The notes beneath the pieces were generated by a model that saw only the letters and a list, made by a program, of their open reading frames with translations, searched no databases and had not been told where the DNA came from. Below, one piece after another: positions 1 to 64,000 of a stretch of 64,000 nucleotides of DNA. Numbering within the stretch: position 1 is the stretch's first letter; each line of letters starts with the position of its first letter. A program made the translations under genes and the position numbers. Source of the stretch: Eubacteriales bacterium (GTDB lineage Bacteria > Bacillota > Clostridia > Oscillospirales > CAG-272); assembly GCA_045643285.1 (NCBI GenBank), contig JAZUKN010000014.1, positions 7,772-71,771 on the forward strand, given 5' to 3'.

Positions 1-397
1 CGCGTCCGAGAGAATAGTAATAATTTTCGGCAATGCGCGAGAACTTTGTTGCGACGCGGAGCTTACGTGCGGTGTCGTCGACGAAATCTTTCTTTGCGGC
101 GACTGCCATACGGCATTTTCCGATGCCGAGGTCGCACAGCTCGTACACGTCCGGCTCGTATTCAAGGAGGATGTCCTTGCCTGCGACTCCGATGTCAGCC
201 GCGCCGCGTTCGACGTAGATTGCGACGTCCGACGGCTTCACCCAGAAGTAGCGCACTCCTGCCTCTTCGTTCTCGAAGATGAGCTTTCGTCCGCCGTCGA
301 GGAGAGCAGGACAGTCAAAGCCGGCGCGCTCGAACATGGAATATGTGATCTCGCCGAGCCGACCTTTCGGCAGGGCGATATTGAGGAGGTTGTCCAT
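1..397 (-). CDS. hisG: ATP phosphoribosyltransferase HisG (short form); C-terminal part lies outside the window
   Basis: Not in the ORF track because it runs off the window edge. Reverse translation from ATG 397-395 gives MDNLLNIALPKGRLGEITYSMFERAGFDCPALLDGGRKLIFENEEAGVRYFWVKPSDVAIYVERGAADIGVAGKDILLEYEPDVYELCDLGIGKCRMAVA..., a typical HisG N-terminus. It lies downstream of hisZ. Confidence 0.85.
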   Translation of the reverse strand, partial: MDNLLNIALPKGRLGEITYSMFERAGFDCPALLDGGRKLIFENEEAGVRYFWVKPSDVAIYVERGAADIGVAGKDILLEYEPDVYELCDLGIGKCRMAVAAKKDFVDDTARKLRVATKFSRIAENYYYSLGR

Positions 398-461
398 AGG
401 GATGCCTTTCTGATTTTTTGTCTTTATAATTGCAATATTTTATATTTAGAAAGATTGTTCA

Positions 462-806
462 CACGGCTACGCACGTAACCACATTTTTTTACCGTAGGGG
501 AGGGGTTTCCCCTCCCGCCGGATTTGCACAAACTCCACGGATTCCAACCACACGAACGATTCAACAAGCCGCCCTCTTTGAGGGAGGGGGACCGCTTGCG
601 GTGGAAGGAGAGAAAAATCTACGCTTTTGCGGCAAAAGGTAGAAAACACTTCGTGTTTTCAAATTGATTGCCACTGCGCGTGGGGCGCACAAGAAGACCG
701 ACGCGGCCTTCTTGTGAATCATCCCGCCAAAGGGGGAAGGGCTTCGCATTCCCCCTTTGGAATCCCCTTTGCTACAGAGTAACTGCAAGATTTTTGTTTG
801 CTTTGT
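462..806. repeat. Mosaic hairpin repeat, copy 1 (head hairpin at 492-520; tail abuts the hisZ stop codon)
   Basis: Module order on the + strand: cacggctacgcacg...; ccgtaggggaggggtttcccctcccgccggatttgcaca; aaaaggtagaaaacacttcgtgttttc (642-660); ccactgcgcgtggggcgcacaaga..tcttgtgaatca; ccaaagggggaagg..ccccctttgg; cccctttgctacagag; ..ctttgtctaattattc. Confidence 0.85.
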
Positions 807-810
807 CTAA

Positions 811-1896
811 TTATTCATCATTCATTATTTCTTTTCTTCTCGTCCGAATTGCCGCGGACTTTGCGCCGGATTCGCTGATTGCCGTGACGCTTTCACCGCC
901 CGCGCGTATCTTTTCGACTGCCGCCGACACTTTTTCCGGTGCCGCGCCGTCCGGATAGACGAGCAGAACGTCCGCGTCGTACTCGCGCTTCACGCCGAAA
1001 AACATATCAAGCGTATCGAGGTACACCGCAAAGCCGACTGCTCCGGACGTGCGTCCCATTTTCTTCATAAGCGAGTCGTACTGACCGCCCGAGAGAACGG
1101 ACGACGGTATCCCCTCGACAAAACCGCGGAACACAAATCCGTTGTAGTAGTGTATGTCGCCCGTGACCGAGAAATCGAGCGTGATCTTTCTGTTATCTTC
1201 GAGGGACGACAGCACTGTCCGAAAGTCGCCGAGCGTTTTTTCACTGACAACGCCGGTGAGCATTTTTGTGACGTCTTCAAGTACGTCTGCTACCGCGCCG
1301 TTTACCTTGACGAGCGAGCGTAGGACGGTGGATTTCTCTTCACCGATGCGCGCGAAAACAGGTGCAAGCTCGTGCAGATTCTTTTCTCCGATGCAGTGCA
1401 GGACTGTCGGTTTTTCACTGTCCGTAATGCCGCAGTAGCGAAGCACCTCCGACAGCACGCCGAGATGCGACACCGCGAGAACGTTCGACGGGCTTATCAC
1501 GTTGAGGGATTCGGACGCGAGCCGCATGACTTCGTAGATGCGGTATGCGTCAATGTCGCCGATGCACTCAAGTCCCACCTGCATAAGCTCGCGGAAATTG
1601 CGGCTTCCGCGGTCGACACGGTACACGTTTTCGTTGTAGTAGAGCTTTTTCAGTCCGTCGCCGTCGCGTGTGTTCTTGACGATCGAAAGCGTTACGTCCG
1701 GCTTGAGTGCGAGCAGCTTTCCCGAGCCGTCCGTGAACGTGATAACGCTGTCCGAGACGAGAAAATCCTTGTGCCGCGCGTAGAGATCGTACTCCTCGAA
1801 TTTGTTCATTTTGTACCGCGAATATCCGTACTGCCCGTAAAGCGAACGGAGCGAATAAAGTATGGATTCGCCGTAATCTTCCGTCGTGCGCGTCAT
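811..1896 (-). CDS. hisZ: ATP phosphoribosyltransferase regulatory subunit HisZ (HisRS paralog)
   Basis: ORF 811..1962 has a HisRS-like sequence (MTRTTEDYGESILYSLRSLYGQYGYSRYKMNKFEEYDLY...). Start moved to ATG 1896, which forms an ATGA overlap with the stop of the upstream yerC-like gene. Confidence 0.8.
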   Translation of the reverse strand: MTRTTEDYGESILYSLRSLYGQYGYSRYKMNKFEEYDLYARHKDFLVSDSVITFTDGSGKLLALKPDVTLSIVKNTRDGDGLKKLYYNENVYRVDRGSRNFRELMQVGLECIGDIDAYRIYEVMRLASESLNVISPSNVLAVSHLGVLSEVLRYCGITDSEKPTVLHCIGEKNLHELAPVFARIGEEKSTVLRSLVKVNGAVADVLEDVTKMLTGVVSEKTLGDFRTVLSSLEDNRKITLDFSVTGDIHYYNGFVFRGFVEGIPSSVLSGGQYDSLMKKMGRTSGAVGFAVYLDTLDMFFGVKREYDADVLLVYPDGAAPEKVSAAVEKIRAGGESVTAISESGAKSAAIRTRRKEIMNDE

Positions 1897-2186
1897 GATT
1901 TTCCGTCCTTTCTGAGCTTTTCGATAGCGGTTTTGTAGCCGCCGTCGCCGTAGTTCAGGCATTTGTTGACGCGCGAGATCGTTGCGGACGATATCGAGAC
2001 TTCGTCGGCGATCTTCTGGTAGCTCTCGCCGTCGTAGAGCCGTTCAGCCGCTTCAAGCCGCTGTGCCATGTCCTTGATCTCCTTTATCGTGCAGAGATCC
2101 TCGAAGAATTTGTAGCACTCCTCGACGGAGTCCATTTTTACTATAGCGTCCATCAGTCTGTCGGTGGACTCGGTATGAAAAGTCAT
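1893..2186 (-). CDS. YerC/YecD-family TrpR-like DNA-binding protein
   Basis: 97 aa. C-terminal HTH SYQKIADEVSISSATISRVNKCLNYGDGGY is typical of this family. First gene of the his transcription unit. Confidence 0.7.
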   Translation of the reverse strand: MTFHTESTDRLMDAIVKMDSVEECYKFFEDLCTIKEIKDMAQRLEAAERLYDGESYQKIADEVSISSATISRVNKCLNYGDGGYKTAIEKLRKDGKS

Positions 2187-2226
2187 TTTATATTATATTT
2201 CTCCCATAGCTTATTTTTACTTTACC

Positions 2227-2255
2227 ATTTTAGCACGGTAAAGTGATAAAGTCAA
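2227..2255 (-). promoter_or_regulatory. Sigma-70-type promoter for the yerC-like/hisZ unit (TTGACT-17-TAAAAT with TGn)
   Basis: Minus strand reads ttgactttatcactttaccgtgctaaaat. Confidence 0.55.
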
Positions 2256-2360
2256 TGTCTGAAGTGACGAAAATGTGTGAAAAACCGGATCGATGTAAGT
2301 TATTATTCACAAAAACCGAAGAAAAAAGTCCCGTGCGCGGTATATGCAGGCGCAGAAATG

Positions 2361-2389
2361 TTGACATATCGTGCGGCGCGGAGTATAAT
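2361..2389 (+). promoter_or_regulatory. Perfect consensus promoter TTGACA-17-TATAAT (DUF218 gene)
   Basis: ttgacatatcgtgcggcgcggagtataat, about 40 nt upstream of ATG 2429. Confidence 0.7.
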
Positions 2390-2428
2390 TTACGTAATAA
2401 ATGATTGAAAACCGCGCGGGAGGAGACC

Positions 2429-3655
2429 ATGCCGAACAAATTCAAGAGAATGCTTGCCGCTACGATAACGGTGGCACTGATGCTTGTCTCGTCAGCCGCC
2501 GCAGTGATACTCTCGGCAGGGAAAGTACCGACAACCGCGGTAGTGATGCTCGATATTATCGTTCTGCTCTCGCTTTCCGTTGTTCTTATGGCGCACGCAT
2601 TCGCCGACAGTGTGCGTGAGACTATATATTCATACGCGAACGTCGGATACATCGGCGGGATATTGTTCCTCACTATCCTTTTAATTTCGCTTATCGGTCA
2701 TTTTACGACGCAGGTGCGCTCAGGTGCGTTTTCGCTCCGCGCAATGTTTGATATGCTCACGGATTTTCCGTGGCAGTTCGCGGAATTTGCCGTTCCCGTG
2801 ATGTTCGCAGTCGTTATCATGCTCGGCGCGAGCAACATCGCACTCATAAAGCACGAGGGATTCAGACCGAAAAATCTTCTGAGCCTTGTTCTCGGAGGAC
2901 TGTATATCGGCGGTACTGTCGCAATATGGATCGCCTCGCTCATGCTTGAGAGATACGTTTTTGACGTTCATTCGTCGAAGATCCAGCTCGTGATGAATAC
3001 ATATATTCCGCTTTTCTTCATACTTATGATGTGTTACCTCGAATGTATCCTTGTCGGGTGCGCTATAATGGGATTCGTCGCCACGATGAAAGAACCGGAG
3101 TACGATAAAGACTACATTATCATCCTCGGCTGTTCGATAGACAAGCGCGGAGGACTGCTTCCGCTTCTCAAAGGGAGAACGAACCGCGCTATCCGTTTTG
3201 CGTGGGATCAGGAGATAAAGACCGGGAAAAGGTGCCTGTACGTTCCGTCGGGCGGACAGGGACCGAACGAGATCATGTCCGAAGGCTCGGCTATGGAGTT
3301 TTATCTTCTCTCGCACGGCGCGGAGCCGGACGAGATAATACCGGAGAAAAAATCGACGGATACATACGAAAACTTCCTTTTCTCCGCACGTCTTATAAAA
3401 GAGCGCAACCCCGACGCGAAGATCGCATTTGCGACGACGAACTTCCATGTTTTCCGCAGTGGTATCATCGCGCGAATGGCAGGCGTTGACGCTGAGGGAG
3501 TTGCCAGCCCGACAAAATGGTACTTCTGGCCGAACGGCTTCATACGCGAGTTTTTCGGCATACTTGCGATAAACAAAAAAGCACACATCCGTATGGCGGT
3601 GCTGACTGCCGTTTTGTGCATCGTACTCGGTGTGGTATCTTACGGGTGGATTTGA
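2429..3655 (+). CDS. Polytopic membrane protein with C-terminal YdcF/ElyC (DUF218) domain
   Basis: ORF 2405..3655. ATG 2429 is preceded by GGGAGGAG. Hydrophobic N-terminal half, then YIIILGCS...YVPSGGQGPNEIMSEGSAM...TDTYENFLFS...FATTNFHVFRSG, which is DUF218-like. Confidence 0.7.
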   Translation: MPNKFKRMLAATITVALMLVSSAAAVILSAGKVPTTAVVMLDIIVLLSLSVVLMAHAFADSVRETIYSYANVGYIGGILFLTILLISLIGHFTTQVRSGAFSLRAMFDMLTDFPWQFAEFAVPVMFAVVIMLGASNIALIKHEGFRPKNLLSLVLGGLYIGGTVAIWIASLMLERYVFDVHSSKIQLVMNTYIPLFFILMMCYLECILVGCAIMGFVATMKEPEYDKDYIIILGCSIDKRGGLLPLLKGRTNRAIRFAWDQEIKTGKRCLYVPSGGQGPNEIMSEGSAMEFYLLSHGAEPDEIIPEKKSTDTYENFLFSARLIKERNPDAKIAFATTNFHVFRSGIIARMAGVDAEGVASPTKWYFWPNGFIREFFGILAINKKAHIRMAVLTAVLCIVLGVVSYGWI

Positions 3656-3693
3656 TTTATTTAAGATAAAAATGAAACAAGGAGAATAACCAG

Positions 3694-4782
3694 ATGAAAA
3701 AACTCGGATTCGGTCTTATGCGTCTGCCGATGAACGGCGAAGAGGTCGACATCGAAACATCGAAAAAGATGGTCGACTCGTTTATCGAAAACGGCTTCAA
3801 CTACTTTGACTCCGCGCGCGTGTATCTCGGCTCAAAGTGCGAGAGCATCACAAAGGAAATACTGACCTCTCGCTATCCGAGAGAGAGCTATTTTCTCACG
3901 GGTAAGCTCTCGCCGTCGTGCTTTGAAAAAGAAGAGGACATCGTTCCGCTTTTCGAGAGCCAGCTCTCTGATCTCGGCGTCGATTATCTCGACTATTATC
4001 TGATGCACTCACAGCACAAAGGCAATTATCAGAAATTCAAGGACTGCCGCGCGTATGAGATCGCATCGGAGCTGAAAAAAACCGGAAAGATCCGTCACGT
4101 CGGCATCTCGTTCCACGACACTGCGGACTTTCTCGAAACTATCCTCTCCGAACAGCCGATGATCGAAGCCGTACAGCTCCAGTTCAACTACATGGACTAC
4201 GATTCGCCGACGGTGCAGGCGCGTCAGTGCTACGAGGTCGCACGCAGATTCGGCAAGGACGTGCTTATCATGGAACCTGTAAAGGGAGGTTCGCTCGCAA
4301 ACATCCCCGACGAAGCAAAAGCGGTCTTCGCGTCCGTCGGAAGTGCGTCGCCTGCCTCCTATGCGATACGCTACGCGGCAGGATTTGACGGAGTCATCTG
4401 CGTTCTTTCCGGTATGAGCACACCCGAACAGATGGCGGACAACATGAGCTTCATGTCCGATTTCAAGCCGCTTTCCGACGAAGAAAAAGACGCCGTCGAA
4501 AAGGTGAAGAGCATCATAAATTCAAAGTATCTCATCCCCTGCACGGCGTGCAAATACTGCGTCGACGGTTGCCCGATGAACATTCCGATACCGCGCCTGT
4601 TCTCGTGTCTGAACGGCAAAAAGGCTTACGGCGACGTTTACGCGAAGGCGAAGTACGACCACGTCACCGAGGAAAAGGGCAAAGCGTCCGACTGCATAAA
4701 GTGCGGTGCGTGCGAGGATTCCTGTCCGCAGAAGCTCGATATACGCGACCTGCTCGAAGAAGTCGCACGGGAATTTGATTAA
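3694..4782 (+). CDS. Aldo/keto reductase with C-terminal 2x[4Fe-4S] ferredoxin-type motifs
   Basis: 362 aa. AKR fold (FDSARVYLGSKCE..., YLDYYLMH, GISFH) followed by CTACKYCVDGCP and CIKCGACEDSCP. Confidence 0.75.
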   Translation: MKKLGFGLMRLPMNGEEVDIETSKKMVDSFIENGFNYFDSARVYLGSKCESITKEILTSRYPRESYFLTGKLSPSCFEKEEDIVPLFESQLSDLGVDYLDYYLMHSQHKGNYQKFKDCRAYEIASELKKTGKIRHVGISFHDTADFLETILSEQPMIEAVQLQFNYMDYDSPTVQARQCYEVARRFGKDVLIMEPVKGGSLANIPDEAKAVFASVGSASPASYAIRYAAGFDGVICVLSGMSTPEQMADNMSFMSDFKPLSDEEKDAVEKVKSIINSKYLIPCTACKYCVDGCPMNIPIPRLFSCLNGKKAYGDVYAKAKYDHVTEEKGKASDCIKCGACEDSCPQKLDIRDLLEEVAREFD

Positions 4783-4784
4783 AA

Positions 4785-4820
4785 AGAAAAAACGTCTCTC
4801 ACGAGGCGTTTTTCTTTGTT
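4785..4820. terminator. Bidirectional intrinsic terminator between the AKR gene and the small convergent gene
   Basis: A-run, stem aacgtctc/gaggcgtt (one G-U pair), T-run. Confidence 0.6.
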
Positions 4821-4830
4821 TTGTGCAGTT

Positions 4831-5067
4831 TTATTTCGCTTTTTTCGCGCATTTCGGAGCGGATTTTGCCGCTTTTGCAGGCTTCGATTCCGCTTTTTCT
4901 GTTTTCTTTCCGGCGTGGAATTTTCTGTACGCCTTGTCGCACGGATTTTCGAGCGTCTTGTCGCATTTCTCGCAGAAGTCGAACGTGCCGCACGCATCCG
5001 CGCCAAGTTCTTCGCTCTTCTTCCATTTCATTTCGTCGAGCTCTTGCTGTTTCTTTGTGAGTGCCAT
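4831..5067 (-). CDS. Small Cys-containing, Lys-rich hypothetical protein (78 aa)
   Basis: ORF with GGAGG RBS and a perfect consensus promoter upstream (5101-5129). Cys pattern CGTFDFCEKCDKTLENPCDK and a Lys/Ala-rich tail. No family recognised. Confidence 0.55.
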   Translation of the reverse strand: MALTKKQQELDEMKWKKSEELGADACGTFDFCEKCDKTLENPCDKAYRKFHAGKKTEKAESKPAKAAKSAPKCAKKAK

Positions 5068-5100
5068 ATTTTTCCTCCACTTAATAATTCAAACGCACGG

Positions 5101-5129
5101 ATTATACCATATTCGCCGCACGTTGTCAA
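5101..5129 (-). promoter_or_regulatory. Perfect consensus promoter TTGACA-17-TATAAT with extended -10 TG (small Cys/Lys-rich protein)
   Basis: Minus strand reads ttgacaacgtgcggcgaatatggtataat. Confidence 0.7.
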
Positions 5130-5201
5130 TATGACCGAAAGTGTGAAAACGCTGAAAAACCGCTATGAAACCGTGTTCTTTACAGTTATTACGTACATAT
5201 G

Positions 5202-7430
5202 CTATTCTACAACTGTAGTAATTATCTCTTCTCCGTTCACGCAGACCGTGACTTTTTCGCCTGCTTTTCCGTGGAGTGCGAACGAGACGACCTTGCCGTT
5301 TTTCCATTCGCAGTCGACCGAATAGCCGCCGCGCGCTCTTAGACCTCTGAACGAGCCGGACCGCCATTCTTCGTCTGTCGGCAGTGCAGGCAGAAGCGTT
5401 ACTTTTCCTCCGTGGCTCTGGATAAGCATTTCCGCTATCGCCGCAGTGCCTCCGAAGTTACCGTCTATCTGGAACGGCGGATGATTGTCGAACATATTCG
5501 GGAGCGTGCAGTTTCCGATAAGCCCCGTGAGGTTCGAGAGTGCCGAGTCGCCGTCGCCGAGCCGTGCGAAGAAGAGCGTTATCCACGCCTTTGACCAGCC
5601 TGTGTGACCGCCTCCGTGCGATAGCCGCCGCTCAAGCGTCACTCTTGCCGCGTCGCAAAGCTCCGGTTTTGACGGATTTATCTCGTCACCGGGGAAGAGT
5701 GCGAATAACTGAGAAATGTGCCTGTGTCCGGGTTCGGGTTCGTCGAAGTCCTCGCTCCATTCCATGATCTGCCCGTGCTTGCCGATTCCGAGCGGCGCGA
5801 GAAGTGATATTTTCTCTCTTAATTCGTCCGCAAAGTCTGCATCTTTTCCGAGGATATCGCACGTTTCTGCCGTCATCGAGAACAGCGCGCGGATTATCTC
5901 GTTGTCGATAGTCGGTGCGGCACAGATTGAGTGGCGTTCGCCGTTTTCGGTGAAGAAAGAGTTTTCGGGGGAGTTCGACGGACACGTTGCAAGACAGCCC
6001 GTGCGCGGGTCGACGACGAGAAAATCAAGGAAGAATTCGCACGCGCCGCGCAGAATGTCGTAATTGTCGCGCAGTACCGCCGTGTCGTTCGAGAACAGAT
6101 AGCGTTCCCATATATGCAGACAGCACCACGCACCGGCGCACATGAACGAGCCCCACGATGCGCCCTCACCCGGGGAAGTGAAGCCCCACGGATTTGTGAT
6201 AGTGTGCGCTACCCAGCCGCTTGCATTGTACTGTACCTTGGCCGTCTGTCTGCCGTGCTCCGAGATGAAACGGATGTGATCGAAGAACGGCTTTATCAGT
6301 TCCGGCAGACCGCACGTTTCGGCGAGCCAATAGTTCATCTGAATGTTGATGTTGATGTGATAGTCCGCGCCCCACGGTGTGTTGTATCCCTCAGCCCACA
6401 CGCCTTGCAAATTTGCGGGCAGTCGGCAGTTATACGACGAGCAGATCAGCAAATACCGCCCGAACGCGAAGTAGAGGAGCGCGAGTCCGGTGTCCTTTTC
6501 GCCGGATTTCACGCGGAGGATACGCTCGTTCGTCGGTATGGGAGAGTCGGTTTCGATCCCGTCGAGCGAGATGACCGCGCGTCCGAGCAGGGAAGACAGT
6601 ATTTCCGCGGATTTACTATACCTTTCACCGAACGTGCCGCTGATCCCGTCGACTGCCCTCTTTGCGAGAGCGAACGGGACTTCGGGATCGGATTCGGGGA
6701 GCGGCAGTCCACCCGGCTTTGGCGGAACGTAGCCCGTGCGGATGTCGACCGTTACGGTGAGCCGTGTAACGCCCTCGAAAGTGATACCGCTCTGCGCCAC
6801 TGTTGCCGTTCCGTCGTGCGTGAATCTTCCGTATACTGCATAAGCCTCACCGCGTTCGTAGGCATATTTCAGCGAGAACGAATCGTGGGCATATTCGGCT
6901 GTTGCGTATTGATTTTCGTAGCGGAAACAGACCGAAAACGGCTTGTCAGACGTGTATTCCGCCGAGAAAACGCCGTCGTCAAGGGACGTGAAAAACCGTC
7001 TGACGTGATGTGCGCCGTTTTCGGTGAACGATGTTTCGGACAGTCCGCCGTCGAGCGTGAGAGTGCGGGAATAATCGCTTATCAAACCTTCATCGAGCGT
7101 CGGAAAGTCGAAGAACATCTCTCCTGCGATCTGGAACGCACCGTAGTCGGGACCGTGCGAGCCGTCCGAGCCGCAGACCATGTATTTCATCGTCAGTTCT
7201 TCGCCTGTTTTGTAGTCGCCCGAGAAGATTGCGTTCCGTATCTCGTCGAGATGCGCAGGACATTCGGCGTTGTCCTGGAGTTTATCATACCTGCCACTCC
7301 ATAGGGACTCTTCGCAGAGCGTTATCCTGTCGCGCGAGATGCCGCCCCACACAGTTGCGCCGATCCGTCCGTTTCCGAGCGGAAGCGATTCCGTCCACAC
7401 GGAAGCCGGAGACGTGTAATGTAATTTCAT
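5202..7430 (-). CDS. Glycoside hydrolase family 95 (alpha-L-fucosidase-like)
   Basis: ORF 5202..7493. Start moved to ATG 7430 ([30 protein letters not shown], the canonical GH95 N-terminus) because the longer form would overlap acpP. Confidence 0.8.
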
Positions 7431-7464
7431 AATGTTATTATTCCTGTAGGATAGATTCTTCCGC

Positions 7465-7689
7465 TTATTCTTTGCTTTCGAGGAACGAGACAACGTCGCC
7501 GACTGTCGAGAATTTTGCGAGCTCTTCGTCGGGAACGGTGATGCCTTTTACTTCTTCGATAGTCATGAGAAGCTGGAGGATGTCGAGCGAGTCAGCGCCG
7601 AGGTCTTCTTTGATTCTCGACTCCGATGTAACGCGGCTTTCGTCGAGCTTGAGCTGTTCTGCGAGGATCTTTTTTACTTCTTCAAACAT
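7465..7689 (-). CDS. acpP: Acyl carrier protein
   Basis: 74 aa with [11 protein letters not shown] phosphopantetheine site. Directly downstream of plsX. Confidence 0.9.
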
Positions 7690-7716
7690 GGTGTGTTCTC
7701 CTTTAAGTTAAAATAA

Positions 7717-8748
7717 TTATTGATTATCATTCTCAGTCGGCTTTTCTGCGATCTCTGCGAGGGACGCGGAGATTTTTTCGCCGATTTTGTTTTTTTCCAT
7801 GCGGTACGCCTGCTCGATGCACTTCGACACCGCGACGGCACCGGACGAGCCGTGTCCCTTGACTACGGTCTTTTCGCATCCGAGAAGCACGCTTCCGCCG
7901 TAGTTCTGGTAGTCCATGAACGCTTTTTCTTCCATGAACATTTTCTTCATAAACGCCGCGCCGATTTTGTACTGAGGCTTCGACATTATGTCTTTTTTGA
8001 TTTTCTTTAGCAGTTCAAGCGCAACGCCCTCTGTTGTTTTCGTCAGTACGTTGCCGGAGAAGCCGTCGCAAACCACGAGATCGTATTTTCCCGACAGCAG
8101 GTCGCGGCTTTCCATGTTCCCGACGAAGTTTATCGACTCGCACGACTGAAGAAGCGGGTACGCTGTCTTTCTGAGGTCGTCGCCTTTTTCGGTTTCCGTG
8201 CCGATGTTCAGCATGGCGACGCGCGGATTTACTATACCGTAGCAGCATTCGAGATAACGGCTGCCCATTATCGCAAATTCGACGAGCTGAGTGGGGATAA
8301 TGTCAACATTCGCGCCGCTGTCGCAGATACCGACGATCCCGCCTGCCATTGTCGGCAGAATAGGGCAAAACGCAGGACGGCGGATGCCGCGGATGCGTCC
8401 GATGCGTAGAGTCGACGCCGCCACAAGTGCGCCCGTTGCGCCTGTTGAGACGAGTGCTTTGATTTCACTGTCTTCTCTCAGCAGTCGTATCGCGCGGATC
8501 ATCGAGCTGTCTTTTTTGAGGCGTATCGCGTCTGTCGGCTTGTCTTCTCCCGTGATAACTTCGGGCGCGTGGACGATCTCTATTCTGTCGCCGGTGTAGC
8601 CGAGACGGTCAAGCTCAGGTTTTATCACATTTTCGTCACCCGTGAGGACGAGCGAAACATCTTCGAGATTTTTGAGCGCGAGGACTGAGCCTTCGATATT
8701 CGCCGACGGGCTTTTGTCTCCGCCGAGCGTGTCAATTACTATTTTCAT
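7717..8748 (-). CDS. plsX: Phosphate acyltransferase PlsX
   Basis: ORF 7717..8763. MKIVIDTLGGDKSP start at 8748, typical PlsX sequence throughout. Confidence 0.9.
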   Translation of the reverse strand: MKIVIDTLGGDKSPSANIEGSVLALKNLEDVSLVLTGDENVIKPELDRLGYTGDRIEIVHAPEVITGEDKPTDAIRLKKDSSMIRAIRLLREDSEIKALVSTGATGALVAASTLRIGRIRGIRRPAFCPILPTMAGGIVGICDSGANVDIIPTQLVEFAIMGSRYLECCYGIVNPRVAMLNIGTETEKGDDLRKTAYPLLQSCESINFVGNMESRDLLSGKYDLVVCDGFSGNVLTKTTEGVALELLKKIKKDIMSKPQYKIGAAFMKKMFMEEKAFMDYQNYGGSVLLGCEKTVVKGHGSSGAVAVSKCIEQAYRMEKNKIGEKISASLAEIAEKPTENDNQ

Positions 8749-8749
8749 T

Positions 8750-9895
8750 TTATTTGTCCTCAAGTCTCTTTATGTATGCTCTGCGTCTCTTGTGCTGAAC
8801 TGCCGTGAACCGCTTCCACTGGTTGATGATCGACGCATTGTCAACAAGGTTCAGATTTGTTTCCGCGTATTCCACGCCGTCTTCTTTAAGCATACGGATA
8901 AGCTGTGCGCAGATCACAGTGCTGACACCGCGGTTGAGGTATTCGGGATCGACGCCGACCAGTCCGAGGTCGATTATCTTCGGCTTCTTCACGGCTTTCA
9001 GAACGCGGAGCAGGGCAAGGGGAGTGAGCTTGCCGTCCGACTTTTGCAGTGCGCGCGCGAGGGACGGGAAGCATATTCCGAGGCAGACGAGCTTGTCGTT
9101 TTCGTCAACGATGACGGCGACGTGCTTGAGATCGATTATGAGCTTGAAGTTGTCCTCCATCATCTTTATCATACCGGGAGTGAACGGTACAGTGCCGTAG
9201 ATATCCTTGTACGCCACGTCGAGCAGTTCAAAGAACTTCGCGCCGTATTTATCGAGGAAGTCTTTCACGTTTTTTGCTTCCCCGAAGCGGAGATTGTACC
9301 GCTTCATAACGAAATCAGCCATTTTTTCCATCGAGCCGTCGTCGTTTTCGGGAAGCGTGAGCTTGAATTCCACCCATTCGACTTCCTTTTCGTAGCCATT
9401 CGATGTGATGAGCTTTTCATAGTAGGGGAAGTTGTACTGCTCCTCAAAGGTCGACAGCTCGTCAAAGCCCTCAACGAGAAGACCTTCTCTTTCAAGATCG
9501 GAGAAGCCGAGCGGACCGCATACGGTGTCCATACCGAGCGAGCGCGCCCATTTTTCGACCTCCGCGAAGAGTGCATTTGCGACTTCCGCGTCGTCTATCG
9601 AATCGAATCTGTCAAAACGCACACGCTTTTCGCCCGTTTTTTCGTTAGATGCGGTCTGTAAAATGCCCTGTATCCTGCCGACGACTTCGTCTTTTCCCGT
9701 CTGTTCGTTTACGCGGTACGCGAGCCAGAACGCCGTTTTGCAGGTGTCGTTGTAGACGAAATCGTCGCGGAACATCTTCTTTTCGTCGGAGTAGAGCGGC
9801 GGAACGAAGCAGTTGTTGCCTTTATATAGTCTGAGCGGGAAGTCGATGAACTCTTTCTGCTGTTTTTTTGTTTTTACTTCAACAATGTTTATCAT
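8750..9895 (-). CDS. GNAT-fold acyltransferase-like protein, uncharacterised family
   Basis: ORF 8750..9922. ATG 9895 has an AAAGGAAG RBS. C-terminal GVDPEYLNRGVSTVICAQL resembles the acetyl-CoA binding motif. Confidence 0.5.
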   Translation of the reverse strand: MINIVEVKTKKQQKEFIDFPLRLYKGNNCFVPPLYSDEKKMFRDDFVYNDTCKTAFWLAYRVNEQTGKDEVVGRIQGILQTASNEKTGEKRVRFDRFDSIDDAEVANALFAEVEKWARSLGMDTVCGPLGFSDLEREGLLVEGFDELSTFEEQYNFPYYEKLITSNGYEKEVEWVEFKLTLPENDDGSMEKMADFVMKRYNLRFGEAKNVKDFLDKYGAKFFELLDVAYKDIYGTVPFTPGMIKMMEDNFKLIIDLKHVAVIVDENDKLVCLGICFPSLARALQKSDGKLTPLALLRVLKAVKKPKIIDLGLVGVDPEYLNRGVSTVICAQLIRMLKEDGVEYAETNLNLVDNASIINQWKRFTAVQHKRRRAYIKRLEDK

Positions 9896-9922
9896 TTTTC
9901 GTTCTTCCTTTCGGAAATTCAT

Positions 9923-10792
9923 TTATCTATGTACGCAGTGGAACGCGATACCTGCGCCGTCCGGTCCGCAGTGGCTTCCGATAGTCGGATTTGTTAAGGT
10001 CGTTTCAATGTTCAGCCCGTCTCCGAACTTTTCGATCAGTGCGGCTTTTATTTCGTCTGCTATTTCGGGCGCGTCGGTGTGTCCGATTATTATACGGTGG
10101 TTCTTTATGTCGTCGCCTAACTCTTCGACGTACGAAACGAGTTTGTCTATCGCTTTAGCGCGTCCTTTTTCCTTGCCTATAGAGGTCATTTTGCCGTCGT
10201 CACCGACGTAGATGATCGGTCTGATGCCGAGCAGTGTACCCATTGTGCCGGCGAGTCCCGAAACACGTCCGCTTCTCTTGAAGAACTTGAGATCGTCCGC
10301 GAAGAAGTACATTGTGTAGTGGTTGACTTCGTCTTCGGCGTATTTTACGATCTCTTCAGCAGATTTGCCTGCCTTGTAGAGATCGCCTACTTCTTCGACT
10401 ATTGCAAGGGAGAGCGCGGAAATGCCCTTTGTATCGACTGTGTAGAACTTGCGTCCGGGGTATTCAGCGAGCAGTTTTTCGACGGCTTTGTCCATGGCGT
10501 CGAGAGATGCGGTCATCGCACGGGAAAGAGAAACGTAGAGAATATCGTCGCCGTCTGCGAAAACGGGCTCAAACGCCGATATGTACGCTTCCTCACCTAT
10601 AGCGCTTGTCGTCGGGATCGTACCTTCGCGGAGCATATCGTAGAATGAACGGAAGTCGAAAGTGTCGCTGTCCGCGTAAGGGCATACGGTTTCTCCGTCG
10701 ACCGAGTAGGGCATACTGATTATCTTGTAGCCGAACTCCTTGGCGAGGGCAGGCGTGATGTCGGTATCTGTGTCAGTAAAAAGAACGAGCAT
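9923..10792 (-). CDS. DegV family fatty-acid-binding protein
   Basis: 289 aa. MLVLFTDTDTDITPALAKEFGYKIISMPY... and overall DegV/EDD-fold sequence. Confidence 0.85.
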   Translation of the reverse strand: MLVLFTDTDTDITPALAKEFGYKIISMPYSVDGETVCPYADSDTFDFRSFYDMLREGTIPTTSAIGEEAYISAFEPVFADGDDILYVSLSRAMTASLDAMDKAVEKLLAEYPGRKFYTVDTKGISALSLAIVEEVGDLYKAGKSAEEIVKYAEDEVNHYTMYFFADDLKFFKRSGRVSGLAGTMGTLLGIRPIIYVGDDGKMTSIGKEKGRAKAIDKLVSYVEELGDDIKNHRIIIGHTDAPEIADEIKAALIEKFGDGLNIETTLTNPTIGSHCGPDGAGIAFHCVHR

Positions 10793-10836
10793 TGTTTTGT
10801 CTCCTTAAATTATTTTATTTTTCTTATCCGGTGTTG

Positions 10837-11373
10837 TCAGGCAGTGGTTTTATTTTTCGTTTTTTTCTTGTCGTAGATGAAGCGGATGCGGTCGGTGAGT
10901 ATCATACCGACGGCCATTGAGAGGCTGTCCGCGACGAACGCCACGAGATTTCTGATAACCTTTATCTCAAACGGGAGCGAGAAAAGGAAGCATTCCATTA
11001 AGGTTTTTACGAGGACTATTCCGACTGCTACGGAAAGAACGGCGGCGATTATCCTGAGTATAAGGTTTTTCGTGAGATATTTGCACACATATCCCGTTAT
11101 CAGTCCGATTATCAGATTTCCGACGAACCAGCTTATCGAAAAGCCGTACGCCGAGAGGAGCATACTCTCAAAACCGCAGCCTACCGCTCCGACGAATGCG
11201 CCCCACGGACCGTACAGTATACATCCGGCGGCGAGCGCGATATATCCGAGGTCGATGCGGATATTGCCGATAAGTATGAACTTCATAAAGAAGCTGAGAA
11301 CGCAGTAGAGTGCTGTGATCATCGCAATACCGCAGACGCTTCTGAGATTCATACGCTTTGTTTTCGTTGCCAT
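10837..11373 (-). CDS. ECF-transporter S-component-like membrane protein
   Basis: 178 aa with about 5-6 hydrophobic helices and a small-S-component-like layout. Substrate unknown. Confidence 0.45.
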   Translation of the reverse strand: MATKTKRMNLRSVCGIAMITALYCVLSFFMKFILIGNIRIDLGYIALAAGCILYGPWGAFVGAVGCGFESMLLSAYGFSISWFVGNLIIGLITGYVCKYLTKNLILRIIAAVLSVAVGIVLVKTLMECFLFSLPFEIKVIRNLVAFVADSLSMAVGMILTDRIRFIYDKKKTKNKTTA

Positions 11374-11400
11374 TTTGTTTCCTTTCGGGGATCGGTAGTG

Positions 11401-13047
11401 TTATTCGAGGATCAAAATATAGTCGTAGACGGGCTGACCGCCGTTTATCATTATGACTTCCGTGCGGCGGTATTTGTCTTTCAGATATTTGTAGAGCGCG
11501 TCTGCGTCTTCGTCTGTCGCTTCTGCACCGCAGAGGATGAGCGCGATATCGTATTTTCCGCATCCGAGCGAATCGGCAAGCGACTCAGCCGTCATAAGAC
11601 AGCTCTCGGAATCGACGTAGATCTTTCCGCCCGAAAAACCGATGTAATCGCCTTTTCTGACGCTTACGCCGTCTTTTTCGGTGTCGCGTGAGGCGTGAGA
11701 GACCATACCCGTAACAACGCCGGAGATGACGTCTTTCATTTCTTCGATAATTGCATCGGTGTCGCCGGACGAAGTGTCGAGCATTGATACAGCCGCGTAG
11801 CCCTCACCGACGGTTTTCGACGGGATGACGCGCACGTCTGATTTTTCGTACAGGGACGCCGCCTGTTCAGCCGCCATTATTATATTTGAGTTATTCGGGA
11901 AGACGAGCAGTGTGTCGGCGTTTATTTCGGAGAATGCTTTTATAAAGTCTTCGGCTGAGGGATTCATCGACTGTCCGCCGTCGACTACCGCGTCGCATCC
12001 GAGAGATGAGAACGTTTTTTTCAGCCCGTCCCCTGCGGCAACTGCGACGATACCGTATTTCTTTTTCGGCTTCAGGGACGGCGGAGTGTAGCCGCTCTTG
12101 ACCTTCGCTTCGTTGTGTTCGAGCGCCATATTTTCGATTTTCAGCGTCAGAAATTCACCGTACTGCTGGCAGTGGGTGAGAACGTCGCCGGGAGTCATGG
12201 TGTGAACGTGGACCTTTACGACTGAGCCTTCGCGGAAGATGACGAGCGAGTTACCGACGCTGTTAAGGTATTCTTCAAGCGGCTTGATGTCGAACGAGTC
12301 AATGTCGACCTTGGCGCGCTGTAATCTCAGCAGAAACTCCGTGCAGTAACCGTATTCGAGAACGCTGTCCTCGGTGAAAAGCGAAATATCGGCGACTTTT
12401 GCGTCCTCGTCCGATGTGCTGTCACTGACGGCGAAGCTGCCGCGAAGAGCGTTTTTCATCCCTTCGAGAATGTACACGAATCCCGCACCGCCGCTGTCGA
12501 CGACGCCTGCTTCTTTGAGGACTGCGAGCAGTGACGGCGTTTTCTCAAGAGAAACGCGCGCTTCGTCGTTCAGTCGGTCAATAAAGGTTTCGACAGTGCT
12601 TTCGGCGTCAAGGGAAGCGAGTGCCGCGCCTACAGATTCTCTGCAAACCGTGAGAACTGTCCCCTCTACCGGCTTTGCGACGGCGGAATATGCCTCTTTT
12701 ACTCCTCCCTCAAGCGCGTGAGCGAACGAGAGAACGTCGGCGGAATCAAGCCCGTCGAGCGACTTCGAGATGCCCGAGAAGAAGCGCGAGAGGAAGACTC
12801 CCGAATTTCCACGTGCGCCGAGCAGCATTCCGCGTGCGGCAGTCTGTGCGGCAGACGAGAGGGAGCGAGTCATATTTGATTTCAGCTCGGACGCGCCCGA
12901 ATTTATCGTCATGAACATATTGTCTCCCGTGTCTCCGTCGGGAACGGGGAAGACGTTCAGCTCATTTACGGTTTTTCGGTTGGCGCGAAGATTTGCCGCG
13001 CCGCCTGTTATCATATCGGAAAAAATCTTTCCGTCAATTCTGTTCAT
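11401..13047 (-). CDS. yloV: DAK2 domain fusion protein YloV
   Basis: 548 aa. N-terminal Dak2 motif NVFPVPDGDTGDNM and YloV-type C-terminal domain. Confidence 0.85.
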   Translation of the reverse strand: MNRIDGKIFSDMITGGAANLRANRKTVNELNVFPVPDGDTGDNMFMTINSGASELKSNMTRSLSSAAQTAARGMLLGARGNSGVFLSRFFSGISKSLDGLDSADVLSFAHALEGGVKEAYSAVAKPVEGTVLTVCRESVGAALASLDAESTVETFIDRLNDEARVSLEKTPSLLAVLKEAGVVDSGGAGFVYILEGMKNALRGSFAVSDSTSDEDAKVADISLFTEDSVLEYGYCTEFLLRLQRAKVDIDSFDIKPLEEYLNSVGNSLVIFREGSVVKVHVHTMTPGDVLTHCQQYGEFLTLKIENMALEHNEAKVKSGYTPPSLKPKKKYGIVAVAAGDGLKKTFSSLGCDAVVDGGQSMNPSAEDFIKAFSEINADTLLVFPNNSNIIMAAEQAASLYEKSDVRVIPSKTVGEGYAAVSMLDTSSGDTDAIIEEMKDVISGVVTGMVSHASRDTEKDGVSVRKGDYIGFSGGKIYVDSESCLMTAESLADSLGCGKYDIALILCGAEATDEDADALYKYLKDKYRRTEVIMINGGQPVYDYILILE

Positions 13048-13063
13048 ATCGGTTGTCTTCTCC

Positions 13064-14152
13064 TTATGTTGTCAGACGGTGCCCGATAGCATCCGTGATT
13101 TTTCCGACGATCTTTTCCGCGCTGTCGGCTGAGACCGTCGCCTGCTGTATTTTCTTCATTCTTTCGGAAACAGCACTGTTTTCGAGTAGCCGTTTTGCTT
13201 TGTTCACCGCGTCGCGCACGTCAAAGCCCTTTAGAGCCATTTCGTGAGACGAGAAGAACTCCGCCGTTTTGTCAAATCCGCTCTTCGGCGTGATGTGTAC
13301 GAGCGGGACCGCGCTGACTGCCGCCTCCGCCGATATTATCCCGACGGGACGGGACAGCACGACGTCCGCCGCTTCCATATATATGTTGATCTTTTCGGTG
13401 TACGTCACGATGCGGATCTTTTTATCGCCGAGGTAGCGTTCGCTCAGCTCGTCGAGTGTGTCGCTTTCCCGTCCGCAGAGGCAGTAGACCGAGTAGTCGC
13501 CGTCTTCGGTGCGCGCGATGCTGTCGCAGATCTCTTCGGCGTTTTTCGCGCTCATGCCGGACGCAAGCACAAGATAGACCTTCTGTTTTTCGGGGATGAC
13601 GAGGTATTTTCTTGCCGCACGCCGCCCGAGCCGCTTCTTGAATTTCATCGGCACGGGAACGCCGAACACCGTTATTTTTTCCTCCGGCACGTTCTTTGCG
13701 ATCAGCTCGCCTCGCAGTGATTCGTGAGGAATGAAGTACGTGTCAAACGGCGCGTTTTCGTTCACGTCCGGGCAGGTGTAGTCCGTCAGAACGGCGTAGA
13801 ACGGTGCGGAAGTGTAGTACCCCGTCAGAGTTTCCGTGACGGCTTTGTCGGCGGAGATAACTGCGTCAAATCCGCTGTTTTCGATACATTCGTTAAGATT
13901 TTTGACAAAATTCGACGCAGGGAAGAACGCGCCGACGTCTTTTCCGCGCATTTTCTTTGCGCCTCTTATGACCGACATCGCGCCCGGTATCCGCTTTATG
14001 AGCTTTGAATACGGTATCTTTCCGTCGACAGTGAAGACGCACGGATCGGCAAGAACGCACTCTATTCCGGCGTTTGTCGCAGCATCGCACACGGCGGCGG
14101 CAACACTGTCGCGGTCGGTCGCAAAATCGCTGCTGAGTATCAGAAATTTCAT
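13064..14152 (-). CDS. MGDG-synthase/UgtP-like (GT28) diacylglycerol glycosyltransferase
   Basis: 362 aa. N-terminal MGDG_synth-like and C-terminal GT1/GT28-like halves. Lipid-gene neighbourhood. Confidence 0.6.
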   Translation of the reverse strand: MKFLILSSDFATDRDSVAAAVCDAATNAGIECVLADPCVFTVDGKIPYSKLIKRIPGAMSVIRGAKKMRGKDVGAFFPASNFVKNLNECIENSGFDAVISADKAVTETLTGYYTSAPFYAVLTDYTCPDVNENAPFDTYFIPHESLRGELIAKNVPEEKITVFGVPVPMKFKKRLGRRAARKYLVIPEKQKVYLVLASGMSAKNAEEICDSIARTEDGDYSVYCLCGRESDTLDELSERYLGDKKIRIVTYTEKINIYMEAADVVLSRPVGIISAEAAVSAVPLVHITPKSGFDKTAEFFSSHEMALKGFDVRDAVNKAKRLLENSAVSERMKKIQQATVSADSAEKIVGKITDAIGHRLTT

Positions 14153-14183
14153 ATCTATGACTATACCTTTCTATGCGAAAGTA

Positions 14184-14213
14184 TTGACTTTTTACACACA
14201 TGTGTATTATAAT
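14184..14213 (+). promoter_or_regulatory. Promoter TTGACT-18-TATAAT for the tetR/dtxR pair; spacer contains the palindrome ACACATGTGT
   Basis: ttgactttttacacacatgtgtattataat. A second inverted repeat tgtgta-N6-tacaca at 14283-14300 is a candidate operator. Confidence 0.5.
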
Positions 14214-14349
14214 CTATCTGCATATCAAATCCAATGGACAACATACGGCTTATATGTTCGGATTGCCACACAAAACGAACAGTGTGTATATTATTACACA
14301 GATTTGTCGAAATTTGTTGCATAAATTCCGCTGAACGGGGAAGAAACTT

Positions 14350-14940
14350 ATGGATCAAAACGAGAAAAAAATCGACCGACGGGTTGTGAAGACGAAAAAA
14401 GCGATAAAAAATGCGTTCGCGCGTCTGCTGACCGAAAAAGATATCAACGATATCACGATCAGCAATATCGCTGACTACGCCGACGTGAACCGCAAGACGT
14501 TCTACAATTACTACAGAGGCGTTTACGACGTCGTCGACGAGATCGAGAACGATATAATAAATCGGATAGACGCGGCACTCAGCGGGGCGGACGTGGCAGG
14601 AGAGATCGACAATCCGTACATCGTTTTCGAGAAGCTGACTGAGGTCATCAACACGGATATGGACTTTTTCGGAGTATTGCTGTCGATGAACGGCAACGTC
14701 TCGCTTGTGACGAAGATCACGGGACTTGTCAAGGAAAAGGCGAAAACCGCGCTTCAAGGCTCGACCGGTATGGATGAAAGACGACTCTCGACTGTGCTTG
14801 ATTTCACGATCTCCGGCATGATGGCGGTGTATCAGCAGTGGTTCAATTCGGACAGAACGCAGTCGATAGACGAAATATCGGAAGTGATAGGCTCAGTCGT
14901 AAGCCACGGGATCGGCGGAGCAGGTGAGGTGAGATTATGA
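14350..14940 (+). CDS. TetR/AcrR family transcriptional regulator
   Basis: 196 aa. N-terminal HTH RRVVKTKKAIKNAFARLLTEKDINDITISNIADYADVNRKTFYNYY. Confidence 0.85.
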   Translation: MDQNEKKIDRRVVKTKKAIKNAFARLLTEKDINDITISNIADYADVNRKTFYNYYRGVYDVVDEIENDIINRIDAALSGADVAGEIDNPYIVFEKLTEVINTDMDFFGVLLSMNGNVSLVTKITGLVKEKAKTALQGSTGMDERRLSTVLDFTISGMMAVYQQWFNSDRTQSIDEISEVIGSVVSHGIGGAGEVRL

Positions 14941-15314
14941 GCAGTACGAAAAAGCTGATGGAATCCGGGCAGATGTATCTTGAAACGATCCTTGTGCTGA
15001 CCGAAAAGAACGGTCAGGTGCGCTCGATAGACGTGTGCGACGAAATGGGCTACTCGAAGCCGTCGGTCAGCCGCGCAGTGTCGAAATTGAAGACGGACGG
15101 ATATATAACAGTCGACGGCGGCGGATATATCACGCTGACGGATAGCGGACGGACGGTAGCCGAGAAAATATACGAGCGGCATACGGTGCTGACGGAGTTT
15201 ATCGCACGGCTTGGAGTCTCACGCGAAACGGCGGCAGAGGACGCGTGCAAGATCGAACACGACATAAGCGACGAGACTTTTGAAGCGATGAAAAAACACG
15301 TCAAATTGAAGTAA
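14937..15314 (+). CDS. DtxR/MntR family metal-dependent transcriptional regulator
   Basis: 125 aa. MYLETILVL...IDVCDEMGYSKPSVSRAVSKLKTDGYI...ERHTVLTEFI. Its ATG overlaps the TetR stop (ATGA at 14937-14940). Confidence 0.8.
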   Translation: MSSTKKLMESGQMYLETILVLTEKNGQVRSIDVCDEMGYSKPSVSRAVSKLKTDGYITVDGGGYITLTDSGRTVAEKIYERHTVLTEFIARLGVSRETAAEDACKIEHDISDETFEAMKKHVKLK

Positions 15315-15640
15315 GAAGTAATAGTGAATAGGGAAGAAGTAGACAAAGTGAGCGAAAATATTGCATTTTCTTTGTAACAAAGGGGTTCAACCGAGATGCG
15401 GAGCATCTCGACGACTTCGTTTACGAAGTCGGTAGGCGTGAATTGGACGAAGTCCCTTCCCCCTAAGCGCGGTGATTCACAAGAGCGTCGCGGTACGCTC
15501 TTGTGCGCCGTCCGCGTAGGACATCCCACGAACCCAAACGTTAGGTTTGGATAAATTCTGCGGCAGGAGTAAACCCCTGCCCTACAGATGCGGAATGTTA
15601 TATCGTGCGAATCCGTGAGATTTGTGCAAGTTAAAGAAAA
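15306..15640. repeat. Mosaic hairpin repeat, copy 2 (tail overlaps the DtxR-like gene stop; head ends at 15587)
   Basis: Starts ttgaagtaagaagtaatagtgaatag..gaagtagacaaag. Continues ctttgtaacaaagggg, gagatgcggagcatctc, gacttcgtttacgaagtc, gtgattcacaagagcg..cgctcttgtgcgcc, aacccaaacgttaggtttgg, cggcaggagtaaacccctgccctacag. Confidence 0.85.
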
Positions 15641-15720
15641 GTGAAGTATGCGCTTCGCGCAAGTGAAGTTGCCAAAGGCAGTGAAGTTACGCTTCGCGTA
15701 GTGAAGTTTGCGCTTCGCGC
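15641..15720 (+). repeat. Mini-hairpin array A: 4 units of ~20 nt (constant GTGAAGT spacer plus variable triloop palindrome)
   Basis: gtgaagta-tgcgcttcgcgca / agtgaagt-tgccaaaggca / gtgaagtt-acgcttcgcgt / agtgaagttt-gcgcttcgcgc. Ends 25 nt before the activase gene start. Confidence 0.85.
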
Positions 15721-15747
15721 AAGTTTTGGAAAGGAGACACACCCGTG

Positions 15748-16647
15748 ATGTCCGGCAACGTTTTTTCGATAGAACGCTTTTCTTCCCATGACGGACCCGG
15801 GATCCGTACCGTGGTTTTCCTCAAAGGCTGTCCGCTCTCGTGCGTCTGGTGCCACAACCCCGAAGGCATCTCGCCGAAACCGGAGCTTTCGTACACGCCG
15901 GAGCGGTGCATCTCCTGCCGAAAGTGCGCTTCCGTATGCGAAAACGGCTGCCACTCCTTTTCACCGAACGGAGAACACCGCTTTGACCGCTCGCGTTGTA
16001 TCTCCTGCGGAAAATGCGCCGATGCGTGCGTGTCAGACGCGCTCACCGTGACCGGAAAGACTATGACATTCGATGAAGTGATCGGAAAAGTCCTCGCCGA
16101 CCGCGCATTCTACGGTGAAAACGGCGGAATGACTCTCTCCGGAGGCGAGCCGCTCGCACAGCCCGAATTTGCGCTCGCTCTTCTTCGCGCCGCACGTGAA
16201 AACGGGATAAAAACCGCCGTTGAAACCTCCGGATATTGCCCTCCGGAAGTGATACGCGCCGCGTCCGAATATACCGATCTCTTTCTTTTTGACATAAAAG
16301 CGACAGGCAGGGAGCTTCACAGACGGCTGACCGGCGTGTACCCCGACGTTATCCTCTCGAATCTCGAACTGCTTTCGTCTATTGGCGCGAATACCGTTCT
16401 CCGATGTCCGATCATCCCGACGCAGAACGACAGCGAAGAGCATTTCTCGCATATCGCCGCTCTCGCAGAACGATATGAAACCGTCTCGCGCGTTGACATC
16501 GAACGATACAATCCCATGGCGTCGTCGAAGTGCAGGGCGTACGGGTATGCGGAACAGGAACGATTCCCGACTCTGACGGACGAAGAAACCGACAGGATAA
16601 TATCGTACATAAGCGCACGCACGTCGAAAAAAGTCTCCGTACCGTAA
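15748..16647 (+). CDS. Glycyl-radical enzyme activating protein (radical SAM, long form with two extra 4Fe-4S motifs)
   Basis: ORF 15745..16647 (GTG 15745 or ATG 15748). CPLSCVWCHNPE radical-SAM cluster plus CISCRKCASVCENGC and CISCGKCADAC. Confidence 0.85.
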   Translation: MSGNVFSIERFSSHDGPGIRTVVFLKGCPLSCVWCHNPEGISPKPELSYTPERCISCRKCASVCENGCHSFSPNGEHRFDRSRCISCGKCADACVSDALTVTGKTMTFDEVIGKVLADRAFYGENGGMTLSGGEPLAQPEFALALLRAARENGIKTAVETSGYCPPEVIRAASEYTDLFLFDIKATGRELHRRLTGVYPDVILSNLELLSSIGANTVLRCPIIPTQNDSEEHFSHIAALAERYETVSRVDIERYNPMASSKCRAYGYAEQERFPTLTDEETDRIISYISARTSKKVSVP

Positions 16648-16693
16648 GAAGCGATATATGATATATAAGAATTGTAAAAAATTGAAAAAATGC

Positions 16694-16722
16694 TTGACAG
16701 GCAGTGCGATTATCAATATAAT
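16694..16722 (+). promoter_or_regulatory. Perfect consensus promoter TTGACA-17-TATAAT (stand-alone ACP)
   Basis: ttgacaggcagtgcgattatcaatataat. Confidence 0.7.
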
Positions 16723-16782
16723 AGTTGTGCGGAGAAAATCCGCCTGACTAAAGAAAAACGGACTTGAAAAAGGAGAAATAAA

Positions 16783-17010
16783 ATGTTTGAAAAGGTAAAA
16801 GCGCTTCTCGTTGAAGAACTTCAGGTAAAGGCTGACGACGTTACACTTGACGCAGAGCTTGTTTCCGATCTCGGTATCAATTCTCTTGAGCTTGCAGACC
16901 TCGTTCTTCAGTGCGAAGAAAAGTTCGACGTTGAGATTTCCGACGATGACATCCGTGGCTTCATAACAGTCGGAAATGTTGTCGATTATCTTGAAAAGGT
17001 CGCAAAATAA
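16783..17010 (+). CDS. Acyl carrier protein paralog (stand-alone)
   Basis: 75 aa with LGINSLELADL Ser site. Own perfect consensus promoter (16694-16722) and terminator (17021-17051). Confidence 0.8.
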   Translation: MFEKVKALLVEELQVKADDVTLDAELVSDLGINSLELADLVLQCEEKFDVEISDDDIRGFITVGNVVDYLEKVAK

Positions 17011-17020
17011 GCTGTGTGCG

Positions 17021-17051
17021 AACGTACCGTTTTTTTCGGTGCGTTTTTTTC
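17021..17051 (+). terminator. Intrinsic terminator after the stand-alone ACP
   Basis: aacgtaccg-ttttttt-cggtgcgtt followed by tttttt. Confidence 0.6.
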
Positions 17052-17076
17052 TTCATAAAAAAGAAGGAGAGCTGAA

Positions 17077-18415
<1,339 letters not shown>

Positions 18416-18496
18416 AGATGATCGCTGCTCTGTTTTCGTATAGGGAGACTGATATGGAAGAAAACGTTGTGGACGTTTTCAAAATTCGTTTTTTAC

Positions 18497-18800
18497 AACT
18501 ATGCACGAACTCCACCCCGTATGCTGTATGGCAGGGGCTTGTCTCCTGCCGCCGGATTTGCACTTACTTTATATAGGCAAAAGGTAGAAAACGACTTACG
18601 TCGTTTTCAAATTATTTTCTTTTTCCACTACGCGTGGGGCTGCATAACCGAGTTCACTCCGTGAACTCGACGAGATGCTCCGCATCTCGGTTGGACACCT
18701 CCGTTGCCGGGTCCTTATGAATCCAGGCAACTTAGGGGGAAGGTCGCTTCGCTCTATTCCCCCTAAGGACCCCTTTGTTGCTAAGTAAGATCAAATCGCT
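18497..18800. repeat. Mosaic hairpin repeat, copy 3a (head first on the + strand)
   Basis: ctatgcacgaactccacc; ctgtatggcaggggcttgtctcctgccgccggatttgcac; gaaaacgacttacgtcgttttc (18587-18608); gagttcactccgtgaactc; gagatgctccgcatctc; cttagggggaagg..ccccctaagg; cccctttgttgctaag. Confidence 0.85.
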
Positions 18801-18837
18801 TCTTCAACTTACCACATAAAATCGACTACGTCTTTCT

Positions 18838-19050
18838 TCATAATGAGCGTCAGCGCGCTATTATTAACGACTCAAATCCTCTTCAGCGTCGCACTCACTT
18901 TGTGACAAAGGGGAGTTTCCAAAGAGGGGAAATGTGCTTGCACCTTGCCCCTCTTTGGCGCGGTGATTCACAAGAGCGTCGCGGTACGCTCTTGTGCGCC
19001 CCACGCGCAGTGGCAATATAATAATATGAAAACACGAAGTGTTTTCTACT
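18838..19050. repeat. Mosaic hairpin repeat, copy 3b (inverted relative to 3a; tails face each other)
   Basis: cataatgagcgtcagcgcgctatta..gaggattt-type module; ctttgtgacaaagggg; ccaaagagggg..cccctctttgg; gtgattcacaagagcg..cgctcttgtgcgcc; ccacgcgcagtgg; gaaaacacgaagtgttttc (19028-19046). Confidence 0.85.
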
Positions 19051-19057
19051 TCTCTAC

Positions 19058-19098
19058 AAAAAAAGTAAAACGGAAACATTCCTATGCTTCCGTTTTAC
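19058..19098 (-). terminator. Intrinsic terminator of ybaK (stem begins at the stop codon)
   Basis: Minus strand reads gtaaaacggaa-gcataggaatg-ttccgttttac followed by ttttttt. Confidence 0.75.
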
Positions 19099-19565
19099 TT
19101 TGTCAGTCCTGTGTATTCCGCCTCAACGTACCTTGCAAGCTCGTCCGGCGCGACGCGAAGCTGAAGCCCTCGCTGACCTGCACTGACGTAAATTTTGTCC
19201 CACAGGGCTGCCGTCTCGTCGATGTACGTCGGGAATTTTTTCTTCATCCCGACGGGTGAACAGCCGCCGCGGATGTATCCCGTGAGCGGAAGAAGCTCCT
19301 TCACGTGGATCATCTCGACGCGCTTCACTCCTGCCGCGACCGCGCATTTCTTTAAGTCAAGCTCGTACGCTACGGGGATAACGAAAACTTCGTATCCGCC
19401 TTTGTCGTCACGGCAGACGAGTGTTTTGAACATACAGTCGGGATCAAGACCGAGCATTTCTGCCGCGTGGACGCCGGATAGATCGCTCTCGTCAACCTCG
19501 TATGTTACGGTACCGTACTCTATCCCTGCCGAATCAAGCAGGCGCATCGCGTTCGTTTTTGTCAT
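19095..19565 (-). CDS. ybaK: Cys-tRNA(Pro)/Cys-tRNA(Cys) deacylase YbaK
   Basis: 156 aa. MTKTNAMRLLDSAGIEY...FKTLV...GYIRGGCSPVGMKK is the YbaK/EbsC signature. Confidence 0.85.
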   Translation of the reverse strand: MTKTNAMRLLDSAGIEYGTVTYEVDESDLSGVHAAEMLGLDPDCMFKTLVCRDDKGGYEVFVIPVAYELDLKKCAVAAGVKRVEMIHVKELLPLTGYIRGGCSPVGMKKKFPTYIDETAALWDKIYVSAGQRGLQLRVAPDELARYVEAEYTGLTK

Positions 19566-19673
19566 AATCTCACCGCGTTTCTCTTGTTTGTACGCTTATG
19601 ATACCACAAAACTCTGTTTTTTACAATGGGAAACCGATTTTTCGCCGAAAAACGGCACGGCGCGAAAAAAAGA

Positions 19674-19702
19674 TTGATTATCGGAGAAAAAAGTGATATA
19701 AT
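19674..19702 (+). promoter_or_regulatory. Promoter TTGATT-17-TATAAT with extended -10 TG (EIIC-like gene)
   Basis: ttgattatcggagaaaaaagtgatataat. Confidence 0.6.
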
Positions 19703-19732
19703 TTACTGAAATAATACATTGGAGGTAACATT

Positions 19733-20833
19733 ATGAAAAAGATAAAAGCGTATCTCAAACGTTACTTCATAGATTCGATGTCGGCTATGGCGCAGGGACT
19801 TTTCGCGTCGCTTCTCATCGGAACGATCTTCGGCACGCTCGGCAAATATCTCGGTCCTGAGTACGTTTCCGTCGGCTGGCTCAACACCGTCGGCGCGGGG
19901 CTGGTCGAACTTCAGAAATTCTGTTCCGCCTCTGCCGGAATGGCTATCGGTGCGGCTATTGCATATTCGCTCGGCTCACATCCGCTTGTCATTTTTTCGT
20001 CTGTCGCAGTGGGGTACCTCAGTTACTCGCTCGGTGCTGCGATTTCCCTGGCTGACGGCGGTACAGTCGCTTATACTGCCGGACCTGCCGGTGCATTCGT
20101 TGCCGTGATAGTCGCCGCCGAGATCGGTATGCTCGTCTCAAAGAAAACAAAAGTCGATATTCTCGTCACGCCTGCCGTGACGATTTTGTCGGGCTATGTC
20201 GTCGCTCGGCTCGTCTGCCCGTGGATCGCAAAGCTGATGTTCCTCCTCGGTGAGTTCATCGCACGTGCGACGGGATATGCGCCGCTCGTCATGGGAATCG
20301 TGATCGCCGTTGTCGTCGGAATGGTGCTGACACTGCCGATCTCATCCGCCGCGATTTGCGCGATAATCTTCTCGGAAAGCGCGCTTGCCGCATCCGTTGA
20401 TCCCGAAGCACTGCTTCTTGCAGGCGGAGCTGCCGCTGTCGGATGCTGTTGTCAGATGATAGGCTTTGCCGCGATGTCGTTCAGAGAGAACGGCTGGGGC
20501 GGCGTCGTTTCGCAGGGACTCGGCACGTCGATGCTTCAAATGGGCAATATCTGCCGCCATCCGCAGATTTGGATCCCTGCAACAGTCGCGTCTGCTGTGT
20601 GCGGTGCGCTGTCGACTACTGTGTTCTCGCTGTCCTGTTCGGGCGTTTCCGCCGGAATGGGGACGTGCGGACTGGTCGGGATAATCGGGCTTGTGTCTTC
20701 AAGCGGCACGGGTGTTCGCGCACTCGTCGGGATAGGACTGCTCTGCATCGTCCTGCCTGCAGTTATCTCGATCCTGCTTACGGAGCTGATGCGCAAGCTC
20801 GGACTGATAAAGAAAGATTATCTGAAACTGTGA
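19733..20833 (+). CDS. PTS EIIC-like (PTS_EIIC_2 type) polytopic membrane protein
   Basis: 366 aa, about 10 hydrophobic segments. N-terminus YFIDSMSAMAQGLFASLLIGTI resembles the orphan EIIC-like family. No EIIA/EIIB nearby. Confidence 0.5.
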   Translation: MKKIKAYLKRYFIDSMSAMAQGLFASLLIGTIFGTLGKYLGPEYVSVGWLNTVGAGLVELQKFCSASAGMAIGAAIAYSLGSHPLVIFSSVAVGYLSYSLGAAISLADGGTVAYTAGPAGAFVAVIVAAEIGMLVSKKTKVDILVTPAVTILSGYVVARLVCPWIAKLMFLLGEFIARATGYAPLVMGIVIAVVVGMVLTLPISSAAICAIIFSESALAASVDPEALLLAGGAAAVGCCCQMIGFAAMSFRENGWGGVVSQGLGTSMLQMGNICRHPQIWIPATVASAVCGALSTTVFSLSCSGVSAGMGTCGLVGIIGLVSSSGTGVRALVGIGLLCIVLPAVISILLTELMRKLGLIKKDYLKL

Positions 20834-20851
20834 GAGAATCAGAATAACCAA

Positions 20852-20896
20852 AAACGTGAGTACAGATCAACCGTACTCACGTTTTGTTGTTTTGTT
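20852..20896. terminator. Bidirectional intrinsic terminator between the EIIC-like gene and the ABC exporter
   Basis: aaaacgtgagtac-agatcaacc-gtactcacgtttt followed by gttgttttgtttt. Confidence 0.75.
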
Positions 20897-22663
20897 TTAC
20901 TGCTCAAATTGCAGGCGGTACAGCTTCCAGTAGTAGCCGTGCTGTGCGAGAAGCTCCTGGTGATTACCCCGCTCTATTATCTCGCCGTTCTGGAGAACGA
21001 TGATCTGATCGGCGTGCTGGATCGTCGAGAGACGGTGCGCTACCACGAGCATCGTGCCTATGTTGCGCATCTTTTCAAGCGACTGCTGGATAAGGACTTC
21101 CGTTTCGGTGTCGATATTCGCCGTCGCTTCGTCGAGAATGAGTATCTGCGGCTTGTGAAGAACGGTACGCGCGAACGAGAGAAGCTGGCGCTGTCCCTGC
21201 GAGAAGTTTTCGCCTCGCTCGATTATCTCTTCGTCGTACTGCTTCGGCATTTTTTCGATGAACGTGTCTGCTCCGATGTAGCGGCACGCTTCTTTTATTT
21301 CGTCGTCCGGTATCGTGTCGTCGTGGAGCGAGATGTTCGATTTTACCGTGCCGGAGAACAGGAAAACGTCCTGGAGCATCTGACCTATCGCACGGCGGAG
21401 CGACTTTATCTGAATGTTTGCGATGTCGATGCCGTCAATGAGTATCTGACCTTTCTGTATCTCATAGTTGCGGACGATAAGCGAAAGGATCGTCGTCTTT
21501 CCTGCTCCCGTCGCACCGACGAACGCACAGGTCTGACGCGGCTCGATGACGAACGAAACGTCTTTCAGTATCCAGTCCTCGGCGTTGTACGCGAACCAAA
21601 CGTTGCGGAACTCGATTCTCCCCTCGAATTTGTCAACTGCTATCGCATCGGGCTTGTCGCGGACTTCGGGGGCAACGTCCATAAGGTTGAAGAGTCTCTC
21701 GGACGCTGTCAGCGCCTTCTGAATGTTGTTGAGCTGGTCGGCGAGCTGCTGTATCGGGCTGAAGAATCTGCCGACGTAGAGATAGAACGCGACTATTGCG
21801 GCGGCGTCAAGTCCTGCTTTCACGCCGAAGAGGAACACGAGCGCGATAGAGGCGATATTGATGAACGTCACAAGAGGACGGTACACGCCGAACGCAAGCA
21901 CAACGTGGAAGCGCGAGTGGCGGAGGTTTTCGTTCTTTTCGTCGAACTCTGCGAGCTTCTTTTCTTCACGGTTGAATATCTGAGTGATCTTCATGCCGGA
22001 GAGGTTTTCGCTCATGAATGCGTTAAGCTCCGAGATGCTTTTTCGCTCACTGCGGAAGATCTTTCCGACGATCTTCGAGAACACAAGCGACGAGACGAAT
22101 ATCACCGTTACCGGAATGAGCATGATAAGCGACAGCTTTACGTCGATGAAGTACATCACCGCGTAAACGCCGACGACCATGACGATGTTGCGGACTACGC
22201 TGACGAGCACGTTCGTGAACAGGTCGCTGAGGGACTGCGTGTACGATGTTACGCGCGTGACGAGCGAGCCGACCGGCATTTCGGTGAACTGGTTCTGGCT
22301 CATCGATTCGATATGCCTGAATACGTCTTCGCGGAGCGTGAGAACTGTGTCCTGACCTGCCTTTTGCAGTATCATCGATTCAACGTAGTAGAAGAAATTG
22401 TCGACGATACTGATAGCGAGATAGGCAACGGAGAGATAAATTGCCGTTCTTACCGCTATCGGTACTTCGGTCAGCGAATTTGTGATGCGCGACGTGATGA
22501 ACGGAAGCAGAATATCCATCCCGACGTGCGAGAAGATGAGGATAAACGAGATTATGAACTTCGGAAGCTGTGGCTTTATGTAGACGAGCGTGCGTTTCAG
22601 TAGCTCGCCCGTCGGCATTTTTTTGTCGCCCTTCAGCCGTTCCTTTTCGTCGATGTCTTCCAT
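20897..22663 (-). CDS. ABC exporter, fused permease/ATPase (half of a heterodimer)
   Basis: 588 aa. Six-helix TMD, then Walker A GATGAGKTT, signature FSQGQRQLL and Walker B ILILDEAT. The ATG overlaps the upstream stop (TAATG) and follows GGAGGTGA. Confidence 0.85.
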   Translation of the reverse strand: MEDIDEKERLKGDKKMPTGELLKRTLVYIKPQLPKFIISFILIFSHVGMDILLPFITSRITNSLTEVPIAVRTAIYLSVAYLAISIVDNFFYYVESMILQKAGQDTVLTLREDVFRHIESMSQNQFTEMPVGSLVTRVTSYTQSLSDLFTNVLVSVVRNIVMVVGVYAVMYFIDVKLSLIMLIPVTVIFVSSLVFSKIVGKIFRSERKSISELNAFMSENLSGMKITQIFNREEKKLAEFDEKNENLRHSRFHVVLAFGVYRPLVTFINIASIALVFLFGVKAGLDAAAIVAFYLYVGRFFSPIQQLADQLNNIQKALTASERLFNLMDVAPEVRDKPDAIAVDKFEGRIEFRNVWFAYNAEDWILKDVSFVIEPRQTCAFVGATGAGKTTILSLIVRNYEIQKGQILIDGIDIANIQIKSLRRAIGQMLQDVFLFSGTVKSNISLHDDTIPDDEIKEACRYIGADTFIEKMPKQYDEEIIERGENFSQGQRQLLSFARTVLHKPQILILDEATANIDTETEVLIQQSLEKMRNIGTMLVVAHRLSTIQHADQIIVLQNGEIIERGNHQELLAQHGYYWKLYRLQFEQ

Positions 22664-24459
22664 TATTTCTCACCTCCCTCGACTTCTCTTTCAAGCTCTT
22701 GCAGATATACCATTTTCTGATATGTAGGAGAAATCTTCATCAGATTTTCGGGTGTGTCGAATGCTTCGACTTTTCCCTCTGTCAGAACGAGTATCTTGTC
22801 AAAGCCCGAGACTGTCGAAACACGCGAAGCGACGACTATTGTAGTCTTTCCGGCGCGTTTTTCGCGGATATTTTTGAGGATCGTCTCTTCGGTTTTAACA
22901 TCAACTGCCGAAACGGAGTCGTCCATGAGCATAACGGGCGCATCCTTGAGGTATGCTCTTGCGATAGCCACTCTCTGCTTCTGACCGCCGGAGAGGGTGA
23001 CGCCTCTCTCGCCCATGACGGTGTCGTAGCCGTCCGTGAACGCCGTGATGTTGTCGTCAACATCTGCGAAAACTGCGGCGGCGCGGATATCTTCGTCCGT
23101 CGCACCCTCTTTCGAGAACGCGATGTTGCCGCCTACCGTATCCGAGAACAGGAAGTTGTCCTGCGAAACGAGCGCGATGCTGTCTCTGACGGACTTCATC
23201 GTGCAGTCCATTATATCGTGACCGTCAATGAAAACGGTGCCGCGGTCAACGTTATAGAGGCGCATGAGGATCGACATGATAGTCGACTTTCCGGTGCCGA
23301 TACGTCCGACGATGCCGACTGTCTCGCCTGCGTTGATTTTGAACGATACGGCGTCGAGCATTTTCAGTCCTTTTTTCGCAGGGTACTCGAACGTGCAGTT
23401 TCTGAATTCGATCTCGCCGCGGACGGAGTCAAGTGCGACAGCGTCCGGCGCGTCCGTTACGTCTTCTTCGGAATCGAGGAAGGACGAAACACGCTTGAGG
23501 GAGGTGTGTGCGCGGCTGAACATCGTAATAAGCGAGCCGAGCGCAATCATCGGCCATATAAGTGTGTCGAAATATCCGACGAACGTCACAAGCTCACCGG
23601 CAGTGACTTCAATGACGTGACCGAACACGGTGACGGGATTTCCCGAAACGAACGAGTAGACGAACCACGAGCCGAAGCCGAGGATGAACGCCCCGATAAC
23701 GGCGATGATGACTTCGATAAGAACGTCAGATACGACCTGGACGCGGACGAACGAAACGTTTGCGGCGCGGTTTTTCCGTGCGACCTTGCGGAAAGCGTGG
23801 ATCTCGCTTGCCTCTTTGACGAACGCCTTAATTACGCGGATGCCTGTGAAGTTTTCCTGCGTGAAGTCGTAGAGGCGGTCGTATTCTTCCTGACGCTCTT
23901 CCCACTTTTTCGCCATGATCCTTTCAACTATCGCGCCCCAGATTATGATAAGCACCATCGGGATGAGCGCGAACAGGGAAAGAACCCAGTCGAGCATGAT
24001 CATTTTGATAATGACAAGCACGGCAAGGAACGATGAGTCAACGAGCTGAACGACGCCGAAGCCGCAGAAATCGTCTATCGTTTCGAGATCGGTCGTGAAC
24101 CAGGACATGATCGAGCCGACTTTTGTTTCGTGGTAGTAGTTCTGTGAAAGGCGTTCGCTTTTTTTGAACATTTCGCGGCGAAGACCTGCTTCGATCCTCT
24201 GCGATGCGTTGAAAAGGGTATATCTCCACGCCATACGTCCGGCGAACATGACACCGGCGATGATGAGGAGCTTTTTGCAAATATCCTCAACGAACGAAAT
24301 ATCGACAGGCGCGCCTGATGATAGGTGGTCGACTATCGAACCGAGGTATTCCGGCTGAAACAACTGGACGTAGTCGACGGCGACAAGCGCGGCTATGCCG
24401 ATGAGGTAGAAATACCAATATTTCAGATAGTATTTATTGATGTGTTTTCCGAAAAGCAT
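22663..24459 (-). CDS. ABC exporter, fused permease/ATPase (other half of the heterodimer)
   Basis: 598 aa. TMD plus GRIGTGKST, LSGGQKQRVAIAR and VMLMDDSVSAVD. Confidence 0.85.
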   Translation of the reverse strand: MLFGKHINKYYLKYWYFYLIGIAALVAVDYVQLFQPEYLGSIVDHLSSGAPVDISFVEDICKKLLIIAGVMFAGRMAWRYTLFNASQRIEAGLRREMFKKSERLSQNYYHETKVGSIMSWFTTDLETIDDFCGFGVVQLVDSSFLAVLVIIKMIMLDWVLSLFALIPMVLIIIWGAIVERIMAKKWEERQEEYDRLYDFTQENFTGIRVIKAFVKEASEIHAFRKVARKNRAANVSFVRVQVVSDVLIEVIIAVIGAFILGFGSWFVYSFVSGNPVTVFGHVIEVTAGELVTFVGYFDTLIWPMIALGSLITMFSRAHTSLKRVSSFLDSEEDVTDAPDAVALDSVRGEIEFRNCTFEYPAKKGLKMLDAVSFKINAGETVGIVGRIGTGKSTIMSILMRLYNVDRGTVFIDGHDIMDCTMKSVRDSIALVSQDNFLFSDTVGGNIAFSKEGATDEDIRAAAVFADVDDNITAFTDGYDTVMGERGVTLSGGQKQRVAIARAYLKDAPVMLMDDSVSAVDVKTEETILKNIREKRAGKTTIVVASRVSTVSGFDKILVLTEGKVEAFDTPENLMKISPTYQKMVYLQELEREVEGGEK

Positions 24460-24561
24460 AGTTCTCTCTTTTTTTATTGCAAAATTGTTATTTTAATAAT
24501 ACTCTTTATGGGATAAAGATGCCGCAAATCTTACGGCTGTGCGTGAAATCTCTTTTTTATA

Positions 24562-24897
24562 CTGTAGGGCGGGGGCTTGTCTCCCGCCGCCAGATTTGCA
24601 CACACTTCACATAGAAAAAGGTAGAAAATGTCGGGGACGTTTTAAATTATTTTCTTTTGTCCTGCGTATGAAATACGCGGCGGACGGGCGCACATTCAAC
24701 CAAACCTAACGTTTGGCGTCGTTGTGTCCTACGCGGACGGCGGACAAGAGCGTGATTCGACGCTCTTGTCAATCACCGAACCAAAGGGGGAAGGTCGCTT
24801 CGCTCTATTCCCCCTTTGGAAACCCCTTTGTTACAAAGTTTGTGCGACGTTATCGAGGATTTAACCCGTGGGGTAATAGCGCGCTGACGCTCATACG
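24562..24897. repeat. Mosaic hairpin repeat, copy 4 (most complete head-to-tail exemplar)
   Basis: ctgtagggcgggggcttgtctcccgccgccagatttgcaca; gaaaatgtcggggacgtttta; gtcctgcgtatgaaatacgcggcggac; caaacctaacgtttgg; gacaagagcgtgattcgacgctcttgtc; ccaaagggggaagg..ccccctttgg; cccctttgttacaaag; gtgcgacg..gaggattta..taatagcgcgctgacgctcat. Confidence 0.85.
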
Positions 24898-24970
24898 TTT
24901 TTGTATACAAGGTTATAGTGCAGTGAATAGGGGTTTTGTCTTAATTTGCCATTTTTCACTTGCATCTTTC

Positions 24971-25927
24971 TCAGAACGTTACGACTTCTTCTTCGGGTGC
25001 GGTTGCCGGGGCGAGAGACAGTACCTCAAGTGCCGCCAGCTTTCCGCCCGGTTCTTCGCCGTAGATCGACGCATCGACCGACACGACCTTCGCCTTGACG
25101 TAATACCACGCCTTATTCTTGAACGTCATATTGTTCTTGACGTAAATGCTGATGAACTGGATATCGTTCGCACAGCAGGTCATCGCAAAGCGTCCGATAA
25201 GGAATCCGTTTGCGGCGACTGCGCTGATCTGTGCCGCCTGCGCGCGCATCGTCACCGTTTTGCCTTCGTACTTGTCCACGTTATCCATTACGTCAAAGTA
25301 GAACACTCCGAAATCCGCGTCGCTGACGTCTATCTCGTCTTTTGTGAGGTCGAACGGGGAAGCGTCGAACTGAGCGTCCATTGTGCCGTCCTCGTATTCG
25401 TATACGACCTGCACGCGCATATTCACTGCCTTTACCAGACTGCGGTACGCCATTTTCTTCGAGTCGTCCGTAAAACGGTTGAAGATCACTATATCCGAAT
25501 TGCGGAACTGCTCAACGAGCATCGCGCGGAGGTTCTTTGAATAAGCATCGAACGTGGTCGAATCGACGGTCGTCATGATTTCGACGAGCTGCCACCCATC
25601 CGGATATACTATCTCAAGCGGCGCGTTTCCGTCCCACATTCCGTTGTATTCTATCGCCACGATGTCGGGCGCGTATTTCCGCTCAATGTCTTCGTACAGC
25701 GCGGAATTAAAGTCTTCTTCATCCTCGACGGACACGAGCGTGACGTTTTTTTCGCGGAGATTTTTTTCGTCGTATTCTTCGATACCCTCTTCGCAGACGA
25801 TCAGCACGATCTTTCTGCCGCCGCAGATCTGTCTGTTCTCGAAAAAGCGGTTTACCATTACGGTTTTGCCGGATTCAAGCAGTCCGTTGAAGAGGAAAAC
25901 GGGTACTTCTCTCGGTTGTTTTTTCAT
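24971..25927 (-). CDS. G3E/CobW-like P-loop domain lacking the CxCC motif, fused to a DUF1980 (TIGR03943)-like C-terminal domain
   Basis: 318 aa. Walker A FNGLLESGKT, DIVAIEYNG and FNRFTD resemble CobW G-motifs, with no GCxCC. The C-terminal half contains GRFAMTCCANDIQF, the CC-x-x-D hallmark I recall from DUF1980 proteins. Lies 21 nt downstream of the cobW-like gene. Confidence 0.55.
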   Translation of the reverse strand: MKKQPREVPVFLFNGLLESGKTVMVNRFFENRQICGGRKIVLIVCEEGIEEYDEKNLREKNVTLVSVEDEEDFNSALYEDIERKYAPDIVAIEYNGMWDGNAPLEIVYPDGWQLVEIMTTVDSTTFDAYSKNLRAMLVEQFRNSDIVIFNRFTDDSKKMAYRSLVKAVNMRVQVVYEYEDGTMDAQFDASPFDLTKDEIDVSDADFGVFYFDVMDNVDKYEGKTVTMRAQAAQISAVAANGFLIGRFAMTCCANDIQFISIYVKNNMTFKNKAWYYVKAKVVSVDASIYGEEPGGKLAALEVLSLAPATAPEEEVVTF

Positions 25928-25948
25928 ATTATCACACCTTATAAAAAA

Positions 25949-27070
25949 TTACAGTCCGAACAGCTCGCAGAGAGCGTGCTCGTCGAGCTTTGTGCCGATG
26001 ACGCAGAGTCGTCCCGTGTAGTCTGCGGAGCCGTCGCGGATCTCGTATTCGCCGGGCGTGAGGTCGAACTGGAGCCACTTGCCGTCCGTTGTTTCGACGA
26101 TGCCCTTTGCGCGGATGATCACGCCGACGGGGTTTTCTTCCGCCGCGAGGACGGAGAGTGCCTTGTCGAGTGCATCGCGGTCGAACTTCTTCGGGGTTTC
26201 CTTGCCCCAGTTCGTGAAGATTTCGTCCGCGTCGTGACCGTGGTGGTGATGATGGTGGTGATGATGCTCGTGGTGGTGTTCGTCATCATCGTCGTCGTCA
26301 TGGTGGTGGCAGTGGCATTCGTGTTCGTCATCGTCGTCATCATCGTGGTGATGGTGGTGATGATGTTCATGCTCTTCGCCTTCTTCGTCGTGGTGGTGAC
26401 AGCAGCAATCGTCGTCATCATCGTCATCGTGATGAGCGGCGGCTATTGCGGCAAGAAGCTCGGCGGCGAGGGAGTCCTGCTTTTCCATGGCGGTACGCAT
26501 TACGTCGCCGGAGATCTCGTCCCACGGAGTCGTGATGATCGCCGCCTTCGGGTTGTGTTCCTTGATGAGTGCGACTACTGCTTCGAGCTTGTCGTCGGTG
26601 AGCTTTTGTGTGCGGCTCAAAATGATACAGCCGGCGTTTTCGATCTGGTCATTGAAGAATTCGCCGAAGTTCTTCATATACATTTTCGCTTTTGTCGCGT
26701 CGACGACTGCCGTAAAGCTCGACAGTACGGCTTTTCCGTCGGTGTCTGCGCCCTGGGCGGCGTGGATGACGTCGGAGAGCTTGCCGACTCCTGACGGCTC
26801 AATGATGATTCTGTCGGGAGAATATTTTGCGACGACTTCGGCGAGTGCTTCGCGGAAATCGCCTACAAGGGAACAGCAGATACAGCCGGAATTGATCTCG
26901 GACACTTCAATTCCGGCATCTTTCATGAATCCGCCGTCGATGCCTATTTCGCCGAATTCGTTCTCGACGAGGACGAGTTTTTCGCCTGAATAACTTTCGG
27001 CGATGAGTTTTTTGATGAGAGTTGTTTTTCCGGCTCCGAGGAATCCGGAAATGATGTCTATTTTTGTCAT
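25949..27070 (-). CDS. COG0523/CobW-family metallochaperone GTPase with a ~70-aa His/Asp/Cys-rich insert
   Basis: ORF 25949..27259. Start moved to ATG 27070 (GGAGG RBS; MTKIDIISGFLGAGKTTLI). GCICC metal motif. Insert AAHHDDDDDDDCCCHHHDEEGEEHEHHHHHHHDDDDDDEHECHCHHHDDDDDDEHHHEHHHHHHHHHGHD, followed by a CobW_C-like end. Confidence 0.85.
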   Translation of the reverse strand: MTKIDIISGFLGAGKTTLIKKLIAESYSGEKLVLVENEFGEIGIDGGFMKDAGIEVSEINSGCICCSLVGDFREALAEVVAKYSPDRIIIEPSGVGKLSDVIHAAQGADTDGKAVLSSFTAVVDATKAKMYMKNFGEFFNDQIENAGCIILSRTQKLTDDKLEAVVALIKEHNPKAAIITTPWDEISGDVMRTAMEKQDSLAAELLAAIAAAHHDDDDDDDCCCHHHDEEGEEHEHHHHHHHDDDDDDEHECHCHHHDDDDDDEHHHEHHHHHHHHHGHDADEIFTNWGKETPKKFDRDALDKALSVLAAEENPVGVIIRAKGIVETTDGKWLQFDLTPGEYEIRDGSADYTGRLCVIGTKLDEHALCELFGL

Positions 27071-27131
27071 GGTTACGCCTCCGTAAAACCGAAACGGTCT
27101 TTTCTTTTGATGAAAATATTTTAACTTATAC

Positions 27132-27160
27132 ATTCTATCACAAAATGTAAGGAAATGCAA
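27132..27160 (-). promoter_or_regulatory. Promoter TTGCAT-17-TAGAAT with extended -10 TG (COG0523 gene pair)
   Basis: Minus strand reads ttgcatttccttacattttgtgatagaat, between the STAS terminator and the cobW-like start. Confidence 0.55.
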
Positions 27161-27200
27161 GGATTTGGGAAAGAAAACGCCGTGGAGTTTTCCTTTTCCG

Positions 27201-27227
27201 CAAAATAAAAAGCGCAAACGCGCTTCT
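27201..27227 (-). terminator. Intrinsic terminator closing the NRPS/PP2C-kinase/STAS operon
   Basis: Minus strand, right after the STAS TAA: aagcgc-gttt-gcgctt followed by tttattttg. Short 6-bp GC-rich stem. Confidence 0.5.
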
Positions 27228-27530
27228 TTATTTTTCCGTGATAATGATTTTTTTGTCAAGTCCCGTCAGACGGAAGATACTTGCGATCTCCGTACCGGCG
27301 TTCACCACCGAAAACCATGCGCCGATCTCTTTCGCTTTTCTGTGGCACGCCACGACCTGTCTCAGTCCCGACGACGCTATGTACTCGACTTTGTCAAAAT
27401 CAAGCACTATCGACTTCGCTTCTTCGATCGCGTCGATCTCTTTTCCAAGCTCCGGCGACGATGCCGTATCGAGCCAGCCGTCAAGCGCGAGAGTGATCTT
27501 TCCGTCTTCGTTTGTCTTTGTGATCGTCAT
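27228..27530 (-). CDS. STAS-domain anti-sigma-factor antagonist (RsbV/SpoIIAA-like)
   Basis: 100 aa. LDFDKVEYIASSGLRQVV carries the conserved phosphorylatable Ser context. The ATG overlaps the stop of the upstream phosphatase/kinase gene (ATGA 27527-27530). Confidence 0.8.
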   Translation of the reverse strand: MTITKTNEDGKITLALDGWLDTASSPELGKEIDAIEEAKSIVLDFDKVEYIASSGLRQVVACHRKAKEIGAWFSVVNAGTEIASIFRLTGLDKKIIITEK

Positions 27531-29515
27531 TTTCTGTCACCTCCGAGATATTTTATCATTGTTAAAATGTTTTTGCCGTTCGTGTATTCGTAGTTGATCT
27601 CGTCGACCGCCGAGAACGCGATGAACCGCCCAAGACCGCCCATTTGAACGTCCGGATCGTAGTCCCCTGCTCCGACTCCTTCGCGCGGATCAAACTCTTT
27701 TCCGCCGTCCTCAAAGCGCATCAGTATCCTGTCGGACACCGCGAGACGGAAGCTGATCTTTTCTTTCTCCGCGTCTTTATCTTTGAACGCATACGACACG
27801 ATATTGACGAAGCATTCCTCCGCCGCGAGACACAGCTCAAGCTGTTTCTGTCTCGGAAGCGGAAGCGAAAGTATCGCATCCTTGATTTTATCAAACTCGC
27901 TCTGTTCCACGTCGAGTGACAGTTCCGTCGTGTCCTTTACGGTAAGCGAGAGCATCGTTATGTCGTCGTGCTGTTCACTGCCGTCCGCGAACTCATCGAG
28001 GGCATGGCTGACGTATCCGACAATATCTGGCGCGTGAGACGGGCGGAACGACGAAAGCAGCTCTTCGAGCCGTTTTTCGCCGAAGAAGTGCTTCTCGCTG
28101 TCGGTAGCCTCGGTCACTCCGTCGGTGTAGAGAAGCAGTGTTTCTCCCATTGAGAGCTGCTCGACTGCCGATGTGTATTCCTCTCCCTCAAATAAACCGA
28201 GGATCACTCCGTTTGCCTCAGAAAGAGTGCGGACGTTTTCACCCACGACATAGGGAAGATTGTGTCCGGCGTTCGAGTAGGTGAGCGTCTTCGTGCGGCT
28301 GTCGTAAATGCCGACGAACGCCGTAACGAACAGCATTTCCGTATTGTTTGCGGCAAGCGCGGAGTTCGTTTTTTCGAGTATCTCGTCCGGAGGAAGATTC
28401 ATTTTCGCATACTGATGAATGAGCGTCAGCGTCACCGCCATGAAGATCGACGCGGCGATACCCTTTCCCGACACATCGGCTATCACGGTCAGCACGCGGT
28501 TTTCGTCAAGCGGAACGTAGTCGTATAGGTCGCCTGCGACTTCGTTTGCCGGCTTCATCATCGCCGACAGCTCGTACCGCTCGTATATCGGCCTGCCCGT
28601 CGGCAAAAAACCCTTTTGGATGTTCGCGGCGACATCAAGCTCCGTTTCGCGTCTTTCGCTTTCACGGGTGAGCGCTTCGATATTCCGAAGATAGCTGCCG
28701 ATGTTGTCGCTCATAGTGCCGAACGCATCAGCTATCATTGCAAATTCATCACTTTCGGTTCCGGCAAGCGAGATTTTTTCGCTCTTTCCTCCGGCAGCGA
28801 AGCTCGTCATCGCCTTGCTGAGTTTCTTCGCAGGTACGGATACCTGTCCGCGGATGACGAAATACATACTGATGCCCACGGCGGCGATCACGGCGGCGAG
28901 TGCCAGACCGATGATCAGAAAATACCTGTTTATCTCTCTGTATATTTCGATATTGTCAACGTCCACGCCGACAGATACACGGTTACCGTAGGAATCCTCA
29001 ATGATCGTTTCGGTTATCAGCTCGTGACCGAAAAGCGACTTCGTGACGATATGCGAGAACTGCTTCTTGCCCATCCATAAATTAAGCTCTTCGGTCGTGT
29101 AATTGTTTTCCTTCACAAGACCGACAAAGTGATCGGGGTATTTTTCCTCCATTTCGGGATCTTTGTACGCCGCGCAAACATACTGAAATACGCCTCTATC
29201 CGGGTACGGCACCAGCACGAATGCGTAGTCGATATCGAACCACTCGCACATGAATTCACCGTAAGTCAGCGCGAGATCGTGGTATTCGGGCAAGATCGGC
29301 ATTCCTGCCGTCTCATATTCGCCCTTGATTATGTCGGAGTACATCGTGACAAGCTGTTCGGACGTTTTTTCGGTCTTTCGGCGGATTATGGTCGACACTC
29401 CGAAGTACGACGCGGCAAGAAGCACCGCAAGTGCAGAGAGCAGGATAAGCACAGCCCTCTGCGACACACGCGCGGCTATGGAATTATAGTGTTTTTTCTT
29501 ACTTCCGTCTTTCAT
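27527..29515 (-). CDS. Membrane sensor with HAMP, PP2C (SpoIIE/RsbU-type) phosphatase and RsbW/SpoIIAB-type HATPase kinase domains
   Basis: ORF 27527..29608. Start moved to ATG 29515 (MKDGSKKKHYNS...), which overlaps the NRPS stop. Two TM segments flank a ~190-aa outside domain, then a HAMP-like linker. PP2C core: AANIQKGFLP...AGDLYDY...VIADVSGKGIAASIFM...LLLYTDGVTEA. C-terminal HATPase: AAEECFVNIVSYAF, FEDGGKEFDP, GGLGRFIAFSAVDE. Confidence 0.8.
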   Translation of the reverse strand: MKDGSKKKHYNSIAARVSQRAVLILLSALAVLLAASYFGVSTIIRRKTEKTSEQLVTMYSDIIKGEYETAGMPILPEYHDLALTYGEFMCEWFDIDYAFVLVPYPDRGVFQYVCAAYKDPEMEEKYPDHFVGLVKENNYTTEELNLWMGKKQFSHIVTKSLFGHELITETIIEDSYGNRVSVGVDVDNIEIYREINRYFLIIGLALAAVIAAVGISMYFVIRGQVSVPAKKLSKAMTSFAAGGKSEKISLAGTESDEFAMIADAFGTMSDNIGSYLRNIEALTRESERRETELDVAANIQKGFLPTGRPIYERYELSAMMKPANEVAGDLYDYVPLDENRVLTVIADVSGKGIAASIFMAVTLTLIHQYAKMNLPPDEILEKTNSALAANNTEMLFVTAFVGIYDSRTKTLTYSNAGHNLPYVVGENVRTLSEANGVILGLFEGEEYTSAVEQLSMGETLLLYTDGVTEATDSEKHFFGEKRLEELLSSFRPSHAPDIVGYVSHALDEFADGSEQHDDITMLSLTVKDTTELSLDVEQSEFDKIKDAILSLPLPRQKQLELCLAAEECFVNIVSYAFKDKDAEKEKISFRLAVSDRILMRFEDGGKEFDPREGVGAGDYDPDVQMGGLGRFIAFSAVDEINYEYTNGKNILTMIKYLGGDRK

Positions 29516-32500
29516 TGTTCGTCTCCGAGTTCGTTTATATCGAAATAATCGAGCGTCATTATGCTGTTTATCGCGCGGTCGAGGTATGCGTCGTCGACGA
29601 GCGGCCACGAGAAACCTATCCTGTACAGCACGTTCGTCGTGAAGCGGTTGTCACAGTCGACGGCGTGCGCGTCCTTTATGTCGTATGCCGCAAGTCCGCC
29701 GAGCTTTGCGTTAAATCTGTCGTCGCCGAGCTTTTTACGGAATTCGTCGTAGTATACGTCGTCCTGTTCGGCGATTATCGTGATACCGTTGCGGTTGCAG
29801 GCATCGATGATCTTCATTTCGTCAAATCCGTAGCGGTTGTCGGCGTTGAACGCGGTGAAGCGGTCGTCCACTCCTGCGAGAAGCACGACGGCTCTTGCTG
29901 TGCAGTCGACGGGTGAGAAGCGCATCGGGTCCGTCATGTGGCTGATCGGGTACTTGCCCATTACGGAAAATCCACGGATGCCGGAGAGAAACATATTCGT
30001 CTCAAGGTTTGCCTGGAATTCGCCGTCCCTGTGCCGTCCCATGAGGTTGCCGACTCTTATTACCCGGCCTCTCATACCTCTTTCTATTGCTTCGAACATA
30101 CAAAGCTCCGCATTGTACTTTGAGATAGCGTATTTGTTGTCCATGTCGTCGATCACGAACAGCTCGTTTTCGTGCATTCTTATCTGCTTTTCGTAGCTTT
30201 CGACTGTGTGGATTCCGGGAACGGACACCGTCGAGATCTGCACGAGGCGCGCACCTCTCTTTTCGCAGATCGAAATGAGGTTCTTCACGCCGCCGACGTT
30301 GATCCGTTTAAGAATATCGCTGTCGGAGAAATGCTTTACGCACGCCGCGCAGTTGATAACCGTGTCAAACGGTACGTCGGCGAGTGTATCTCCGAGAGAA
30401 GAATCCGTTATATCGGCTTCGATGAGCGTTATCCTGTCTCTGAGCGCGTCTTCAAATGCGTCGGAGAAGTAGTAGATGAGCATTGTCTTCAGTCTGGCGA
30501 GCGGACTGTCGTATTCCCCTCTGCGGACAAGGCAGTAAATATGTCCTTTTTCGGATTTTATGAGTTCTTCGAGAACGTGTATGCCGAGGAATCCGACCGC
30601 ACCCGTGAGAAGCACGTTTCCGAGCGGCTCTCTCTTCACGTCCGCCGCATATTTTACGGTATTGTATTTCAGTGCGTCGCGCGTCTTTGAAGAGATATTG
30701 CCGTCGGCGGAATCGTCGTCCTGTTTTGCTTTTTTCGCCTTGCCGTCGCGCTCTTCGATGAATCCGGCGAGCATTTCGGGAGTCGGATTGTCGAAAATAT
30801 CGCCGTACTTCACGTCTATCCCGTCGGACATCAGCATCATCGTGACCTTTGACGCGGACAGCGACGTACCGCCGTTCTCGAAGAAGTTGTCGTCGGCGTA
30901 TACTTCGTCAAGCGAAAGGACGGACGAGAATATCTCGCAGAGTCTTTCTTCAAGCGATTTCTTCGCGGCGCGTCTGCCCCTCTTGTCGGCGGATTTCTTT
31001 TTGATGTTCGCAGTTTCCGGAAGTGCTTTTTTGTCGATTTTTCCGTTAGGAGTAAGCGGAATGGCATCAAGCTGCATTATGACAGCCGGCACCATATAGT
31101 ATGTGAGCCGTTCTTTCAGATGCTCCGTGAGCGCGTCGATGTCAGTCGGCTCGGAGGCAGTGAAGAACGCCGCGAGGTAGTCTTCTCCGCCGTTGTTGCG
31201 GACGACGACTTTAGCCTGCTTGACTGTGCCGAAAGAGCAAATCACCTTTTCGATCTCGTCAAGCTCTACTCTGAATCCGCGGAGCTTGACCTGGTTGTCG
31301 AGCCGTCCGGAGAATTCTATTTCCGCGTCTCGGTTCACTCTGACGAGGTCGCCGCTGTGGTACGCCCTCAGTCCGCGAAGCTCGGTAAACGCCGCGGCAG
31401 TCTTTTCGGGCAGCTTCACGTACCCTCGCCCGACTCCTTCTCCGCATATCATAAGCTCACCGGATGCGTACGGCGGAAGTATGTTGCCGTCGGTGTCGGT
31501 CACATAGAATCGGACGTTGCCGGTAGGTCTGCCGATAGTGATACCGTTTCCGGAGTGAAGCTCCTTCATTGAACAGCAAATCGAAGTTTCCGTCGGGCCG
31601 TAACCGTTTACTATCTGTAATTCGGATGAGGTCTTCTTCAGCGAATCGTAAAGCGACGGCGGGAACGCTTCCGCACCGGATACTATCGTTGTAAGTCCGC
31701 GTATCGCCTCTTCAAATTCCTTTACGCTTATCGCGTTGTTGAGGAACGACGGAGTGCAGGTCATAAAGCGGACGTCGTTGTCTTTCATCAACTTTGCGAG
31801 TGCTATCGGGTTGTGTATTTCGTCCTCCGTCGCCATGACGACAGTCTTTCCGCGGTACAGAGCGAGATAAATCTCATACAGCGACATATCGAACGAGATC
31901 GAGCTTACGGCGAGCGACGCACCGCCATCTTTTCCGTCGGTGAAGAATCGGAGGACGAGCTGATCGGTCTCGACGAAGTTCGAGAAGTTCCTGTGCTCGA
32001 TCATAACGCCCTTGGGAGTTCCCGTAGAGCCGGAGGTATAGATGCAGTAAGCGAGCGCGTCCGGCTGAACGTCGACATTCGGGTTCTCGCGGTTGTTGTT
32101 TTCGAGCAGTTCTTCAACGGTCAGCGTTCTGTACGGCTTTGTGTCGGCGAATAGATCGGGTTTTGCGGCTTTGATATTCTCCGTCGTGATGACGAATTTC
32201 GCCGACGCATTCGTGAGGCAGTAGTCTATTCTTTCGTCGGGATAGGACGGTAGCATCGGTAAGAACGCGCCGCCGGATTTTTGCAGACCTATCTCGCATA
32301 TCATGACTTCCTTTGTCCGCTCCAGCACAAGTCCGACTATATCGTCTTTGACGACGCCGAGAGAAACAAGCGAATTTGCGACGGCGTTCGCCTGACTGTT
32401 CAGTTCCCCGAACGTCAGTGATTCGCCTGCGGCGACAACGGCTGTTCTGTCGGGATGAAGAGCGGCTTGTTCTTTGATCACACGGTGTACTCTCTTGCCT

Positions 32501-35500
32501 GTAGTCTTCACGTCGGATGCGTTGAGAACGGAATACGTCTCTTCCGCGTCATGCGACATCATCGAAACCGACGAGAGCTTTTCTGCCGTCATAAAGTTCT
32601 CAGCAACCGCGTCGACCGACGAAATAAGCGACTCAACGAGCCTGCGGCAGAACATATCCCTGCGGTAATCCGCAACGATGACGGGCTTTCCGGCGCGGAT
32701 GTATACGTTCATCGAAATCGGCGACTTTGCGACGGACGGTGCGACGTCGATGACCTCCGCAGTCTTTCCGCAGAGTGAATCAAACGCGAACGTCTCGCCC
32801 TGATATACGAATATTATATCTGATCTTATTCCGTATGCGCCGGACACCTCGGCAAACGATAAGAGGTCGTTCGACATATTGCCGAGAAGCTCAGTCTGAG
32901 TATCGCGGATGAGCTTTTCGGGAGCGTCGCCGCCGTTTATTTTTGCGTAAACGGGGACGGTCTTTACGAGCATCGTGACCGAGCCTGCGAGCCGCGAGTC
33001 ACTGCGTCCGTTGTAGATCGTTGTGAAGACTGTGTCTTCCCTGTGGATGAACCGCGCAAGGACATAAGCGAAAACGGAGTTCCAGAACGAGTTTGCCGTC
33101 ACGCCGTGTTCGCGGCAGTATTTTTTGATCTTTTCGTTGTCGACGGAGCATACTTTCTTTATGCTTCCGGCTTCTTTTTCGACGGTTTCAGGGCATTTTC
33201 CGGGCAGGCATTCCGCGTCCGCGCCTCTGAAAATGCTGTCGTAGTATTCCTTGGCGCGTGCGAGCCGGTCTGTTTTTCTCGCCTGTTCTTCGTCGAGCGC
33301 GGCTTCAAATCCTGTGTATGTTTCTTTTTCGACTTCTTCGCCGACATATGCTTTCGTTATATCCGAGAGGATTATGCTCTCGCTCGTGCCGTCGGAGATG
33401 ATGTGATGAGCGTCGGTGAAGAAGTATTTTCCGCCGTCCGTTTCGTATATTGCGGCTCTGATAAGCGGTTCTCCGAGTAAGTTGAACGGCTTTACAAGCG
33501 CGGAGCTGTCGGGCAGGCAGGCGCACTTTATGACGGGCACTTCGATTTCTGCGCCGTCGTTTCTCTTCGCTCTGACGTTGCCCTCGTTGTCGGTGAAAAG
33601 CACGGTCTTGACGTACGGATGAGCGTCAAGCGCAGTCTTCACGGCAGAGGCGAGCTTTTCGGAATCGACTGACTCGTCGAGCTTTATGAGAAGCGGCATA
33701 TTATAGAGCACGCTGTCGGAATTCGAGAGACATTCAATGAAAATGCCTTTCTGCGTCTCGGTTATCGGGTAGTCGGGGAAAATTTCGTATTCCTCTGCTT
33801 TTTCGGCGGACGAGACGAACTTTTCAAGCAGTCTGACCGTCGGATTTTCTTTTATGTCCGCGATCTTTATAACGCACGGGAACGCTTTCGAGAGCATCAC
33901 GTTGAGCTTCACCGCGCCGATTGACGTAAGTCCTGCGTCGTAAATGTCGCTCTCTATGCCGAACGCCTTGTGTCCGATAACTTCGGCGATTATATCGTAA
34001 ATCTTCTGCTGTGATCCGTTTTCGGGAGCTGTCATATCGGAAGACCGTCTTTCCGGCACGGGAAGAGCGCGGCGGTTGACTTTCTGATTCTGATTCAGCG
34101 GAATCTTATCTATCCTCATCGTGACAGCCGGCACCATGTACGGCGGTTTTTCGGCTCTGATGAAGTCTCCGAGCGCGCGAACGTCGATCTCACCGTCGGA
34201 AACGACGTAAGCCGCGATGAATTTTCCGCCTGCCGGATCGTCGAATGCCGCGACAGTTGCGTCCTTTACGCCGGGAAAACGTCTGACGACCTCTTCGACC
34301 TCCGTAAGCTCCACTCTGAATCCGCGGACTTTGACCTGTGCGTCGCGTCTGCCGACGAATTGGAGATTTCCGTCGCCCATATATCGCACGATGTCGCCGG
34401 TGCGGTATACTCTTTCGTACCCTTCGCAGTCGTCAAACGGATTTGTACCGTATGCTTCTGCGGTCTTTTCAGGTCTGTTGAGATAACCGCGCGTGACGTG
34501 AGGACCTGCTATCCACAGTTCTCCCACTGCGCCGACGGGCAGAAGTGCGCCGCCCTTTCCGACGACGTACGCTTTGAGGTTGTCGACGGCTTTGCCTATC
34601 GGCACGTCTCTGTATCGCCCGTCAAGCGTGAATATCGACGTGATGACTGACCCCTCGGACGGACCGTATGCGTTGTGGAAAGCGAATCCCTCCGGCACGT
34701 CAAGCGGTATCAGCTTTTCTCCTGCCACGGTGAGGTGACGGAGAGTGCTCAGTCCGCCCATTTCGGCAAACTGCCTGCCGACCTGCATCGTCATGACGGT
34801 GTGAGTTATGCCGTTTTTGTTGAAATATTCGGCGAGGGCAGGGAAGTCGAGCCTTATCTCGTCGGAGATGATGTGCAGTTCCGCGCCGGACGTGACTGCC
34901 GGATACATATCGTAAACGTTTGCGTCAAAACCGTAGCTTGCGTAAGCCGCGACGCGCGAATCCGTGCCGATGCCGTAGAATTTCTTTTCCCATTCCGTCG
35001 TGACTACGGTATTTCCATGCTCGAACATAACGCCTTTCGGAACGCCGGTGGAGCCGGATGTGTATATCATCACAAACAGATCGTGCAGTCCGGGTGTCGG
35101 AAGCTGAATGTCCCGGAGCGTAACGTCCGACTCTTCGAGCGAATCAAGCGACGAGAGCGGTATCCTCTGCCCGGTGTACTCTTCTGTTATTATTCCGTCG
35201 AGCGCGTCCGCGTAAATGACAGCCGCCGCACGGGAATCTCCGATCATAAGATTCAGCCTCTCCGGCGGATAAGACGGATCGAGCGGCAAATATGCGCCTC
35301 CTGCCTTGAGTACGGCAAGAGAGCAGATGAGCATATACTCCGATCTCGGGATAAGCACGCCGACGACCTTTTTTCGTCCGATGCCGTTTTTCACGAGATA
35401 TTTTGCTATCGTGTCCGTTATTTCATCGATATAACGGTAGGTGTATCTGTTTTCTTCGTAGACAAGGCAAATTTTGTCGGGCGTTTTCGCCGCCTGCTCG

Positions 35501-38481
35501 CGGAACAGCTCGACGACGGTCTTTTTGTCTTCGTACGGGTATTCCGTTTTGTTGAACAAGTCGATAAGCGCGCGGTTTTCGCCGTCGCAGAGCGGAATAT
35601 CGCCGAGCGAGGACGACGAGAGCATCCCTTTCACGACACCGAGGAACATATTGCAGAACGAACGCACGAGCGACTCGGAGTAGAGCTTCCTGCGGTAATG
35701 CGCCGACAGCTCGTAGCCGTCGGACGTTTTCATCAGCATAACGTCGATGTCGCACTGCAAGTCTCCCGTTTCGAGCATTTCCACGCCGATCCGTCCGTCT
35801 TCGACAGGTGCGCCGTTAAACAGCTCTGCCTGATATATGAACATCGTCTCAGTTCCCACGCCGTATTTTGATGCGAGCGTGCCGAAGTCGATCATGTCGT
35901 GACTCATCGCGCGGTAGAATTTGTCCTGAACGGACGGCAGACAGTCGGATACCGATTCGCTTCCCGTGAAATTGAAGTAAAGCGGCAAGGTCTTCACGAA
36001 CATACCGACGGAGCCTGACAGCCGCGCGTCGTGTCTGCCGTTGTCGACGGTGCAGAAGAGCGCGTCGTCCGTTCCGTTGAATCTGGACAGCGCATAAGCG
36101 AACGCGCCGAGGAAAAGCGTGTTTTCGGTTATCCTGTTCGCTCTTGTGAACGATCTTACTTCGTCGGATGTGAATATCCCGTCACTTGACAGACCAACAC
36201 TTCCGATGCCGTCTGGCGTTTCTTCCGTCACAACGTCGGAGATTATCCGTGAATCGCAGTCGATACCTGCGAGCATTTCGTCAAAGAATTTTTCAGCCGC
36301 GCGGTATGCGTCCGTTTCTTCGCATTCTGCGTCGAGCGCGGAAACATCAAACTGCGTGAGTTCTTCCGGTTTAGGCGCGCATCCCGAATAAACGTCGGCT
36401 ATCTGTTTAATCAGTGCTTCTGCCGACGTGCCGTCGAAAATGATGTGGTGAATGTCGAAAAGCAGAGCCTTGCTCTCTCCGTCCGTGATGACTTCAAACC
36501 GGTAAAGCGGACCGTGTTCAAGATCGAACGGGCGCACGAACGATTTTACTTCGTCTTCAATTGAGCGGACGTTTTTGACTTCCACTTCTACGGAAGTTTT
36601 TTTGTAAATCATCGCCGGTGTGCCGTCAGGTGTACAGACTGTGACGAAGAACGCTTCGTGATTCTCCGCGGCAGTCTTTACGGCGTAGGCGAATCTGTCT
36701 ACGTCTACCGAAGACGGCAGGCGGCAGAGCATAGGGATGTTGTACATCGTCGAATCGGGGTTTTCGGCACATTCGAGGTAAACGCCTTTCTGCGCCTTTG
36801 AGAGCGGCGTTACTTCGGGAATCGTTTCGCTGTGCCGAGCCTTAAGACCGAACGATCCGGAGAGCATATCGGCGACTGCGTGCGGCGTTTTTCCGGCAAG
36901 AACGGTGCTCGGCTCAAGTTCGTCTATCTCTGCGGCGGCGATGAGCTTCAATACCTTTATCGAATCTCCGCCGAGCGCGAAGAAGTCGTCGTAAATACCG
37001 ACTTTTCCGCATTCAAGCACCGCTTCAAATGCCGAACAGAGTTTTTCTTCGCTCTCTGTCGTCGGAGCGGCGTATTCGGCCTTGTAGTCCTCTGCTTTAG
37101 GAGAGGGAAGCGCGGTCTTGTCGAGCTTTCCGCTCAGATTTTTCGGCAGTGCATCCATTTTCACGAAGAAGCGAGGCATCATGTAGTCGGGCAGTTTTGC
37201 CGACAGTGCGGTGCGGACTTCGTTTTCTCTGACCTCCGCGCCATTTTTCAGTGAGTAATACGCGGCGATATACGTCTGTCCCGCGCCGTCTGTAAATGCC
37301 TTGACTGCGGCTGACTCTATCCCGTCGATTCCGCCGATTATAATCTCGATCTCGCCTGTTTCGACGCGCTGACCGTTGATCTTGACCATCCAGTCGCGGC
37401 GGTTGACGAACACGAGATCGCCATTTTCGTTGAAATAGCCGTTGTCGCCCGTGTGAACAGTCGTTGTTCCGTCGGGATTCGGACGCATAGTATAGGCTGT
37501 CTTTTCTTCGTCCTTATAATAGCGCGAATCGAACATACCCGTGATGCAGATCTCTCCCTCTGCACCGTCAGGAAGTGCGTTTCCGTCGTCATCGACTACG
37601 GTGAGCGTGATGCCGTCGAGCGCTTTTCCGAGAGGAGTGTTCGAGTACGTCTTATCCATGACGAATACGGACACAAGGATCGTTTCGCTCATTCCGTAGA
37701 TGTTCAATACGCGGACGTTATCGCGGTACTCGATGTTCGAGAGCCGCTCGCTTCCCGTGATGATGCTGTAGCGTTTGTCCTTTTCAAAGCGGAAGAGCTT
37801 CAATATCTGAGGACTGATAAAGCCCATGTTTATGTCGTTGTCGCGGTAAAATTTTTCGAGCATTACAGCGGACTTTCTCACTTCATCGGGGACGACAAAA
37901 AGCGTCGCTCCGCGAAGATACCACGTCTGGTACTCGAAAATGTGCGCGGCAAAGGAGAACGACGCACACGCCGCCAAGCGGATGTCGTCCACACCGTCGC
38001 CGAAGACAAGCTGTCTCTTTACCGCACGGGCGATGTCGGCTGTGCTTTCAAGTATGCCTTTCGGAGTACCCGTGGAGCCGGAGGTGTATATAAGAATAGC
38101 CGGCTCGCTGCCGTCGGCCGGGTTTTCGTACTGACCGAACGAATCTATATCCGAGAAAAACTCCTCCGTCACCGTCAGCTTTGCGCCGCAGTCGTTTGTT
38201 ATGAAGTTTATTCTTTCCTCGGGATAATCCGGCACAAGCGGAACGATGACCGCACCTGCGCGCAGGATACCGAGATACGCCGCCTGGTATTCGATGACAC
38301 GCGGCATATTTATTGCGACAAAATCACCGTGGCGCACGCCGAGCGAAAAGAGCTTCGCGGCAACCTTTCCCGTCAGTGCGTACAGCTCAGTGTATGTAAG
38401 AGAGTGGGCGCGTCCGTCAACGAGTGCAACCTTGTCGGCGAATTTTCCGACAGCCTCCTTGAAAAGAGAAAAGTAATTCAT
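29512..38481 (-). CDS. Non-ribosomal peptide synthetase, three modules, A-T-C-A-T-C-A-T-R (terminal thioester reductase)
   Basis: 2989 aa single ORF. Three AMP-binding cores (YTSGSTGTPKG, YTSGSTGVPKG, YTSGSTGTPKG). Three carrier sites (GGDSIKV, GLTSIGA, GGTSLSA). Two condensation His motifs (HHIIFDG, HHIISDG). C-terminal SDR with LLTGAVGFLG and YAISK. Confidence 0.92.
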   Translation of the reverse strand: MNYFSLFKEAVGKFADKVALVDGRAHSLTYTELYALTGKVAAKLFSLGVRHGDFVAINMPRVIEYQAAYLGILRAGAVIVPLVPDYPEERINFITNDCGAKLTVTEEFFSDIDSFGQYENPADGSEPAILIYTSGSTGTPKGILESTADIARAVKRQLVFGDGVDDIRLAACASFSFAAHIFEYQTWYLRGATLFVVPDEVRKSAVMLEKFYRDNDINMGFISPQILKLFRFEKDKRYSIITGSERLSNIEYRDNVRVLNIYGMSETILVSVFVMDKTYSNTPLGKALDGITLTVVDDDGNALPDGAEGEICITGMFDSRYYKDEEKTAYTMRPNPDGTTTVHTGDNGYFNENGDLVFVNRRDWMVKINGQRVETGEIEIIIGGIDGIESAAVKAFTDGAGQTYIAAYYSLKNGAEVRENEVRTALSAKLPDYMMPRFFVKMDALPKNLSGKLDKTALPSPKAEDYKAEYAAPTTESEEKLCSAFEAVLECGKVGIYDDFFALGGDSIKVLKLIAAAEIDELEPSTVLAGKTPHAVADMLSGSFGLKARHSETIPEVTPLSKAQKGVYLECAENPDSTMYNIPMLCRLPSSVDVDRFAYAVKTAAENHEAFFVTVCTPDGTPAMIYKKTSVEVEVKNVRSIEDEVKSFVRPFDLEHGPLYRFEVITDGESKALLFDIHHIIFDGTSAEALIKQIADVYSGCAPKPEELTQFDVSALDAECEETDAYRAAEKFFDEMLAGIDCDSRIISDVVTEETPDGIGSVGLSSDGIFTSDEVRSFTRANRITENTLFLGAFAYALSRFNGTDDALFCTVDNGRHDARLSGSVGMFVKTLPLYFNFTGSESVSDCLPSVQDKFYRAMSHDMIDFGTLASKYGVGTETMFIYQAELFNGAPVEDGRIGVEMLETGDLQCDIDVMLMKTSDGYELSAHYRRKLYSESLVRSFCNMFLGVVKGMLSSSSLGDIPLCDGENRALIDLFNKTEYPYEDKKTVVELFREQAAKTPDKICLVYEENRYTYRYIDEITDTIAKYLVKNGIGRKKVVGVLIPRSEYMLICSLAVLKAGGAYLPLDPSYPPERLNLMIGDSRAAAVIYADALDGIITEEYTGQRIPLSSLDSLEESDVTLRDIQLPTPGLHDLFVMIYTSGSTGVPKGVMFEHGNTVVTTEWEKKFYGIGTDSRVAAYASYGFDANVYDMYPAVTSGAELHIISDEIRLDFPALAEYFNKNGITHTVMTMQVGRQFAEMGGLSTLRHLTVAGEKLIPLDVPEGFAFHNAYGPSEGSVITSIFTLDGRYRDVPIGKAVDNLKAYVVGKGGALLPVGAVGELWIAGPHVTRGYLNRPEKTAEAYGTNPFDDCEGYERVYRTGDIVRYMGDGNLQFVGRRDAQVKVRGFRVELTEVEEVVRRFPGVKDATVAAFDDPAGGKFIAAYVVSDGEIDVRALGDFIRAEKPPYMVPAVTMRIDKIPLNQNQKVNRRALPVPERRSSDMTAPENGSQQKIYDIIAEVIGHKAFGIESDIYDAGLTSIGAVKLNVMLSKAFPCVIKIADIKENPTVRLLEKFVSSAEKAEEYEIFPDYPITETQKGIFIECLSNSDSVLYNMPLLIKLDESVDSEKLASAVKTALDAHPYVKTVLFTDNEGNVRAKRNDGAEIEVPVIKCACLPDSSALVKPFNLLGEPLIRAAIYETDGGKYFFTDAHHIISDGTSESIILSDITKAYVGEEVEKETYTGFEAALDEEQARKTDRLARAKEYYDSIFRGADAECLPGKCPETVEKEAGSIKKVCSVDNEKIKKYCREHGVTANSFWNSVFAYVLARFIHREDTVFTTIYNGRSDSRLAGSVTMLVKTVPVYAKINGGDAPEKLIRDTQTELLGNMSNDLLSFAEVSGAYGIRSDIIFVYQGETFAFDSLCGKTAEVIDVAPSVAKSPISMNVYIRAGKPVIVADYRRDMFCRRLVESLISSVDAVAENFMTAEKLSSVSMMSHDAEETYSVLNASDVKTTGKRVHRVIKEQAALHPDRTAVVAAGESLTFGELNSQANAVANSLVSLGVVKDDIVGLVLERTKEVMICEIGLQKSGGAFLPMLPSYPDERIDYCLTNASAKFVITTENIKAAKPDLFADTKPYRTLTVEELLENNNRENPNVDVQPDALAYCIYTSGSTGTPKGVMIEHRNFSNFVETDQLVLRFFTDGKDGGASLAVSSISFDMSLYEIYLALYRGKTVVMATEDEIHNPIALAKLMKDNDVRFMTCTPSFLNNAISVKEFEEAIRGLTTIVSGAEAFPPSLYDSLKKTSSELQIVNGYGPTETSICCSMKELHSGNGITIGRPTGNVRFYVTDTDGNILPPYASGELMICGEGVGRGYVKLPEKTAAAFTELRGLRAYHSGDLVRVNRDAEIEFSGRLDNQVKLRGFRVELDEIEKVICSFGTVKQAKVVVRNNGGEDYLAAFFTASEPTDIDALTEHLKERLTYYMVPAVIMQLDAIPLTPNGKIDKKALPETANIKKKSADKRGRRAAKKSLEERLCEIFSSVLSLDEVYADDNFFENGGTSLSASKVTMMLMSDGIDVKYGDIFDNPTPEMLAGFIEERDGKAKKAKQDDDSADGNISSKTRDALKYNTVKYAADVKREPLGNVLLTGAVGFLGIHVLEELIKSEKGHIYCLVRRGEYDSPLARLKTMLIYYFSDAFEDALRDRITLIEADITDSSLGDTLADVPFDTVINCAACVKHFSDSDILKRINVGGVKNLISICEKRGARLVQISTVSVPGIHTVESYEKQIRMHENELFVIDDMDNKYAISKYNAELCMFEAIERGMRGRVIRVGNLMGRHRDGEFQANLETNMFLSGIRGFSVMGKYPISHMTDPMRFSPVDCTARAVVLLAGVDDRFTAFNADNRYGFDEMKIIDACNRNGITIIAEQDDVYYDEFRKKLGDDRFNAKLGGLAAYDIKDAHAVDCDNRFTTNVLYRIGFSWPLVDDAYLDRAINSIMTLDYFDINELGDEQ
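29515..30640 (-). other. NRPS terminal thioester reductase (R/TD, SDR fold)
   Basis: NAD(P)H-binding LLTGAVGFLGIHVLEEL and YAISKYNAE (YxxxK). About 375 aa at the C-terminus. No thioesterase domain. Confidence 0.8.
30760..30960 (-). other. NRPS carrier domain T3 (Ser codon 30862-30864)
   Basis: NFFENGGTSLSASKV. Confidence 0.7.
31020..32500 (-). other. NRPS adenylation domain A3 (FDMSLYE, Asp235 present)
   Basis: AMP-binding core motifs and NGYGPTE. A10 region PLTPNGKIDKKALP maps to 31021-31070. Confidence 0.7.
32500..33775 (-). other. NRPS condensation domain C2
   Basis: HHIISDG maps to 33388-33408. Confidence 0.7.
33800..34010 (-). other. NRPS carrier domain T2 (Ser codon 33922-33924)
   Basis: IYDAGLTSIGAVKLN. 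Confidence 0.7.
34055..35545 (-). other. NRPS adenylation domain A2 (FDANVYD, Asp235 present)
   Basis: AMP-binding core motifs and NAYGPSE. A10 region IPLNQNQKVNRRALP maps to about 34060-34110. Confidence 0.7.
35560..36815 (-). other. NRPS condensation domain C1
   Basis: HHIIFDG maps to about 36431-36455. Boundaries approximate. Confidence 0.7.
36830..37040 (-). other. NRPS carrier domain T1 (Ser codon 36961-36963)
   Basis: DDFFALGGDSIKVLKL. Boundaries approximate. Confidence 0.75.
37100..38481 (-). other. NRPS adenylation domain A1 (starter; Asp235 position is Ala)
   Basis: A3 motif maps to about 38058-38092 and the A10 Lys region (PKNLSGKLDK) to about 37100-37150. The A4 region reads SFAAHIFE where A2 has GFDANVYD. 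Boundaries approximate. Confidence 0.75.
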
Positions 38482-38517
38482 ATATATACATCCTTTCGGC
38501 TATATTCTTCCGTATAT

Positions 38518-38546
38518 ATTATAACACCTGAATGAGGTTTTGTCCA
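38518..38546 (-). promoter_or_regulatory. Promoter TGGACA-17-TATAAT with extended -10 TG (NRPS operon)
   Basis: Minus strand reads tggacaaaacctcattcaggtgttataat, about 35 nt upstream of the NRPS ATG (38481). Confidence 0.6.
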
Positions 38547-38570
38547 CAAGGCGAGAGGAATTTCGCCTAA

Positions 38571-38680
38571 GTGATTTATGTGCAAATCGTTCGACGGGAG
38601 ACCGATGGTTTCCCCTGCGGTGAGAAATGATATTATGTGGATATCCGTGAAAAAATATTAAAAACGTCCCCGACGTTTTC
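38571..38680. repeat. Mosaic hairpin repeat, copy 5 (partial: head-type hairpin plus AAAACGTC hairpin)
   Basis: gtgcaaatcgttcgacgggagaccgatggtttcccctgcggtgag and aaaacgtccccgacgtttt (38661-38679), between the NRPS and alaS promoters. Confidence 0.6.
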
Positions 38681-38692
38681 TTCACCAAATAT

Positions 38693-38721
38693 TTGACAAA
38701 TCCGCACGCACGTGCTATAAT
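38693..38721 (+). promoter_or_regulatory. Perfect consensus promoter TTGACA-17-TATAAT (alaS)
   Basis: ttgacaaatccgcacgcacgtgctataat. Leaves a leader of only about 40 nt. Confidence 0.7.
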
Positions 38722-38769
38722 ATCATGTTGTATTATAGCAAAATCTGCTTTATTAAAGGAGCTTTTATT

Positions 38770-41403
38770 ATGCAGTGGACTTCAGTCAATGACCTCAGAG
38801 AAAAGTATCTCTCTTTCTTTGAATCCAAGGGGCATCTTCGCCTCCCGTCTTTCCCGCTCGTTCCGATAAACGACAAATCTCTTCTTCTCATAAACTCCGG
38901 TATGGCTCCGATGAAGAAATTCTTCACTGGTGAAGTCGTTCCGCCGAGAAACCGCGTCACTACCTGCCAGAAGTGCATCCGTACTCCCGACCTTGAGAGA
39001 GTCGGTCACACCGCACGTCACGGCACATTCTTTGAGATGCTCGGTAACTTCTCGTTCGGCGACTACTTCAAGGATCAGGCGATCCCGTGGGCGTGGGAAT
39101 TTCTCACCGAAACGCTCGAGATCCCGGCTGAGCTTCTCTATCCGTCTATCTATCAGGATGACGATGAGGCTTACGAGATCTGGAACAAGAAGATCGGTGT
39201 TCCTGCCGACCATATAGTACGCCTCGGCAAAGAGGACAACTTCTGGGAACACGGCACAGGTCCCTGCGGACCTTGCTCCGAGATATATTTTGACCGCGGC
39301 GAAAAGTACGGCTGCGGCAAGCCCGACTGCAAACCCGGCTGCGACTGCGACAGATTCATGGAGATCTGGAACAACGTCTTCTCGCAGTTCAATAACATGG
39401 GCGACGGCACGTACACCGAGCTTGAACATAAGAATATCGACACCGGTATGGGACTTGAACGTCTCGCGTGCGTAATGCAGGGAGTCGACAATATGTTCGA
39501 GGTCGACGGAGTACGCAAAATACTCGATAAAGTCGTCGAAATCTCCGGCAAGCACTACGGCGCGGACAAGGAAAACGATATCTCAATTCGCGTTATCACA
39601 GACCACGTCAGAGGTGCAACATTCATGATCTCCGACGGCGTTATCCCGTCGAACGAGGGACGCGGCTACGTCCTCCGCAGAATCCTCCGTCGTGCCGCAC
39701 GTCACGGCAAGCTCCTCGGCATCGACCGCCGCTTCCTCACCGAAGTCTGCGACGTCGTTATCGCCGAAAACGTTGCCGGCTACCCCGAACTCGGTGAAAA
39801 AGCCGACTATATCAAGAAAGTAATGTCCATCGAAGAAGATCGCTTCAACGCGACGATCGACGCAGGACTTTCCAAGCTCAGCGAGCTTATCGCATCCGCA
39901 AAGGAAAGCGGCGCGAAGCTCTTGTCCGGCGAGGACACGTTCAAGCTCTACGACACGTTCGGATTCCCTGTTGACCTCACACGCGAGATCGCACAAGAAG
40001 CAGGGCTTGAGCTTGACGACGCACGCTTCACCGAGCTGATGAAGGAACAGCGTGACCGCGCGCGCCAGGCAAGAGCGAACATCTCCGGCTGGGCAGGCAC
40101 GGACAAGACCGCGCTTTCCGCACTTCCGAAGACTGAATTTGTCGGATATACCGAAAATAAGGCTGACGCGAAAGTGCTCGCTATCATCACAGCAGACGAC
40201 GGCTCTATCGAAGAGGTCAGCGAGGGTGAATTCGTTCTCGTGCTTGATAAAACACCGTTCTACGGCGAGAGCGGCGGTCAGACTGGCGACATAGGCTCTG
40301 TAAAGACCGCAGGCGCAACTGTAACAGTTGAAGACACAAAGAAGACCGACGGAATCTTCCTCCACCAGTGCGTCATCACGGGCGGCGCGCTCAAGGTAGG
40401 CGACACGGTAACGGCTGAGATAGACACAGAACACCGCGACGCAACAAGACGTAACCACTCGTCCGCGCATCTTCTCCAGGCTGCACTTCGCAAAGTCCTC
40501 GGCACGCACGTTGAGCAGGCTGGTCAGCTCGTCAACGCAGAGCGCATGAGATTCGACTTCACGCACTTCTCCGCGCTGTCGACGGAAGAGCTGAAGACCG
40601 TCGAAGCACTCGTCAACGACGCAATAATGAGCGCGACACCGATCACGACAGTTGAGACTGATATGGAATCGGCGAAGAAAGCCGGTGCTATGGCACTGTT
40701 CGGCGAAAAGTACGGCGCAGTCGTTCGCATGGTGAAAATGGGCGGATATTCGACTGAGCTTTGCGGCGGTACGCACTGCGCGAATACAGCGGAAATAGGA
40801 CTGTTCAAGATCGTTTCCGAATCGTCCGTAGCCGCAGGTACGAGAAGAATCGAAGCCGTAACGGGCAGAGGCGTTCTTGCACTGATCGACGAAAAGGACG
40901 CTCTTATCGCAGACACCGCAAAGGTGCTGAAAGCAAACAACACCGCGGATATGAGCGCAAGAGCAGCCGCATTACAGGCTGAGATCGCACGTCAGAAGAA
41001 AGAGATAGAAGAGCTTAACCGCAAGATCGCGGCATCGAAGCTCGATTCACTGCTCTCGTCCGCAGTTGACGTAAAGGGCGTGAAGATCATCACGGCAGAC
41101 CTCGGTGCGGCAGGAGTTGATTCCGCTCGCGCACTCTGCGACACAATCAAGGACAAGTACGCTGACACCGTTGCAGTCTTCGCCGTACACGACGAGACAA
41201 AGTTCAATTTCGTTTCCGCCGCAGGCGAGAGCGCTGTAAAAGCTGGCGCACACGCAGGCAAGCTCCTCGGCGCAGTTTCGGCTGTGACGGGCGGCAAGGG
41301 CGGCGGACGTCCCGACAGCGCAACATCGGGCGGCAAGGACGTTGACAAAATTGCAGAAGCACTCGCGCAGGCAAAGATCACTCTCGCGGAACAGCTCGGC
41401 TGA
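38770..41403 (+). CDS. alaS: Alanine--tRNA ligase
   Basis: ORF 38725..41403. ATG 38770 follows AGGAG (MQWTSVNDLREKYLSFFESKGH). Class II motifs and the editing-domain HSSAHLL. Confidence 0.95.
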   Translation: MQWTSVNDLREKYLSFFESKGHLRLPSFPLVPINDKSLLLINSGMAPMKKFFTGEVVPPRNRVTTCQKCIRTPDLERVGHTARHGTFFEMLGNFSFGDYFKDQAIPWAWEFLTETLEIPAELLYPSIYQDDDEAYEIWNKKIGVPADHIVRLGKEDNFWEHGTGPCGPCSEIYFDRGEKYGCGKPDCKPGCDCDRFMEIWNNVFSQFNNMGDGTYTELEHKNIDTGMGLERLACVMQGVDNMFEVDGVRKILDKVVEISGKHYGADKENDISIRVITDHVRGATFMISDGVIPSNEGRGYVLRRILRRAARHGKLLGIDRRFLTEVCDVVIAENVAGYPELGEKADYIKKVMSIEEDRFNATIDAGLSKLSELIASAKESGAKLLSGEDTFKLYDTFGFPVDLTREIAQEAGLELDDARFTELMKEQRDRARQARANISGWAGTDKTALSALPKTEFVGYTENKADAKVLAIITADDGSIEEVSEGEFVLVLDKTPFYGESGGQTGDIGSVKTAGATVTVEDTKKTDGIFLHQCVITGGALKVGDTVTAEIDTEHRDATRRNHSSAHLLQAALRKVLGTHVEQAGQLVNAERMRFDFTHFSALSTEELKTVEALVNDAIMSATPITTVETDMESAKKAGAMALFGEKYGAVVRMVKMGGYSTELCGGTHCANTAEIGLFKIVSESSVAAGTRRIEAVTGRGVLALIDEKDALIADTAKVLKANNTADMSARAAALQAEIARQKKEIEELNRKIAASKLDSLLSSAVDVKGVKIITADLGAAGVDSARALCDTIKDKYADTVAVFAVHDETKFNFVSAAGESAVKAGAHAGKLLGAVSAVTGGKGGGRPDSATSGGKDVDKIAEALAQAKITLAEQLG

Positions 41404-41415
41404 TAAAACAAAAAA

Positions 41416-41445
41416 CCACGGTTCGCAAGAGCCGTGGAATTTTTC
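41416..41445 (+). terminator. Intrinsic terminator of alaS
   Basis: ccacggttc-gcaa-gagccgtgg followed by aattttt. Confidence 0.7.
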
Positions 41446-41454
41446 CTCTGTGAG

Positions 41455-41483
41455 TTGACAAACGTCAACGCTTATGCTATAAT
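41455..41483 (+). promoter_or_regulatory. Perfect consensus promoter TTGACA-17-TATAAT (zinc-ribbon membrane protein)
   Basis: ttgacaaacgtcaacgcttatgctataat. Confidence 0.7.
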
Positions 41484-41519
41484 ATCCGTAACACAATCAA
41501 AAACCTACGGAGGTATTTT

Positions 41520-41942
41520 ATGAGATACAGTCTGCTTCGTGGTTTGATAGAGCTTATAATGACATACGACTATGACAAACCGAGAAAAATGATAATATAC
41601 GCCAAACTGTTTGGTTACACTGCCGCCATGCTGTCAATGCTCGGCGGATGCGTCTTCGGTTTATTCGAGCACTATGTCCTTATGCTTCTGTTTTTATTCC
41701 TCCTGCCTCCGGTGTTTATCTTTATTGCTTTGTTTGTGATCCGTAAGGCGGAGAAAATGATAAAGGAAGAAGAAAAGTACCACACAGATTCTCCTGCTGT
41801 ATTCGACGCACCCGATACAGAACCCGAGCCGGAACCCGAAAAAACGACTGTCGTCTGCCTCGACTGCGGCACAAGACAGCCGTCAGACCGCAAAACGTGC
41901 CTCTCGTGTGGCGCGGAATTGCCACAGACATCAGATGAATAA
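41520..41942 (+). CDS. Small membrane protein with C-terminal zinc-ribbon (CxxC...CxxC)
   Basis: 140 aa, two hydrophobic helices, CLDCGTRQPSDRKTCLSCG. GGAGG RBS and a perfect consensus promoter at 41455-41483. Confidence 0.55.
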   Translation: MRYSLLRGLIELIMTYDYDKPRKMIIYAKLFGYTAAMLSMLGGCVFGLFEHYVLMLLFLFLLPPVFIFIALFVIRKAEKMIKEEEKYHTDSPAVFDAPDTEPEPEPEKTTVVCLDCGTRQPSDRKTCLSCGAELPQTSDE

Positions 41943-41992
41943 AAAATCTGTCGGTTATGTGAGATCGTCTCACATAGCCGACAGGTTTCTTT
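41941..41992. terminator. Bidirectional intrinsic terminator (17-bp stem) between convergent genes
   Basis: aaaaaat-ctgtcggttatgtgaga-tcg-tctcacatagccgacag-gtttcttttt. Confidence 0.8.
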
Positions 41993-42766
41993 TTATTTGA
42001 GAGTTATTTCTCCGTCATCCAGCACGACTGTGCGGTAGCTTATCTCGCCGCTCGCACTGTCGCGGAGTCGGAGTACCATGCCGTCTCCGTCTTTTTCAAA
42101 GTTGAACGTGCATTCGCTCATCGGGAACAATCCCTCGAACACTGTTTCACCTTTTGAAATCACAATTCTCATGCTAAAGCCGCCGATGTCGTCGGATTCG
42201 GCAAAAACCTCGCAGTATTCGCTCTCGCCGTCGCCGTCTGCGTCAAAGAAAGCCGCAGTATTCGCACCGCACACTGCCGATTTTAATATCGGGAAATCTC
42301 CGTTCAGATCGGGGATCTCGTTTGCGTTTTCGTCATCAAGTACTGGTGCGGGTGCAAAACCGTATCCGCCGGATAATGAGTACGTTTCTGGTTCTGCCGC
42401 GTCATTGCTTTCAAATCCGGCGTCATACAGCATTTCTTTCGACTCTGCCGGCACATCCGCGCACTCTTCTGTCACTGCGTCGTATACAGTGCCGTTTGCC
42501 TGGTTCGCGCAGTCTTCTGAAACGGCGGTCTTTGTCATCATTTTCGGCAAAACCGCAACTGCGGCACTTCCGACTATCACAAGGCACGCTGCGGCACTGC
42601 CGAGATGTAAGAGAAGCCTTTTGCGCTTAAGTCGAGCCGCCTTGATCACGGCGATCTTTTCGCTCACCCGTGCGCTGATTTCCGCGTCCGGCGTGGGATA
42701 TGACCGACTCACAAGCGAGCTGATCTTTTCCTCTTCAAGCGGGGAGAGATTTTCGTTTTCGTTCAT
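41993..42766 (-). CDS. Putative anti-sigma factor (single-pass membrane protein)
   Basis: 257 aa, one TM (LLLHLGSAAACLVIVGSAAVAVL). Sits immediately downstream of an ECF sigma gene. The assignment rests on position. Confidence 0.45.
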   Translation of the reverse strand: MNENENLSPLEEEKISSLVSRSYPTPDAEISARVSEKIAVIKAARLKRKRLLLHLGSAAACLVIVGSAAVAVLPKMMTKTAVSEDCANQANGTVYDAVTEECADVPAESKEMLYDAGFESNDAAEPETYSLSGGYGFAPAPVLDDENANEIPDLNGDFPILKSAVCGANTAAFFDADGDGESEYCEVFAESDDIGGFSMRIVISKGETVFEGLFPMSECTFNFEKDGDGMVLRLRDSASGEISYRTVVLDDGEITLK

Positions 42767-42832
42767 TTTTTCGAGCGCACTCGGCGCACCTTTCGGATTT
42801 TTTTGTTATTTTAATGATTAGACGACGGAAAG

Positions 42833-43465
42833 TCAGATAAAGTTCCCGTCCGTGAGAATTTTTTTTAGCATCGCACGTCCGCGTGAGAGCCGTGACTTCA
42901 CAGTTCCAAGCTCAATACCGAGCGCGTCCGCTATGTCGGTGTACGCCATACCGCTTATGTCGCGCATAACGACAACACGGCGTGCGTCTTCCGGAAGCGA
43001 TTCGACAGCGCGTCTGACGGCGAGTATCGTTTCTTTCCGCTCTATTGCGTCTTCCGGCACAGTGTCGCCCGACGTTACGGGAATATCCCATTCGTGCGGC
43101 TCGTCGCCGTCGTCCGATCCTGCGGACAGGGACAGCGCGGCGTGCCTTTTTTCGGCGCGGAGTGCGTCCTTTGCCGTGTTGACCGCGATCCTGTAGAGCC
43201 ATGTCGAAAGGGAAGAGCCGCCGCGGAACAGCGATATGCTCTGCCACGCCTTGACGAATGCGTCCTCCGCTAACTCTTCCGCCTGATCTGTCGACCGCCC
43301 GGATGAGGTCAGCACGCGGCAGACCGCATTGTATACGAGCCGCCCGTGTTTGTCGACTATCTCTTCAAAAGCGGAGTCGTCGCCCGATTTCACACGCCGT
43401 ACGATTTCGAGATCACTGCTGTCCGACGGGTTCTCTTTTGTGTCAAATAATGAAAAGAATATCAT
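42833..43465 (-). CDS. ECF-type RNA polymerase sigma-70 family factor
   Basis: 210 aa. Region 2 (AEDAFVKAWQSISLFRGGSSLSTWLYRIAVNTA) and region 4 (MAYTDIADALGIELGTVKSRLSRGRAML). Confidence 0.85.
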   Translation of the reverse strand: MIFFSLFDTKENPSDSSDLEIVRRVKSGDDSAFEEIVDKHGRLVYNAVCRVLTSSGRSTDQAEELAEDAFVKAWQSISLFRGGSSLSTWLYRIAVNTAKDALRAEKRHAALSLSAGSDDGDEPHEWDIPVTSGDTVPEDAIERKETILAVRRAVESLPEDARRVVVMRDISGMAYTDIADALGIELGTVKSRLSRGRAMLKKILTDGNFI

Positions 43466-43507
43466 TTGTATGATTGTTTATGTATATATGTATATTTGAG
43501 CGTTTCC

Positions 43508-43930
43508 TCAGCGGTAAACGTCAACGATCGTTTCGTTTTCTCCTTCAACATAAGTGACGACTACAACGTCGCCGTAGTAAAGCTCGCCGTCCTGCCCGTC
43601 TCCGATGCAGCTTGAGGCGTATGATTTGTCATCCGGCTCGCCGACTTGTGCGTAAAGCTCGGATACCGGACGGTCGATCAGCGAATTTGCGACTGCATAG
43701 ACGTTCACCGGCTCTGTGGGCTGTTCAGTCGACTGTTCAGTCGACTGTTCTTCGGCTGTTTCGCCCTGACTTTCGCCGTCATTCTGTCCGTCTGCCGTAT
43801 TTTCGTCGACGGTGACGGTCTCTGTCTTCTCGTCCGGATTTTCGGGGATTTTTTCTTCCCGTGCCGAGCATCCGACGAAACAGAAGAGGACAATTGCCGC
43901 CAGAATGACGGCAAGTACCGTTTTTTTCAT
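43508..43930 (-). CDS. Lipoprotein of unknown function
   Basis: 140 aa. Signal peptide with lipobox LFCFVGC, an acidic linker and an EQSTEQSTEQPTE repeat. Confidence 0.6.
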   Translation of the reverse strand: MKKTVLAVILAAIVLFCFVGCSAREEKIPENPDEKTETVTVDENTADGQNDGESQGETAEEQSTEQSTEQPTEPVNVYAVANSLIDRPVSELYAQVGEPDDKSYASSCIGDGQDGELYYGDVVVVTYVEGENETIVDVYR

Positions 43931-43956
43931 ATTGTTACCTCTGATCTGTCAGCGTA

Positions 43957-45270
43957 TCAGCCGAAGATGACCTGATTTACGATGCTTTCGAGATATTCCT
44001 GCTTGCCGGAGGACGGAAGAGCCGGTGCGCCAATTTCGTCGGCGAGAGCCGCAAGCTCTTCAAGCGTTGTCGCCTTATCTCTGATCTTCTTGCCGATGCC
44101 GGATGAGTAGCTTTCGTATTTCTTCTTCACGAATTCGGCGATGCGTCCGTCGGAGATGAGCTTTTCGGCGTTCAGAAGTCCGAGTGCGAATGTATCCATA
44201 CCGAGGATGTACGCTTCAAAGAGGTCTTCTGCGGTGTAGGACGGTCTGCGGCACTTTGCGTCGAAGTTGAAGCCGCCTGTCAGTCCGCCTGCGCGAACGA
44301 CTTCGAGCATACACATCGTTGCGGTGTAAACATCGAACGGGAATTCGTCGGTGTCCCAGCCGAGCAGGTAGTCGCCCTGGTTTGCGTCGATAGAGCCGAG
44401 CATACCGTTCATTGCGCTGACGCGGAGATCGTGCTCGAACGTGTGGCCGGCGAGCGTTGCGTGGTTTGCTTCGATGTTGAGTTTGAAGTCCTTGTCAAGC
44501 CCGTACTGACGGAGGAATCCGATAGCGGTAGCTGCGTCGTAGTCGTACTGGTGCTTCATCGGTTCTTTCGGTTTCGGCTCGATGTAGAAGTCGCCCGTGA
44601 AGCCGATCTTTCTGCCGTAATCTACAGCCATGTGCATAAGATTTGCGATGTTCTCCTGCTCGAACTTCATATCGGTGTTGAGCAGTGTTTCGTATCCCTC
44701 ACGTCCGCCCCAGAAGACGTAACCCTTACCGCCGAACTTGACGGTGAGGTCGAGAGCTTTCTTGATCTGAGCAGCCGCAAAGCAGTAAACGTCTGCGGAA
44801 TTCGTCGAGCCTGCGCCGTTCATGAAACGCGGATTCGAGAACATATTCGCCGTACCCCAAAGGCACTTAATGCCTGTCTCTTTCATCTTTGCGAGGATGT
44901 AGTCGGAGATCTCGTCAAGGCGGCGGTTTGTTTCCTTTATATCGTCGGCTTCGGGAACGAGGTCAACGTCGTGGAAGCAGAAGTATTCGATACCGAGCTT
45001 CTGCATGAATTCAAAGCCTGCGTCGACCTTTGCGCGAGCGTGAGCCATTGTGCCTTTTTCTTCACCGAACGACTTGTCTGCAGTGTCGCGCCCGAACATA
45101 TCGGTTCCTGCCGCGCCGAGCGTGTGCCACCACGACATGGCGAACGGGAGATGTTCTTTCATTTTCTTGCCGAGTACGACTTTTTCGGGATCATAGAACT
45201 TGAATGCGAGCGGATTCTTGCTGTTTGAGCCTTCGTATTTTATTGTGGGAATTGATGTGAAAACTGACAT
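43957..45270 (-). CDS. xylA: Xylose isomerase
   Basis: ORF 43957..45297. ATG 45270 follows [24 protein letters not shown]...FCFHD...WGGREGY are classic XylA motifs. Confidence 0.92.
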
Positions 45271-45311
45271 GGATATATCCTCCGTAAATATCAACAAAAT
45301 TTTACAAATGC

Positions 45312-45340
45312 ATTATATCACATAATTGCAGGATTCGCAA
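45312..45340 (-). promoter_or_regulatory. Promoter TTGCGA-17-TATAAT with extended -10 TG (xylA)
   Basis: Minus strand reads ttgcgaatcctgcaattatgtgatataat. Confidence 0.6.
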
Positions 45341-45437
45341 GAGAATTTGCGGATTTCCGATAACCTCGCGGCTTCGCACGAAATATCATTTTTCGCCCGT
45401 CGAACAAATATGCACTTTTTTTATTTAGGCGAAAATA

Positions 45438-45459
45438 AAAAACGTCTTTCGACGTTTTT
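45438..45459. terminator. Terminator-like hairpin of the AAAACGTC/GACGTTTT class downstream of the ABC-F gene
   Basis: aaaaacgtc-tttc-gacgttttt flanked by A- and T-runs. Same motif class as the GAAAAC hairpin module of the mosaic repeats. Confidence 0.6.
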
Positions 45460-45483
45460 ATTATTTCATTATTCATTACTCTT

Positions 45484-47418
45484 TCAAAAGCTCTCTTCTT
45501 CCTCGTAAAGCTGCATCAGGCGGTCTTCGGCGATCGTCTTTCTGTCGCTAAGCTCGGCGGCGCGCATATAGTCCGTTGCGGCTTCACCGAACAGAAGATA
45601 ATCTATATCCGCGATCTCCTTTTCGAGCTTTTCGATCTCTTTTGCGACGTCTGCCTTGTGCTTCTCGAATTTACGCTTGTCCGCGTTCGCTTTTTTCCGC
45701 TCAAGGTATTCGTCCCGTCCGCTCGGCTCTTCTTTCGTCTCCGTCTCACCGACAGGCGCTTTTCCGCGGTTTTCCTTGTATGCGGAATACTCCTCGTACG
45801 TCCCCGGAAAATCCTTTCCGCCGTCGCCGAGGTCGATGAATCTCGTCGCAAGCCTGCTCACGAAATATCGGTCGTGCGACACCGCGATTATCGTCCCGTC
45901 GAACGCAAGCAGTGCGCTTTCCAGTGCCTCGCGCGATTCTATATCAAGGTGGTTCGTCGGCTCGTCGAGGATAAGAAGATTCATTTTCGAGAGTATCAGC
46001 TTTGCAAGCGTCAGCCTCGCTCTTTCGCCGCCCGACAGCACGCGGACTTCTTTTTCGATGTCCTCACCGCGGAACATAAAGAGCGCGAGCGTGTTCCGTA
46101 TCTCCGTCTGCGAGAGATTCGGGTACGTGTTCCACAACTCGTCGAGGACGGTGTTCGACTCCGTGAGATTCTGGTTTTCCTGATCGTAGTAGCCGACAGT
46201 CACGTTGTAGCCGAACTCTATTTCTCCGCTGAGCGGCTCAAGCTGACCGAGCAGGATTTTTATGAGCGTCGATTTGCCGCACCCGTTCGGACCGGTGATG
46301 AACAGTCTGTCATGCTTTTTCACGAGGAACGACAGATCACGGAACAGCATATCCGACGTAAAGCCCATCGTCAGCCTTTTCACCGTTGCGACATCGTTTC
46401 CGCTCTCGCCGGACGATTCAAGCCCGAACCGTATCGCTTTCGGTGCTGCTTTCGGTTTTTCGACCTTTTCCATTCGGGCTATCGCTTTTTCGCGGCTTTC
46501 GGCGGCAATGATGTTGCGCTCTCTGTTCCAGCGTCTCTGCTGTTCGATGTACGCCTCAAGACGTGCGATTTCTTTCTGCTGAAGGTCGTACTGTTTCTCC
46601 TGCTCACGGCGGAATTTCTCTTTTTCCGTGACGTATTCGCTATATCTACATTTGTAGAGCTTTGCTCTGCCGTTTTCGATGTCGAGCGTCTTGTTTGTGA
46701 CCTTGTCGAGAAAATAACGGTCGTGCGAGACGAGTATCACGGTCTTCGATTTCGGGTATGCCGCGAGATGATTTTCAAGCCAGCGCATCGTGTCAATATC
46801 AAGGTGGTTCGTCGGCTCGTCGAGGATGAGTATGTCGGGTTCCCTTGAGAGAAGCCGCGCGAGCGCGAGCCTTGTACGCTGTCCGCCGCTCATTTTCGAG
46901 ACAGGAGTCGACCACGTTTCCTCACCGAAGCCGAGATTTTCGAGGATACTGCGGCAACGGGACTTGTAGTACAGTCCGCCATCGGAGATGAAGCGGTTAT
47001 TGAGGTTTGTATACTCTGTAGAAAGGCGCGAAAGTGTCGCCGTGTCGTCCGGGGACGCTGAATCGAGCGCGGACTGAAGCTCGGCAAGACGCACTTCGGC
47101 GCGACAAAGCTCGGCGAATACCGCGTACATCTGACCGAGGACTGTTTCGTCAACGGACGCACAAGAGTCGCCGAGATTTATGATATTGAAAGCGTCGTCC
47201 TGGTGGAGCATACCGACAGATTTGTCGCGCGCGATATACACTTCTCCCTCGTCGGGCGTGTATTCGCCGGTTATCATGCGGAGCAGTGTCGATTTTCCGC
47301 TTCCGTTGACGCCGACGAGCGCGAGTCTGTCGCCGTCCTCGATCGAGAACGAGACTCCGCCGATTATCTCCCGCGTCCCCACACGGAAAGCGAGATCTTT
47401 CGTCGATAGTGAGATCAT
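45484..47418 (-). CDS. ABC-F family ATPase (two NBDs, no TMD; translation-factor/ribosome-protection type)
   Basis: 644 aa. GVNGSGKST and GPNGCGKST Walker A motifs, two LSGG signatures, and a charged C-terminal coiled extension. Confidence 0.85.
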   Translation of the reverse strand: MISLSTKDLAFRVGTREIIGGVSFSIEDGDRLALVGVNGSGKSTLLRMITGEYTPDEGEVYIARDKSVGMLHQDDAFNIINLGDSCASVDETVLGQMYAVFAELCRAEVRLAELQSALDSASPDDTATLSRLSTEYTNLNNRFISDGGLYYKSRCRSILENLGFGEETWSTPVSKMSGGQRTRLALARLLSREPDILILDEPTNHLDIDTMRWLENHLAAYPKSKTVILVSHDRYFLDKVTNKTLDIENGRAKLYKCRYSEYVTEKEKFRREQEKQYDLQQKEIARLEAYIEQQRRWNRERNIIAAESREKAIARMEKVEKPKAAPKAIRFGLESSGESGNDVATVKRLTMGFTSDMLFRDLSFLVKKHDRLFITGPNGCGKSTLIKILLGQLEPLSGEIEFGYNVTVGYYDQENQNLTESNTVLDELWNTYPNLSQTEIRNTLALFMFRGEDIEKEVRVLSGGERARLTLAKLILSKMNLLILDEPTNHLDIESREALESALLAFDGTIIAVSHDRYFVSRLATRFIDLGDGGKDFPGTYEEYSAYKENRGKAPVGETETKEEPSGRDEYLERKKANADKRKFEKHKADVAKEIEKLEKEIADIDYLLFGEAATDYMRAAELSDRKTIAEDRLMQLYEEEESF

Positions 47419-47474
47419 TGTTATATCCTATACAGTCAAAGAGGAGGAAACGTGCGTTTCTTCCTCTCCGTTTT

Positions 47475-48371
47475 TTATCTTCTTCTTGTTCCGTCGGAAT
47501 TGTTGTACGGCTCGTCGCCCGTTCTCGGGTAGTAAGCCGAATAATCCGTGCCGTCGTTTGTGTAGCCGTTCTGTCTGCGGCTGTCCTGTGCGCCGTAGCC
47601 ATTGTAGCCGCTTCCGTTCTGCTGAGGTCTTCTTTCACGCGAGCCGTAAAGCCGCTCGTCGTACTGAACGTGCGGAACATTGTTCGGCTTCTTTCTGAAT
47701 ATGTACTTACGCATGAACGCCGCAACGTCGTCGTTGAACATCGCAATTGCGAACAGCACGACGAATCCGACGACTGCGATAAGCACTATTATCAGTATCG
47801 CTTTGAAAATGCCGCCTATGATCTTGCCGACGGACGCACTGCCGCTCTGTTCGGGCTCTTCTGCCTTTACTTCTGGCAGACGGGACCCGAGCAGTGACGC
47901 GAGCTTTGACGTAGCTTTCATCACGCCCGTGTCGATGCTGCCGCCTGTGAAGTCCGCTTCAAGGTAGTCTTTCGCTATCTGCTGAAGCTCTTCATTCGTC
48001 AGCACCTTGTCGATAGCCGTCGACTGGAGGAAGTAGTAGTTCATGTCGTCGACGGCGATGAGAAGCAGTACGCTTTCTCCGAGCCGCCAGTCGTTGAAGA
48101 CCGCGCGCGTGTACTCGCCTATCGAGCTGTCTCCCGTTGTTGAAACGGTGCATACCGCCACGACTGCGCCGACCTTGTCTTCAAGCTCGTCGTTTGCGTT
48201 GCGGATAGTCCTTACCGTAGCTTCCGAGAGGATACCTGCCCCGTCGGCGATGAAATTATCCGGCTTCGGATAAGACGCCGCGCACACGGGAAGCACAGCC
48301 GCGGCAAGCATTAACGCGAGCGTGAGGACTGCCGCGATCTTCTTTGCGATTACTTTGTTCTGTCTGTTCAT
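47475..48371 (-). CDS. TPM-domain protein (YgcG-like) with C-terminal TM and Gly/Tyr/Asn-rich tail
   Basis: 298 aa. Signal peptide, TPM core (FIADGAGILSEATV...VVAVCTV...LLLIAVDD), and a TM segment near residue 200. Confidence 0.75.
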   Translation of the reverse strand: MNRQNKVIAKKIAAVLTLALMLAAAVLPVCAASYPKPDNFIADGAGILSEATVRTIRNANDELEDKVGAVVAVCTVSTTGDSSIGEYTRAVFNDWRLGESVLLLIAVDDMNYYFLQSTAIDKVLTNEELQQIAKDYLEADFTGGSIDTGVMKATSKLASLLGSRLPEVKAEEPEQSGSASVGKIIGGIFKAILIIVLIAVVGFVVLFAIAMFNDDVAAFMRKYIFRKKPNNVPHVQYDERLYGSRERRPQQNGSGYNGYGAQDSRRQNGYTNDGTDYSAYYPRTGDEPYNNSDGTRRR

Positions 48372-48386
48372 TTTTTCAGTTTGGGT

Positions 48387-49547
48387 TCATGAACGAATGC
48401 TGATCAGCTTTTCTTTGAGCTCGTTTTCGATTCTGTTAAGCTCATTTTCGGCGTTCGCTCTCTTTTCCCGTCCTTCTTTCTGGATTTCTCTTATTTCGTC
48501 GAGGGTCTTTATGAGGTCCTCGTTCGTTTTCGTCAGTGTTTCGATGTCAACGATGCCGCGCTCGGATTCTTTCGTGATCTCAACGGTAGCGGAATGAAGT
48601 GCTTCGGAGTTCTTCTTGAGCAGTTCGTTCGTCATATCGTTGACGAGCTTGCCGGCTTCCATAGCCTGGTGCGAATGTTCGATGCCGAGAGAAATTACCA
48701 TCTGGCTCTTCCAAAGCGGGATAGTGTTCATAATGATAGTCTGGATCTTCTCGGTCATCATCGTGTCGTTGTTCTGCACGAGGCGGATCTGCGGAGACAT
48801 CTGTATCGAAACCATTCTCGTCAGCTCAAGGTCGTGGAGCTTTCTCTCGAAACGAACGCACTGCTCGGAGAAATCGTTTGCCGCCTGTGCGTCTTCGGGA
48901 AGACCGGACTTTTCGGCTTTTTCTTTTAGCTCAACAAGTGTTGTTGCTCTTTCCTTTTCGAGCTTCTTCTTGCCGGCGATAATGTACATCGACAGCTCCT
49001 TGAAGTAGGTCATATTCTTCTCGTACAGTCCGTCGAACATGGTAATGTCCTTGAGAAGAGTGATCTGATGCCCTTCGAGTATCCCGACGATGTCGTCTAC
49101 ACTTTCTTCGCATTTCGAGTATTTCGTTTTCATATCCTCGAGCTTACGTTTTGTCGAGCGGAACAGACGCTTTATTCCTCTGTCGTTCGAGGTGGCTTCG
49201 TCGTTCATCGTGCGGAGATTACCGATAAGATCAGTGATCATCGAGCCGACCTCGCCGAAGTCCTTGTTGCGCACGCTTCCGAGAGCGGTGTCCGAGAAAT
49301 CGGAGATCTTCTTCTGAGCGGACGCGCCGTATGAGAGAATGGACGCGGTGTCGGTTATGTCGATCTTTTCGGAGAATTCGTCGATCGCGCGGCGTTCCTC
49401 TTCGGTGAACTGGCTTTCGTCGAGCGCGGGTGCGGCGGCGAGCTGTTCTTCTGCTGTTTCGTCGGCCGTCGGAGCGGCAGGAGTCGGAGCAGCCTGAGCC
49501 GCAAATGCACCGGTAGGATCAAGTGTAAGTTTGATTTCGTCTGCCAT
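48387..49547 (-). CDS. TelA/YaaN-family toxic anion resistance protein
   Basis: 386 aa. ILSYGASAQKKISDFSDTAL...FGEVGSMITDL is typical of TelA. Confidence 0.8.
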   Translation of the reverse strand: MADEIKLTLDPTGAFAAQAAPTPAAPTADETAEEQLAAAPALDESQFTEEERRAIDEFSEKIDITDTASILSYGASAQKKISDFSDTALGSVRNKDFGEVGSMITDLIGNLRTMNDEATSNDRGIKRLFRSTKRKLEDMKTKYSKCEESVDDIVGILEGHQITLLKDITMFDGLYEKNMTYFKELSMYIIAGKKKLEKERATTLVELKEKAEKSGLPEDAQAANDFSEQCVRFERKLHDLELTRMVSIQMSPQIRLVQNNDTMMTEKIQTIIMNTIPLWKSQMVISLGIEHSHQAMEAGKLVNDMTNELLKKNSEALHSATVEITKESERGIVDIETLTKTNEDLIKTLDEIREIQKEGREKRANAENELNRIENELKEKLISIRS

Positions 49548-49549
49548 AT

Positions 49550-50425
49550 TTATTCTCCTTTTTCGTTTTCTTCGTCGTCTTCTTCGACGTCTTTTATTTT
49601 TTCACATAATAATTTCGGGATCCCGACGAGTCTTACGAGCGCGACTGCCGCGACCGCAAAATATACGAACAATTTGACAGTTGACGGTGCTTCGTCGGCG
49701 GGGTTTACGTCGTTAAGTCTGTATAAAAGTGCGCCGAGCGAGATTCCGCCTGCGACCGAAAGGGATGCACAGTTCACGAAAACCGCGAACGGAGCCGTCA
49801 GCCTCTTTGAATCGGAAGGAAGCGCGAATCTTGCCTCTGAAATGAAGAACAGCAGGACAGCACAGCGCGTGAGCAGGATCATATTGCGGACTGCACCGTT
49901 TATCGGCACTGTAAAGTCGAAATACGCCGAGAATATTTCAAAATTCACCGACAAAGCCGCAAGGAGCGCACAGAACGCGGTGACTCTGCCGTCGACTTTT
50001 GTGAGGGACAGCACGAAGAAAACGGGAGCGAACAGCGAAAGGATGCCCGAGAGCTTATCGAGAGTGCCGTAATATGCTTCGCCTTTGAAGATCGACGAGA
50101 AGAACACGACGAACGACGCTGCGCAGGCGACGGCGGCGACAAGACGAACGATCAGAGAGGCAGTCGGCGTGGATGCCTGCGGAAGAAGCGAGCATTTTCC
50201 GGTGCTGAGAGCAATAACCGCGGCAATTACCACGCCTGAAGCGACAAGTCCGGCGGTAAGATAACACCAAAGCGGAGACGAGTAATGCCCGACGGAAAAA
50301 TCAAACCCGAAGTGCATACCGCACCAGTATACACCGGCAATGAGCACGGAAAGAGCGGCGGAAATGACAGTACCGGTTTTTACGAGCCGCGCGTACTTCT
50401 CCGCTGAGAAACTATTGTTTTCCAT
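49550..50425 (-). CDS. Polytopic membrane protein of unknown function, first gene of the TelA/TPM operon
   Basis: ORF 49550..50560. Start moved to ATG 50425 (MENNSFSAEKYARL). About 8 hydrophobic segments and an acidic C-terminus. Confidence 0.55.
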   Translation of the reverse strand: MENNSFSAEKYARLVKTGTVISAALSVLIAGVYWCGMHFGFDFSVGHYSSPLWCYLTAGLVASGVVIAAVIALSTGKCSLLPQASTPTASLIVRLVAAVACAASFVVFFSSIFKGEAYYGTLDKLSGILSLFAPVFFVLSLTKVDGRVTAFCALLAALSVNFEIFSAYFDFTVPINGAVRNMILLTRCAVLLFFISEARFALPSDSKRLTAPFAVFVNCASLSVAGGISLGALLYRLNDVNPADEAPSTVKLFVYFAVAAVALVRLVGIPKLLCEKIKDVEEDDEENEKGE

Positions 50426-50458
50426 TATATCAACCTTTCGTATAAAACTACAGGATAT

Positions 50459-50487
50459 ATTATACAACAAAGGAACGAAATTTTCAA
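50459..50487 (-). promoter_or_regulatory. Promoter TTGAAA-17-TATAAT with extended -10 TG (membrane protein/TelA/TPM operon)
   Basis: Minus strand reads ttgaaaatttcgttcctttgttgtataat. Confidence 0.6.
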
Positions 50488-50587
50488 GGGATAAGAGGAA
50501 AAAACGCGCTTCGCGGTTTTCGGGTTTGCGTGAATCACACGGCGGCTCACGAAATATCAAGGATTCGCACGAAATGATATTTCATGT

Positions 50588-50672
50588 TTACACCGTAGGG
50601 GAGGGGGTCCCCCTCCCGCGAATTTGAACAAATCTCACATAGGCGCAAGGAAGAAAACACGAAGTGTTTTCT
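50588..50672. repeat. Mosaic hairpin repeat, copy 6 (partial: head plus GAAAAC hairpin)
   Basis: ccgtaggggagggggtccccctcccgcgaatttgaaca..cacatagg..gaaaacacgaagtgttttc (50653-50671). Confidence 0.75.
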
Positions 50673-50728
50673 ATCTAATTATTTGTTTGTAACGTTTTCT
50701 TCCTTTTTTCCACGGAAAAGAAAAAAAC

Positions 50729-50757
50729 TTGCATTTTCCCCGTTCCCGTGATATACT
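50729..50757 (+). promoter_or_regulatory. Promoter TTGCAT-17-TATACT with extended -10 TG (GH20-like gene)
   Basis: ttgcattttccccgttcccgtgatatact. Confidence 0.55.
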
Positions 50758-50805
50758 TATTTCAATCAAAAAATGCGAAATTTCGCATAATTCCGGAGGG
50801 AAACC

Positions 50806-52899
50806 ATGCTTTACCCAAGACCGCTTAAATCAAAACTTACAAAAGAATTTCTCACCCTTGATAAGCTGACCGTTTCCGGTGCGTGCGCCGAAACTTTCGT
50901 TGCCGCCGCCGCTTTCCTCGGCTTTGACGCAAAGATCGTTTCGAGATGCCCGAAGATCACGCTTTCCACTGACGAAAACCTCGACGGACTTGACGCATAT
51001 ACCGTAAAAGTCGGCAAAAAAGTCGAACTGATCGGACGCGACGAAGACGCACTCGCACGAGGCGTGTGGACCGTCCTCGGACTCGTCGAAAAGGACGGCG
51101 ACACATATAAGATCCCGTGTGGTGAGGTCAATGACCGCGCGTATATGAAGATGCGCGGAGTTCACCTCTTCGTGCCGGCGGCAGATTCCGTCGAAGAATG
51201 TAAGCGCGTCATCGCAGAAGCGGCACGGCTCAAATATAACACCGTCATCCTCGAAACAGGCGGCGGCGTTGAATTCAAAAAGCACCCCGAAGTCAACCGC
51301 GCGTGGACGAAATTCTGCCGTGATGCACGAAACCACGTCGGCGGTCCGCAGGGACTTCAGGGCTCGCAGGCATATTGGAAAGACTCTACACATGTAGAAC
51401 TTTCCGGTGGCGGTTTTATCTCGCAGGAACAGCTCAGAGAGATCACCGACTACTGCCGTCTCCTCCGTTTGGAGCTTATCCCCGAAATACAGTCCCTCTC
51501 CCACGCATACTACCTCACACTTGCCGATAAGTCTATCGCCGAGCGCCCGTTTGAGGAGTGGCCCGACAGCTATTGCCCGTCGAATCCGAGATCGTACAAG
51601 CTCTACGAGGAGTGCGCCGAAGAGATCATCGACATAATCAAGCCGAAGCGAGTCTCTATCGGTCACGACGAAGTGCGTATTCTCGGCGAATGCCCGCTTT
51701 GCCGTAAAAAGAGCGGTTCCGAGCTTCTCGCAGGTGACATAAACAAGCTCCACAAATTCTATAAAAAGCACGGCATACAGATCATGATGTGGGGTGAAAA
51801 ACTCCAGGATTTCATGAACTTCAAGGGTTGGCGCATGGGCGGTGTCAAGGAAGGTCCGTTCACCGACAGATACGGACGCGACTACATCCTCGATTCCACG
51901 AACGGCGCGCTTGATATGATCCCGAACGACGTTCTGATGCTCGACTGGTACTATTCATGGGGTTACGACACCGAAAAGGACTTCCTCGAACGCGGATTCT
52001 CCGAGATCTACGGCAACTTCCGCGGATCGCTTATCGCGGATTGGGACAAACGCTCGAAGATCGAGAATGTCGTCGGCGCGGAAGTGTCGACATGGTGTAT
52101 GCCCGACGAGCGCGAGATCGGTTACAACGGCTGGTTCTACGAGCTTGCGTTCTCGGCGGCTGTGCTGTGGCGTGACGATTTCTGCGACGCAAAGCGTGAC
52201 GAATGGTCAGACGAAGCTGAGGCAATGCAACCCGTACTGAGACGTGAGCTTCGCGGTTCCGACGACTACGACGGCACGTCAAAGGGACTTAAATCCCTCA
52301 CACTCGCAGACAAAGGCGACAAACAGGCAACACCTGCAAAAGTCCAGCCGTCCGTTGACAGATTCATCGCAAAGAAGATCGCCGACAACGCGCTCGGCGA
52401 GGCGACGGAGCTTGAAGTCGGAAAGAAAGCCGATTCGCTCGTCTTCTTCCACGCGGCAGACAACGCGCCGAAGGACGTTATCAAGACGTGGTACTTCCTC
52501 GATCCGGCACCGAGAATGCCGGCTTCGTATTCCGTCGATTACGAGGACGGGCTGACGATCCGTGTACCCGTGATGTTTCCTCAGATGATCGGCGTATACG
52601 ACTCGACGAGAGAGTTCACACGCCCCGTGGGTGACGAAAACGTGTCTCTCGACGTTGATGACACGAAGAAAGCAAAGGTCAACAACCTTTCTCCGATGTT
52701 CGCGCAGAAGGACGTTTGGCGTGCGACGGCTCTGTATTTCTGCCGCGGGATCGCGCTTGATACAGACGACGGCGAGAAGACCGTGTACGCATACGAATGG
52801 AAGAATCCGAGACCGGAACATAAGATACTCCGCGTCCGCGTGATCGACGAGGGGTGTTCAAAGATGAACGTGCATCTCTACGGCGTCGGAACGGTTTGA
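50806..52899 (+). CDS. GH20-like glycoside hydrolase (beta-N-acetylhexosaminidase family) with extra C-terminal domains
   Basis: 697 aa. GH20b-like N-domain, RGVHLFVP...LKYNTVILE TIM-barrel start, and SIGHDEV resembling the GH20 D-E catalytic pair. GGAGGG RBS. Confidence 0.55.
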   Translation: MLYPRPLKSKLTKEFLTLDKLTVSGACAETFVAAAAFLGFDAKIVSRCPKITLSTDENLDGLDAYTVKVGKKVELIGRDEDALARGVWTVLGLVEKDGDTYKIPCGEVNDRAYMKMRGVHLFVPAADSVEECKRVIAEAARLKYNTVILETGGGVEFKKHPEVNRAWTKFCRDARNHVGGPQGLQGSQAYWKDSTHVELSGGGFISQEQLREITDYCRLLRLELIPEIQSLSHAYYLTLADKSIAERPFEEWPDSYCPSNPRSYKLYEECAEEIIDIIKPKRVSIGHDEVRILGECPLCRKKSGSELLAGDINKLHKFYKKHGIQIMMWGEKLQDFMNFKGWRMGGVKEGPFTDRYGRDYILDSTNGALDMIPNDVLMLDWYYSWGYDTEKDFLERGFSEIYGNFRGSLIADWDKRSKIENVVGAEVSTWCMPDEREIGYNGWFYELAFSAAVLWRDDFCDAKRDEWSDEAEAMQPVLRRELRGSDDYDGTSKGLKSLTLADKGDKQATPAKVQPSVDRFIAKKIADNALGEATELEVGKKADSLVFFHAADNAPKDVIKTWYFLDPAPRMPASYSVDYEDGLTIRVPVMFPQMIGVYDSTREFTRPVGDENVSLDVDDTKKAKVNNLSPMFAQKDVWRATALYFCRGIALDTDDGEKTVYAYEWKNPRPEHKILRVRVIDEGCSKMNVHLYGVGTV

Positions 52900-53387
52900 A
52901 GTAAGAAGTAATAGTGAAGAAGTAGACAAAGTTATGATTGCCTGCGGCAAACGATGATGCTGACGCAGTGATGATACGCTACGCGTAACGATGATTGCGC
53001 TCCGCGCAAGTTTCTTTGATTTTGCACACATAAACGTATGAGCGGCAGCGCGCTGTTACCTCACGGGTTAAATCCTCTTCACTGTCGCACTCGCTTTGTG
53101 ACAAAGGGGAGTCCAACCGAGATGCAAAGCATCTCGACGACTTCGTTTACGAAGTCGGTAGGCGTGAATGTGCTTGCACCTTCCCCCTTTGGCGGGTAGA
53201 TTGACAAGAAGTACGCGAAAGTGATTCACCGAGATGCGAAGCAGCTCGTCGGTTTCGACGAAGTCGAATACCGGCTTGTCCGCCGTCCGCCGCGTATTTC
53301 ATACGCAGGACAAAAACGAACCCAAACGTAAGGTTTGGATTAATTCGGCGGCAGGAGCAACGCGTATACATACGCACTGTCCTACAG
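52895..53387. repeat. Mosaic hairpin repeat, copy 7 (tail overlaps the GH20-like gene stop; head ends at 53387)
   Basis: Starts ttgaagtaagaagtaatagtgaagaagtagacaaag. Then array B, the gagcggcagcgcgctgtta..aaatcctc module, ctttgtgacaaagggg, gagatgcaaagcatctc, gacttcgtttacgaagtc, gtccgccgtccgccgcgtatttcatacgcaggac, aacccaaacgtaaggtttgg, cggcaggagcaacgcgtatacatacgcactgtcctacag. Confidence 0.85.
52932..53008 (+). repeat. Mini-hairpin array B: 4 units (GATGAT-type spacer plus variable triloop palindrome)
   Basis: ttatgat-tgcctgcggca / aacgatgatg-ctgacgcag / tgatgat-acgctacgcgt / aacgatgat-tgcgctccgcgca. Confidence 0.85.
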
Positions 53388-53517
53388 TATAAAGAGATGA
53401 GGTTCGCGCGTAGCCGTGGGGGTTCACGAAATCCAGCGAGACGTCGAGGACGCCGTCCCATACGGTATAATGTAAAAAAATAAAATCTATTGCAATTATA
53501 AAGGAAAGGACAAAACC

Positions 53518-54831
53518 ATGACACAAAATTTCTCTTTCCCGAAAGAATTCCTCTGGGGATCCGCCACCGCCGCTCCGCAGATCGAGGGCGCGTGGAACGA
53601 AGACGGACGTACCCCGTCGATCTGGGACGTCGCACCGTCCGGCAAGATAAAGAACGACGATAACTGCCATACCGCGTGCGATCACTACCACCACATGAAA
53701 GAAGACGTGAAAATGCTCCACGATATGGGTATGAAGTCCTACCGCTTCTCCGTTTCGTGGTCGCGCGTCATCCCCGAAGAGGGAAAGATCAATAAAAAAG
53801 GACTCGCGTTCTACTCCGATCTTGTCGACGAGCTTCTGAAATACGGCATCACGCCGATAGTCACGCTGTACCACTGGGATCTGCCCGTGTGGGTTTATAA
53901 AAAAGGCGGCTGGCTCACGACTGCCATTGTGCCGCTGTTTGCCGAGTACACAAAGGTCGTTGTCGACACGCTCTCAGACAGAGTTACATATTGGTTGCCG
54001 ATGAATGAGCCGAACTGCTTTATCATGGACGGTCACGTCTCCGGTGTACACGCGCCGTTCAAGAAACGCCCGAAGGACGCAGGCAAGCTCACGCGCGTAT
54101 GCCTCCTCGCAAATGCGGAATCCGTAAAGACGATCCGCAAGTACGCGAAGACCGCGCCGAAAGTCGGTATCGCACTGTCCGCAGGCGCGTTTCTGCCGAA
54201 AGACAAGTCCGAAGAGGCGTATAAATACGCAGAGCACGAGTCGTTCTACGAGGGTATCGGCACGTTTGCGAATCGCTGGTGGGCTGATTCACTGCTGAAA
54301 GGCGAGCCGGTCACGTTCGGCGACTATTACACTGGTTCCCGCCTCTCAAAAATGAAAGTCGATCTCGATTTCATCGGACTGAATATATATCAGCCGTTCT
54401 ACGACGGGAGCTGGGGAGAGAAACAGGACAGCGACCTTACCGACGACGACCGCACTTCCATGGACTGGATAATCGACGGTAAAGTTATGTACTATACGCT
54501 GAAATTCTTCTACGCGCGGTACGGTCTGCCGCTTATGATTACCGAAAACGGTATGGCTGACAGCGACAAGGTCGAAAACGGCGCAGTCCACGACAAAAAG
54601 CGTATTGGCTTTATAAAGCAGTATCTCGCAGGAATGAAGCAGGCGATGAGCGAGGGAGTAGAGGTGCTCGGGTACCAGTATTGGTCGCTTATGGATAACT
54701 TCGAGTGGGCGCAGGGCTACGGTCCGCGGTTCGGGCTTGTGCACGTCGACTACGAGACGGAGAAGCGTACGCTGAAGGACTCCGCGCTGTACTATAAAGA
54801 AGTGATCGAGAGTAACGGAAAAATAATCTGA
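53518..54831 (+). CDS. GH1 beta-glucosidase/6-phospho-beta-glycosidase family
   Basis: 437 aa. FLWGSATAAPQIEGA, TLYHWDLP, NEPN, ITENG. Confidence 0.9.
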   Translation: MTQNFSFPKEFLWGSATAAPQIEGAWNEDGRTPSIWDVAPSGKIKNDDNCHTACDHYHHMKEDVKMLHDMGMKSYRFSVSWSRVIPEEGKINKKGLAFYSDLVDELLKYGITPIVTLYHWDLPVWVYKKGGWLTTAIVPLFAEYTKVVVDTLSDRVTYWLPMNEPNCFIMDGHVSGVHAPFKKRPKDAGKLTRVCLLANAESVKTIRKYAKTAPKVGIALSAGAFLPKDKSEEAYKYAEHESFYEGIGTFANRWWADSLLKGEPVTFGDYYTGSRLSKMKVDLDFIGLNIYQPFYDGSWGEKQDSDLTDDDRTSMDWIIDGKVMYYTLKFFYARYGLPLMITENGMADSDKVENGAVHDKKRIGFIKQYLAGMKQAMSEGVEVLGYQYWSLMDNFEWAQGYGPRFGLVHVDYETEKRTLKDSALYYKEVIESNGKII

Positions 54832-54909
54832 CAAAGCAAAGATCCGTGCGGAAGAGAAAAAACCGCACGGATTTTTCTTTGGGGAAAGAAACAAACTTGT
54901 TTTTTCTGC

Positions 54910-55335
54910 ATGGCTACGCACGAAACTCCACCCAATTATCTGTAGGGCAGTGCGTATGTATACGCGTTGCTCCTGCCGCAAATTTGCACTAACCCCACAT
55001 AGCCAAAAGGTAGAAAACGACTTACGTCGTTTTCAATTATATCTATTTGTCCTGTTCGCTTGCGAACGGGCGGACGGCGGACATTTGTCCAAACTATACG
55101 TTTGGCATCGGATTTGTCCTGCTTGTTTACAAGCGGGCGGACGGCGGACAAGCCGAGTTCACTTCGTGAACTCCATGATTCGACGCTCTTGTCAATCACC
55201 GAACCAAAGAAGGGCAAGGACGCTGGCGCGTCAATTTCCCCTCTTTGGAAACTCCCCTTTGTTACAGAGCGTGTACGACGTTTTCGAGGATTTAGGTCGT
55301 CAGTAATAGCGCGCTGCCGCTCATTACAAAGTAAA
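54910..55335. repeat. Mosaic hairpin repeat, copy 8a (head first on the + strand)
   Basis: catggctacgcacgaaactccac; ctgtagggcagtgcgtatgtatacgcgttgctcctgccgc; gaaaacgacttacgtcgttttc (55013-55034); gtcctgttcgcttgcgaacgggcggac; gtcctgcttgtttacaagcgggcggac; gagttcacttcgtgaactc; ccaaagaaggg..cccctctttgg; cccctttgttacagag; taatagcgcgctgccgctcat. Confidence 0.85.
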
Positions 55336-55369
55336 GCGTAGTCACTAATAAATGATAAGTTACGCATAA

Positions 55370-55625
55370 TTCTTGCAATTACTCTGCAACAAAGGGAGTC
55401 CAGAGGGGAATAGGACGAAGTCCCTTCCCCTTTGGCGGGTAGATTCATAAGGAGGCGACGGTCTGCCTCACCGAGATGCGAAGCATCTCGACGAGTTCAC
55501 GGAGTGAACTCGGCTTGTCCGCCGTCCGCCCGCTTGTAAACAAGCAGGACAAATAGATAATTTGAAAACGTCGAAGACGTTTTCTTCTACCTTCTGTCGA
55601 TGTGAAATATGAGCAAATCGTCCAT
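55370..55625. repeat. Mosaic hairpin repeat, copy 8b (inverted relative to 8a)
   Basis: ctgcaacaaaggga; ccagagggga..tcccctttgg; gagatgcgaagcatctc; gagttcacggagtgaactc; gtccgccgtccgcccgcttgtaaacaagcaggac; gaaaacgtcgaagacgttttc (55564-55584); gagcaaatcg. Confidence 0.8.
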
Positions 55626-55693
55626 TTTTCTCTAAAGAAAACCCTTTTTTCCACCCGGCGGAAATATTGCCGCCGAAAAATCTTCCCGATTTG

Positions 55694-55722
55694 TTGAATG
55701 TTCCGTCGTATTATGCTATAAT
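55694..55722 (+). promoter_or_regulatory. Promoter TTGAAT-17-TATAAT (GlpA-like trio)
   Basis: ttgaatgttccgtcgtattatgctataat. Confidence 0.6.
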
Positions 55723-55761
55723 TTATCCGTATAATGATAACAAAACCCTCCGGAGGATATT

Positions 55762-57210
55762 ATGATATACGATGTTCTCATTATCGGCGCAGGCTGCACC
55801 GGCGTTATGACCGCTCGCCTCCTGTCGACGAAAAAATGCACCGTTGCCGTGTGTGAAGCCGGTCCCGATGTCGCAGTCGGCGCAACGTGCGCAAATTCCG
55901 CCATTGTCCACGCAGGCTACGACGCAAAGCCCGGCACACTCAAAGCAAAGCTCAACGTCCGCGGCAATAAGCTCATGAAAGAGCTTGCCGCACAGCTCGG
56001 TGTCGAGATCAAAAACGTAGGCTCGCACGTCGTCGGATTTGACGAAGACGATCTCAAGACTCTGCACGAGCTTTACGACAGAGGTGTCGCAAACGGCGTA
56101 CCCGATATGCGTATCATCGACCGCGACGAGCTGAGACGTATGGAGCCGAACATTTCTCCCGACGCGACCTGCTCGCTCTGGGCGCCGACTGCCGCGATAA
56201 CCTGCCCGTACGGTATCACGATAGCCGCCGCAGACAACGCTGTCGTGAACGGTGTCGATTTTTACCTCAATTTCAAGGTCACTGACGCTTCCTGCGCCGG
56301 AGGAATATACTACATCACAAACGGCGAAAAGACCGTCGCCGCGCGTTACGTCGTCAACTGCGCCGGTGTCCATTCGGCAGAGGTCGCCTCTATCCTCGGA
56401 GAAAACGACTTCCCGATAGAGATCATTCCGCGCAGAGGCGAATATCTCATCCTCGACAAGGAGTGCGGCAATATGGCGAACTCCACGCTGTTCGTCTGCC
56501 CGTCCGGAAGAGGAAAGGGCATTCTCGTCTCGCCTACAGTAGACGGAAACCTCATCGTAGGTCCTAACGCATATCAGATCGACGACGGCGACGACAAGAG
56601 CACTACCGCCGAGGGCATTGAAGAGATCACAGTCGGCGCACACCGCATCATGCCGACAGTCGACACACGCATGGCTATAACATCGTTTGCCGGAGTGCGT
56701 CCTACGCCGAATATTTACGACTTTTACCTCAAAGCGTCGGAGCAGCTTCCGGGCGTCGTCCACGCAGTCGGAGTCGAGTCCCCCGGATTTGCGGCTTCCC
56801 CTGCGACGGCGGAATATCTCGTCGGACTGCTCGGTGAGATAGGCTTCAATCCAGAAGAAAAGCCCGACTACATCCCGACGCGGTACAAGGACGGCAACCA
56901 CAAGCTGTTCAGAAATATGACCGACGACGAAAAGAACGCCGCGATACGCGAAAATTCAGCGTACGGCAAGATAATCTGCCGATGCGAGACGGTCACGGAG
57001 GGCGACATCCTCGACGCGATGAACGGACCGATTCCGGCGCTCACCGTGGATATGATAAAGAAAAGACTTCGTGCAGGTATGGGCAGATGCCAGGGCGGTT
57101 TCTGCTCGCCGAGAGTCGCGGAGCTGATCGCCGAAAAGACAGACGGCACGCTTTCCACCGTCCGCAAAGGCTCGCCGGAAGCGTGGCTCGTGACGGAAAA
57201 GAACAAGTGA
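55762..57210 (+). CDS. FAD-dependent glycerol-3-phosphate dehydrogenase/oxidase-like protein with BFD-like [2Fe-2S] domain
   Basis: 482 aa. YDVLIIGAGCTG dinucleotide fold and C-terminal CRCETVTEGDI...MGRCQGGFC. Confidence 0.7.
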   Translation: MIYDVLIIGAGCTGVMTARLLSTKKCTVAVCEAGPDVAVGATCANSAIVHAGYDAKPGTLKAKLNVRGNKLMKELAAQLGVEIKNVGSHVVGFDEDDLKTLHELYDRGVANGVPDMRIIDRDELRRMEPNISPDATCSLWAPTAAITCPYGITIAAADNAVVNGVDFYLNFKVTDASCAGGIYYITNGEKTVAARYVVNCAGVHSAEVASILGENDFPIEIIPRRGEYLILDKECGNMANSTLFVCPSGRGKGILVSPTVDGNLIVGPNAYQIDDGDDKSTTAEGIEEITVGAHRIMPTVDTRMAITSFAGVRPTPNIYDFYLKASEQLPGVVHAVGVESPGFAASPATAEYLVGLLGEIGFNPEEKPDYIPTRYKDGNHKLFRNMTDDEKNAAIRENSAYGKIICRCETVTEGDILDAMNGPIPALTVDMIKKRLRAGMGRCQGGFCSPRVAELIAEKTDGTLSTVRKGSPEAWLVTEKNK

Positions 57211-57220
57211 GGTGAACGGT

Positions 57221-58507
57221 ATGCACAAAAAGATTATAATAATCGGCGGAGGCCCCGCGGGACTTGCGGCGGCCTCGGCGGCTGTTGATTCGGGCGTACC
57301 GTCGGGCGAAGTTCTTGTTATCGAGCGCGACAGTGAGCCGGGCGGAATACTGAACCAGTGCATCCACGCCGGATTCGGTCTGAAACGGTTTGGCGAAGAG
57401 CTGACAGGTCCCGAATACGCCGGAAGATACATCAAAGGGGCAAAGGAGCGCGGTGTTGAGATACTTACTGATTCAATGGTGCTGTCTCTCACCGACGACA
57501 GAAAAGTCACGTTCGTCTCTCCCTCTCTCGGATATGTGACTGTCACGGCGGACGCGGTGATCCTCGCCATGGGATGCCGTGAAAGAACGCGCGGCGCATT
57601 GAAGATACCGGGAAGCCGTCCGTCCGGTGTTTATACCGCCGGATGCGCGCAGAGACTGCTCAACATCGACGGCTTTATGCCCGGCAAAAGCGTCGTTATT
57701 CTCGGCTCGGGCGACATCGGACTTATCATGGCAAGACGTATGACGCTTGAGGGCGCGGACGTGAAGTGCGTATGTGAAATAATGCCTTACTCGGGTGGAC
57801 TTCAGCGCAATATCGAACAGTGCCTCAACGATTTCTCGATCCCTCTGAAGCTCTCGCACACTGTCGTGCAGATACACGGCAAGGAGCGCGTTGAGGGCGT
57901 GACGATAGCGGCGGTTGACGAGGCAAACGGACGCAGACCGATTGCGGGAACGGAAGAATACATCCCGTGCGACACGCTTCTGCTCTCCGTCGGACTTATC
58001 CCCGAAAACGAGCTGACACGCGGTGCGGGGATCGCTCTCGACCGTGCGACAAACGGCGCGGACGTGAACCAGTTCCGCGAAACACGGGCCGAGGGTATCT
58101 ACTCCTGCGGCAACGTTCTGCACGTTCACGACGTTGTCGACTACGTTTCCGATGAAGCCGACATCGCAGGACGCGCGGCGGCTGACTATGTTCTCGGACG
58201 GAGAGGGAAGACCGTAAAGACCGTTTCCGTCGAAGCCGGAGAAGGTGTCAGATACACCGTTCCCGAAAGGATAGACATAACCGAATCTCCCGACAGCGTG
58301 CGCGTTTTCTTCCGCGTAACAGACGTGCGAAAAAAAGTCACGCTCGTTATCGAATCCGATGACGGCACGGTTCTTGCTAATAAAGCGAAGACCGGAGTTG
58401 CACCCGGGGAAATGGAATCGCTCGACATTCCTGCTGAAAAAGTCGGCTCGCTCGTCGGATGCGAAAAAATAAAAGTATATCTGAGAGAAACGGAGGCGGC
58501 AAAATGA
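57221..58507 (+). CDS. NAD(P)/FAD-dependent pyridine nucleotide-disulfide oxidoreductase family protein
   Basis: ORF 57212..58507. ATG 57221 follows GAGGTG. IIIIGGGPAGLAAA and VILGSGDIGL folds. Confidence 0.7.
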   Translation: MHKKIIIIGGGPAGLAAASAAVDSGVPSGEVLVIERDSEPGGILNQCIHAGFGLKRFGEELTGPEYAGRYIKGAKERGVEILTDSMVLSLTDDRKVTFVSPSLGYVTVTADAVILAMGCRERTRGALKIPGSRPSGVYTAGCAQRLLNIDGFMPGKSVVILGSGDIGLIMARRMTLEGADVKCVCEIMPYSGGLQRNIEQCLNDFSIPLKLSHTVVQIHGKERVEGVTIAAVDEANGRRPIAGTEEYIPCDTLLLSVGLIPENELTRGAGIALDRATNGADVNQFRETRAEGIYSCGNVLHVHDVVDYVSDEADIAGRAAADYVLGRRGKTVKTVSVEAGEGVRYTVPERIDITESPDSVRVFFRVTDVRKKVTLVIESDDGTVLANKAKTGVAPGEMESLDIPAEKVGSLVGCEKIKVYLRETEAAK

Positions 58508-58869
58508 CTGAGAAAAAACTGACCTGCGTCGTATGCCCGTCCGGCTGTAATATCACCGTGACTGTCGACGACGACGGCGAGATCATTTCCGTGAAAGGGA
58601 ACACCTGCCCTCGCGGAAAGCAGTACGCCGAAAGCGAAGTCACAAATCCCGTCCGCACGCTGACCTCGACTGTAACGCTGTACACAAAAAACGGCAGAAA
58701 AATGCTTCCCGTCCGCACCGACAAACCGATACCGAAGTCGGAGCTTATGAACGCAATGGCTTTGATACACAAAACCGAAGTCGCCGCACCGATAAGAGCA
58801 GGCGAGACGCTCGTTTGCGACTTTATCGAAAAAGGCACGAATCTCATCGCGTGCAGAGACGGCGAATGA
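58504..58869 (+). CDS. DUF1667 domain protein (third gene of the GlpA-like trio)
   Basis: ORF 58459..58869. ATG 58504 overlaps the upstream stop (ATGA). LTCVVCPSGCNITV...GNTCPRG. Confidence 0.65.
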   Translation: MTEKKLTCVVCPSGCNITVTVDDDGEIISVKGNTCPRGKQYAESEVTNPVRTLTSTVTLYTKNGRKMLPVRTDKPIPKSELMNAMALIHKTEVAAPIRAGETLVCDFIEKGTNLIACRDGE

Positions 58870-58893
58870 TACTGATTTATTAAGGAACATACC

Positions 58894-60324
58894 ATGAAAA
58901 GAGCATCAGGCGTGCTTATGCACGTTTCAACACTGTGGGGAGATTATTCCATAGGGTCGCTCGGTAAGGGCGCGTGCGAATGGATAGATTTCCTCTCCGA
59001 TTGCGGATTCACCTATTGGCAGGTGCTTCCGTTCTGCCTGCCCGACGAATGCAACTCGCCCTACAAATCGTTCAGCGCGTTCAGCCTCAATCCTTACTTC
59101 ATCGACCTTGACACTTTATGGGAAGACGGACTGCTGACCGAGAGAGAGCTTCTGTCCGCGCGGCAGGAAACACCGTATTCATGTGAATTTGTGAGACTGT
59201 CAAGTGAACGCATGGCACTTCTCGGCAAAGCCGCAGACCGTTTTGACGAGTGGGACAAGGTCGACGCATTTCTCGCGTCTCATCCGCACACCGACGACTT
59301 CTGCCGTTTTATGGCGCAGAGAGAAAAAAACGGCGGCAAACCGTGGCAGAAATGGACGTGCGGCGAAACAGACGAGGACGCACTGAAAGTATGGCGTTTT
59401 TCTCAGTACGAAGTCTTCACACAGTGGAAGAAAATACGCGAATACGCGAAGAACAAGAACATTAAAATTATCGGTGACATTCCGATATACGTCGCGCCCG
59501 ACAGCTCGGACGTGATGTTTTCGCCGAGCCTGTTTCAGCTTGACAGAAACGGCAACCCGACTGGCGTTGCGGGCTGTCCTCCGGATTATTTCTGTGAGGA
59601 CGGTCAGCTCTGGGGCAATCCGCTCTACGACTGGGACAAAATGGCAAAGGACGGCTACCGTTGGTGGAGAGAACGCATTTCGTTCATGGCTGAGCTGTTC
59701 GACGGCATGAGGATAGACCACTTCCGTGCGCTGTCGTCGTATTACTCGATACCGGCGGACGCGGAAAACGCACGGCACGGCAAATGGATGAAAGGTCCGG
59801 GCATGGCTCTCGTGAACGCGATAAAAGAGTCCGCAGGGGACGCGCTCATAATAGCGGAAGATCTCGGCGATATCGACGACGGAGTTCGTGCACTCGTTGA
59901 CGAGAGCGGATTCCCGGGGATGCGCGTGTTCCAGTTCGCATTCTTCGGCGACAGAAATTCCCCTCACCTGCCGCACACATACATAAACAACTGCGTCGCA
60001 TATACCGGCACGCACGACAACAACACTCTCCTCGGATTTATCTGGGAGAACGCCGAGCACCGCGACGAAATTCTCGAATACTGCGGTTACACGTCCCCCG
60101 ATTGGAACAAATGCTACGACACTATCCTCCGCACGATGTTCGGAAGCAGTGCGGGGCTGTTCATTCTTCCCGTGCAGGACGTTCTGCTCTACGGAAGCGA
60201 TACACGGATGAACAAGCCCGGGGAAAGGGACGGCAACTGGTCGCTCAGGCTCACGAAAGAACAGCTTTCGGCGGTCGACAGACAAAAATTCCGTCACTGG
60301 AATGAGATTTACGGACGGATTTGA
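58894..60324 (+). CDS. malQ: 4-alpha-glucanotransferase (amylomaltase, GH77)
   Basis: 476 aa. GVLMHVSTLWG..., GDIPIYVAPDSSDV, WGNPLYDW, IDHFR. Confidence 0.9.
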   Translation: MKRASGVLMHVSTLWGDYSIGSLGKGACEWIDFLSDCGFTYWQVLPFCLPDECNSPYKSFSAFSLNPYFIDLDTLWEDGLLTERELLSARQETPYSCEFVRLSSERMALLGKAADRFDEWDKVDAFLASHPHTDDFCRFMAQREKNGGKPWQKWTCGETDEDALKVWRFSQYEVFTQWKKIREYAKNKNIKIIGDIPIYVAPDSSDVMFSPSLFQLDRNGNPTGVAGCPPDYFCEDGQLWGNPLYDWDKMAKDGYRWWRERISFMAELFDGMRIDHFRALSSYYSIPADAENARHGKWMKGPGMALVNAIKESAGDALIIAEDLGDIDDGVRALVDESGFPGMRVFQFAFFGDRNSPHLPHTYINNCVAYTGTHDNNTLLGFIWENAEHRDEILEYCGYTSPDWNKCYDTILRTMFGSSAGLFILPVQDVLLYGSDTRMNKPGERDGNWSLRLTKEQLSAVDRQKFRHWNEIYGRI

Positions 60325-60340
60325 ACGAAAATCGAATAAA

Positions 60341-60376
60341 GCCGCATTGGTACTTCGGCACCGATGCGGTTTTTCT
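60341..60376 (+). terminator. Intrinsic terminator of malQ
   Basis: gccgcattggtac-ttcg-gcaccgatgcggt followed by ttttt. Confidence 0.7.
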
Positions 60377-60418
60377 TTAGTGAATAGTAAACTCCGCGGA
60401 CAAATTGTCTTGTCTCTA

Positions 60419-60447
60419 TTGTCTTTTCGCCGATTCTGTGATAAAAT
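60419..60447 (+). promoter_or_regulatory. Promoter TTGTCT-17-TAAAAT with extended -10 TG (mrnC-hom)
   Basis: ttgtcttttcgccgattctgtgataaaat. Confidence 0.5.
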
Positions 60448-60477
60448 GGAACAAAATCAGATAAAAACGGGAACACT

Positions 60478-60855
60478 ATGGAAAACGAAAAAGAACTGAA
60501 TCCGTCTCTTATGCCGGCGGCAAATCTCGCGTACCTCGGCGACTCGGTCTATGAGATATACGTCCGTGAGTATCTCGTAAAAAAGAACGTCCGTCAGCCG
60601 AGCGTGGAGTCGCTGAAATACGTCAAGGCTTCTGTGCAGAGCGAGGTCATCGAAAAGATTCTTCCCCTGCTCACCGAGGAAGAAGAAGCCGAATACAAGA
60701 GAGGACGGAACATCGGACATTCGAGTACGCCGAAGTCGTCGACTGCGCTTGAATACAGACGCGCGACGGGACTTGAGGCGCTGTTCGGCTGGCTCTATCT
60801 CGAGGGGCGGCACGAAAGAATACGCGAGCTGTTCGACGCGGCATTCAAAGAATAA
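60478..60855 (+). CDS. mrnC: Mini-ribonuclease 3
   Basis: 125 aa. LAYLGDSVYEIYVREYL and ATGLEALFGWLYL. Confidence 0.85.
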   Translation: MENEKELNPSLMPAANLAYLGDSVYEIYVREYLVKKNVRQPSVESLKYVKASVQSEVIEKILPLLTEEEEAEYKRGRNIGHSSTPKSSTALEYRRATGLEALFGWLYLEGRHERIRELFDAAFKE

Positions 60856-60878
60856 AAATGAAAGGAATGGTATCAAAA

Positions 60879-62078
60879 ATGAAATATATCGCAATAATCG
60901 GCTACGGCGTAGTCGGCGGCGGCATCACCGAGGTCATTGACGCAAGCCGAGAAAAAATCGAAACGGCAATCGGTGACAAGATCGATGTAAAATACATCCT
61001 CGATCTGCGCGATTTTCCGGACTCACCGTACGGCGACAGGATCGTACACGACATTCAGCCTATCCTCGACGACAGCGACGTGTCGCTCGTCTGCGAAACG
61101 ATGGGCGGCTCTCATCCGGCGTATGAATTTTCCGTTCGGTGCATGGAAGCCGGAAAATCCGTCGTTACGTCGAACAAAGAAGTCGTTGCGAACTACGGCG
61201 ACAAGCTCACCAAATGTGCGCGGAAGAACGGCGTATTCTATATGTTTGAAGCATCGGTCGGCGGCGGTATTCCGTGCCTCAGGCCGTTCTACACATCGCT
61301 CTCCGATGTGCTGATCTCCGACATAAACGGCATAGTGAACGGCACGACGAACTACATCCTCACGAAAATGAAAGAGGACGGGCGCGACTTTGCCGACGTT
61401 CTCGCAGAAGCACAGCGGCTTGGATATGCGGAGCGCGATCCCTCAGCCGACATCGACGGAATCGACGCAAAGAGAAAAATCATCATCCTCACTGCTCTTG
61501 CGACCGGCGTTCTTGCGTCCGAAAACGAAGTATACGCCGAATCGCTCCGCGACATTACGACTGACGATCTCCGCTCTGCCGAAAAGCTCGGCGGCGAGAT
61601 AAAATACATCGCTACATCGAAGCTCGGAACGCCGAACGAAGTCTACGTCTGCCCGATGATCGTGAAAAAATCGAATCCGCTCTCGTCGGTTTCGGGAGTT
61701 TACAACGCCGTAAGAGTAACAAGTCCGCTCACAGGCGATATAATGTATTACGGACGCGGCGCAGGGCGTTTCCCGACGGCAGGCGCAGTTCTATCGGACG
61801 TTGTCGCCGTTCTTTCGGGAGCAGTTTGCGGCGAAAAGTTGCCGACATTCACGAAAGCGGACGGAATGATACGCGCGTTTGACGACGTGAAATTCACGGT
61901 GCTTGTCAGAACGACGCTCGGCAAGGGTGAACTTTGCGACAGGCTCGAAGCGGTCTCCGACAAGGTCGAAATCGTCGGCGAAAGCGGCGGTGTCACCGAA
62001 GCGGTAGTCACGGGACTCACGAAAGCCGACGCCGACAGAGTGATACCGGACGCACGACTGATACGCATACTTGAATAA
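60879..62078 (+). CDS. hom: Homoserine dehydrogenase
   Basis: ORF 60858..62078. MKYIAIIGYGVVGGG start at 60879. SNKEVVA, FEASVGGGIP, and a C-terminal ACT-like tail. Confidence 0.88.
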   Translation: MKYIAIIGYGVVGGGITEVIDASREKIETAIGDKIDVKYILDLRDFPDSPYGDRIVHDIQPILDDSDVSLVCETMGGSHPAYEFSVRCMEAGKSVVTSNKEVVANYGDKLTKCARKNGVFYMFEASVGGGIPCLRPFYTSLSDVLISDINGIVNGTTNYILTKMKEDGRDFADVLAEAQRLGYAERDPSADIDGIDAKRKIIILTALATGVLASENEVYAESLRDITTDDLRSAEKLGGEIKYIATSKLGTPNEVYVCPMIVKKSNPLSSVSGVYNAVRVTSPLTGDIMYYGRGAGRFPTAGAVLSDVVAVLSGAVCGEKLPTFTKADGMIRAFDDVKFTVLVRTTLGKGELCDRLEAVSDKVEIVGESGGVTEAVVTGLTKADADRVIPDARLIRILE

Positions 62079-62080
62079 CC

Positions 62081-62121
62081 GTCATAACATGACCGTCATA
62101 CAATGACAGTCATGTTATGAC
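62081..62121. promoter_or_regulatory. Near-perfect 18-bp-arm inverted repeat between hom and the ACT-like gene
   Basis: gtcataacatgaccgtca-taca-atgacagtcatgttatgac. No T-run follows. Built from TGAC/GTCA half-sites. Confidence 0.4.
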
Positions 62122-62171
62122 CAAAGCCGCAAAACGCCTGCGCCGCGCATTTATCATACTTCGGAGGAAAA

Positions 62172-62399
62172 ATGAACGGTATACAGGCTATACGGCGCGA
62201 GGACGGGCTATGTGCAGTTATGTTCTCGGGCGACGGATTCAAGTGCGGAACGGCGGCAGAGGTGCTGTCAAGGTTTGCGAAAAACGGGCTTGACGCAAAG
62301 CTCGTCTCGCTCGGCGACACCGGAATGACGGCGGTTTTCTCAGGAAAAGACGCGGATCTCGCGTGGAAAATCGCAAACGAAATGATAACGGAAAAATAA
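62172..62399 (+). CDS. Stand-alone ACT-domain-like protein (resembles the aspartokinase C-terminal regulatory domain)
   Basis: 75 aa, GGAGG RBS. AVMFSGDGFKCGTAAEVLSRFAKNGLDAKLVSLGDTGMTAVF resembles the ACT beta-alpha-beta-beta pattern. Confidence 0.45.
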   Translation: MNGIQAIRREDGLCAVMFSGDGFKCGTAAEVLSRFAKNGLDAKLVSLGDTGMTAVFSGKDADLAWKIANEMITEK

Positions 62400-62502
62400 A
62401 ATTATATTACAGGAGAATGCTTTTTGACATTTAATTCAACGGATTCGGTCGGCTGACTCTGTATTTCATAGCTGATCGAAAAAACAAAAAGGAGATACAA
62501 AA

Positions 62503-63132
62503 ATGAATAAAGACAATCTGATTATCAGACCTACAACACCGAACGACTATGAGGCAGTCGAAAAACTTGTCCGCGAGAGCTTCTGGAATGTCTATCGCCC
62601 GGGTGCGCTTGAGTATTATCTCATCCACGTCATGCGCGACAGCGAAGATTTTGTGCCGGAGCTTGACTTCGTTATGGAAAAGGACGGCGAGCTGATCGGT
62701 CAGAACGTGTTCGTCCGTGCGAAGATCAAAGCCGATGACGGGCGGGACGTGCCGATCATGACAATGGGACCGATCTGCATACGAAACGATCTCAAGCGTC
62801 AGGGGTACGGAAAAATCCTGCTCGATTATTCCCTTGAAAAAGCGAAAGAAGCCGGTGCCGGCGCGCTGTGCTTTGAAGGGAACATCGCGTTCTACGGAAA
62901 GAGCGGATTCACTTATGCCTCACGCTACGGGCTGAGGTACCACGGACTTCCCGAGGGAGCCGACGCATCGTTCTTCCTCGCAAAGGAGCTTGTACCCGGA
63001 TTTTTCGACGGGATCACTGGCGAATACGCGACGCCGGACGTTTATATGGTCACCGAAGAAGACGCGAACGAATTCGACAAACACTTCGAGCCGAGAGAAA
63101 AACTGAGGCTCTCGGGACAACTGGAGAAATAA
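62503..63132 (+). CDS. GNAT family N-acetyltransferase
   Basis: 209 aa. IRNDLKRQGYGKILLDYSLEKAKEAGAGAL acetyl-CoA motif. Confidence 0.8.
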   Translation: MNKDNLIIRPTTPNDYEAVEKLVRESFWNVYRPGALEYYLIHVMRDSEDFVPELDFVMEKDGELIGQNVFVRAKIKADDGRDVPIMTMGPICIRNDLKRQGYGKILLDYSLEKAKEAGAGALCFEGNIAFYGKSGFTYASRYGLRYHGLPEGADASFFLAKELVPGFFDGITGEYATPDVYMVTEEDANEFDKHFEPREKLRLSGQLEK

Positions 63133-63138
63133 GAAAAA

Positions 63139-63162
63139 AGCACACCGTGAGGTGTGCTTTTG
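63139..63162 (+). terminator. Intrinsic terminator of the GNAT gene
   Basis: agcacacc-gtga-ggtgtgct followed by tttg. Confidence 0.6.
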
Positions 63163-63248
63163 TAATGATGTTCTGCTTCGCAGAATGATGTTCACACTTC
63201 GTGTGAATGATATATTGCTTCGCAATATGATATAGTTGCCTGCGGCAA
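63162..63248 (+). repeat. Mini-hairpin array C: 4 units (AATGAT-type spacer plus variable triloop palindrome)
   Basis: taatgatgttc-tgcttcgca / gaatgatgttc-acacttcgtgt / gaatgatatat-tgcttcgca / atatgatatag-ttgcctgcggcaa. Follows the GNAT gene terminator. Confidence 0.85.
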
Positions 63249-63349
63249 ACATTGAGGAAGAAAAAACTCCACTGCGTTACGTTTTTTCAATTATTTGAAA
63301 AAATATCGAAGATATTTTTTCTTCAACAATTTTCGACGAAGTCGAAAAC

Positions 63350-63430
63350 ATCATATCGCAGAGCGATATATCATGCGGCGAAGCCGTATATCATTTGCGC
63401 GAAGCGCAAATATCATTCTCGCACAGCGAG
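63350..63430 (-). repeat. Mini-hairpin array D: 4 units, inverted copy of the array C type; abuts the stop of the lipid kinase gene
   Basis: + strand reads catcatat-cgcagagcg / atatatcat-gcggcgaagccg / tatatcattt-gcgcgaagcgc / aaatatcatt-ctcgcacagcgag. On the minus strand these are ATGAT spacers plus palindromes. Confidence 0.8.
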
Positions 63431-64000
63431 TCAGAAGTGCATTTCTATTGCGCCTTCGAGTATTCCCGCACATCCCTCTTTCATCGCGCCGCCGCATTCG
63501 CCGTCTACCGTCCATGAAATATCTTCTACAGATGTAAAACGAACACTCTTTGTGTGTTTGAAGATTATGTATTCGCTTGTCGTGTCCTGCGCGAGAAGTG
63601 CAGATACGAGTTTCACGTTGTCAGCCGTTTTTTCGGGCTTGCGGACGAGGATCAGCTCCATAAATCCGTCGGAGAGAGATATTTCTTCTTTGAGCTTCAA
63701 GTCAAAGCCGCCGACGTGGCGCGTGTTCGAGATCATCCCGTAGAGGAAATCTCCCTCGACTTCTCCGTCGTCGAACGATATTTTCATGTTGATCGGCTTG
63801 ATCGTCGGCAGTGATTTTATCCCCTCAAGTATGTATGCGCCCCAACCGAGGGCTTTTTTCATGTTCTGCGGCGTGGAGTAGGACGCTTCCGTGAACGCAC
63901 CGAACGCGGCAACATAAACGTAAGGCTTCGAGCAGAACGTGCTGATGTCGGTTTTTTTCGGCTCGGTCGAGATGATAGCGCGTGCGGCTTCAATAGGTGT
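63431..64000 (-). CDS. Diacylglycerol/lipid kinase family protein (YegS/BmrU-like); N-terminal part lies outside the window
   Basis: The frame stays open upstream of the track ORF 63431..63862 (TPIEAARAIISTEPKKTDISTFCSKPYVYVAAFGAFTEASYSTPQNMKKALGW...), so the gene continues past position 64000. The C-terminal DAGK accessory domain is recognisable. Confidence 0.7.
   Translation of the reverse strand, partial: TPIEAARAIISTEPKKTDISTFCSKPYVYVAAFGAFTEASYSTPQNMKKALGWGAYILEGIKSLPTIKPINMKISFDDGEVEGDFLYGMISNTRHVGGFDLKLKEEISLSDGFMELILVRKPEKTADNVKLVSALLAQDTTSEYIIFKHTKSVRFTSVEDISWTVDGECGGAMKEGCAGILEGAIEMHF

Follow-up and report, generated by a model that had tools for sequence, protein, structure and literature searches.

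The window analysed here, a 64-kb stretch of DNA, carries on its minus strand a gene for an NRPS (2,989 aa, 29512..38481), followed by genes for a sensor phosphatase/kinase fusion protein (662 aa, 27527..29515) and a single-domain STAS protein (100 aa, 27228..27530), the three forming a single predicted transcript unit. All operon features described below lie on this strand. The NRPS stop codon and the ATG of the fusion gene share an ATGA at 29515-29512, and the fusion stop codon and the STAS ATG share another at 27530-27527; the sequence thus bears out both overlaps of the original prediction (29512-29515 and 27527-27530). A sigma-A-type promoter (TGGACA, 17-nt spacer and TGtTATAAT, an extended -10; 11/12 matches) is located at 38518..38546, where one had been proposed (38518-38546), and a Shine-Dalgarno sequence (AAAGGA) precedes the NRPS ATG at 38481 by about 10 nt. 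Directly 3' of the STAS stop codon is a terminator-like hairpin with a T run (27201..27228; 9-bp stem, GUUU loop), which agrees with the hairpin predicted at 27201-27227 and has a folding energy of -11.4 kcal/mol (z -1.9). Taken together, the promoter and terminator scans gave scores no better than shuffles, and it is through their position, not statistics, that the promoter and the hairpin are convincing. All features of the original prediction were found where it had placed them.

The next gene past the terminator is CobW-like and has its own promoter-like site (~27160-27125). The CobW-like GTPases and ABC exporters at 20897-27100 were considered as operon members and rejected, since they lie past the terminator behind this site and show no conserved adjacency to the module in the related loci L081, L083, L086 and L173-L175. 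A search of the operon against Rfam found no riboswitch or leader. The GC content is uniform at ~52%, with no sign of a recent island.

The fusion and STAS proteins

The ATG start of the fusion gene is backed by homologues of the same 662-aa length; homologues include a 97%-identical sequence cluster, and the exact sequence has no database record. Hydropathy analysis places transmembrane helices at residues 20-44 (TM1, nt 29384-29458) and 197-222 (TM2, nt 28850-28927), and between them an extracytoplasmic domain of ~150 aa (residues 45-196, 28928..29383), smaller than the ~190 aa originally predicted. This domain is the fastest-diverging part of the protein, its identity being 29-59% within clade I while clade II gives no match, and in an AlphaFold2 model of the fusion (mean pLDDT 82) the order of its alpha/beta elements appears to resemble that of PDC/Cache sensors. 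A HAMP-like linker (residues 221-272, 28700..28855) is modelled as a helix-loop-helix. Among the profiles suggested for checking the original prediction, SpoIIE, HATPase_c_2 and STAS all matched, while HAMP reached 21.8 bits against a 25-bit Pfam cut-off, making the linker only HAMP-like here; homologues of the fusion do pass this threshold. No Response_reg match, which would indicate a REC input, was found in the fusion protein with Pfam.

The PP2C (SpoIIE-family) phosphatase domain (residues 337-526, 27938..28507; Pfam SpoIIE, E 4e-49) is accompanied by the metal-binding motifs GDLYD (328-332), ADVSGKG (346-352), TDG (464-466) and DD (517-518), of which D329, D347, D465, D517 and D518 are invariant among 33 homologues. 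The RsbW/SpoIIAB-type serine kinase (K) domain (residues 555-655, 27551..27853; HATPase_c_2, E 5e-10), the only K domain found in the window by local HMM search, contains an N box (AAEECFVNIVSYAF), a G1 box (FEDGG) and a G2 box (GGLG). Its residues E566, E567, N571, G605, G626, G627 and G629 are invariant among the 33 homologues and can be aligned with RsbW and SpoIIAB. By its N, G1 and G2 boxes the K domain is a GHKL serine kinase, with predicted activity, and it gives weak RsbW matches in NCBIfam. A PDB search with the whole fusion model, in which PP2C matches dominate the results, returned PP2C folds, the best match being 3ke6, the RsbU and RsbW domains of Rv1364c (E 6e-20). The best NCBIfam match of the fusion is SiaA (NF038263), at 67.2 bits, short of the cut-off of 700.

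The STAS protein (Pfam STAS, E 2e-13) is the only one in the window. Its Ser53 (nt 27372-27374) aligns with SpoIIAA Ser58 and RsbV Ser56, in support of the phosphorylatable serine context noted originally, and the serine column is conserved in 17/17 STAS proteins of these clusters. The original view of a complete partner-switching set is therefore upheld: PP2C, kinase domain and STAS are all present with intact motifs, and the hallmarks of the RsbU/RsbV/RsbW type (a PP2C phosphatase, GHKL kinase boxes and a STAS protein with its serine) were all found. On the strength of sequence and conservation, we consider the predicted trio to be a real, conserved phospho-switch dedicated to the NRPS cluster.

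The NRPS and its predicted product

The domain order of the NRPS is A-T-C-A-T-C-A-T-R, as read from Pfam matches to AMP-binding (three), Condensation (two), PP-binding (three) and, at residues 2625-2865, NAD_binding_4 (E 8e-34). Carrier serines are found in GGDSI at 504, GLTSI at 1517 and GGTSL at 2537, and the NAD_binding_4 match, a terminal thioester reductase (R) domain (29887..30609), lies C-terminal to the last of these carrier domains. The R domain predicts that the product is released as an aldehyde; the identity of this region to related loci is 59-81%. The best NCBIfam model for the NRPS is the aureusimine synthetase AusA (1305.6 bits, under its cut-off of 2500). The window NRPS is not an equivalog-level match to AusA (A-T-C-A-T-R), and has an extra A-T-C loading module. 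Asp235 is retained in A2 (FDANVYD) and A3 (FDMSLYE) and is missing from the loading A domain (SFSFAAHIFE, residues 174-183, nt 37933-37962). Because the A domain of the extra loading module lacks this residue, the expected product is an N-capped dipeptide aldehyde.

Linkage of the module to NRPS genes

An R-terminated NRPS gene lies directly upstream in 5 of the 6 fusion homologues looked up (41-59% identity), with the gene order NRPS-(PPTase)-fusion-STAS and unrelated flanks, and the same arrangement was met again when the look-up started from the NRPS side. In a metagenome scan, an NRPS was present in 11/19 informative loci (8 kb or longer, with a K domain identity of 36% or higher) versus 0/83 controls (Fisher p = 4e-10), the controls being PP2C proteins 27-50% identical among the matches listed from a full-length-alignment contig scan. 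The remaining 8/19 have no NRPS inside the fetched flank, and the link is thus frequent, not universal. A protein search with the R domain gave mainly contig-edge fragments and missed full-length orthologues. The co-occurrence of NRPS and fusion genes asked about in the original prediction is accordingly confirmed: homologues of the fusion are mostly found beside R-terminated NRPSs in differing genomes, flanks and gene orders.

The link holds across altered gene order, flanks and NRPS module number, and in a tree of the PP2C and K region the clades match cluster architecture. The fusion-STAS overlap was seen again in L081, L083, L086, L173 and L174. Conserved neighbours of the module within the window's clade are limited to the NRPS and, often, a PPTase; no PPTase was found in the window itself. 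As judged from these sequences, the trio, or the same parts reordered, is conserved in an NRPS pathway hosted by anaerobic gut and rumen Firmicutes. Since many gut and rumen microbes have this pairing, the module probably governs the timing of peptide synthesis or export.

A MATE exporter with an RsbW-like domain in the sister clade

Operons of a sister clade that is common in Ruminococcus include, in addition, a MATE exporter that bears its own RsbW-like domain. In L102, L104, L158, L116, L098 and L092, such MatE and HATPase_c_2 fusions are encoded between NRPS and PP2C-kinase genes, and the abundant Ruminococcus operon reads STAS-NRPS-MatE/K-PP2C/K. A model of the pump shows a 12-helix MATE fold and a C-terminal alpha/beta domain. 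In the K domain of the pump, the EE..N and DDG motifs are kept, the G2 box retains a single Gly and the lid is shortened, and this candidate docking domain is probably non-catalytic. MATE pumps with an RsbW-like domain also occur away from NRPSs, and the K domain on such pumps could itself be an anti-sigma domain. Our literature search found no paper on MATE pumps of this kind, and the architecture suggests an undescribed mode of efflux-pump regulation.

The presence of an RsbW-like domain on the sister-clade exporter points away from a sigma factor and towards an exporter as the putative STAS target. No MatE was detected in the window by tblastn with seven MatE-K proteins as queries, and loci of the window type (L081, L083, L086, L090 and L173-L175) have no exporter in the operon; for the window, therefore, we can only infer the output of the module.

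Sigma factors in and around the operon

The operon contains no sigma gene. The only one in the window is of the ECF type (42833-43465) and lies past a divergent alaS, 4.3 kb from the NRPS start on its upstream side. Its partner gene has no Pfam match, and the anti-sigma role given to this partner in the original prediction is therefore putative. The ECF sigma factor was rejected as the target in view of its position beyond alaS and the lack of a recurrent ECF sigma in related loci. Among the 113 ORFs that neighbour the module in 13 linked loci, no recurrent sigma family was found, and the more than 20 related loci show no recurrent sigma gene. The annotation of L081-L086 and L169-L175 includes no alternative sigma at distances of up to 10 kb. 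The description of the module as sigma-less in the original prediction holds in that there is no sigma gene in the operon or recurring nearby; the content of the operon alone is insufficient for it, as in HsbR/CrsR, the nearest architecture that has been studied, the kinase binds a distant RpoS (PMC6482189). A sigma-less reading is nevertheless likely from the gene neighbourhoods.

Proposed mechanism and alternatives

We hypothesize, with a probability of about 0.5, that the operon encodes a cluster-dedicated signalling module in an aldehyde-releasing NRPS pathway, and that its STAS protein acts post-translationally on a pathway protein, the likeliest being an exporter. The K domain would hold STAS phosphorylated at Ser53, and an outside cue, for which the original prediction offered the NRPS product as a candidate, would be passed through the HAMP-like linker and tip the balance toward the phosphatase. 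Unphosphorylated STAS would then bind a pathway protein instead of a sigma factor, acting after translation and in step with NRPS expression; the likeliest type of target would be the product exporter. Loci of the window's clade may have lost the pump from the operon or never have had it there, and since the operon has no pump, the target would lie elsewhere in the genome or be the assembly line itself. The proposed exporter is out of view here because the window contains no MatE, second K domain or PPTase. More tentatively, and at somewhat less than even odds, the output of the switch would be transport, with STAS gating the MATE exporter through the RsbW-like dock or, in the pump-less variant of the window, acting either on the NRPS itself or on a distant pump. 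If so, synthesis or release of a reactive peptide aldehyde would await an external cue, and the module would exemplify a new mode of efflux-pump control and provide the first defined trigger logic for widespread gut NRPS clusters.

A classical partner switch, in which the K domain of the fusion is an anti-sigma factor holding a sigma factor encoded elsewhere until dephosphorylated STAS displaces it, with transcription of a regulon as the output, appears unlikely. It would fit the RsbW-like K domain with all boxes intact and its weak NCBIfam RsbW matches, and the best structural match, Rv1364c, belongs to a sigma-F network. HsbR and CrsR, with the same PP2C-then-kinase order, bind RpoS encoded elsewhere (PMC6482189). 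Against it, a sigma gene is absent from the operon and none recurs in the more than 20 related loci, the promoter of the operon is itself of the sigma-A type, and the sister clade has its second K domain on an exporter. The regulon of such a switch might include the biosynthetic genes or not, either way.

Less probable still is that unphosphorylated STAS binds the NRPS or the PPTase and switches synthesis or release on or off, the exporter clade being a separate elaboration. The NRPS and often the PPTase are the sole conserved neighbours of the module in the window's clade, L097 keeps PPTase-fusion-STAS with no NRPS within reach, and the stop/start overlaps suggest a fixed stoichiometry; however, STAS proteins are not known to bind an NRPS, the NRPSs have no extra domain in Pfam that could serve as receiver, and the MATE-kinase fusions offer a more concrete docking site. 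The lowest probability is assigned to a general envelope or nutrient sensor with an output unrelated to the peptide, sharing the operon as a regulatory hitch-hiker or through joint horizontal transfer. PP2C-kinase fusions with STAS genes are indeed very common without an NRPS in gut Clostridia, Bacteroidales and Spirochaetes, and L084, 48% identical overall to the window fusion, lies beside pyruvate kinase without an NRPS. This copy is, however, the single unlinked one on the PP2C and K tree and is nested inside the linked clade, and the link outlasts changes in gene order, flanks and NRPS module number, with no counterpart in the 83 controls.

Significance

Reductase-terminated NRPS clusters are a prominent biosynthetic class in gut Clostridia, and further details on the peptide aldehydes of gut Clostridia as protease inhibitors are reportedly given by Guo et al. 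2017. PMC12327764 describes the products of reductase-terminated gut NRPSs as protease-inhibiting peptide aldehydes and, for ruminopeptin, states that the predicted products were not obtained by culturing or in vitro biochemistry. A literature search that took in sources other than Guo 2017 and Schneider and Balskus 2018 found no study on the regulation of these clusters. The operon-encoded sensor, conserved and equipped with an outside domain, offers a concrete handle on cluster regulation.

Comparison with known systems

Rv1364c of Mycobacterium tuberculosis (PDB 3ke6) resembles the window fusion in joining an RsbU-type PP2C and an RsbW-type kinase in one chain. It is a cytoplasmic protein of a sigma-F network with a PAS sensor and a STAS domain fused in the same chain, whereas the window has a membrane fusion and a separate STAS protein.

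The original prediction knew of no described NRPS cluster with a partner-switching module. Such a gene set had in fact been reported by Leahy et al. [quoted passage not shown] The Ruminococcus operon has the same parts, and the window has STAS and PP2C beside the NRPS but no MatE. The M. ruminantium NRPS is described as thioesterase-ended, in contrast to the reductase-ended NRPS of the window, and the account, which is one of annotation only, leaves the phosphatase-fused kinase and the kinase-like domain of the MatE protein unremarked (PMC2812497). Our further literature search on NRPSs with an anti-sigma antagonist or SpoIIE returned only unrelated Streptomyces and Bacillus genome papers.

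HsbR/HsbA of Pseudomonas aeruginosa and CrsR/CrsA of Shewanella oneidensis combine a REC-PP2C-kinase protein with a separate STAS protein that is phosphorylated and dephosphorylated, with RpoS, the product of a gene located elsewhere, bound by the fused kinase domain (PMC6482189). They share with the window the order of PP2C and kinase on one polypeptide and the separate STAS protein, whose gene is adjacent in the window. Their input is a phosphorelay-fed receiver, as opposed to two TM helices, an outside domain and a HAMP-like linker, and their outputs are RpoS, FlgM and a diguanylate cyclase, without the link to a biosynthetic cluster seen in the window. In SypE/SypA of Vibrio fischeri, a dual kinase/phosphatase sets STAS phosphorylation inside a polysaccharide locus (PMC8256260; PMC12826045) and unphosphorylated SypA works on a non-sigma target (PMC8256260). 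Here too, kinase/phosphatase and STAS are encoded inside a biosynthetic locus, but SypE is cytoplasmic with the order kinase-REC-PP2C, and the locus makes a polysaccharide rather than a peptide. SiaABCD of P. aeruginosa, a phospho-switch with a non-sigma output, has a membrane HAMP-PP2C protein, SiaA, with a close PP2C fold match (6k4e); its kinase is a separate protein, its switch protein differs from a classical STAS, and its output is a diguanylate cyclase (PMC7647112).

On the biosynthetic side, the dipeptide-aldehyde/pyrazinone systems (AusA of Staphylococcus, the gut Clostridia family of Guo et al. 2017 and ruminopeptin of Ruminococcus bromii) likewise involve short, reductase-ended NRPSs, and the gut enzymes are reported to release peptide aldehydes (PMC12327764); the window NRPS differs from the AusA type in its extra loading module, with an A domain lacking Asp235. 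For the proposed output, PMC7367683 describes the E. coli STAS protein MlaB as binding and regulating MlaF, the ATPase of an ABC transporter. This is likewise control of a transporter subunit by a single-domain STAS protein after translation, although the target is an ABC ATPase, not a MATE pump with an RsbW-like domain, and there is no phosphorylation cycle. As precedents, SypA lends support to a non-sigma STAS output and MlaB-MlaF to one of the transporter type. By analogy with HsbR/HsbA, SypE/SypA and Rv1364c, which provide precedents for a fused PP2C-kinase with a separate STAS, the predicted module is a variation on a known type of switch.

Organization of the operon

The NRPS gene (29512..38481), the fusion gene (27527..29515) and the STAS gene (27228..27530) form a single compact unit on the minus strand (38546-27201). 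A sigma-A-type promoter (TGGACA-17 nt-TGtTATAAT, 38546..38518, minus strand), with 11 of 12 consensus matches and an extended -10 element, lies ~35 nt upstream of the start of the NRPS ORF (2,989 codons). Stop and start codons overlap at both internal junctions, the NRPS TGA with the fusion gene ATG (ATGA, 29515-29512, minus strand) and the fusion gene TGA with the ATG of the 100-codon STAS gene (27530-27527, minus strand). Inspection of the sequence revealed good Shine-Dalgarno sequences for both downstream genes, GGAGA seven bases ahead of 29515 and GGAGGTG seven bases ahead of 27530. The STAS stop codon (27228-27230, minus strand) is followed directly by a terminator-like 9-bp hairpin and T run on the same strand (-11.4 kcal/mol). 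Pattern scans for promoters and terminators gave no enrichment over shuffled sequences; the operon promoter and terminator count because of their location, not because of statistics.

Several other features flank the operon. The divergent alaS/NRPS intergenic region contains a hairpin with a perfect 9-bp stem and a T run (38680..38660, minus strand) upstream of the NRPS promoter, and a plus-strand promoter (38693-38721, 12/12 matches) that ends 4 nt ahead of the listed alaS ATG (38725), making either the annotated alaS start or this promoter call doubtful. Past the terminator, two CobW-like GTPases, the second bearing a DUF1980_C domain, are encoded with two ABC exporter genes (20897-27100, minus strand), preceded by a promoter-like TTGCAT-17-TAGAAT (~27160-27125, minus strand). 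Their adjacency to the module is not conserved in related loci. A Gut-1 RNA (Rfam RF01706) at 63346-63418 on the minus strand, scoring 53.4 bits and above the gathering score, fits a gut origin of the window.

The fusion and STAS proteins

Pfam searches identified a SpoIIE/PP2C domain (residues 337-526, E = 4e-49) and a HATPase_c_2 kinase domain (residues 555-655, E = 5e-10) in the 662-aa fusion protein, and a STAS domain (E = 2e-13) in the 100-aa protein. Two hydrophobic segments (~20-44 and 197-222) enclose ~150 residues that the positive-inside rule assigns to the outside of the cell. The protein anatomy of the original prediction, with two transmembrane segments and SpoIIE, HATPase_c_2 and STAS domains, is thus borne out; the outside domain is present but shorter than the ~190 aa proposed, and the proposed HAMP linker is represented in the window copy by a HAMP-like match (residues 221-272) just below the Pfam threshold.

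An AlphaFold2 model of the fusion protein, built from 33 homologues, has a mean pLDDT of 82. In this model the outside part comprises a helix and then an alpha/beta unit with five or six strands, and its order of elements looks like that of PDC/Cache sensors. The closest solved structure to the whole model is 3ke6, in which the RsbU and RsbW domains of Mycobacterium tuberculosis Rv1364c occur in one chain, followed by Pseudomonas aeruginosa RssB and SiaA. Across the 33 homologues (39-69% identity), the motifs GDLYD, ADVSGKG, TDG and DD of the phosphatase are invariant, as are the N (EE..N), G1 (DGG) and G2 (GGLG) boxes of the kinase. Ser53 of the STAS protein aligns with SpoIIAA Ser58 and RsbV Ser56, and this column is serine in 17/17 aligned STAS proteins of the clusters.

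Association of the switch with NRPS genes

Relatives of the fusion protein number in the thousands, and the best 120 are nearly all SpoIIE+HATPase_c_2 proteins of ~650 aa from gut or rumen assemblies. Six homologues, picked by the length of their contigs and without regard to gene context, were located in their genomes. An NRPS gene lies immediately upstream for P0003 (59% identity; loci L081/L082) and P0092 (41%; L175), upstream with an intervening 84-aa ORF for P0015 (47%; L083), and upstream with an intervening PPTase gene for P0034 and P0046 (both 46%; L173 and L174, respectively). The sixth, P0021 (48%; L084), adjoins pyruvate kinase, without an NRPS. A STAS gene is directly 3' of the fusion gene in 6/6 loci, while the flanks of the six are mutually unrelated. 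A search from the NRPS reductase region recovered a metagenome-assembled genome from horse faeces (L086) with the order NRPS-PPTase-fusion-STAS.

A scan of JGI metagenomes with kinase-domain motifs yielded 80 loci, of which 19 were informative (at least 8 kb, with a kinase domain at least 36% identical to that of the window). An NRPS was present within the fetched flank in 11 of these 19, and L092, where the edge of the contig holds part of an NRPS, is a twelfth case. No NRPS was found in 83 control loci, consisting of 63 (of 80 listed) from a generic PP2C-motif genome scan and 20 with more distant kinase domains (11/19 versus 0/83, Fisher p = 4e-10). The association thus withstands the refuting condition set in the original prediction, that the linkage be confined to this one genome, and comparative genomics lends good support to a functional link between module and NRPS. 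In a neighbour-joining tree of the PP2C and kinase region, the proteins group by cluster architecture. The unlinked L084 copy falls within the linked clade, beside the window's protein, as expected for a secondary separation from the NRPS.

Two related loci are decaying. In L087, a 536-aa ORF (9974-11584) is patched together from condensation, adenylation and reductase fragments that share 47-85% identity with parts of the window NRPS, and a PPTase follows; in L089 (5300-10411) the NRPS is shortened to 1,033 aa and the fusion gene is broken into three ORFs. In L174, whose NRPS has the architecture of the window's, a gene for a chagasin-type cysteine-peptidase inhibitor (Inhibitor_I42, 12352-12756) lies directly past the STAS gene.

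The NRPS and its predicted product

By Pfam, the NRPS has the order A-T-C-A-T-C-A-T-R, with adenylation and carrier domains in three copies each, two condensation domains and an NAD_binding_4 reductase at the C-terminal end. Asp235 of the Stachelhaus code binds the alpha-amino group of the substrate in adenylation domains. This residue is kept in A2 (FDANVYD) and A3 (FDMSLYE) and replaced by Ala in the loading domain, which reads SFSFAAHIFE (37933-37962, minus strand) as against SFSFDASVWE in amino-acid-activating domains, suggesting a non-amino-acid starter unit. Given this loading domain and the terminal reductase, an N-capped dipeptide aldehyde is predicted as the product. The best curated model for the NRPS is the aureusimine synthetase AusA, with a score below the cut-off. 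The L083 NRPS also shares the window's architecture, while those of L173, L175 and L169 begin with a condensation domain, which suggests acylation from another source.

A MATE pump with an RsbW-like domain in related loci

Other arrangements occur among the related loci. The order is fusion-STAS-PPTase-NRPS in L093 and L101, and stand-alone kinase genes take the place of the fusion in L103 and L116. An extra MatE gene lies between the NRPS and the fusion in L102, L104, L158 and L172, and likewise on 17 Ruminococcus sp. contigs (L169-L171), where the operon comprises STAS, NRPS (C-A-T-C-A-T-R), MatE-kinase and HAMP-PP2C-kinase genes. The product of the extra gene, ~585-604 aa long, is a MatE efflux pump that ends in a HATPase_c_2 domain of ~130 residues. 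Such pumps, which are common in Ruminococcus, are encoded at L102:4979-6787, L104:6566-8380, L158:6631-8391, L116:11987-13747, L169:10001-11755 and L172:10001-11755, and on the minus strand at L098:12102-13916 and L092:8448-10214. All of the best 120 database relatives of the pump contain MatE, and all but two also HATPase_c_2; their source labels are 'MATE family efflux transporter' or 'ATP-binding protein'.

In the pump model, a MATE fold of 12 helices is followed by an alpha/beta domain at the C terminus. This kinase-like domain retains the N box and, in G1, the DDG, but only a single Gly is left of the G2 box and the preceding lid is shortened. In this phylogenetically shallow sample, it may be a docking domain that does not phosphorylate. 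MatE genes, with or without the kinase-like domain, also adjoin PP2C-kinase and STAS genes in distant NRPS-free loci from gut and rumen genomes (L004, L009, L016, L050, L054, L059, L079 and L126), so that pump and phospho-switch may be paired more widely than in NRPS clusters.

In a census of 113 non-NRPS ORFs from 13 linked metagenome loci, HATPase_c_2 (19), SpoIIE (11), STAS (11) and MatE (8) recur. Another four ORFs encode alkyl-sulfatase-like metallo-beta-lactamases (Lactamase_B + Alkyl_sulf_dimr + Alkyl_sulf_C). In L093 (2372-4267) and L101 (1757-3652), the 631-aa ORFs that lie upstream of the module are guessed from their size to be among these, with two further ORFs of alignment A4; this is a guess because the census yields family counts only. 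At L098 (6957-10354), genes for a hybrid histidine kinase, equipped with a dCache sensor and receiver domains, and then for a stand-alone RsbW-like kinase are convergent with those of the MatE-kinase pump and NRPS; STAS or PP2C was not found within 20 kb. L088 encodes a 560-aa MatE (1592-3274) downstream of a related NRPS with 59% identity in the reductase region. The C-terminal extension of this MatE can be aligned with the kinase-like domain of the L116 pump but has lost the N-box motif, and no PP2C or STAS was seen within 8 kb.

Proposed mechanism and target

In the proposed default state, the fused kinase would phosphorylate Ser53 of the STAS protein. Relay of a signal from the outside domain through the HAMP-like linker would favour the PP2C activity, and the free STAS protein would then bind a component of the pathway. 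The most concrete candidate for this component is the RsbW-like domain of the pump, which is encoded in the sister clade. MlaB-MlaF provides a precedent for control of a transporter by a STAS protein (PMC7367683), and SypA for a STAS protein that is encoded in a biosynthetic locus and whose target is not a sigma factor (PMC8256260). In the window's clade the operon is without the pump. Neither a MatE gene nor a second kinase-like domain or second STAS was found in the 64-kb window, so that the target at this locus is not in view; candidates are the NRPS or PPTase, a pump encoded elsewhere and a sigma factor.

The main rival, a classical partner switch acting on a distantly encoded sigma factor, deserves weight, since PP2C precedes the kinase in HsbR and CrsR as well, and the kinase domain of these two proteins binds RpoS, whose gene is not in the neighbourhood (PMC6482189). 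However, a sigma gene near the module does not recur across related loci (no sigma-factor family appears more than once among the 113 ORFs of the 13 linked loci), the operon promoter is of the sigma-A type, and the pump bears a second kinase-like domain. The same gene set also surrounds an NRPS of the archaeon Methanobrevibacter ruminantium (PMC2812497), although the archaeal copies might be non-functional. These four points argue against a distant sigma factor but are not proof, and the 'sigma-less' character originally proposed is likely rather than established. We give roughly even odds (about 0.5) to a switch dedicated to the cluster whose output is not a sigma factor and probably lies in export, and place less confidence in any specific target.

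Relation to known systems

Partner switches with non-sigma outputs are established in SypE/SypA (PMC8256260), HsbR/HsbA (PMC6482189), SiaABCD and BtrUVW, and a four-gene partner-switching system affects scytonemin production in Nostoc. In Vogesella, an RsbW-like response regulator controls the NRPS pigment indigoidine (PMC12826045). A 2021 review of STAS-only proteins includes neither NRPSs nor efflux (PMC8256260), and MATE pumps paired with RsbW or SpoIIAB domains were not found in the searchable literature. Our literature search, which did not cover key papers on gut peptide aldehydes, found no experimental or comparative study of the NRPS-STAS-PP2C-MatE set; papers on the gut peptide-aldehyde clusters may show the regulator genes in their figures. 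The wider family, including the window's clade, is so far unstudied. Two questions thereby become accessible to direct tests: what turns the gut peptide-aldehyde clusters on, and whether efflux pumps can be gated by STAS phospho-switches.

Overall, the original observation is confirmed and its interpretation supported in part. The description of the NRPS and partner-switch module as undescribed was overstated, as the NRPS, STAS, PP2C and MatE neighbourhood of M. ruminantium was listed in 2010 with a one-sentence functional guess (PMC2812497). PP2C-kinase fusions were likewise already established in Rv1364c and HsbR. The finding is not categorically new: the window form, a three-gene operon with overlapping stop and start codons and an outside-sensing bifunctional enzyme, without the pump, is one clade of this wider family.
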